The notes: generated by a model not told the origin, from the sequence alone. 32,000 nucleotides of DNA from Gemmata obscuriglobus (GCF_008065095.1 NZ_CP042911.1:4110001-4142000); one strand, 5' to 3'. Shown: positions 1 to 32,000, numbered from the stretch's first letter. Translations and numbers: made by a program.

Positions 1-787
1 CGCTGATCGCCGCCAGGGCCTGGGCCGTGCGGAACAGTGCGATCGACGCCCGCGGGCTGCCGCCGAGCAAGATATCCTCGTGAGCGCGGCTCGCGTGGAC
101 AACTTCGAGGATGTACTTTTTGACCTTGTCGTCGACGTGGACGCTGCGAACCGCTTCCTGGCAGGTCATGACATCCTCGGCACTGACGACCGGTTTGAGG
201 TCGTCGATGGGGTGCCCCATCTGGAGCCGCGAGAGCATCTTGCTCTCTTCTTCCAGGCTCGGATAGCCCAGGGTCAGGCGCACCAGGAAGCGGTCGAGCT
301 GCGCCTCGGGGAGCGGGAACGTCCCCTCCTGGTCCACCGGGTTCTGCGTCGCGATGACCAGAAACGGCGGTTTCAGAACGTAGGTCTGACCGTCCACGCT
401 CACCCGCCGTTCGCCCATCGCTTCCAACAGGGCGGCCTGGGTGCGGGGCGTCGCGCGGTTGATTTCGTCGGCGAGGAGGGTTTGCGCGAACACCGGACCG
501 GCGCGGAACTCGAACTCGTTCGTTTTCTGGTTGAAGATGCTCACCCCGGTGACGTCGCTGGGGAGCAAGTCGGGCGTACACTGGAGCCGCTTGAACGCGC
601 AGCCCACGCTGCGCGCCAGCGCCCGGGCGAGCATCGTTTTCGCCACCCCCGGGACGTCTTCGAGGAGGATGTGTCCCTCCGAGAAGTACGCCGCCAGGGC
701 CAGCGTGAGCTGCGGGCGCTTGCCGATGATGACTTTCTCGATGTTGGCGATGATGCGGTTGGCAACGCCCGCCACGTCGGTAGACAT
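1..787 (-). CDS. MoxR-like AAA+ ATPase (partial; C-terminal part lies beyond window start)
   Basis: This gene is absent from the ORF track because it runs off the window. Manual minus-strand translation from ATG (complement of 785-787) gives [58 protein letters not shown]...[30 protein letters not shown]...[26 protein letters not shown]. It shows Walker A (PGVAKT), Walker B (LLADEIN) and the MoxR-type QNP...[10 protein letters not shown] block. Track ORF 80..847(+) is its antisense shadow. Confidence 0.85.
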
Positions 788-918
788 AACGTTTTCCGGG
801 AGCACAGCGGATGTTCGGGGCCGGGAGTGTTCAACTTACGAGGTTGAAGACGCCCGCCGCCGTGGGCGATTCCGATCGTTTCCGCGTCCTCTCACTTTCG
901 TACCGACCGGAGCGACAC

Positions 919-2301
919 ATGCGCGCCTGTTTGCTCCTCCTGATCGCCTCCCTATCGCTGGGGTGCCACCGGTCTGCGCCGCCGCCGGGGGCCGCGAATC
1001 AGCCGGCCTCCCCGCCCCTCGTGAAGGTCACGCGCCCCGCCACCCGAGCAGTGAAGTGGGCCATCGAACAGCCCGCCACCGTCCAGCCGCTCGAAGTCGC
1101 GCCGATCGTCGCAAAGCTCCCCGGGTACGTCAAAACCATTGCCCCGGACACAGCGGCCCTCAAAGCCGGCACGACGCTCCCGGGCGGTCAGGCGCCCGTC
1201 ATCGACATCGGAAGTGTGGTGGAGGCGGATCAACTGCTCGCCACCGTGCATATTCCCGAACTCGCGGCCGACGTTGCTGAGAAGCGGGCGACCGTCGCGA
1301 AGGTCAGGGCCGAGTTCGTGCTCTCCGAGCGCGAGCGCGACGTGACCGACGCCCAGGTCACCGCGGGCGAGGAAATGGTGAAGGAGGCCGCGGCCGGGAT
1401 CGCCCGCAGTGATGCCGATGTCGCCCGGTGGAAAGCCGAACTCGATCAAGTGAACGCTCAAATAACGGGCGGCGTGGCGGACACGCAAACGCGGAACGTC
1501 GTCACCAAGAACTTTGAAACCGCAAAAGCGGCCAAGGTCGAGGCGGTCGCGAAGGTCGCGACCGCGGTTGCTGGCGTAAACGAACGAAAGGCCCGTCGCG
1601 CCCGCGCCCAAGCAGATGTGGAAGCTTCCGAGGCACGTGTAAAGGTGGCTGAGGCCGAGCTGGAACGCGCTCGGGTACTCGAATCGTACACGCAGGTGAA
1701 AGCGCCGTTCTCGGGCGTCGTGACGGCGCGAAACGTTCACCCGGGGCACTTCCTCCAGCCCGCGAGTGCCGGCACCGGCACGGTGCTGTTTACGGTGATG
1801 CGGTCGGACGTCGTGCGCGTGTTCGCCGACATCCCTGAAGTGAACGCCGAAAAGGCCGTGGTCGGAACGGCCGCTGCCGTGCGGGTGCCCTCGCTGGGCG
1901 GGCGCGAGTACGCGGGCAGCGTGACCCGCACGACCGGCGCGATCGACCCCGGGACGCGCACCCTGCGCGTGGAAATCGACATCGAGAACAAGGACCGCTC
2001 GCTCAAGCCCGGCGTCTACGCGACCGTCCGGATCAACGCCGAGGCCGGCGACGCCGTCGTAATCCCGGCGGGGTGCGTGCTCCCCGCCGACGAAACGCAC
2101 TACGTCTACCTGATCGAATCCGGGAAGGCGGTCAAGTACCGCGTGCAGCTCGGACGCGGCGACCCCGGTACGGTGCAGGTGCTCGGCCGGCGCAAGGCCA
2201 CCGCGACGGCCGGTGCGTGGGACAAGTTCACCGGCGCGGAGCAGGTAGTTGAAGGGAATCTGGGGGCCCTGACCGACGGGGCCGATGTCCGCACGGAGTG
2301 A
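919..2301 (+). CDS. HlyD/efflux-type periplasmic adaptor subunit (membrane fusion protein), probable lipoprotein
   Basis: I take the internal ATG at 919 of track ORF 811..2301, with GGAG 6 nt upstream. The N-terminus MRACLLLLIASLSLGC looks like a lipoprotein signal. A long Ala/Glu/Arg-rich coiled-coil hairpin (AADVAEKRATVAKVRAEF...EARVKVAEAELERARVLESY) is followed by the typical YTQVKAPFSGVVTARNV lipoyl/beta-barrel segment and a C-terminal barrel. Confidence 0.8.
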   Translation: MRACLLLLIASLSLGCHRSAPPPGAANQPASPPLVKVTRPATRAVKWAIEQPATVQPLEVAPIVAKLPGYVKTIAPDTAALKAGTTLPGGQAPVIDIGSVVEADQLLATVHIPELAADVAEKRATVAKVRAEFVLSERERDVTDAQVTAGEEMVKEAAAGIARSDADVARWKAELDQVNAQITGGVADTQTRNVVTKNFETAKAAKVEAVAKVATAVAGVNERKARRARAQADVEASEARVKVAEAELERARVLESYTQVKAPFSGVVTARNVHPGHFLQPASAGTGTVLFTVMRSDVVRVFADIPEVNAEKAVVGTAAAVRVPSLGGREYAGSVTRTTGAIDPGTRTLRVEIDIENKDRSLKPGVYATVRINAEAGDAVVIPAGCVLPADETHYVYLIESGKAVKYRVQLGRGDPGTVQVLGRRKATATAGAWDKFTGAEQVVEGNLGALTDGADVRTE

Positions 2302-2303
2302 CG

Positions 2304-3308
2304 ATGCCGTTACACCTGACCGAAGCGCAGCTCAACGAGCCGGTGACCGTTTACGCGCGGAACGACTACGCCACCCTCTACCCTGAGTGGACCGTTAGCG
2401 AGGCGCTCGCGCACATGCGGCAGCACCCACCGCCCGGGCGCATCATCTACTTCTACGTCGTCGACGACGCAATGCGGCTGGTCGGCGTGGTCCCCACCCG
2501 CCGGCTGCTGCTGGCGACCCTGGAAACGCCGATCCGGGACGTGATGATCGAGGGCGTGATCGCGATCCCGGCGTCGGCCACGCTGCTCGATGCGTGCGAG
2601 TTCTTCACGATGCACCGGCTGCTCGCGTTCCCGGTCGTGGACCAACTGCGGCGGCTGATCGGGGTGATCGACATCGAAGCTTACGCCGAGGAGCTGGCCG
2701 AAACTAGTGACCCCGGCGGCCCGCCGCCGACCCGGGACGATGTGTTCCAGCTCATCGGGGTGCGGCTCACCCGGGCGCAGCAGGCGCGCCCGCTGGTGGC
2801 GTTCCGCGGACGGTTCCCGTGGCTGCTGTGCAACGTCGCCGGGGGTACGCTCGCGGCGATCCTGGCCGAGATTTATCAGGTCGAGCTGAACTGGCAGCAC
2901 GCGGTGCTGGCGCTGTTCATCCCGGTGGTGCTGGCGCTGGCCGAGAGCGTCGCGATTCAGTCCGTAACGCTCGCGCTCGAGGCGTTCCGCGAAGCTCAAC
3001 CGTCCTGGCGCGATCTCTTCGCCCGGCTCCGCTCCGAGGCCGCGACCGGGCTCATGCTCGGCCTCGCAACGGGGCTACTCGTCGGTGCGATTGCGGCCGG
3101 CTGGCAGGGGCTCGCGAAGCTGTTCCTGATCGTCCTCGGCGGGATCGGGATCGGGGTCACATGCGCCGCCATCGTGGGGCTGGCGGTACCGCACCTGCTC
3201 CACCTGATGAAGCGTGACCCGCAGGTCGCGGCCGGGCCGATCGCGCTGACGTGCGCGGACATCGCGGCTCTGCTGGCGTACTTCAACCTCGCCCGGCTGC
3301 TCACCTGA
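2304..3308 (+). CDS. MgtE-family divalent-cation channel-like protein (CBS pair + MgtE membrane domain, no MgtE N-domain)
   Basis: Track ORF 2298..3308. ATG 2304 has GGAG 5 nt upstream. The alternative GTG 2298 overlaps the upstream stop as GTGA. A CBS-pair region (IIYFYVVDDAMRLVGVVPTRRLL...LLAFPVVDQLRRLIGVIDIEA) is followed by a five-helix membrane domain ending DPQVAAGPIALTCADIAALLAYFNLA, which resembles the MgtE C-terminal signature. Confidence 0.75.
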   Translation: MPLHLTEAQLNEPVTVYARNDYATLYPEWTVSEALAHMRQHPPPGRIIYFYVVDDAMRLVGVVPTRRLLLATLETPIRDVMIEGVIAIPASATLLDACEFFTMHRLLAFPVVDQLRRLIGVIDIEAYAEELAETSDPGGPPPTRDDVFQLIGVRLTRAQQARPLVAFRGRFPWLLCNVAGGTLAAILAEIYQVELNWQHAVLALFIPVVLALAESVAIQSVTLALEAFREAQPSWRDLFARLRSEAATGLMLGLATGLLVGAIAAGWQGLAKLFLIVLGGIGIGVTCAAIVGLAVPHLLHLMKRDPQVAAGPIALTCADIAALLAYFNLARLLT

Positions 3309-3360
3309 AGCCCCAGCCTCCGCGGCGAACACGTTTTGCCTCTTGTGACCGAGTGACAAC

Positions 3361-3396
3361 GGGCGCGTGCCGGGGTATCCTCGCGGGCACACGCCC
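3361..3396 (+). terminator. GC-rich stem-loop downstream of the MgtE-like gene (candidate terminator)
   Basis: GGGCGCGTGCC (3361-3371) pairs with GGCACACGCCC (3386-3396): 11 bp with one mismatch and a 14-nt loop. It lies 53 nt after the stop codon and has no U-tract. Confidence 0.3.
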
Positions 3397-3418
3397 GCCG
3401 CTGCCAAAGGTCACCGCC

Positions 3419-4321
3419 ATGATTAAGCTCGGTATCCTCGACTTCGACACCTCACACTGCGTCGAGTTCACCAAGCGTTTGAACCACATCGGCAACGATA
3501 AGGACCAGTTCGTTGACGGTGCCCGGATCGTGATCGGTTGTCCGGGAACGTCGAAGCTCTCGCCCGAGCGAGTCGAGGGGTTCACCAAGCAGATGAAGGA
3601 CTTCGGTGTTCCGCTGGTGGACAAGCCGGAGGACATGATCGGCAAGGTGGACGGGGTACTGATCGAGGCGGTGGACGGGACGGCCCACTACGAGCGGGCG
3701 AAGCCGTTCCTGGAGGCCGGCGTCCCGTGCTTCGTCGACAAGCCCTATGCGTGTTCCGTGACAGACGCGAAGAAGCTCGCCGAACTCGCCGCGAAGAAGA
3801 AGCTACCGCTGTTCTCGTCCTCATCGCTGCGGTACGCGCCGGAGGTGGTGACGTTCGCCGCGGACCCGAAGCGCGGGAAGCTGGTCGGGTGCGTGGTGTA
3901 CGGGCCGGCGTCGCTGTCCCCGGTTCCGGAGCGGAACGCGGGGCTGTTCCACTACGGGATTCACCCGGTCGAGGTGCTGTATGCGCTGATGGGGCCGGGC
4001 TGTAAGCGCGTTACCTGCACCCGCGACGCCGACACCGACACCGTCACCGGACACTGGGCCGACGGCCGGATGGCGACCCTCCGCGGCATCCGCAAAGGCG
4101 CGAGCGCTTACGGTTTCGTAGGGTTCAGCGAGAAGGGCGTTCAAGCCGTCACAATCGGCACCAAGTTCATTTACCGCGAGCTGCTGAAACAGATCGTGGA
4201 GATGTTCCGAACAAAAAAGTCACCGCTCGACATCGCGGAAACGATTGAGTTGGTGGCGTTTATTGAAGCCGCGAACCGGAGCGGCGCCAACCACGGGGCG
4301 GGCGAGACGGTCAAGGTGTGA
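3419..4321 (+). CDS. Gfo/Idh/MocA-like oxidoreductase-fold protein (atypical N-terminal dinucleotide loop)
   Basis: I take the internal ATG at 3419 of track ORF 3251..4321. The product starts MIKLGILDFDTSHCVEFTKRLNH. The fold is suggested by the beta1-loop position, the VDKP motif (EKP-like) in AGVPCFVDKPYA and an overall length of about 300 aa. GC3 is high in this frame. Confidence 0.65.
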   Translation: MIKLGILDFDTSHCVEFTKRLNHIGNDKDQFVDGARIVIGCPGTSKLSPERVEGFTKQMKDFGVPLVDKPEDMIGKVDGVLIEAVDGTAHYERAKPFLEAGVPCFVDKPYACSVTDAKKLAELAAKKKLPLFSSSSLRYAPEVVTFAADPKRGKLVGCVVYGPASLSPVPERNAGLFHYGIHPVEVLYALMGPGCKRVTCTRDADTDTVTGHWADGRMATLRGIRKGASAYGFVGFSEKGVQAVTIGTKFIYRELLKQIVEMFRTKKSPLDIAETIELVAFIEAANRSGANHGAGETVKV

Positions 4322-4485
4322 CGCGCCGCTGCTCGCGAGGCGCCCGCACAGACTAACAGCCGGAGCGCGAGAGCGGCAAACCTCATTCCTTTCCGCTGGC
4401 ACCGCACCGGCGCGGCTGATAGACTCGCCCGGGCACCGCACCTGAATATTCGCGCATAACCACACTCCCACAGACGGAGACGCTA

Positions 4486-6339
4486 GTGAGCAGTTCGTCC
4501 TCTCCAGGTCGGAACGAGAAGGTCCTCTTTTGGGCCAGTTTCTTCACACTTATCGCTGCCGGCATCGGGTTCTCGGTGCGCGGGTTCATCCTGAAAGACT
4601 GGGGCAACCAGTTCGGCTTTACGCAGAGCGAACTGGGCACCATCACCGGCGGCGGCCTGATTGGGTTCGGCATCGCGATCATCTTCTTCAGCTTCTGTGC
4701 CGATCGATTTGGCTACGGAAAGCTCATGATGGTCGCGTTCCTCTTGCACTCGTCCAGTGCCCTCGTCACCTTCGCGGCGGCCCCGGTATACGGCATGTAC
4801 GGTAAGGCAGGAGCTTACTGGTGCCTGTACCTCGGGATGTGGTTATTCGCGCTCGGCAACGGCACGTGTGAGGCCGTTATAAACCCTCTGACGGCGACGC
4901 TGTTCCCTCGCAACAAGACCCATTGGCTCAACATCCTCCACGCCGGCTGGCCGCTCGGCTTGATTCTTGGCGCGTTGATTGTGCTCGGGTTCAAACAAAT
5001 GGCTCCAAACGCTCAGTGGGAGATCAAACTGGGTGTGTTCTTGGTTCCGGTGCTGCTGTACGGCCTGATGATGTTCAACCGCCCGTTCCCCGAATCGGAA
5101 GCGAAGTCGGCCGGCGTACCCCTCTCCGAAATGATGCGAACGGTCGGCATGCTGGGCGCCGCGGTGGCGATCGGACTAGTTGGTGTGCTGCTGAACAACG
5201 AACTGCCGGGCCTGCTGGCTAAAGTCGGTGTTGGCGCCCCGCCGTGGATCGGCTGGGTCGTGGCCGGTGTGATCTGGCTGGGCTACGGGGTGATCGTCCG
5301 GTTTGCTCCGGGTAACCTCATCATCGCGTTCCTTTACCTTCTGCACGCACTGGTCGGATACGTCGAGTTGGGCACCGACAGTTGGATCGGGAATATCACC
5401 GAGAGAGTGCTCGCGGACGAAACCCAGGCCACCCTCGCGTTTATGTGGACGAACGCTCTGATGTTCACGTTGCGGTTCTTCGCCGGTCCGATTGTGGAGA
5501 AGATCAATCCGATCGGGCTGTTGTGCGTAAGTGCCGTGCTGGGGACGGCCGGGTTGGCTGCGCTGGGGCTCGACTTCACCAGCTCGACTTGGCCGTGGAT
5601 GCTGGCCGTTACCGTCTACGGTTTAGGTAAGACTTTCTACTGGCCGACGCTGCTAGGTGTGATCTCCGAGCGGTTTCCGAAGGGGGGGGCGCTGGCACTC
5701 GGGATTAGCGGTGGTATCGGGATGATGTCTGCCGGTCTGCTCGGCGCCCCGGGCATCGGATACAAACAGGACTACTTTGCGGTCGAGAAGATCCAAGCCA
5801 CCGCACCCTCGACCTACGAGCGGTACGTCGCACGCGGTGAAGACGGCAAGCCGGCCGCGCGAGGGTTCCCGCTGCTGACCGGGCTGATGCCAACACAACT
5901 GCCCCCGGTCGCCGGGCTCGACAACGGTAAGCTCAAGGTGTTCGACGACTGGGGCGGCGTGATCGACGAGAGCGGGAACCGCAAGGAAGGCAAAAAGACG
6001 ACGCTGGAAAGCGACATCGAAACGGTAGCCCGGCTCGAAGCCGAAGGGAAACCGGCCGGCAAGGAGCTGAAAGAGAGCTTGGACGGGTTGAAAAAGTGGT
6101 GGGACAAGGAAGGCCGGCCGAATTATGCGGCCGACAAGGAGAAGCTCAGCGAGGCACGGCTGTCCGGCGCGAAGCAGGCACTGCTTTATACTGCGGTTGT
6201 GCCGGCGGTACTGGCGGTCGGGTTCTTGCTGCTGATTCTCTATTTCATGGTGACCGGCGGCTACAAGCAGGTCCACCTCGTGGGTGAGAGGCCGTATCGG
6301 GCCACCGGCGGCGCTCCCGCCGAAGATTGGGGACGCTAA
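4486..6339 (+). CDS. MFS transporter (sugar/FucP-like) with a large hydrophilic insertion before the last helix
   Basis: GTG start with GGAGA 5 nt upstream. Multiple hydrophobic helices are visible (FFTLIAAGIGFSV, GGLIGFGIAIIFFSF, LYLGMWLFALGNG and others), along with MFS-like loop motifs (CADRFGYGKLM). Confidence 0.8.
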   Translation: MSSSSSPGRNEKVLFWASFFTLIAAGIGFSVRGFILKDWGNQFGFTQSELGTITGGGLIGFGIAIIFFSFCADRFGYGKLMMVAFLLHSSSALVTFAAAPVYGMYGKAGAYWCLYLGMWLFALGNGTCEAVINPLTATLFPRNKTHWLNILHAGWPLGLILGALIVLGFKQMAPNAQWEIKLGVFLVPVLLYGLMMFNRPFPESEAKSAGVPLSEMMRTVGMLGAAVAIGLVGVLLNNELPGLLAKVGVGAPPWIGWVVAGVIWLGYGVIVRFAPGNLIIAFLYLLHALVGYVELGTDSWIGNITERVLADETQATLAFMWTNALMFTLRFFAGPIVEKINPIGLLCVSAVLGTAGLAALGLDFTSSTWPWMLAVTVYGLGKTFYWPTLLGVISERFPKGGALALGISGGIGMMSAGLLGAPGIGYKQDYFAVEKIQATAPSTYERYVARGEDGKPAARGFPLLTGLMPTQLPPVAGLDNGKLKVFDDWGGVIDESGNRKEGKKTTLESDIETVARLEAEGKPAGKELKESLDGLKKWWDKEGRPNYAADKEKLSEARLSGAKQALLYTAVVPAVLAVGFLLLILYFMVTGGYKQVHLVGERPYRATGGAPAEDWGR

Positions 6340-6350
6340 CATCGGCTCCC

Positions 6351-6431
6351 AAGTCGAGCGGTCGCTGGTCGTAAAGTCAAATGCCACCAAGGCTAAGGTC
6401 TTCGACTTTACGGCTCGCGACCTGTCGACTT
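6351..6431 (+). terminator. Long imperfect stem-loop 12 nt after the MFS stop (terminator or structured RNA)
   Basis: Three stacked helices: AAGTCGA/TCGACTT (6351-57 with 6425-31), GGTCGC/GCGACC (6360-65 with 6417-22), CGTAAAGTC/GACTTTACG (6370-78 with 6404-12). The apical loop is 25 nt. Confidence 0.35.
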
Positions 6432-6481
6432 GAGACTTGATACTTGTCACTGAGCCCTCCGCCCGGTGAAATACCGGTGCG

Positions 6482-7279
6482 ATGCTCACTCACGCGACAG
6501 AACCGCGAACGTTCACGTTCCTCGGCACCGGCACCTCCATGGGGGTGCCGATGCTCGGCTGTGACTGCCACGTCTGCACGTCCGACAACCCCCGGAACCA
6601 CCGCTACCGCTGCTCCGTGCTGGTCAGCAACGCCCAGGGCAACCTCCTCATCGACACCGCCCCGGAGATGCGGCTGCAACTGCTGCGCGAGAACGTGAAG
6701 TTGGTCCACGCGGTCGCGTACACGCACTACCACGTCGACCACCTGTTCGGGCTGGACGACCTGCGCATCTTCCCGGTGAAGCTCAACGGCCCGCTGCCGA
6801 TGTACTGCACCGACGAGACCGAAGCGATCATCCGCCAGGCGTTTGCCTACGTGTTCGCCCCGGGCAGTGAAGACTTCCCCCTCGGGATGCTGCCCCGGCT
6901 CGACCTCCGGCGCATTGACGAGCGCCCGTTCGAGGTGCTGGGCGAAACCGTGACGCCCGTTCCGCTGATTCACGGCCGCTTCAACGTGCTCGGGTTCCGG
7001 ATCGGGAACGTCGCGTACTGCACCGACGTCAGCCACATCCCGGACCGAAGCTGGCCGCTGCTCGAGGGGCTGGACGTGTTCGTCATCGACGCGCTGCGGC
7101 CCGGCAAGCCGCACCCGTCCCACTTCGGGCTCGATCAGGCACTCGAAGTGATCGCGAAGGTGAAGCCGAAGAAGGCGTATCTGACGCACATGGCGCACAC
7201 GATGGAATACGAGGAACTGATGCGGACGCTGCCGCCGAACGTCGAACCGGCCTACGACGGCCTCAAGTTCACGTTCTAG
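6482..7279 (+). CDS. MBL-fold metallo-hydrolase, PhnP-like
   Basis: FLGTGTSMGVPMLGCDCHVCTSDNPRNHRYRCSVLV shows a PhnP-type Cys cluster after a G-rich N-terminus. HYHVDH is the HxHxDH metallo-beta-lactamase motif. No phn genes are nearby, so I give only the family. Confidence 0.8.
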   Translation: MLTHATEPRTFTFLGTGTSMGVPMLGCDCHVCTSDNPRNHRYRCSVLVSNAQGNLLIDTAPEMRLQLLRENVKLVHAVAYTHYHVDHLFGLDDLRIFPVKLNGPLPMYCTDETEAIIRQAFAYVFAPGSEDFPLGMLPRLDLRRIDERPFEVLGETVTPVPLIHGRFNVLGFRIGNVAYCTDVSHIPDRSWPLLEGLDVFVIDALRPGKPHPSHFGLDQALEVIAKVKPKKAYLTHMAHTMEYEELMRTLPPNVEPAYDGLKFTF

Positions 7280-7361
7280 TCACGCGGCCGCGCGACCCGC
7301 GGATCTGGACGCGTTGCGTCGGAGTTCGCGCTTTGGTGTTTGAGTTCCCCCCGGAGAGACG

Positions 7362-8450
7362 ATGCTTCACGCGATGATTATGGCCGGCGGCGGCGGCACC
7401 CGGTTCTGGCCCCGGAGCCGGTCCAAGCGGCCCAAGCAGTTCCTCACGTTCAGCGGTAACCGCACCCTGCTGCAAAGCACGGTCGATCGCGTGTCGGCCC
7501 AGATCCCGCCGGAGCGCACTTGGGTCGTCACCGGCGCCCAGTACGCCGACGAGACCGCGGCCCAACTGCCGGAACTGCCGCGCGACCACATCATCGGCGA
7601 GCCGGAGGGCCGCGACACGGCCCCGTGCGTCGGGCTCGGCGCCGCAATCATCGCGAAGGCCGACCCGAACGCCACAATCGCGGTGATGCCGGCCGACCAC
7701 GTCATCGAGCCGGAGCAGGAGTTCCGGCGCGCGCTCCACGCCGCGGAGCAGTTCCTGGCCGACGAGCCGAACAAACTCATCACGTTCGGCATCCGCCCGA
7801 CGTTCCCGTCCACCGGGTACGGGTACATCAAGCGCGGAGCGGCGGCGGGTACGCGCCAGGGCGTGACCGCGTCGCAGGTAGAGGTGTTCCGCGAGAAGCC
7901 CGAGTTCTCGGTCGCAGAACAGTACGTCGCGAGCGGCGAGTACGACTGGAACAGCGGCATCTTCGTCTGGAAGCCGGGCGCCATCCTCGGTGAATTGAAG
8001 GCCCGTAAGCCCGACATTCACGCGGTCGTCGCCAAGATCGCGGAGGCGTGGGGTGCGCCCGAGTTCGACGCGGTGTTCCGCGGCACGTACAACCAGGCCG
8101 AAAAGAAGAGCATCGACTACGCCGTGATGCAGGACGCGGCCAAAGAGGGCAAGGTGCTGGTCCTCGCCGCGCCCTACACGTGGGACGACGTGGGGAGTTG
8201 GCTGGCGCTGGAGCGGCGCAACCCGCAGGACGCGAACCACAACACGGTTCAGGCTAACCATTGTGGCATCGACACGAACAAGTGTGTCATCGTCGGAGAG
8301 CCGAAGACGGTTATTGCGACCTACGGCGTGAGCAACCTGCTGGTGATCCAGGACGGCGACGCGATCTTGGTCGCGGACCGGAAGCACGAGGACAAGGTGA
8401 AAGAGATCGTGGACGCGCTCAAGAAGAGCAACCGCGGGGAGTTCACGTGA
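7362..8450 (+). CDS. manC: Mannose-1-phosphate guanylyltransferase (GDP-mannose pyrophosphorylase), nucleotidyltransferase domain only
   Basis: GGAGAG Shine-Dalgarno upstream. The N-terminus MLHAMIMAGGGGTRFWPRSRSKRPKQFL is the ManC/CpsB signature. Later blocks are GEPEGRDTAP, VMPADHVI and the YGYI motif. There is no C-terminal cupin/PMI domain. Confidence 0.85.
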   Translation: MLHAMIMAGGGGTRFWPRSRSKRPKQFLTFSGNRTLLQSTVDRVSAQIPPERTWVVTGAQYADETAAQLPELPRDHIIGEPEGRDTAPCVGLGAAIIAKADPNATIAVMPADHVIEPEQEFRRALHAAEQFLADEPNKLITFGIRPTFPSTGYGYIKRGAAAGTRQGVTASQVEVFREKPEFSVAEQYVASGEYDWNSGIFVWKPGAILGELKARKPDIHAVVAKIAEAWGAPEFDAVFRGTYNQAEKKSIDYAVMQDAAKEGKVLVLAAPYTWDDVGSWLALERRNPQDANHNTVQANHCGIDTNKCVIVGEPKTVIATYGVSNLLVIQDGDAILVADRKHEDKVKEIVDALKKSNRGEFT

Positions 8451-8481
8451 GCGCGGAAGCGGAAGGACCTACCCCCCCCGG

Positions 8482-8507
8482 CCCCTCCTCCCAAAAGGGA
8501 AGGGGGG
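8482..8507 (+). terminator. C/G-rich hairpin after manC (candidate terminator or REP-like element)
   Basis: CCCCTCCTCCC-aaaa-GGGAAGGGGGG: 11-bp stem with one mismatch and one G-U pair. It lies 32 nt after the stop and is flanked by a C8 run (8472-8479). Confidence 0.3.
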
Positions 8508-8578
8508 AGACAGGGCCTTTCGAGCCGGCTCGCGAATCGAGTTCGTTGAGCGGACCCGCTGAACTCTCACTCCCCTCA

Positions 8579-9088
8579 GTGGGCGGAGCGGGGCGGGGGG
8601 GGCCATCGTTTCCCCCACGCGGCGCGCTGCTCGGGGTCGACTACGGCACCAAGCGCATCGGGGTCGCGGTGTGCGACCCCGACCGCGTCATTGCCTCGCC
8701 GGTGGGCACGCAGGCGAACGACGCCACCCGCGAGCCCTACTTCCGCGACCTCTGCGCGCGGTCGAAGTTCGCGGGCGTCGTGGTTGGGTTGCCGCTCCAC
8801 GCCAGTGGAGAAGAGAGCCCCATGTCGGGCGAAGCGCGGGCGTTCGCCCGGTGGCTGTCCGACCTCACCGGGCTGCCGGTCGTGATGTGGGACGAGCGGC
8901 ACACGTCCTTCGCCGCCGAAAGCGCGCTGCTCGGCGCCGGGCTCACCCGCAAAAAGCGCAAGGAGAAGGTCGATCGCGTCGCGGCGCAAATGATTCTCCA
9001 AACCTTCATCGACGCCGGGTCCCCGCCGAACGGGAGCGATGTGCCGCCCGCCGGCCCCGATTCCGCTTCGGAACCGGACGCGAATTGA
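8579..9088 (+). CDS. ruvX: Holliday junction resolvase RuvX (YqgF family)
   Basis: The core ALLGVDYGTKRIGVAVCDPDRVIASPV...VVVGLPLHASGEESPMSGEARAFARWL...VVMWDERHTSFAAE matches YqgF/RuvX. The start is uncertain. GTG 8579 is the first in-frame start after manC. The upstream part of track ORF 8261..9088 overlaps manC and is rejected. Confidence 0.75.
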   Translation: MGGAGRGGPSFPPRGALLGVDYGTKRIGVAVCDPDRVIASPVGTQANDATREPYFRDLCARSKFAGVVVGLPLHASGEESPMSGEARAFARWLSDLTGLPVVMWDERHTSFAAESALLGAGLTRKKRKEKVDRVAAQMILQTFIDAGSPPNGSDVPPAGPDSASEPDAN

Positions 9089-9185
9089 AACCCGCTGCAG
9101 TTTGCCTACGTTAGCGGTTGTGTCGGTGGCTCGCCTCTCTCAAGCCGCCCATTCGCTCGCACCGAACCCGGCAGAGGACGCCTGC

Positions 9186-11744
9186 ATGGCTGGTCGTTCG
9201 ATCCGTCCGTACACCGTTCTTCCCCGCCTCCCCGACCGGCTCCGCCCGCTCCAAACGCTCGCCTACAACCTCTGGTGGTGTTGGAACGCGGACGCGGTTG
9301 CCCTGTTCCGGCGCATCAACCCGGACCTGTTCGAGGCGCTGGACCACAGCCCCATCCGGCTGCTCGGCGCCACCGACCAGAGCCGGTTCGAGGAGCTGGA
9401 GCGCGACGACGGGTTCCTCGCGCACATGGACCGCGTCGCGGCCGCGCTGGATCACTACCTGAGCGCCCCGACCTGGTATCAGGATAATCACGCCGGGGAC
9501 GACGCGCGGATCGCGTACTTCTCCGCCGAGTTCGGTATTCACGAGAGCGTTCCGGTGTACTCGGGTGGTCTGGGCGTGCTCGCCGGGGATCACCTGAAGA
9601 GCGCCAGCGACCTCGGGCTCCCGCTCATGGGCGTCACGCTGATGTACCGCGAGGGGTACTTCCGCCAGTACCTCAACGTGGACGGCTGGCAGCAGGAGCG
9701 CTACCCGGAGAACGACTTCTTCACCCTGCCGCTCACGCTCGAAGTCGGTAAGGACGGTGCCCCCATCATCGTGACCGTGCCGCTGCCCGGGCGCGAACTC
9801 GCGCTGAAGGTGTGGCACATTCAGGTCGGTCGCGTCCCGCTGTACCTGCTGGACGCGAACATCCCGCAGAACAAGCCCGAGGACCGCGGGATCACGGCGC
9901 AGCTCTACGGCGGCGACCACCACACCCGCATCCAGCAGGAAATCATCCTGGGCATCGGCGGCATCCGCGCGCTCCGCGCGATGGGCAAGATGCCGACCGT
10001 GTGCCACATGAACGAGGGGCACGCGGCGTTCACCGGCCTCGAACGCATCCGGCTGTTGATCGAGGAACACAAGCTCGACTTCGCCACCGCCTACGAGGCG
10101 GTGAAGGCCGGGACGTGCTTCACCACGCACACGCCGGTGCCCGCCGGCAACGACGCGTTCCCGGTGCAGATGATCGAGCAGTACCTGGGCGAGTACATGG
10201 CCGGCATGGGCATCGACCGCGGCGGCCTCGTCGCGCTCGGCCGCCAGCACCCGGCCAACGAGCAAGAGCCGTTCGGGATGACCGTGCTGGCTCTGAAGCT
10301 GGCGAACGTGTCGAACGGGGTGAGCAAGCTGCACGGCAGCGTGTCGCGCCGGATGTGGAAGGAGCTGTGGCCCGAGCTGCCCGCCAGCGAGGTGCCCATC
10401 ACCAGCATTACCAACGGCGTCCACACGCAGAGCTGGCTCGCGCCCGAGTTCGCTCAACTCTACGACCGGTACCTCGGCATCCAGTGGGAGGAGCGGCCCA
10501 CCGACTTCGCCATCTGGAAGCGGGTGGAGCAGATCCCCGACGGCGAGCTGTGGCGCACCCACGAGCGCGGCCGCGAGCGGCTGGTCGCCCTCGCCCGGAC
10601 CCGGCTGCGGGCGCAACTGAAGCGCCGCGGCGCGCCGCCGTCAGAAGTGGAAGCCGCGGACGAGGTGCTGGACCCCGACGCTCTGACCATCGGGTTCGCG
10701 CGCCGGTTCGCCACTTACAAGCGCGGCGACCTCGTGTTCCGCGACGCCGAGCGGATCGCCCGGCTGGTCGCCAGCACGGACCGCCCGATCCAGTTCATCT
10801 TTTCCGGCAAGGCGCACCCGCAGGACCGCGGCGGGAAGGAGCTGATCCAGCGCGTGTTCCAGCAGTGCCGGAAGCCGGAGTTCCGCAAGCGTGTGGTCTT
10901 CATCGAAGACTACGACATGAGTGTCGCCCGGTACCTCGTGCAGGGCGTGGACGTGTGGCTCAACAACCCGCGCCGCCCGCTGGAGGCGTCGGGCACGAGC
11001 GGGATGAAGATCTGCGGCAACGGCGGGCTGAACCTCAGCATCCTCGACGGCTGGTGGGTGGAGGGTTACGACGGCGACAACGGCTGGGCCATCGGCGCCG
11101 GCGAGGAGTACACCGACCTCCAGTACCAGGACGAGGTGGAGAGCCGGGCGCTGATGGACCTGCTCGAACAGGACATCCTGCCGACGTTCTACAAGCGCGA
11201 CGCCAACGGCCTGCCGCGCGAGTGGATCCGCCGCATGAAGCGCTCGGTCATGAGCCTCGTGCCGGTGTTCAACACCAACCGGATGGTCGAGCAGTACACG
11301 GAGACGTGCTACGTCCCGAGCCACCGCCGCGCCGCGGCGCTCAGCGCGAACCAGCTCGCCGGCGCCAAGGAACTCGCGGCCTGGCGCCGCCGGGTGTCGT
11401 CCGACTGGTCGCAGGTCAGGGTAGAGAGCGTTGAGGCCCCGACCGCGGACACGCTCCGGGTGGGGGGCAGCTTCCCGGTCAAGGTGCGCGTGAACCTCGG
11501 CTCGTTCAAGCCGGAGGACGTCGAAGTGCAGTTGTGCCATGGGGTGCTGGACGCGCTGGGCGACATCGCGGACCCCAAGACCGTGGCCCTGACTGCGAAC
11601 GGCGGTTCGAGCGGTGCGAGCGTGCAATTCGCCGGCGAGGTGTCGTGCCGGTCCAGCGGCCAGTTCGGGTTCGGGGTGCGGGTGCTGCCCAAAAACCAGT
11701 ACCTCGCGCACCTGTTCGAGCCCGGTCTCGTCACCTGGGGCTAA
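9186..11744 (+). CDS. glgP: Alpha-glucan phosphorylase (GT35, long DUF3417-type N-terminus)
   Basis: I take the internal ATG at 9186 of track ORF 9039..11744. LPRLPDRLRPLQTLAYNLWWCWNADAVALF is the typical N-terminus of this family. Other blocks are YFSAEFGIHESVPVYSGGLGVLAGDHLKSASDLGLP, HMNEGHAAF and the pyridoxal-phosphate region EASGTSGMKICGNGGLNLSILDGWW. Confidence 0.9.
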   Translation: MAGRSIRPYTVLPRLPDRLRPLQTLAYNLWWCWNADAVALFRRINPDLFEALDHSPIRLLGATDQSRFEELERDDGFLAHMDRVAAALDHYLSAPTWYQDNHAGDDARIAYFSAEFGIHESVPVYSGGLGVLAGDHLKSASDLGLPLMGVTLMYREGYFRQYLNVDGWQQERYPENDFFTLPLTLEVGKDGAPIIVTVPLPGRELALKVWHIQVGRVPLYLLDANIPQNKPEDRGITAQLYGGDHHTRIQQEIILGIGGIRALRAMGKMPTVCHMNEGHAAFTGLERIRLLIEEHKLDFATAYEAVKAGTCFTTHTPVPAGNDAFPVQMIEQYLGEYMAGMGIDRGGLVALGRQHPANEQEPFGMTVLALKLANVSNGVSKLHGSVSRRMWKELWPELPASEVPITSITNGVHTQSWLAPEFAQLYDRYLGIQWEERPTDFAIWKRVEQIPDGELWRTHERGRERLVALARTRLRAQLKRRGAPPSEVEAADEVLDPDALTIGFARRFATYKRGDLVFRDAERIARLVASTDRPIQFIFSGKAHPQDRGGKELIQRVFQQCRKPEFRKRVVFIEDYDMSVARYLVQGVDVWLNNPRRPLEASGTSGMKICGNGGLNLSILDGWWVEGYDGDNGWAIGAGEEYTDLQYQDEVESRALMDLLEQDILPTFYKRDANGLPREWIRRMKRSVMSLVPVFNTNRMVEQYTETCYVPSHRRAAALSANQLAGAKELAAWRRRVSSDWSQVRVESVEAPTADTLRVGGSFPVKVRVNLGSFKPEDVEVQLCHGVLDALGDIADPKTVALTANGGSSGASVQFAGEVSCRSSGQFGFGVRVLPKNQYLAHLFEPGLVTWG

Positions 11745-11828
11745 CGGTTCCGGCGCCGTAACCTGACACGAGCCACCAGGTCACGGCGTGCAGTTCGGCT
11801 GTTGATGTCTGCTGCACTTTTAGCCGTT

Positions 11829-11890
11829 GTGGCAGAGACAGTAACGCTGTGCGGCCTTCTCGCGACGCACAGCGTTACTGTCTCTGCCAC
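11829..11890. terminator. Perfect 25-bp inverted repeat (hairpin 1 of 3) in the convergent glgP/tricorn gap
   Basis: GTGGCAGAGACAGTAACGCTGTGCG (11829-11853) and its exact reverse complement (11866-11890), with a 12-nt loop. Confidence 0.5.
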
Positions 11891-11900
11891 ACGATACAGA

Positions 11901-11937
11901 ATCGGCCGCTCGCGCCCCCGGTGCGCGAGCGGCCGAT
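11901..11937. terminator. Perfect 15-bp inverted repeat (hairpin 2 of 3)
   Basis: ATCGGCCGCTCGCGC (11901-11915), 7-nt loop ccccggt, GCGCGAGCGGCCGAT (11923-11937). Confidence 0.5.
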
Positions 11938-11948
11938 CGCGTTACGAT

Positions 11949-11976
11949 AGAAGCACCGGTTCACACCGGTGCTTCT
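11949..11976. terminator. Perfect 12-bp inverted repeat (hairpin 3 of 3), adjacent to the tricorn stop codon
   Basis: AGAAGCACCGGT (11949-11960), 4-nt loop tcac, ACCGGTGCTTCT (11965-11976). The arm ends 13 nt before the tricorn stop codon (11990-11992). Confidence 0.5.
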
Positions 11977-11989
11977 TCTGCTTGAGTTC

Positions 11990-14900
11990 TTACGGTTGCA
12001 CGGCGGGGAGTGCCCGCTTCGGGTACTCGGGCCGCACGTCTTTTTTCGGCGGGTTCTTCTTCAGCGCCTCCAGTGCCAATTCGATTGCCTTCTCGAGTTG
12101 CGGATCCTTACCCGCGATCAGGTCCTTCGGCCACATCGTCACGTCGTGGTCCGGCGCCACGCCCTCGTTCTCCACGATGAACCCCTTCTCGGGGTCCCAG
12201 ATCGCGAAGCTCGGCGCGGTCACCGTGCCGCCGTCCATGAGAACCGGGTAGCCGCCGATGCCCACCAGGCCGCCCCAGGTGCGCTTCCCGACCAGCGGGC
12301 CGACCCCGAACTTGCGGAACATGTACGGCAGCATGTCACCGCCGGAGCCGGCGCCCTCGTCGATGATCATGACCTTTGGCCCGAACACCGCGGCGCTCGG
12401 CGACCGGTTGTCGGCCCCGTACCGCGGCGCCCAGTAGCTCGCGAACGGGCGCCGCAGGATGTCGATGTAGTAGTCGGCGATCTGCCCGCCGCCGTTGAAC
12501 CGCTCGTCGATGATGAGCGCTTCCTTGTCGACCTGCGGAAAGAAGTACCGCTTGAAGTCGGCCATCCCGCCGGCCGCGGTGTCGCGCACGTGAACGTAGC
12601 CCACGCGCCCGCCGGTCGCCTGCTCCACCTTCTTGAGGTTCCCCTCCACCCAGTCCATGTTGCGGAGGTTGTAGTCGTTCGCGATCGGCTCCACCGTCAC
12701 CGTGCGCGACTTCGTGCCGTCGGCGTTCGGGCCCACGGTCAGCTCGGTCAACTTGCCCGCGGTGTTCTCGAACAGCGAGTAGATCTCGGTCGGGGCCTTC
12801 AACTCCTTGCCGTTCACAGCGAGGAGGAACTCGCCTTCCTTCACGTTGACGCCGGGGGCGGTCAGCGGCGAGCGCATCGCGGCGCTCCAGTTCAGCCCGC
12901 CGTAGATCTTCTTGAACTTGTAACGTCCTTCGGCGATCTCGTAGTCGGCGCCGAGGAGCCCGCCGGGCACCGTCTTCCGCTCGAAGGGTCGCTCGCCGTA
13001 GCTCGTGATGTAGCTGTGCCCCACCGCCAACTCGGACAGCAGCCACCGGATCACCCGGTACAGGTCGGCGCTGCTCGTGAGGTGCGGGAGGAACACCTCG
13101 TACTTCTTCTTCATGGCTGGCCAGTCGGCGCCGTGCATGTTCGGGTCGTAGAAGAAGTCGCGGTTGATGCGCCACGCCTCTTCGTAGATCTGCTTCCACT
13201 CCGCGCGCGGGTCGACGCGCACCTCGACGTTTTCGAAGTTGACCTTTCCGTCGCCGCCCGCTCCGCCCGCCGGGCTCGGCGCGGGGGCCGCCGGCAACCC
13301 GCCGGGACGGCCGGCGGTGGCGCCGGTCGGAGCACCGCCGCCACCGCCGGCCGCGGTGATGAACCAGTTCCCGCCCCCGGTGGTGTAGAGCAGCTTGCGG
13401 CCGTCCGGGGTGAGTTCGTACCCGATTACGCCGGCCTGCACCACCGACGCGCGCTTGCGATCGAGGTCGTAGCGACTCAGAACACCGCCGCCACCGGGAC
13501 CGCGCCCGCCTTCACCCGCTTCTGAGCGTGTGATGTAGTACACTTGGCCGGCGGTCCCCGCACTCAGCCCGGCGTAGCTCCCGGGGGGCAGCGGGAACGA
13601 GAGGATGCGCTGGTCGATGCCCGCGAAATCGATCGAGAACGCCGGGCCGTCCTTCTTTTCAGACTTCGGGGTCGGACGGTCGGACTCGCCCTTCTCCTCG
13701 TCGCTCTCGCGCAGGAACGGGCTGGGCAGGTCCTTGTTGAGAACCACGAGGTTGATCGACCACCGGGGCTGGCGCGAGTCGGCGGCCGACTGGCTGAACC
13801 CGTGCTTGCTCATCCCCGTGTCGCTGGAGCCGAGGAAGTACACGTACTTGCCGCCCGCGTCGAACGCTGGGTCGGTGGCCTCGGTGAGGCCGTCGGTGAT
13901 CGGCGTGGAGGTGCCCTTTTCCAGCGAGTAGGCGTACACGCGGGAAATCTGCGCCGGGGTGTTGATCGAGTACACCACCCACTTCGAGTCCGGCGACCAG
14001 CTCGACGGCTTCAGCCCGCGCCCCAGGCCGTGCTTCGGCTCCACGACCTTCGTGATCTTGCCCGACTCGACTTCGAGGTAGAACACGGTCTGCGCGTTAT
14101 CACGGAACAGCAGCTTCTTCGAGTCGCGGGACCAGACCGGGTCGAAGTAGAAGCCGTTGCCGCTGAGCTTCACTTTTTTCGGTTCGCCCTTACCGTTTTG
14201 CGGGGCGAGGACGAGCTGGTACTCGCCGCCCGCGTCCGAGAAGTACGCGATGGTCTTGCCGTCCGGGGACCACGCCGGGTTGCGCTCGTGAACGTCCGGC
14301 GTGTTGGTCAGGACGCGGGCGTCCCCCTTTTCGGCCGGGACGGTGACGATCTCACCGCGGAACTCCACCGCCACGCGGGACCCGCTCGGAGAGACGCTGA
14401 CATCACGGACGTACTTCGAACCCTTGGCGAACCGGGGACGCGACTCGCTGTTGTCGATCGCGATGCCGACCTTTAGCCGGGTGGACGCTGATTCGGGCGG
14501 GGTCAGCGTGTGCAGGTAGCCGGCCTGCTCGAAGATCAGCGTTTTGCCGTCTGTGTTGATGTCGAGGACCGGGAAGTCGGTGAACTTGGTGACCGCCTTC
14601 ACGTCCTTGTTGTCGGTGTCGTAGCAGAACACGTTGTAGTCGCCCGCCCGGTCGGAGCGGAAGTACAGCTTCTTGCCGACCCAGTTCGGGTCGAGGTCGT
14701 TGCACCGGTCTTTGGGCTGCGGGATCTCCACCACTTCGTGCGTCTTCACGTCGTAGATCCAGACGCGCGAGTGGGTGCCGCCGCGGTAATTCTTCCACTG
14801 TGGGGTTGCGTCCCGGACCGGCGTGTAAGCGATGTAGTCGCCGTCCGGTGAATAGGCGGCTTCGAAGCCCCAGGGGATGGGGAGCTGGCTCGGCATTCCG

Positions 14901-15349
14901 CCCGTCAGCGGGACCGTGAACAGTTGCGTGTAGCGGTTGCTGTACACGTGCCGCGGGGATGAGAACAGCACGCTCTTGCCGTCCGGCGTGAACCCGCGCA
15001 CGGTGTCGGGCGACGGGTGCGAGGTGAGTCGCGTCGGCGCGCCGCCGGTGACGGGGATGGTGTAAACGTCGACGTTGCCGTCGTACTGGGCGCTGAACGC
15101 GATGGTCTGCCCGTCCGGGCTGAACACGGGGTACGCTTCGAGGCCCAAATCGGTCGTCAGGCGCCGCGGGTTTTTCCCGCCGGCGTCGGCGACCCACAGG
15201 TCGTCGGCGTAGACGAACGCGATGTTCTTCGCGCTGACCGCCGGCATGGTGAGCAGCCGCGTGTCGGTCTGGTCGGGTTGGGCGCGGGCCGCGGGCGCGT
15301 GGACGAAGAGTGCCAGTGTGAGCACGCCGAGCCGCAAGGCGCATCTCAT
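11990..15349 (-). CDS. Tricorn-like protease (TolB/PD40 beta-propellers + PDZ + S41 peptidase core), secreted
   Basis: Signal peptide MRCALRLGVLTLALFVHAPAARAQ. There are many SPDG/PD40-type repeats (FSPDGQTIAF, YSPDGDYIAY, WSPDGKTIAY, WSPDSKWVVY). The C-terminal S41/tricorn blocks are LIIDERFNGGGQIADY and MIIDEGAGSGGDMLPY. Length is 1119 aa. Confidence 0.85.
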   Translation of the reverse strand: MRCALRLGVLTLALFVHAPAARAQPDQTDTRLLTMPAVSAKNIAFVYADDLWVADAGGKNPRRLTTDLGLEAYPVFSPDGQTIAFSAQYDGNVDVYTIPVTGGAPTRLTSHPSPDTVRGFTPDGKSVLFSSPRHVYSNRYTQLFTVPLTGGMPSQLPIPWGFEAAYSPDGDYIAYTPVRDATPQWKNYRGGTHSRVWIYDVKTHEVVEIPQPKDRCNDLDPNWVGKKLYFRSDRAGDYNVFCYDTDNKDVKAVTKFTDFPVLDINTDGKTLIFEQAGYLHTLTPPESASTRLKVGIAIDNSESRPRFAKGSKYVRDVSVSPSGSRVAVEFRGEIVTVPAEKGDARVLTNTPDVHERNPAWSPDGKTIAYFSDAGGEYQLVLAPQNGKGEPKKVKLSGNGFYFDPVWSRDSKKLLFRDNAQTVFYLEVESGKITKVVEPKHGLGRGLKPSSWSPDSKWVVYSINTPAQISRVYAYSLEKGTSTPITDGLTEATDPAFDAGGKYVYFLGSSDTGMSKHGFSQSAADSRQPRWSINLVVLNKDLPSPFLRESDEEKGESDRPTPKSEKKDGPAFSIDFAGIDQRILSFPLPPGSYAGLSAGTAGQVYYITRSEAGEGGRGPGGGGVLSRYDLDRKRASVVQAGVIGYELTPDGRKLLYTTGGGNWFITAAGGGGGAPTGATAGRPGGLPAAPAPSPAGGAGGDGKVNFENVEVRVDPRAEWKQIYEEAWRINRDFFYDPNMHGADWPAMKKKYEVFLPHLTSSADLYRVIRWLLSELAVGHSYITSYGERPFERKTVPGGLLGADYEIAEGRYKFKKIYGGLNWSAAMRSPLTAPGVNVKEGEFLLAVNGKELKAPTEIYSLFENTAGKLTELTVGPNADGTKSRTVTVEPIANDYNLRNMDWVEGNLKKVEQATGGRVGYVHVRDTAAGGMADFKRYFFPQVDKEALIIDERFNGGGQIADYYIDILRRPFASYWAPRYGADNRSPSAAVFGPKVMIIDEGAGSGGDMLPYMFRKFGVGPLVGKRTWGGLVGIGGYPVLMDGGTVTAPSFAIWDPEKGFIVENEGVAPDHDVTMWPKDLIAGKDPQLEKAIELALEALKKNPPKKDVRPEYPKRALPAVQP

Positions 15350-15716
15350 ATCGAGTGCCTCGAGTGAATCGGGAGAGGATATGATGAATGGGCAGCGGAC
15401 ATGATAGCCGTCCCGGGATCGAACGGCGCGGGATTCACACCGGGTTCACGATGGGTGGGAAATGTGGAACGGCGCCCGGGATGGTGGAGATTGTGAACAA
15501 GAGAGCAGGTGTACGGTGTGCTAGTAATGCGAGTGAATGTTAAAGTGATGCTGCGCGCTGAGGTGATTTTAGACATGGTCGTATTATTTGATTGTTTTTT
15601 TCTTGCGGCGGTGGTGCCGTCGGCCCCCGCGCGCTGAGCCGGACGGATGGGAATCGGCTGCGCAGCGGGGAGCCGAAACGATAAACTCACACTGTGCCCA
15701 ACACCGGAGAACACCT

Positions 15717-16982
15717 GTGACGCTGCGCGCCTCGTTCGGACTCGCCAAACGCGTCCTGCTGGAAACAGACAAGCGGCTCCTGTGGAAGCTGGCGTACAAC
15801 ATGGGGTTCAAAGGCGCCCTGTCTGTTCACCGGCACAAGCTGCGGCTCAAACAGGGGCAGGTGTTCCCGCCGTTCCTGTACGTCAGCATCATCAACACCT
15901 GCAACCTGCGGTGCCAGGGGTGCTGGGTCGACGTGAGCATGAAGCAGGAAACGATCAAACCTGCGGCGTTCCACCAACTCGTCCGCGAAGCGAAGCAGAT
16001 GGGGAACGTGTTCTTCGGCATCGTCGGCGGCGAGCCGTTCATGCACCCGCACCTGCTCGACATGCTCGCGGAGCACCCCGACTGCTACTTCCAGATCTTC
16101 ACCAACGGACACTTCATCACGCCCGAGCGGGCCAAGCAGATGCGGCGGCTCGGGAACGTCACGCCCCTCATCTCGGTGGAAGGCACCGAGATCGTCTCCG
16201 ACGAGCGGCGGGGACGGGGAGGGGTGCTCAACCGAACCATGCAGGGGCTTCACAACGCCCTCGACGCCGGCGCCTTTACCGGGGTATGCACCAGCCTCGC
16301 GCGCACCAACATTGATGACCTCTTGCGCGAGGAGTGGATCGACCGGTTGGTGGAGATGGGGGTTCTTTACACGTGGTTCCACGTGTACCGCCCGATGGGG
16401 CCGAACCCGAACCCGGACCTGTGCCTTACTCCAGAACAGGCGCTCCGTGCGCGGCGGTTCGTGGTCGAAATGCGGGCCAAAAAGCCGATCGTGATTATCG
16501 ACGCGTATCACGACGGCGAGGGAAAGGCGCTGTGCCCCGCGGCGACCGGCATCAGTCACCACATCAACCCGTGGGGCGACATCGAGCCGTGCCCGATCGT
16601 GCAATTCTCAACCGAATCGATTCACCGCACGGGTGACACCCGGTCACTCAAGCAGAAGTTCCTCAAGTCCGCTTTTCTTGCCGACTTTCGCACGCTCGCG
16701 GCCGAGACGACGCGCGGGTGCATTGTCCTCGAACGCCCGGATTTGCTGAAGCGGTTAGTCGAGGCGCACGGCGCGAAGGACTCAACCGCCAGGCAAACGG
16801 CGCTCAAGGAACTCGGTGCGATGCGGGTGCGCACGTCGCAATACAACCCCGTTACAGAAGTGCCGGAGAAGAACATCTTCTATCGGTTGGCTAAAAGACT
16901 GTTTTTTAACGATTTCGGGGCGTACACCGGGCATGATGCGCGCCACGCCCAGGAATCCGCGCCGGCCCTGCTCCAGCAGTAG
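15717..16982 (+). CDS. Radical SAM enzyme with twitch-like (partial SPASM) auxiliary-cluster motif
   Basis: The preferred start is GTG 15717, with GGAGA 6 nt upstream. The TTG at 15588 in the track adds an implausible Arg/Trp-rich leader. The CxxxCxxC motif is in INTCNLRCQGCW, followed by GGEPFMHP and FTNG blocks. A C-terminal C-x13-G-x4-C (CPAATGISHHINPWGDIEPC) is followed by a single later Cys (RGCIVL). Confidence 0.8.
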   Translation: MTLRASFGLAKRVLLETDKRLLWKLAYNMGFKGALSVHRHKLRLKQGQVFPPFLYVSIINTCNLRCQGCWVDVSMKQETIKPAAFHQLVREAKQMGNVFFGIVGGEPFMHPHLLDMLAEHPDCYFQIFTNGHFITPERAKQMRRLGNVTPLISVEGTEIVSDERRGRGGVLNRTMQGLHNALDAGAFTGVCTSLARTNIDDLLREEWIDRLVEMGVLYTWFHVYRPMGPNPNPDLCLTPEQALRARRFVVEMRAKKPIVIIDAYHDGEGKALCPAATGISHHINPWGDIEPCPIVQFSTESIHRTGDTRSLKQKFLKSAFLADFRTLAAETTRGCIVLERPDLLKRLVEAHGAKDSTARQTALKELGAMRVRTSQYNPVTEVPEKNIFYRLAKRLFFNDFGAYTGHDARHAQESAPALLQQ

Positions 16983-17046
16983 TCGCCTCATCGCGTCCAG
17001 CAGTCGCCGCCCGGCAATGCGATTCTGTTGCCACGGGCCGAGGCCC

Positions 17047-19503
17047 TCAGGTTCCCCCGGTCCCGTTCAGGACGCGTTCGAGGTCGGCGAGTTGAACCGG
17101 CTTAACGAGGTGCGCGCTGCACCCCGCCTGGCGGGTCCTCTCGCGGTCGGATTCCTGCCCCCAGCCCGTGAGCGCGATGATGACGACGGGTGCGGCCCAG
17201 GGGCGGGTGCGGATCTGGGTCGTGGCCTCAAGGCCGTTGAGGCGCGGCATCCCGACATCCATGAATATGATGTCGGGGCGGAGCCGCTCGGCGAGTTCGA
17301 CCGCTTCCAACCCGTCGTGCCCGATGTGCACCTCGTTACCGAGCAGTTCCAGTAGCATGGCCAGCGATTCGGCCGCGTCGCGGTTGTCATCGACCACCAG
17401 AACCCGCCGGGGCCGGCTCCCCACCTCGACGGCCGTTCGCAGGGCCGGGGCGTCGTCTGCGGGCGCGCCGGGCAGCGGTAAGGTGACCGTGAACGCGCTC
17501 CCTTGGTTCGGGCCGTCGCTCGCGGCCGCCACGTTCCCTCCGTGCATTTCGACGAGTCCTTTCACGAGCGCGAGGCCGATACCCAGGCCGCCGGACGCAC
17601 GCTCGACGACGCGGTCGGCCTGCGAGAACATATCGAATATGCGGGGGAGGTAATCCGGAGGGATGCCCAGCCCGTTGTCGCGCACGGTCACCACCAAGGC
17701 GCCGTCGCGGCGCTCGGCGCGGAGCGCGATGCGGCCGCCGGGCGGGGTGTACTTGGCGCTGTTGGTCAGCAGGTTGGAAAACACCTGCGCGAGCCGGGTC
17801 AAGTCCGCGTCCAGGAAGACGGGCTCCGGCGGGAGTTCGACCGTGAACTCGTGACGGGCCTCCTCGATGAGCGGCCGGGCCGTTTCCGCGGCGCTCTCCA
17901 CCACCTCCGCCAGTGAGACGCGGGTGCGGCGCAGGTTCAGCTTGTTGCGACTGATTCGGGACACGTCGAGCAGGTCGTCGATGAGGCGCACGGTGTGGGT
18001 GAGCTGCCGCTCCATCATCTCGCGCGCCCGCTTGGCGGCGTCCCCGCGACCCTCGGTGAGCCGGAGCACCTGAAGCCCGTTCCGCAGCGGGGCGAGCGGG
18101 TTCCGTAGCTCGTGGGCCAGCAGGGCCAGGAACTCGTCTTTGCGCCGGTCCTGTTCCTTGAGCCGTGCGGCCCGTTCGGCCACCTTGGCCGCCAGCCGCG
18201 CGCGCTCTTTCGCCATCGCGGCATAGTGGCACACGGTCCGCAGCACGTCAATGTCCCCGTCGCTGAACCGGTCGCGTGTCATGGTGCCGAACGACAGGGT
18301 GCCCAGCAGGCGGTCCCCCGCGATCAGAGGGTGGCACGCGTACGCGCGCACGCCGAACGCTTTGACCCGTTGCGCGCGTGGCTCCCCGGACGACTGAACG
18401 TCGGTCGCGATCACGGCCTTGCGGGTGGTCGCCACCAGGCCGCACAGCGCCTCCTGGTTGTCGAGCCGGCGGATCGCGTCGACCGCTCCGACCGGCACCC
18501 CGGCACAGGCGACCAGCTCCAGGCCCGCGCCGTCGGGCGTCGGGGCGTAGTTGAAGTAGTGCGACAACGCGAGCGCCGGCGCGAGCGCGGCGAACAGGTC
18601 GGTCATCATCTGGACCGGGTCGCCGTCGGCGGCGAGCAACGCTTCGGCCGCGTCGGCAAGGATGGCGAGCCGGACGTTCTGGTGCCGGAGGCTCTCCTCG
18701 CCGGCCCGCAGCCGTTCCTCCAACTGTTTGCGGTCGTGGATGTCGGCGTTGATGCCGACCATGCGCACCGCCCCGCCGCCGGGGGCGAAGAGGAGCTTCG
18801 CCTGTCCGGCCAGCCAGCGCCGGGAGCCGTCCGGGCGCACCGCCCGGAACTCGTAAACCACGTCCGCGACGCGCTCCGCCACGCACCGGCGCACCTGGGC
18901 GCCGACGCGGGCCGCGTCCTCGGGCTCGACGCGCGTCTCCCAAGCCGCGTAGGTGCCCTCAAACGAGCCGCGCGGGACTCCGTACAGGTCCTCGAGTTCC
19001 GGGGACCACACCACCCGGTTCTCGGGGATGAGCCAGTCGAACACCCCGGACCGCCCCGCGGACAGCGCCAGCGCGAGCCGCTCGTTCGCCTCGCGCACGG
19101 CGCGCTCGGCCCGACGCCGCTCGGCCCGCTCGCGGGCCTCCTCGATCGCCCGCTCGATGGCCGGCACCAGCCGCTCCGGCCGGCTTTTGAGCACGTAATC
19201 GGTTGCGCCGAGCTTCAGCGTCTCGACGGCGCGCTCCTCGCCGAGCGCGCCGGACACGAACACGAACGGCACGTCCGGGCGACGCGCGCGGGCGAGCGCG
19301 AGGGCTTCCAGGCCGTCGAGATCCGGGAGCTGGTAGTCGGAGAGGATCAGGTCGAACGCGCGGTCGGCCGCGAGCCGCGCGAGGAAGTCGGCGCGGCCGA
19401 CCGCGCGCACCAGCTCGAACCCGGGGTTAGAGCGGGCGAGCCGCTGGGCGATCAGGTCGGCGTCGAGGTCGCTGTCTTCGAGGTGCAGAATCGTCGCGGC
19501 CAT
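17047..19503 (-). CDS. Hybrid sensor histidine kinase/response regulator (REC-PAS-GAF-HisKA-HATPase-REC)
   Basis: ATG 19503 has GGGGAG upstream and gives MAATILHLEDSDLD... as a normal REC N-terminus. The alternative GTG 19605 overlaps the upstream stop as GTGA. Domains: PAS/PAC (VFDWLIPENRVVWSPEL...MVGINADIHDRK), GAF (...RAYACHPLIAGDRLLGTLSFG), H-box FLALLAHELRNPLAPL, N/G boxes (NLLTNSAKYT, DNGLGIP, GGLGIGLALV) and a C-terminal REC (VLVVDDNRDAAE...IFMDVGMPRLNG...LVKP). Confidence 0.85.
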   Translation of the reverse strand: MAATILHLEDSDLDADLIAQRLARSNPGFELVRAVGRADFLARLAADRAFDLILSDYQLPDLDGLEALALARARRPDVPFVFVSGALGEERAVETLKLGATDYVLKSRPERLVPAIERAIEEARERAERRRAERAVREANERLALALSAGRSGVFDWLIPENRVVWSPELEDLYGVPRGSFEGTYAAWETRVEPEDAARVGAQVRRCVAERVADVVYEFRAVRPDGSRRWLAGQAKLLFAPGGGAVRMVGINADIHDRKQLEERLRAGEESLRHQNVRLAILADAAEALLAADGDPVQMMTDLFAALAPALALSHYFNYAPTPDGAGLELVACAGVPVGAVDAIRRLDNQEALCGLVATTRKAVIATDVQSSGEPRAQRVKAFGVRAYACHPLIAGDRLLGTLSFGTMTRDRFSDGDIDVLRTVCHYAAMAKERARLAAKVAERAARLKEQDRRKDEFLALLAHELRNPLAPLRNGLQVLRLTEGRGDAAKRAREMMERQLTHTVRLIDDLLDVSRISRNKLNLRRTRVSLAEVVESAAETARPLIEEARHEFTVELPPEPVFLDADLTRLAQVFSNLLTNSAKYTPPGGRIALRAERRDGALVVTVRDNGLGIPPDYLPRIFDMFSQADRVVERASGGLGIGLALVKGLVEMHGGNVAAASDGPNQGSAFTVTLPLPGAPADDAPALRTAVEVGSRPRRVLVVDDNRDAAESLAMLLELLGNEVHIGHDGLEAVELAERLRPDIIFMDVGMPRLNGLEATTQIRTRPWAAPVVIIALTGWGQESDRERTRQAGCSAHLVKPVQLADLERVLNGTGGT

Positions 19504-19601
19504 AAGCTCCCCGGAACGGCGTCCGTGCGCAACAGTGCGGTGGTCGGGTTGCGGCACGAACCCCGGCGGCACCGGCTGCTCAGTTACTCGGACCCCTGAA
19601 G

Positions 19602-20069
19602 TCACTCACCCGCGGGCGCGGAGCGCCCGGGCTTCAGGCTCCCCGGGGGCGGCTCGTTGAGTACCGCCCAGAAGATCCCTAGTTCCTCGATCGCGTGCAT
19701 GAACTCTTTGAACGCGACCGGTTTCACCACGTACGCGTTCACGCCGAGCTTGTAGCTGCGGAGCAGGTCCTGCTCCTCGCGGGACGTGGTCAGCATCACC
19801 ACGGGCACGCCCTGGAGGCCCGGGTCCTTCTTGACCTCTTCGAGCACCTGGAGCCCGTCCACCTTGGGCAGCTTCAAATCGAGCAGCACGACCGCGGGGT
19901 TGCCCTTCGGCCGGTTCGCGTAGGGGCCGCGGAGCAAAAGGTAGTCGAGGCACTCCTCGCCGTCTCGGACCGCGATCACCTCGTTGGCGAGGTTGCTCCG
20001 GGCCAGGGCGAGAAGGGTCAGCTCCAGATCCTTGGGGTTGTCCTCGACGAGCAAGATCGGCTTCAGCAC
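19602..20069 (-). CDS. Single-domain response regulator (phytochrome-associated, Rcp1-like)
   Basis: GTG start 2 nt after the bphP stop, with GAGGAGAGG upstream. The product is REC only: ILLVEDNPKD, phospho-acceptor region VVLLDLKLPKVDG, MLTTS and VVKP. There is no output domain. Confidence 0.9.
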   Translation of the reverse strand: MLKPILLVEDNPKDLELTLLALARSNLANEVIAVRDGEECLDYLLLRGPYANRPKGNPAVVLLDLKLPKVDGLQVLEEVKKDPGLQGVPVVMLTTSREEQDLLRSYKLGVNAYVVKPVAFKEFMHAIEELGIFWAVLNEPPPGSLKPGRSAPAGE

Positions 20070-20071
20070 GC

Positions 20072-22309
20072 TTACCTCTCCTCGTCATTGTTCGGTGCGG
20101 GCAGGGTCAAGTAGAACGTCGCCCCGCGGTCGACCTCGCCCTCGGCCCAGGCCCGCCCGCCGTGCCGCTCGACGATCCGCCGCACGTTCGCCAGCCCGAT
20201 GCCGGTGCCCTCGAAGTCCTCCCACCGGTGCAGCCGCTGGAACACCCCGAACAGCTTGTCCCGGTACCGCATGTCGAACCCGACCCCGTTATCGCGGACG
20301 TGGAGGGTGTGCGCCCCGGCGTCCGTCTGGCACCCGATCTCGATCACGGCCTCGCGCCGGGGCTTGGTGTATTTTACCGCGTTCGAGAGCAGGTTTTGAA
20401 CTGCCAGCCGGAGCATCATCAGGTCCCCCTCGACGGTGGGCAGGGGGCCGACCTCCCACCGCACCTGGCGGCCGGGCGCGGTCGCCATCACCTCCGCCCG
20501 GACCTCGCGCACCAGGACGTTCAGGTCGACCGTTGTGCGGTCGAGCGTGGCGCGGCCCATGCGCGAGTACGCCAGCAGGTTGTCCACCAGCTTCCCGGCG
20601 TACTCGCTCGACTCGATGATGGTGTCGCAGTACTTCAGCTCGCCGGCAGCGAGCTTGTCCCGGGCCACCTCTTTGAGCAACTCGGCGTACCCGACGATGT
20701 GCCGCAGCGGGGCGCGCAGGTCGTGGCTCACCGAGTACGAGAACGCCTCCAGCTCGCGGTTGCTGCGCTGCAGCTCGACGTTCAGCGCGGCCATCTCTTC
20801 CGCCTTCCGCAGCACGATACCCAGGACCGCGTTGCGGAGCTCGCCCGCGCCCGCGACCTCGCTCGGGAGCCACGGTACTGCTTTGTCGCGCACCGTCTGG
20901 GACCAGGTCTCGAACGACTTCCGCGGGTGCAACCGGCCGGTCGTCGGTTCGACCGCCTTCCGCGGGTCCCCGCCCCACTGGACGGTCTCGATCACCTCCG
21001 GCCTGAACCACAGCACGGCGGTGGGGTGGAGCTTCGACACCGACACCGCGAGCAGCCCGCTGGCGTCCGCGGCGTACTCCCGCGCCGGCGGGAACGCGGC
21101 CGACAGCGCGTCGGTGTGGTACACTTCCCTCTTCTGCTCACGGAACAGCCAGGCGGCCAGCTTTCGCACCTGCTCTTCGCCCGGCGTGCGGCCGACCAGC
21201 CCGGTGCGCCCGTCGGAGACGACCGCGGCCCCGGCGGCGCGAACGAAGCCGAGCAGGTCGGCGGGGTGAGCGAGCAGCCCGCTGACGTAGTCGTCGGCGC
21301 GGGCCATGTGCGCCAGCAGCCGCGTCAGGACCGACTGGATCTCCACGCGCCGCTCGTAGTCGGCGGCGTGCTCGCGGGCGGCCACCTGCAGGGCAAGCAC
21401 CTGCGCCAGCAGGTCGCACGTGGTGCGCGCTTCGAACGGCACGACCTTGGGCGCGTGGTGGTGGCACGAGATCAGCCCCCACAGCGCCCCGTCCCTCAGA
21501 ACCGACACGGACATGGACGCGGCGGTGCCCATGTTGCGCATGTACTCGACGTGGACCGGCGACACGCTCCGGAGCGCGGCGTGCGACAGGTCGACCGGCC
21601 CTCCCGACACCGGGTTGAGTGCCGGGATCAGCTCCGCCGGCGCGTAGTCCACATCGGGAATGAGCCGCAGCCGGTTCCGTCGGTACAGGTCGCGCGCTTG
21701 CTTCGGAATATCGGACGCCGGGAACCGGTGGTCCCGATACGATGGTAGACGCCCGTTACCGTCCTCGCCCACCACAACGCCGGTGCCGTCGGGCTCGAAC
21801 CGGTACACCAGCGCACGGTCGAACCCGGTCACGGCCCGCACCTCGACCGCTGCAAGCTGCGCGAGGTCGGCGGCGTTCGGAGCGGTCTGCACCTTGGCGA
21901 TGAAGCCCGCGATCACCGGGTGCAACCCGCCCGGGGGGCCGGGGGCGTCCGCCCCGGGCTCGAGTTCGAGTACGACCACGCGACCGACCCGGTGCCCGAT
22001 CGCGTTCAGGGCCGGTCCGTTTCCGATGCGCACCGCTCGTAACAGCACCGGCTCGCCGTTCGCCGGGAGCCGCGCGCCGAGGTCGCCGAGCGGCTCGAAC
22101 TGCTCCGGCCCCAAAACGGACCTGAGGTCCGAGCCCAACAGCTCGGGGATCGGACGTCCGAAAAAGCGGGGCGCGTTGGCGCTCACCTGCAATATGTTTA
22201 AGGACGTACCGGACAGGACCAGCAGGGCGCCGTGGGGCTGAATGCTGCCGGGGGTGTGGATCGGCTCTCGGTCACACGAGTTCAAGTCCGGTTCGGGGTG
22301 CGTGTTCAC
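20072..22309 (-). CDS. bphP: Bacteriophytochrome histidine kinase (PAS2-GAF-PHY-HisKA-HATPase)
   Basis: Chromophore Cys in LNSCDREPIHTPGSIQPHGALLVL. GAF motifs FPASDIPKQARDLY and SPVHVEYMRNMG. PHY tongue motifs WGG and PRKSF. H-box FSYSVSHDLRAPLR and HATPase (NLLSNAVKYT, DNGVGFD, GTGIGLANV). Start is GTG 22309 (GAGGG 7 nt upstream, GTGA overlap with the bphO stop) or ATG 22333 (no SD, 28-nt overlap). Confidence 0.9.
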   Translation of the reverse strand: MNTHPEPDLNSCDREPIHTPGSIQPHGALLVLSGTSLNILQVSANAPRFFGRPIPELLGSDLRSVLGPEQFEPLGDLGARLPANGEPVLLRAVRIGNGPALNAIGHRVGRVVVLELEPGADAPGPPGGLHPVIAGFIAKVQTAPNAADLAQLAAVEVRAVTGFDRALVYRFEPDGTGVVVGEDGNGRLPSYRDHRFPASDIPKQARDLYRRNRLRLIPDVDYAPAELIPALNPVSGGPVDLSHAALRSVSPVHVEYMRNMGTAASMSVSVLRDGALWGLISCHHHAPKVVPFEARTTCDLLAQVLALQVAAREHAADYERRVEIQSVLTRLLAHMARADDYVSGLLAHPADLLGFVRAAGAAVVSDGRTGLVGRTPGEEQVRKLAAWLFREQKREVYHTDALSAAFPPAREYAADASGLLAVSVSKLHPTAVLWFRPEVIETVQWGGDPRKAVEPTTGRLHPRKSFETWSQTVRDKAVPWLPSEVAGAGELRNAVLGIVLRKAEEMAALNVELQRSNRELEAFSYSVSHDLRAPLRHIVGYAELLKEVARDKLAAGELKYCDTIIESSEYAGKLVDNLLAYSRMGRATLDRTTVDLNVLVREVRAEVMATAPGRQVRWEVGPLPTVEGDLMMLRLAVQNLLSNAVKYTKPRREAVIEIGCQTDAGAHTLHVRDNGVGFDMRYRDKLFGVFQRLHRWEDFEGTGIGLANVRRIVERHGGRAWAEGEVDRGATFYLTLPAPNNDEER

Positions 22310-22875
22310 GTGGCGGCCCTCGTGACGAGCCATCGGTCGAACCGATCGAACGTGTCGCCCGCCGCGTTAACCACCTCGGTTTCGGCCTCGGGTGTCGTTG
22401 CGAACCGCACCAGGGCGGCCCGGAAGGCGGTCCACATCGGGCCAACGCGGTCGCCGTAGCTGTTGAAGAACCGGCACCCGCGGTCCGGGGTGTAGCCCAG
22501 GGCTTCGCGCACCATCCGGCACACGACGCGACCGCCGAGCGTGGCCCCTTCCAGAACGTACATCCGTCCGAGTGCTGCTCCGAGCGAACCGATTGGAGGG
22601 GCGGCGTCCAGTGGTACGTGTGCGGGAGAGCGCCCCAGCACCGAGAGGTCGCTGGCAAGGTGTGGGATCTTGCACCGCTCCATGAATGCGAGCCCGACCG
22701 ACTCGTACCCGCTGACGGCTGACAGGGCTGCTTCCAGCGGCCGATAGAACCCGTAAAAATGCCCGAGTAGCTCGGCGTACTCCGAGGGGCCGCGGAGCCG
22801 AGCGCCCAAGTCCACGCGCCGCTCAAGGCGAGCGTGCTGTTCCGCAGTCGTTTCCTTGAGGCGGTCGAGAATCAT
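22306..22875 (-). CDS. bphO: Heme oxygenase (biliverdin-producing, BphO type)
   Basis: 189 aa. MILDRLKETTAEQHARLERRV contains a proximal-His region typical of heme oxygenases. The gene sits immediately upstream of bphP and is translationally coupled to it. Confidence 0.85.
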   Translation of the reverse strand: MILDRLKETTAEQHARLERRVDLGARLRGPSEYAELLGHFYGFYRPLEAALSAVSGYESVGLAFMERCKIPHLASDLSVLGRSPAHVPLDAAPPIGSLGAALGRMYVLEGATLGGRVVCRMVREALGYTPDRGCRFFNSYGDRVGPMWTAFRAALVRFATTPEAETEVVNAAGDTFDRFDRWLVTRAAT

Positions 22876-23185
22876 GCGCTCCTCTCGGCGCGACGGTCAG
22901 ATTCCAACGGTAAAACGAATCGCCCGACCGCGAACCGGCCTCGTCAAGGCTCAGAATACTGATGCAAGTTCCGGCTGCGAAGTAAGCATATCACGTGCCG
23001 TTGCGGGCGAGATGCGGCCGCCGAACCGATTTTTGTTTGATCCTGTGAAACCTGCTTGTTGACCGGTTGCGCGAGCTGGTGCAACAGTAGGTAGTTCGAT
23101 TGCCTCGCCGCACCTGAACTGCCTCGGGGTCCGACGTGTAGACGCGAGACTCGGTCCCTCTGCCCAACAATTACGGGGAGCCGCC

Positions 23186-26100
23186 GTGCCCGTTGTCGTA
23201 CTGCTGCTGTGTACGCTGCCGCCCGTTGGGGACCACCCGCGGCCCGCACTCGTTACCGCCCGGTCGGTGCGGGCACTCGATCCTGAGGACGCCGCACGCG
23301 GTCACCCGGTCGACCTGTCAGGGGTTGTCACGGTGTCGAGCGCGCGGCCCCCGGAACTGTTCGTGCAAGACGACACGTGTGGCGTTTACGTCGAGATCAT
23401 GCAACTTCACGCCGACCTAAAGCCAGGAGCACAGGTTCGGGTGCGCGGGCGGGCGCGCGGCGGTTGGTTCTCTCCGCTCGTAGTGGCCGAGACCGTGGAA
23501 CGTGTCGGCGAGGGACGCTTTCCGGACCCGTTACCGTTCGACTTTTCGCAGCCGGCAGCCCGGTGGCTCGAATCCCAGTTCGTGCAAAGCCACTGTCTGG
23601 TTCGCAGTGTGCTGGCCGGTGGCGGCGGGTTGGAGGTCGATGGCACCGCCGGCCCTGGTGGTCTGGCGTTCCGCGCACCGCCCCCGGTAGCTGAGCTGCA
23701 GGCACTTGTTGGGACCATCGTCCGGGTGCGCGGGGTGTGTATCCCGGAGTACGGCCCGGGCGGCCGCGTGACCGGAGGGGCGCGGATCCTGGTTCACCAA
23801 CTGGGGGACATTCAAGTCGCGCAATCGCTCGAAACTGTTCGAGCGATGCCGGTGCGCACCGCCGGGTACTTGCGCCGGTTCCTTCCGGGCGTTGCGCCGA
23901 TACCCCTCGTGCGCATGTCGGGAGTCGTGACTGCTCGGGTGGGGCCGGACGTACTGATGGTTCAAGATGTGACCGCTGGGTTCACCGTCCACGCCCGACC
24001 GGGCACCGTTCCGATCGCGGTCGGCACTCTCGCGGACGTGCGCGGGTTCCTCACCTGGAGCGGGAGCCGGCTGACGGTACACCAAGCTGATGTGACCCCC
24101 TGCGGAGAAGCGCCGCTACCGGACCCGGTTGACCTCACACCGGCGACCGACCGGGCGAGCGTGGAAGGTGCCCGCGTTAGGTTCCATGGGCGGGTCGCGG
24201 AGAGCGGTCCGGGGCACCTGACCTTGGTTCGCGACGGTCTGGCCGTTCAGGTGCGACTGCCCGAGGACGATGGCCGCGTCGTGCCGGTCGGGAGCGTGGC
24301 GACGGCCGCCGGAGCGCTCGGCAGCCGGGAAGGGGCCGGCGCGGTGCTGTTCCCGGTCGGTGCGGGCGACGTGACCGTGGACGCACCGCCACCGGCGCGC
24401 CCGCTCACCCGGGCGCAAGTGGTTGCCGCGCTGTGGCTGGCGCTGGGCGCGGTGGTGGCTTGCGCGGCGTGGGCCTGGAGCCTGCACCGGGTCGTGCGGT
24501 TCCGCACCCGCGAGCTGAGCGAGTCCGAACGCAAGTTCGCGACCGCGTTCCATGCCAACCCGGACGCGGTGGTTCTCACCCGCGCCGGTGACGGGACAGT
24601 TCTGGAGGTCAACGACGGGTTTTGCCGGCTGTGCGGGTTGCCCAGGGGGCAGGTGCTCGGGCGGTCCGTCGTTGAACTCATCTGGCGCGACCCCGGCGCC
24701 CGGGCACGAATGCTCGACGCGGTTCGCGCCGCCGGGGCGGTCCGCGATTACCCGGGGGTGATCCGCGACGCGGCCGGGGCAACTCACGAGGTGAGCATTT
24801 TCTGCACCCGGATCGAGGTCGGCGGGAGCGAGTGCCTGCTCGGGACCATTCGCGACGTGACCGAGCGGAACCGGGCCGAGCGCGAGGTCCGCAACGAGCG
24901 GCTGTTCGTGGACACCATGATCGAGAGCATGCCCGGTGTGCTGTACTGCTACGACTCCGACGGGAAGTTCTTGCGCTGGAACCGGCGGTTCGAGACGGTT
25001 ACCGGGTACTCGGCGGCCGAGATCGCGGGCATGCACCCGCTGGACTTTTTTACCCCGGCGGACCGCCCGTTGCTGAGCCGACGGATCGGAGACGCGTTTG
25101 CGACCGGCGAGGCGCACGCGGAGGCGCCGCTCTTGGCGAAGGACGGTACGGCGCGGCCGTACCACTTCACCGGGCGCCGGGTCGCGTTCGATGCCGCCAC
25201 GTGCCTGGTCGGCATCGGCATCGACGTGTCCGCGCGGCACGACGCCGAGCGCCAGCGGGCGGAGAGCGAGCGCCGGTACCGCGAACTGGTCGAGCTGGCC
25301 AACAGCATCATCCTTCGGTGGACCCCGGACGGGCGGGTCGCGTTCCTGAACGAGTTCGGGCAGCGGTTCTTCGGGTTCACCGGGGACGAGATCGTGGGCC
25401 GCCACGTGTTGGACACGATTGTGCCGTACACCGAGAGCACCGGGCGCGATCTGAAGGGGCTGATCGAGCGGGTGTGCGCGGACCCGGAGGCGTTTGAACA
25501 GAGCGTGAACGAGAACGTGCGCCGCGACGGCACCCGGGCGTGGGTGGCGTGGACGAATCGGATCGTGCTCGGGGCCGGCGGCGAGGTGGTCGAGATCCTC
25601 AGCGTGGGGTCCGACGTGACCGGGGCGCGGCGCATGGAGCAAGCGCTGGTCGCGTCCGAGAAGAAGTTCTCGGCGGTGTTCCGGCTCTCCCCGGTGTCCC
25701 TCGCTCTGACCCGGCTCGACGGGCCGATCGTTGACGTGAACAAGTCGTTCGAGCGGATTTACAAGCTGTCCGCCGAGCGGGTCCGCGGGCGCCTCCCGAC
25801 CGACTTCGCCGAGCTGTACGACGCGCCGGCCGACCGGGCGCTGTACGCCGAGCGCCTGCGCCGCGACGGGCGGCTCTCGGGCATCGAGGTGCGGCGGGTG
25901 CTGGGCGACGGGTCTGCCGTGGACCTGGTGGTCGCCGCGGAGCTGATCGAGCTGGACGGGGCCGCGCACGCGCTGGTCGCGTCGACCGACGTGACCCCCC
26001 TCAAGCGGGCGGAGAAGGCGCTGCGCGAGGCGAACGCCGCGCTCGAGCGGCGGGTCGAAGCGCGCACCAACGAGCTGGTCGCCGCGAACGCCGAACTGGA

Positions 26101-26779
26101 GGCCTTCTGCTACTCGGTGTCGCACGACCTGCGGGCCCCGCTCCGGGCCGTCGACGGGTTCAGCCAGGCGGTGCTGGAGGATTACGGGCCGCGGCTCGAC
26201 GCGGAGGGGCAGGGGTTCCTGAAGCGCATCCGCGGCGCCGCGGCCCGGATGGGCGAGCTGATCGACGACCTGCTCACGCTGTCGCGGGTCACCCGGGCGG
26301 ACCTGCGCCGCGAGCGGGTGGACCTGTCGGCCCTGGCCGGAGAGGTGGTGCGCGCGCTGCGGCAGGCCGACCCGGGCCGCGAGGTGGAAGCGGTGGTCGC
26401 CCCCGGGCTGTTCGCCGACGGGGACCGGAGCCTGCTCCGGGTGGTGCTCGAGAACCTGCTCGGGAACGCCTGGAAGTACACCTCGAAGGTGGAGGCCGCG
26501 CGCATCGAGTTGGGCAGCGAGGCCCGCTCCGAGGGGCTGCTGTTTTTCGTCCGCGACAACGGCGCCGGGTTCGACCCGGCCTACGCGCACAAACTGTTCC
26601 AGCCGTTCCAGCGGCTGCATCGGGAGGCCGAGTTCCCGGGGCACGGGGTCGGGCTGGCGACGGTGCTGCGGGTGGTGCGGCGGCACGGCGGCGCGGTCGG
26701 GGCCGAGGGATCGGTTGGCAACGGCGCCCGGTTCTGGTTTACAATGCCCGTACACCACCCGGGACCGCACCATGAGTGA
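23186..26779 (+). CDS. Membrane sensor histidine kinase (repeat ectodomain - TM - 4x PAS - HisKA - HATPase)
   Basis: GTG start with GGGGAG 5 nt upstream. About 410 aa of extracytoplasmic region precede one TM helix (VVAALWLALGAVVACAAWAWSL, nt ~24416-24484). Four PAS modules follow (starting FHANPDAVVL, MPGVLYCYD, LANSIILRW, LSPVSLALTR). The H-box is FCYSVSHDLRAPLR and the N/G boxes are NLLGNAWKYT, DNGAGFD, GHGVGLATV. Confidence 0.85.
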   Translation: MPVVVLLLCTLPPVGDHPRPALVTARSVRALDPEDAARGHPVDLSGVVTVSSARPPELFVQDDTCGVYVEIMQLHADLKPGAQVRVRGRARGGWFSPLVVAETVERVGEGRFPDPLPFDFSQPAARWLESQFVQSHCLVRSVLAGGGGLEVDGTAGPGGLAFRAPPPVAELQALVGTIVRVRGVCIPEYGPGGRVTGGARILVHQLGDIQVAQSLETVRAMPVRTAGYLRRFLPGVAPIPLVRMSGVVTARVGPDVLMVQDVTAGFTVHARPGTVPIAVGTLADVRGFLTWSGSRLTVHQADVTPCGEAPLPDPVDLTPATDRASVEGARVRFHGRVAESGPGHLTLVRDGLAVQVRLPEDDGRVVPVGSVATAAGALGSREGAGAVLFPVGAGDVTVDAPPPARPLTRAQVVAALWLALGAVVACAAWAWSLHRVVRFRTRELSESERKFATAFHANPDAVVLTRAGDGTVLEVNDGFCRLCGLPRGQVLGRSVVELIWRDPGARARMLDAVRAAGAVRDYPGVIRDAAGATHEVSIFCTRIEVGGSECLLGTIRDVTERNRAEREVRNERLFVDTMIESMPGVLYCYDSDGKFLRWNRRFETVTGYSAAEIAGMHPLDFFTPADRPLLSRRIGDAFATGEAHAEAPLLAKDGTARPYHFTGRRVAFDAATCLVGIGIDVSARHDAERQRAESERRYRELVELANSIILRWTPDGRVAFLNEFGQRFFGFTGDEIVGRHVLDTIVPYTESTGRDLKGLIERVCADPEAFEQSVNENVRRDGTRAWVAWTNRIVLGAGGEVVEILSVGSDVTGARRMEQALVASEKKFSAVFRLSPVSLALTRLDGPIVDVNKSFERIYKLSAERVRGRLPTDFAELYDAPADRALYAERLRRDGRLSGIEVRRVLGDGSAVDLVVAAELIELDGAAHALVASTDVTPLKRAEKALREANAALERRVEARTNELVAANAELEAFCYSVSHDLRAPLRAVDGFSQAVLEDYGPRLDAEGQGFLKRIRGAAARMGELIDDLLTLSRVTRADLRRERVDLSALAGEVVRALRQADPGREVEAVVAPGLFADGDRSLLRVVLENLLGNAWKYTSKVEAARIELGSEARSEGLLFFVRDNGAGFDPAYAHKLFQPFQRLHREAEFPGHGVGLATVLRVVRRHGGAVGAEGSVGNGARFWFTMPVHHPGPHHE

Positions 26780-27217
26780 CGCTTGCATCCTCCTTGTGGA
26801 GGACAACGAAGACGACATCGCGCTGACCCTGCGGGCGTTCCGCAAGTCGAACATCGCCAACCCTGTCGTGGTCGCCCGCGACGGGGTCGAGGCGCTGGAC
26901 TACCTGTTCGGCACCGGGGCGCACGCCGGCCGCGATGCCGCCGCCGTGCCGGCAGTGATCCTCCTGGACCTGAAGCTGCCTCGCGTGGACGGGCTGGAAG
27001 TCCTGCGGCGGCTCCGCGAGGACCCCCGCACCCGGCTCGTCCGTACAATAATTCTGACCTCATCGAAAGAGGAAATCGATGTGTCCCAGAGTTACGAACT
27101 GGGCGCGTGCAGCTACATCCGCAAGCCGGTGGACTTCGACAAGTTCGTCCAGGCGGTGAGTACGCTCGGCGTGTACTGGTTGCTGCTCAACGAAACCCCA
27201 CCCCGGTCCGCCGCCCT

Positions 27218-27221
<4 letters not shown>
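26772..27221 (+). CDS. Single-domain response regulator (paralogue of 19602..20069)
   Basis: I take the internal ATG 26772 of track ORF 26715..27221. It overlaps the kinase stop (ATGAGTGA). Blocks: MSDACILLVEDNEDD, VILLDLKLPRVDG, ILTSS, IRKP. REC only. Confidence 0.9.
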
Positions 27222-29197
<1,976 letters not shown>

Positions 29198-29384
29198 CGC
29201 CGGTGCCGCAGGGCGCTTCCAAACCGCTGGAGTTGTTCATGAGGATCCCGCCGGTGACGACTCCGGGGTCGCTTCGAGAGTAGGGGCACCGCGGCAGGCG
29301 TGCGAGCGACATGTGCCGGGCCGACGAATTGCGGCGTGCTTGTTCGCCGCCCATTGAGAACGCGAAATGGGCTTGATTTTTTCC

Positions 29385-29412
29385 TTGCACGCGCGAAATT
29401 CGTTGCTATTGT
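29385..29412 (+). promoter_or_regulatory. Candidate sigma70-like promoter for the YceK-like gene
   Basis: TTGCAC (29385-29390), 16-nt spacer, TATTGT (29407-29412), about 33 nt upstream of ATG 29445. This is pattern match only, and planctomycete promoter consensus is poorly defined. Confidence 0.2.
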
Positions 29413-29444
29413 CCCCCCTCGCGCCGACCTCAGGGGGCAGGGAA

Positions 29445-29921
29445 ATGGCTTTTCGCGCAATCTGCATCGTGTTGCTGCTCTCGACTGTGTTTGTCACGGG
29501 GTGCGGGACGATCGCAAACACGGTGATATCGCGGTCGGAAGAGCTGAAAGACCCCTTCGGCGGGGTGCATCGAGACCTACATTGCATTCGGAAGGCGGCA
29601 AACGGCGAGGGCGGTTTGAGGGCACACGGCTCGTCGGAACCGGAGCCGTATCCGAAGCTGGCCGTTATGCTCCTCTGCGCCGTGGACCTGCCGTTCAGTC
29701 TCGTCGGCGATGTCGTGATGTGGCCGTATACGGTGGCATACAATTACGTCAATCAGCCGGTCCCAACCGTGCCGGTAACGTCCGCCGTTCCGTACCCAGG
29801 GCTGGCTGCCCCGCCCCTGACTCCCGCCCCGGCTGCCCCTCCCGCAATGCTGCCGATGACCGCGCCGGCGCCGTCTGCGGGACTGCCACCGGGTACAAAC
29901 AAATTGAGCAAGGGGCCGTAA
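29445..29921 (+). CDS. YceK/YidQ-family lipoprotein (DUF1375-like) with Pro-rich C-terminal tail
   Basis: I take the internal ATG 29445 of track ORF 29367..29921, with a G-rich SD upstream. Signal plus lipobox: MAFRAICIVLLLSTVFVTGC. GTIANTV...LLCAVDLPFSLVGDVVMWPYT resembles the YceK core (ILDLPFSLVFDT in E. coli, from memory). The tail is PVPTVPVTSAVPYPGLAAPPLTPAPAAPPAMLP. Confidence 0.65.
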   Translation: MAFRAICIVLLLSTVFVTGCGTIANTVISRSEELKDPFGGVHRDLHCIRKAANGEGGLRAHGSSEPEPYPKLAVMLLCAVDLPFSLVGDVVMWPYTVAYNYVNQPVPTVPVTSAVPYPGLAAPPLTPAPAAPPAMLPMTAPAPSAGLPPGTNKLSKGP

Positions 29922-30324
29922 TCTGCGTCTGTCGGTCGATTCCGGGTTCGGTGCCGTGTAACTCCAAACTCGGGTCGGTATGCGTGGAGTGCGTCGAGGC
30001 GGTTACTGTTCTTGCTGTACTCGATGGCTGAATGTTTCGCGCACCCGGCGCGTTCAACGCGCTGGCGACACAATTCAGCTTGAGGCGAGGCCCTGCTTGA
30101 CACTCGGGCGTGACGAACCTCGCGCTCGGAAACGGTTCGATGCGGTTCGAGACGAACCGCACCGGCCTAACGACGTGGCGCGGGTTGTGTAACACCTCAA
30201 AGGGCCAAGTACTCGTTCGCGACCGCACAAGTCTGACTGCGCGTGGGGCTGGTGGACCCGGCCCGGCGTTTCATCCTCCGCATGCGCGGCCGATGTTGCG
30301 GCACGGGGCGGGTGACCCGGCGCG

Positions 30325-30735
30325 TCAGTCCTTCAACTCGATCACAACCCCGTCGTTGGTGCCTTGCTTCAGGGTGATCCGCACGCCGCTGGAGTTCGGC
30401 TGCTGGAACTTTGGCGGAAGGTTGAACTTGGCCGCGGGCGGTTGCTTCGTTCCGGGCGGGAGCTGCCCGGGAACCGGTGGCTGAAGGAACACTTTGTACT
30501 CGGTCGCATCCAGCGGGCCTTCGATCTTGAACGCACCGTTCTCGGACAAGATCGCCTGCCCCCCGGAGCCGGTGTCCGAGATCAGGTTGATCGACCCGAC
30601 CGTTTGCGGCTTCCCGTTGTAGCTCACGGTGCCGCTCACGGAGGCGGTCGGTTTTTGGCTCGAGCACCCGGCAACGAGGCACAGCACGACGAACACAGCG
30701 CCGCTGAGTTTACGGGCCGGGAATCCTGTTGTCAT
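30325..30735 (-). CDS. Small lipoprotein, carboxypeptidase-regulatory-like beta domain (DUF1559-associated)
   Basis: I take the internal ATG 30735 of track ORF 30325..31059. MTTGFPARKLSGAVFVVLCLVAGCSS carries a VAGC lipobox. The beta-rich SVSGTVSYNGKPQTVGSINLISD...AFKIEGPLDATEYKVFL is followed by a Pro-rich PPVPGQLPPGTKQPP segment. Confidence 0.65.
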   Translation of the reverse strand: MTTGFPARKLSGAVFVVLCLVAGCSSQKPTASVSGTVSYNGKPQTVGSINLISDTGSGGQAILSENGAFKIEGPLDATEYKVFLQPPVPGQLPPGTKQPPAAKFNLPPKFQQPNSSGVRITLKQGTNDGVVIELKD

Positions 30736-30803
30736 GGGTTCGGACACCTCGACTTGTGGGTAGGGTGGAGGGCGGGCGGGCGACCCCGCCCGGCACGGCG
30801 GGG

Positions 30804-31817
30804 TCAGTTGAACGAAGCCACCAACCCGTCGTTGCGGGCGCACAGCCGCTGGAACGTGGTGAAGTCGATGCCGTCGTTCACGAAGCGGACCGACCCGTCG
30901 GCGACGAGCACGTTGATGCCGCCGCTGTGGAACGAGTTCAAGACCGTGTTGCCGCCCCAACTGAACGCCGCCCCGCTCCCGCACGTTTTCGAGTTGATGG
31001 CGTAGGCGTTGGCGGTCAGCCCCATGCCCCAGAGGTCCCCGCACCCGCCGGTGCCGCACGAACCGACCCCGCGGGCCGACGTGTTCGTGCAGCCGCCCCA
31101 GGGGCTGAAGTACCCGTTCCGGGCGTCGCCGCTGGCGTAACTACAGTTCTGCACGTTGCCGGACTGTTCGGCGACGAAGATCGTGTTCGACAGGCCGTCC
31201 GTCACCCCGCTCACGGTCACCTGCTCGTTCCAGAGCAGCATCCCGTTGTTGGCCCACCACCCCCCGTAGTTCGATGCGGAGTACGCGGTCCCTCCCGACG
31301 GGTCCGGGTACGCGCCCATGACGCCCTGATACGCCGGCACCTGGTGGTTCTGTTGCGTCCACCACGTGACCCACGCCTGCGGCTGCGTTTCCGGTAGCGC
31401 GCTGGACGGGCACTTCCAGGTTTTGAGCACGGCGCCGTTGAGCACCGCCAGCGGTGTGGGGCTGGAGTACACGCGCTTCTTGAGCCGGCCGTTGATCGTC
31501 TCGCTCGGGAGCGCGTTGTACAGGTTGTCGAGTTCCAGGTACGGGAAGATCTCCACGCGCCAGTTGCCGTGTTCGATCCCGTAACCTTCTTGCCCCACCG
31601 GGTATTTCTGGTACGCGCCCTCGAAATTGTGGAGCGCGAGCCCGATCTGCTTGAGGTTGTTACTGCACTGCATGCGGGCCGCGGCCTCGCGCACTTTTTG
31701 CACCGCGGGCAACAAGAGGCCGATCAGGATCGCGATGATCGCGATCACCACCAGTAACTCGATGAGAGTGAATGCTCGGGCGACGGTTGGTCGCCGACGG
31801 GGGCGGGATGAGCGCAT
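30804..31817 (-). CDS. DUF1559 / H-X9-DG protein with prepilin-type N-terminal cleavage/methylation domain
   Basis: I take the internal ATG 31817 of track ORF 30804..31922. The N-terminus is [65 protein letters not shown]. The C-terminal [16 protein letters not shown] gives exactly H-X9-DG. Confidence 0.9.
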
Positions 31818-32000
31818 AGAGGGTCCTGGAGCGAAGCGGGTATGAGTTTGCCGGGCCGGGAGAATGAAAGAGGCGGCGGGCCGGAGATGGAGAGGGAACG
31901 TTCGGAGAAGGTAACCGGTCACCGGGTCAAGTGCAACAGAATACTTGGCGCACGTTAACCACGCAACTACGGTCTCAAGATTGAAACGTGAGTCGGGGGG

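Follow-up and report, generated by a model that had tools for sequence, protein, structure and literature searches.

The two divergent operons on either side of the 310-bp gap at 22876-23185 of the Gemmata obscuriglobus DNA analysed here (32,000 nucleotides, in the following 'the window') are, taking together their origin, the working proposed for them and their predicted insulation, probably best explained as separate operons of one old three-gene module. Such a module would consist of a sensor histidine kinase, a phytochrome-type small receiver and a second kinase switched by its own N-terminal receiver, with cassette A (minus strand) as the phytochrome version and cassette B (plus strand) as a non-phytochrome version of one widespread design. 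The A and B lineages would have parted long before the sampled Gemmata species diverged, and the back-to-back placement would have arisen only in the G. algarum lineage, by genome rearrangement.

Organization of the locus

On the minus strand, cassette A comprises, in this order, bphO (22306-22875; heme oxygenase, 189 aa; Pfam Heme_oxygenase, E 1.7e-16), bphP (20072-22333; bacteriophytochrome histidine kinase, 753 aa, with the Pfam arrangement PAS2-GAF-PHY-HisKA-HATPase), REC_A (19602-20069; single-domain bacteriophytochrome response regulator, 155 aa, matched in Pfam by Response_reg only) and HHK_A (17047-19503; hybrid kinase, REC-PAS_3-GAF-HisKA-HATPase-REC in Pfam, 818 aa). The HHK_A open reading frame reaches a GTG at 19605, its likely start being the ATG at 19503. 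On the plus strand, cassette B comprises HK_B (23186-26779; membrane sensor kinase, 1197 aa, with four PAS domains followed by HisKA-HATPase in Pfam), REC_B (26772-27221; single-domain response regulator, 149 aa, also matched by Response_reg only) and HHK_B (27218-29197; hybrid kinase, REC-HisKA-HATPase-REC in Pfam, 659 aa). The genes overlap by 28 nt (bphO/bphP), 8 nt (HK_B/REC_B) and 4 nt (REC_B/HHK_B), and the other junctions of cassette A measure a few nt at most. Coordinates and strands thus agree with the mirror-image gene order described in the initial annotation.

Pfam also reproduced the earlier count of four kinase cores and six receivers for the two cassettes together, with catalytic residues intact in all of them, and found neither an Hpt nor a DNA-binding nor an enzymatic output domain, whether in the seven genes or in the open reading frames next to them in the window. 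The Hpt domain and the terminal output regulator of a multistep His-Asp-His-Asp phosphorelay are therefore not encoded within the window, in line with the earlier statement that the read-out lies outside the locus, and the output of both cassettes may be encoded elsewhere in the genome.

The intergenic region (22876-23185, between bphO and HK_B) gave no sigma-70-like promoter match and no recognisable shared promoter or repeated motif, and neither the gap nor the region downstream of HHK_B yielded anything informative when scanned for promoters and terminators. When aligned with the gap of G. algarum JC673 its mean column identity is 83%, a value drawn from two sequences, in an alignment that takes in approximately 50 coding nt on either side; on inspection by eye, conservation seems higher next to bphO than next to HK_B. 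The window gave no match in Rfam or tRNA scans.

Cassette A: a bacteriophytochrome operon

In BphP, Pfam recognizes PAS_2, GAF, PHY (E 7e-57), HisKA and HATPase_c. The PAS2-GAF-PHY photosensory core carries the N-terminal biliverdin-binding Cys (Cys20, within CDREPIH) along with PASDIP at 205, WGG at 453 and the PRxSF motif (PRKSF at 470), and in the kinase part His537 and the G1 and G2 boxes are present. The match to the NCBIfam BphP model (E 1e-96) is under the curated cut-off. The protein is 90% identical to that of G. algarum JC673 and 50-58% identical to BphPs of other phyla. An exact look-up of the 753-aa form gave no match; public assemblies give a 745-aa BphP, from a different start. 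The upstream bphO, on the same strand, places a heme oxygenase within the operon, an arrangement also found in loci L001 and L002 and in several others, and BphO is predicted to make the biliverdin chromophore.

REC_A aligns over its whole length with PDB 5IC5 (E 2.5e-62), which we take to be the Ramlibacter regulator, and with 5BRJ (E 5e-59). The equivalents of CheY D57, T87 and K109 are all present, and the protein ends with the tail FWAVLNEPPP. Phytochrome response regulators are said to form arm-in-arm dimers through their C-terminal tail, a description attributed to Baker et al. 2016. HHK_A, like HHK_B, has the equivalents of D57, S87 and K109 as well as His, G1 and G2 in place. Its N-terminal receiver is matched by the NCBIfam LvrB model, and is separated from the kinase core by approximately 315 aa (PAS-GAF).

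The gene order is a constant feature of BphP loci drawn from Planctomycetota, Polyangia, Bdellovibrionota, Alphaproteobacteria and Acidobacteriota, where bphP is followed by a small BRR-type receiver in 79 of 79 cases and this receiver by a kinase with an N-terminal REC in 78 of 78. Judging from these sequence comparisons, cassette A appears to be a member of the known bphO-bphP-BRR-hybrid kinase operon type. A search of the literature on Gemmata and phytochromes found nothing relevant.

Cassette B: the same triad with a different sensor

HK_B had been described as an ectodomain/TM/4xPAS kinase, a reading borne out by the four PAS domains and the HisKA-HATPase core seen in Pfam and by one strong transmembrane segment (residues 407-433). 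Residues approximately 20-400 are predicted to form a periplasmic region of four tandem OB-like folds on the basis of an AlphaFold model (pLDDT 78, pTM 0.60), the Foldseek matches of which are tandem-OB proteins and YgiW (TMt 0.72). The ectodomain is matched by no Pfam or NCBIfam model. A word-indexed homologue search gave two matches only, whereas an exhaustive HMMER search found it to be common to 3085 representative clusters; the array occurs in kinases and in diguanylate cyclases. Public assemblies start HK_B at an internal GTG (23441), the context of which is kept in JC673.

The solved structures that best match REC_B are again those of phytochrome response regulators, 5IC5 (E 6e-42) and 5BRJ (E 2e-41), followed by RcpB, RcpA and Rcp1, and its tail (YWLLLNETPP) aligns with that of REC_A. 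By these structural relatives and by the C-terminal extension after helix 5, REC_B is a BRR/Rcp-type receiver. It is not linked to a phytochrome: Pfam finds no PAS2-GAF-PHY in HK_B, and a phytochrome module was near the REC_B relatives in none of 86 loci. Instead, these relatives have a kinase core upstream in 46 of 52 loci (HK_B-type in 45) and an N-terminal REC downstream in 52 of 69 (HHK_B-type in 51). Among cluster representatives, at least 120 share 69-94% identity with REC_B.

In HHK_B, the orthologue of which in G. palustris has 664 aa, approximately 150 aa, possibly a PAS domain, lie between the N-terminal REC and HisKA, the latter being of the AHDFNNLL type. The 'PAS-like' label given earlier to this middle region finds an echo in a PAS_4 match in Pfam, but at E 0.08 this is sub-threshold, and nothing was matched there in NCBIfam. 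HHK_B scores 332 bits with the VirA-like NCBIfam model PRK13837 and 206 bits with LvrB, both under the respective cut-offs.

Relationship between the two cassettes

On sequence grounds, the positional counterparts of the two cassettes are homologous. Pairwise BLASTP aligned the BphP and HK_B kinase cores with 46% identity over 226 aa (E 1e-50) and REC_A and REC_B with 52% identity over 141 aa (E 9e-50), in agreement with the pairing proposed in the initial annotation. The near-identity of the first-kinase H-boxes also stood: the two 50-nt strings quoted for them each occur once only, at 26093-26142 (plus strand) and 20706-20755 (minus strand), and by our own count are identical at 42 of 50 positions. 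The claimed likeness of the hybrid kinases held for their N-terminal receivers (44% over 112 aa, E 1e-18) but not beyond them. The HHK_A and HHK_B cores are only 31% identical, HHK_A being closer to the core of HK_B (35.5%); their H-boxes are of different types (AHELRNPL and AHDFNNLL, respectively); and BLASTP returned no alignment between their C-terminal receivers.

These likenesses, namely the mirror-image order about the gap, the homologous first-kinase cores, small receivers and third-gene N-terminal receivers and the shared H-box peptides with their 42 common nucleotides, had been read as the outcome of a three-gene relay duplicated and inverted in place, one copy of which swapped its photosensory module for an extracytoplasmic sensor. 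We now regard this reading as very improbable, since the counterparts are not each other's closest relatives. REC_A is 62-81% identical to BphP-linked receivers of Polyangia, Bdellovibrionota, Methylobacterium and others and approximately 51-52% identical to REC_B, and REC_B is 61-72% identical to receivers of non-phytochrome triads from many environments. The kinase cores have median identities of 63% and 58% within their types versus approximately 44-46% between the BphP and HK_B of the window, and the N-terminal receivers of the third genes are likewise closer to their own type elsewhere than to each other. Overall, the components of the window are 53-81% identical to their own type in other phyla and 44-52% identical to the neighbouring counterpart, which, carried over from paralogues in the same genome to relatives in other genomes, is the outcome that had been named in advance as fatal to the duplication model. 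For each of the three components, a neighbour-joining tree without outgroup placed phytochrome-linked triads (A) apart from non-phytochrome ones (B), with bootstraps of 200, 197 and 164 of 200, a clean split that partly reflects sampling, because the loci were gathered by similarity to the genes of the window themselves. The same A and B grouping applies to the first and second proteins and to the receiver at the N-terminus of the third, and the parts that follow this receiver are interchangeable. At the nucleotide level the similarity between the cassettes is confined to three main patches of 67-78% identity, the H-box Ser codons are unlike (AGC versus TCG), and the third genes differ in the type of their kinase cores and C-terminal receivers, none of which resembles a recent inverted segmental duplication.

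Synteny points the same way. The window aligns collinearly with G. algarum JC673 over 15595-29209 (88.6% nucleotide identity), with Gemmata sp. IIL30 over 17069-22587 only, which is cassette A without B beside it, and with G. palustris over 23354-29026 only, which is cassette B without A. The IIL30 cassette A and the G. palustris cassette B each have unrelated flanks. Each cassette is its own syntenic block, and among the genomes compared the adjacency, which the initial annotation had proposed to look for in related genomes, is seen only in the window and in JC673.

That at least one cassette was acquired horizontally, already assembled as an operon, and came to lie next to the other by chance, is a possibility that we hold tentatively. 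It is in keeping with the nearest non-Gemmata BphPs being those of Polyangia (58%) and Bdellovibrionota (56%), with other Planctomycetota at 50-56%, with REC_B relatives of approximately 70% identity in Gemmatimonadales and Binatia, and with the horizontal spread argued for the dpx operon (PMC13492139). The G+C content at 17-29 kb (0.66-0.73) is somewhat above that of the immediate flanks (0.63-0.66), but values of 0.67-0.69 are also reached elsewhere in the window. Neither cassette is flanked there by mobile-element genes or repeats. Moreover, each cassette is present in at least two Gemmata species, so that any transfer would not be recent. Horizontal transfer is compatible with, rather than opposed to, the preferred view of two separate operons of an old module.

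Proposed signalling and insulation

By analogy only, we infer phosphotransfer routes of the same form for both cassettes. The first kinase would autophosphorylate on the H-box histidine under the control of its sensor, the predicted input being red/far-red light perceived through biliverdin in cassette A, and a putative periplasmic cue at the four OB-like folds, together with signals at the cytoplasmic PAS domains, in cassette B. From the first kinase the phosphoryl group would pass both to the small receiver, acting as a sink or as a dimeric adaptor, and to the third protein at its N-terminal receiver. Phosphorylation of this N-terminal receiver would switch on the second kinase, to which the PAS/GAF region could add a second, intracellular signal. 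The phosphoryl group would then move to the C-terminal receiver of this kinase, from which the next acceptor would be a phosphotransfer protein or response regulator whose gene lies elsewhere. The C-terminal receivers may act in relay or, as in VirA, in autoinhibition.

Eleven kinase-core positions, concentrated directly behind the H-box and in helix 2 of the DHp domain, and nine receiver positions, concentrated in helix 1 and the beta5-alpha5 region, distinguish A from B while being conserved inside each group. Positions of this kind in DHp domains and receivers normally set partner specificity. These interface residues suggest that the cassettes are largely insulated from each other, with some cross-talk or heterodimer formation possible given the near-identity of the first-kinase H-boxes and the tail retained by both small receivers.

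On such grounds the adjacency might itself be functional in the G. algarum lineage, with bidirectional control, phosphoryl exchange or mixed dimers integrating light and the periplasmic cue. We find this unlikely. Two genomes of the lineage share the arrangement collinearly, at 88.6% nucleotide identity, but these are close relatives, so that its retention says little, and in two other Gemmata species the cassettes lie apart. The near-identical H-boxes, and the membership of both small receivers, tails included, in the 5IC5/5BRJ family, would favour exchange between the cassettes; the 11 kinase and nine receiver positions specific to each group, mostly where specificity is normally set, argue mildly against it, and the gap shows no recognisable shared promoter or repeated motif. 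Precedents exist in the proposal by the Ramlibacter authors that a single receiver dimer serves two cooperating phytochromes (PMC6848086) and in the reported integration of the Dpx and Rca pathways in Fremyella (PMC13492139). A still bolder combination, which we consider quite unlikely, would have the adjacency non-neutral, with REC_A:REC_B mixed dimers or kinase cross-phosphorylation merging red-light and periplasmic signals before the receiver-controlled kinases, and, more broadly, the non-phytochrome triad as a pan-bacterial architecture that the literature searched does not describe as a unit.

Comparison with known systems

Under the preferred reading of separate operons of an old module, two Gemmata operons are assigned to modules already studied, namely the Ramlibacter BphP1 operon, the Lhf system of R. 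palustris and LvrB-type kinases, and mirror-image order with shared motifs is not evidence of local duplication. Kinase, BRR-type receiver and receiver-controlled kinase form a triad whose conservation reaches well beyond phytochromes, and the periplasmic array of four OB-like folds in HK_B is without a Pfam or NCBIfam model, yet present in more than 3000 protein clusters. The practical value of the assignment is modest. Cassette B belongs to a widespread triad that is a sibling of the phytochrome one.

The closest parallel to cassette A is the hmuO-RtBphP1-RtBRR-RtBHK operon of Ramlibacter tataouinensis, with the same four genes in the same order (PMC6848086). Its receiver, 5IC5, is the one with which REC_A aligns full length, C-terminal FWAVLNEPPPGS tail included, and mutants of the phytochrome and of the 'atypical hybrid kinase' share their phenotype (PMC6848086). 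Ramlibacter belongs to another phylum, and the likeness of the third gene to RtBHK is one of gene type and place in the order. Rcp1, RcpA and RcpB (1I3C, 1K68 and 1K66; E 1e-18 to 1e-30), which are paired with phytochrome-type kinases, belong to the same small-receiver structural family, but are more distant from REC_A and REC_B than these are from 5IC5 and 5BRJ.

In the R. palustris Lhf system (bphP2/bphP3-lhfD (rpa3017)-lhfE (rpa3018), with lhfA), a phytochrome kinase, a small receiver and a REC-kinase are found together as in cassette A. The small receiver, LhfD, is a phosphorylation target of BphP2 and BphP3 and is described as a phosphate sink; LhfE, the REC-kinase, adds a redox signal and is needed for output via a separate transcription factor (PMC6879726). 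A second signal entering at the REC-kinase and an output through a separate protein are features that the scheme proposed for cassette A would share. Lhf differs in its two tandem phytochromes, in the adjoining transcription factor gene, a regulator of which the window has no counterpart, and in its REC-kinase, LhfE relying on a cysteine for sensing where HHK_A contains PAS and GAF domains.

For the switching of the second kinase the model is Leptospira LvrA-LvrB-LvrC, where an upstream kinase phosphorylates, and so activates, a second kinase via its N-terminal receiver (PMC13269768, PMC5863495); LvrB shows in structural terms how a kinase of this kind is turned on by phosphorylation of its receiver (PMC13269768). 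Both HHK_A and HHK_B combine, as LvrB-type kinases do, an N-terminal receiver with its phospho-acceptor Asp, a DHp and a CA domain in one protein, and the BphP core, the HHK_A N-terminal receiver and the HHK_B core have LvrA and LvrB models of NCBIfam among their best matches. The scores are far under the curated cut-offs (218 versus 1200 bits and, for the LvrB equivalog NF047466, 206 and 154 versus 500 bits). LvrB has the bare arrangement REC-DHp-CA. In HHK_A and HHK_B a C-terminal receiver is added and sensor regions are inserted, so that the approximately 315 aa and 150 aa noted above take the place of a direct REC-helix-DHp link. As described, the Lvr system is without a separate small receiver gene.

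The cyanobacterial dpxABC operon has the same architecture (PMC13492139). Its sensor is a cyanobacteriochrome, not a PAS-GAF-PHY phytochrome, and its two copies are not described as divergent neighbours. The likeness, which we take from the description of the architecture in that paper, lies in its conservation as a unit across distant lineages and in the presence, alongside it in one genome, of a second, dpx-like operon whose sensor is modified; the operon appears to have spread horizontally (PMC13492139).

Layout of the two operons

The seven genes between 17047 and 29197 form two operons that diverge from a 310-bp gap (22876-23185). Cassette A, on the minus strand, comprises bphO (22306-22875; Pfam Heme_oxygenase), bphP for the bacteriophytochrome kinase (20072-22333; PAS_2-GAF-PHY-HisKA-HATPase), the receiver-only REC_A of 155 aa (19602-20069) and the hybrid kinase HHK_A (17047-19503, in an ORF reaching 19605; REC-PAS-GAF-HisKA-HATPase-REC). 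Cassette B, on the plus strand, comprises the sensor kinase HK_B of 1197 aa (23186-26779; four PAS plus HisKA-HATPase), the receiver-only REC_B of 149 aa (26772-27221) and the hybrid kinase HHK_B of 659 aa (27218-29197; REC-HisKA-HATPase-REC). Start/stop overlaps of 8 and 4 nt within cassette B and of 28 nt between bphO and bphP, with a spacing of at most a few nt between the other cassette A genes if the longest ORF starts are assumed, make a typical operon layout. Coordinates and Pfam thus bear out the layout and domain set of the initial annotation, every named domain being recovered, and the two DNA strings quoted there are found exactly in place. The phospho-acceptor Asp is retained in all six receivers, the His, G1 box and G2 box in all four kinase cores, and BphP carries Cys20 with the PASDIP, WGG and PRKSF motifs. 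Pfam detected neither an Hpt nor a DNA-binding or enzymatic output domain in the seven genes.

The flanks (811-16982 and 30804-31922) contain genes without relation to signalling, namely those for an HlyD-like protein, an MgtE/CBS transporter, an oxidoreductase, an MFS transporter, a nucleotidyl transferase, a DUF3417/phosphorylase, a tricorn-like protease (1119 aa), a radical SAM protein and a DUF1559 protein with an N-terminal methylation motif. The stretch 29200-30800 has a lower G+C content (about 0.65) and no confident gene except one small plus-strand ORF (29367/29445-29921) with a weak DUF1375 match, lying in a stretch (29339-29942) partly kept in Gemmata algarum JC673 (78.7% nucleotide identity). 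Scans for tRNA and Rfam families gave no match across the whole window.

Relation between the cassettes

The initial annotation had judged that the paired components look like true paralogues. A specific resemblance is present for the first kinase cores (BphP versus HK_B, 46% identity over 226 aa by BLASTP), for REC_A and REC_B (52% over 141 aa) and for the N-terminal receivers of the third genes (44% over 112 aa), but not for the third genes beyond that receiver: the HHK_A and HHK_B kinase cores share 31%, the HHK_A core being nearer to that of HK_B (35.5%), the H-box is of one type in HHK_A (AHELRNPL) and of another in HHK_B (AHDFNNLL), and BLASTP gave no alignment of their C-terminal receivers. 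The HHK_B core and C-terminal receiver resemble VirA-like kinases (NCBIfam). At the DNA level, likeness is confined to three main patches of 67-78% identity.

It had further been proposed that a three-gene relay was duplicated and inverted at the locus. Across genomes, each component is nearer to its own type elsewhere than to its neighbour. REC_A shares 62-81% identity (median 69%) with its own type outside Gemmata versus 51% with its window counterpart, and REC_B 61-72% (median 67%) versus 51%; the corresponding medians are 63% for the BphP core and 58% for the HK_B core versus 44%, and 53% and 52% for the N-terminal receivers of HHK_A and HHK_B, respectively, versus 43%. Neighbour-joining trees gave a clean A|B split for all three components (bootstraps 200/200, 197/200 and 164/200), being built without outgroup on thinned sets, with the A and B sets collected by similarity to the window genes.

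A BphP scan of one genome per species returned 80 loci. Identity was highest for G. algarum JC673, at 90%, followed by Gemmata sp. IIL30 at 75%, which assigns the window to a Gemmata of the G. algarum lineage. JC673 is collinear with the window over 15595-29209 (88.6% nucleotide identity). IIL30 aligns over 17069-22587 only, that is cassette A, with no cassette B within 10 kb, and G. palustris G18 over 23354-29026 only, its cassette B being placed after uvrC with no phytochrome nearby. Each cassette is therefore a conserved block of its own, and among the genomes compared the back-to-back placement was found in the G. algarum lineage alone. Across genomes, these comparisons turn out in the way that the initial annotation had named as counting against a local duplication, and the duplication-inversion is not supported. 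What stands of that proposal is a shared ancestry with different sensors: the two triads do go back to one origin, but a deep one.

Distribution and modularity of the triads

A REC_A-type receiver follows bphP in 79/79 usable BphP loci, and a receiver-first protein comes next in all 78 with enough sequence, from Planctomycetota, Polyangia, Bdellovibrionota, many Alphaproteobacteria and one Acidobacteriota MAG. For REC_B, at least 120 cluster representatives share 69-94% identity, Gemmatimonadales and Binatia being among their sources, and a metagenome scan with REC_B added 80 further loci. Upstream of the REC_B-type receiver a kinase core is found in 46 of the 52 loci with room, 45 being of HK_B type (roughly 50-65% identity); downstream, an N-terminal receiver is found in 52/69 loci, 51 being of HHK_B type. 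None of 86 REC_B-type loci contains a phytochrome module. Thus, the triad is old and widespread and exists in two flavours, a phytochrome-linked A type and a non-phytochrome B type, the latter a widespread sibling to which cassette B belongs.

The module is often multiplied and rearranged: among the retrieved loci, L111 (1345-8900) has two triads in tandem, L132 (325-7200) three consecutive HK_B-type cores followed by one small receiver, and L084 (6344-12527) and L085 an HK_B-type kinase with a dCache sensor placed after the receiver rather than before it. As for the A type, the nearest non-Gemmata BphPs are from Polyangia/Bdellovibrionota MAGs (56-58%; L003, L004, L005) versus 50-56% for other Planctomycetota (L006-L008, L017, L041), a pattern which may mean that the operon as a whole has spread horizontally.

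Third genes of A-type loci carry an HHK_B-type core in 56 cases and an HHK_A-type core in 11. Beyond Planctomycetota and Polyangia (L009-L079, Methylobacterium and relatives), most third genes linked to a phytochrome have the HHK_B-type core (AHDFNNLL), not the HHK_A type. Between the receiver and the core lies a spacer of anything from 38 to 921 residues. The third gene is thus highly modular beyond its N-terminal receiver, so that the conserved unit consists of the first kinase core, the small receiver and the second-kinase receiver, around which sensors and downstream parts are freely exchanged.

The sensor region of HK_B

Residues 1-440 of HK_B (23186-24505) have no match in Pfam or NCBIfam, and a single strong membrane helix spans residues 407-433. 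An exhaustive search with the ectodomain gave 3085 representative clusters (E ≤ 0.001); of the eight matches inspected, most are large sensor kinases, and there are also matches to two diguanylate cyclases. In the AlphaFold model (pLDDT 78, pTM 0.60), four small beta-barrels precede the membrane helix, with strands from residue 41 onwards. With Foldseek it matched tandem-OB proteins, a single unit matching the periplasmic protein YgiW (1nnx; TMt 0.72). The periplasmic part of HK_B is thus predicted to consist of four tandem OB-like beta-barrels. Public assemblies start HK_B at an internal GTG (23441; 1112 aa) rather than at 23186, a choice that would cost the protein its hydrophobic N-terminal stretch as well as a large part of OB-like fold one. 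In G. algarum JC673, both the upstream start and the sequence around it are kept.

Proposed signal flow and cross-talk

By analogy with precedents, the first kinase of each cassette would autophosphorylate under control of its own sensor and pass the phosphoryl group to the small receiver and to the N-terminal receiver of the second kinase. The latter would thereby be switched on, with its PAS/GAF region possibly bringing in a second signal, and would phosphorylate its own C-terminal receiver and, from there, partners encoded elsewhere. Because the H-boxes are almost identical, cross-talk between cassettes is possible in principle. However, 11 positions in the kinase core and nine in the receiver are conserved within and different between the groups; on the kinase side they lie just past the H-box and in DHp helix 2, on the receiver side in helix 1 and around beta5-alpha5. 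Such regions are partner determinants in established two-component specificity work, so that the cassettes are predicted, with moderate confidence, to be insulated from each other, and the integration of light and an envelope cue proposed in the initial annotation is mildly disfavoured.

Comparison with known systems

Among known structures, REC_A aligns over its full length with 5IC5 (E 2.5e-62) and 5BRJ (E 5e-59), which are also the best matches of REC_B (E 6e-42 and 2e-41). The two structures are phytochrome response regulators, 5IC5 from Ramlibacter and 5BRJ from Agrobacterium. Cassette A belongs to a known, experimentally studied operon type: its gene order matches that of the Ramlibacter hmuO-BphP1-BRR-'atypical hybrid kinase' operon, where phytochrome and hybrid-kinase mutants have a common phenotype (PMC6848086). 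In R. palustris, the small receiver LhfD, called a phosphate sink, is phosphorylated by BphP2/3, and the REC-kinase LhfE contributes a redox signal and is needed for output via the transcription factor LhfA (PMC6879726). The BphP core and the third genes have the NCBIfam models for LvrA and LvrB among their top matches, at scores well under cut-off; in LvrB structures, phosphorylation of the N-terminal receiver releases the catalytic domains, making the kinase active (PMC13269768). Finally, cyanobacterial dpxABC, kept across distant orders with horizontal spread being argued, and accompanied by a dpx-like second copy in a genome carrying it, has the same three-part plan as the window triads (PMC13492139).
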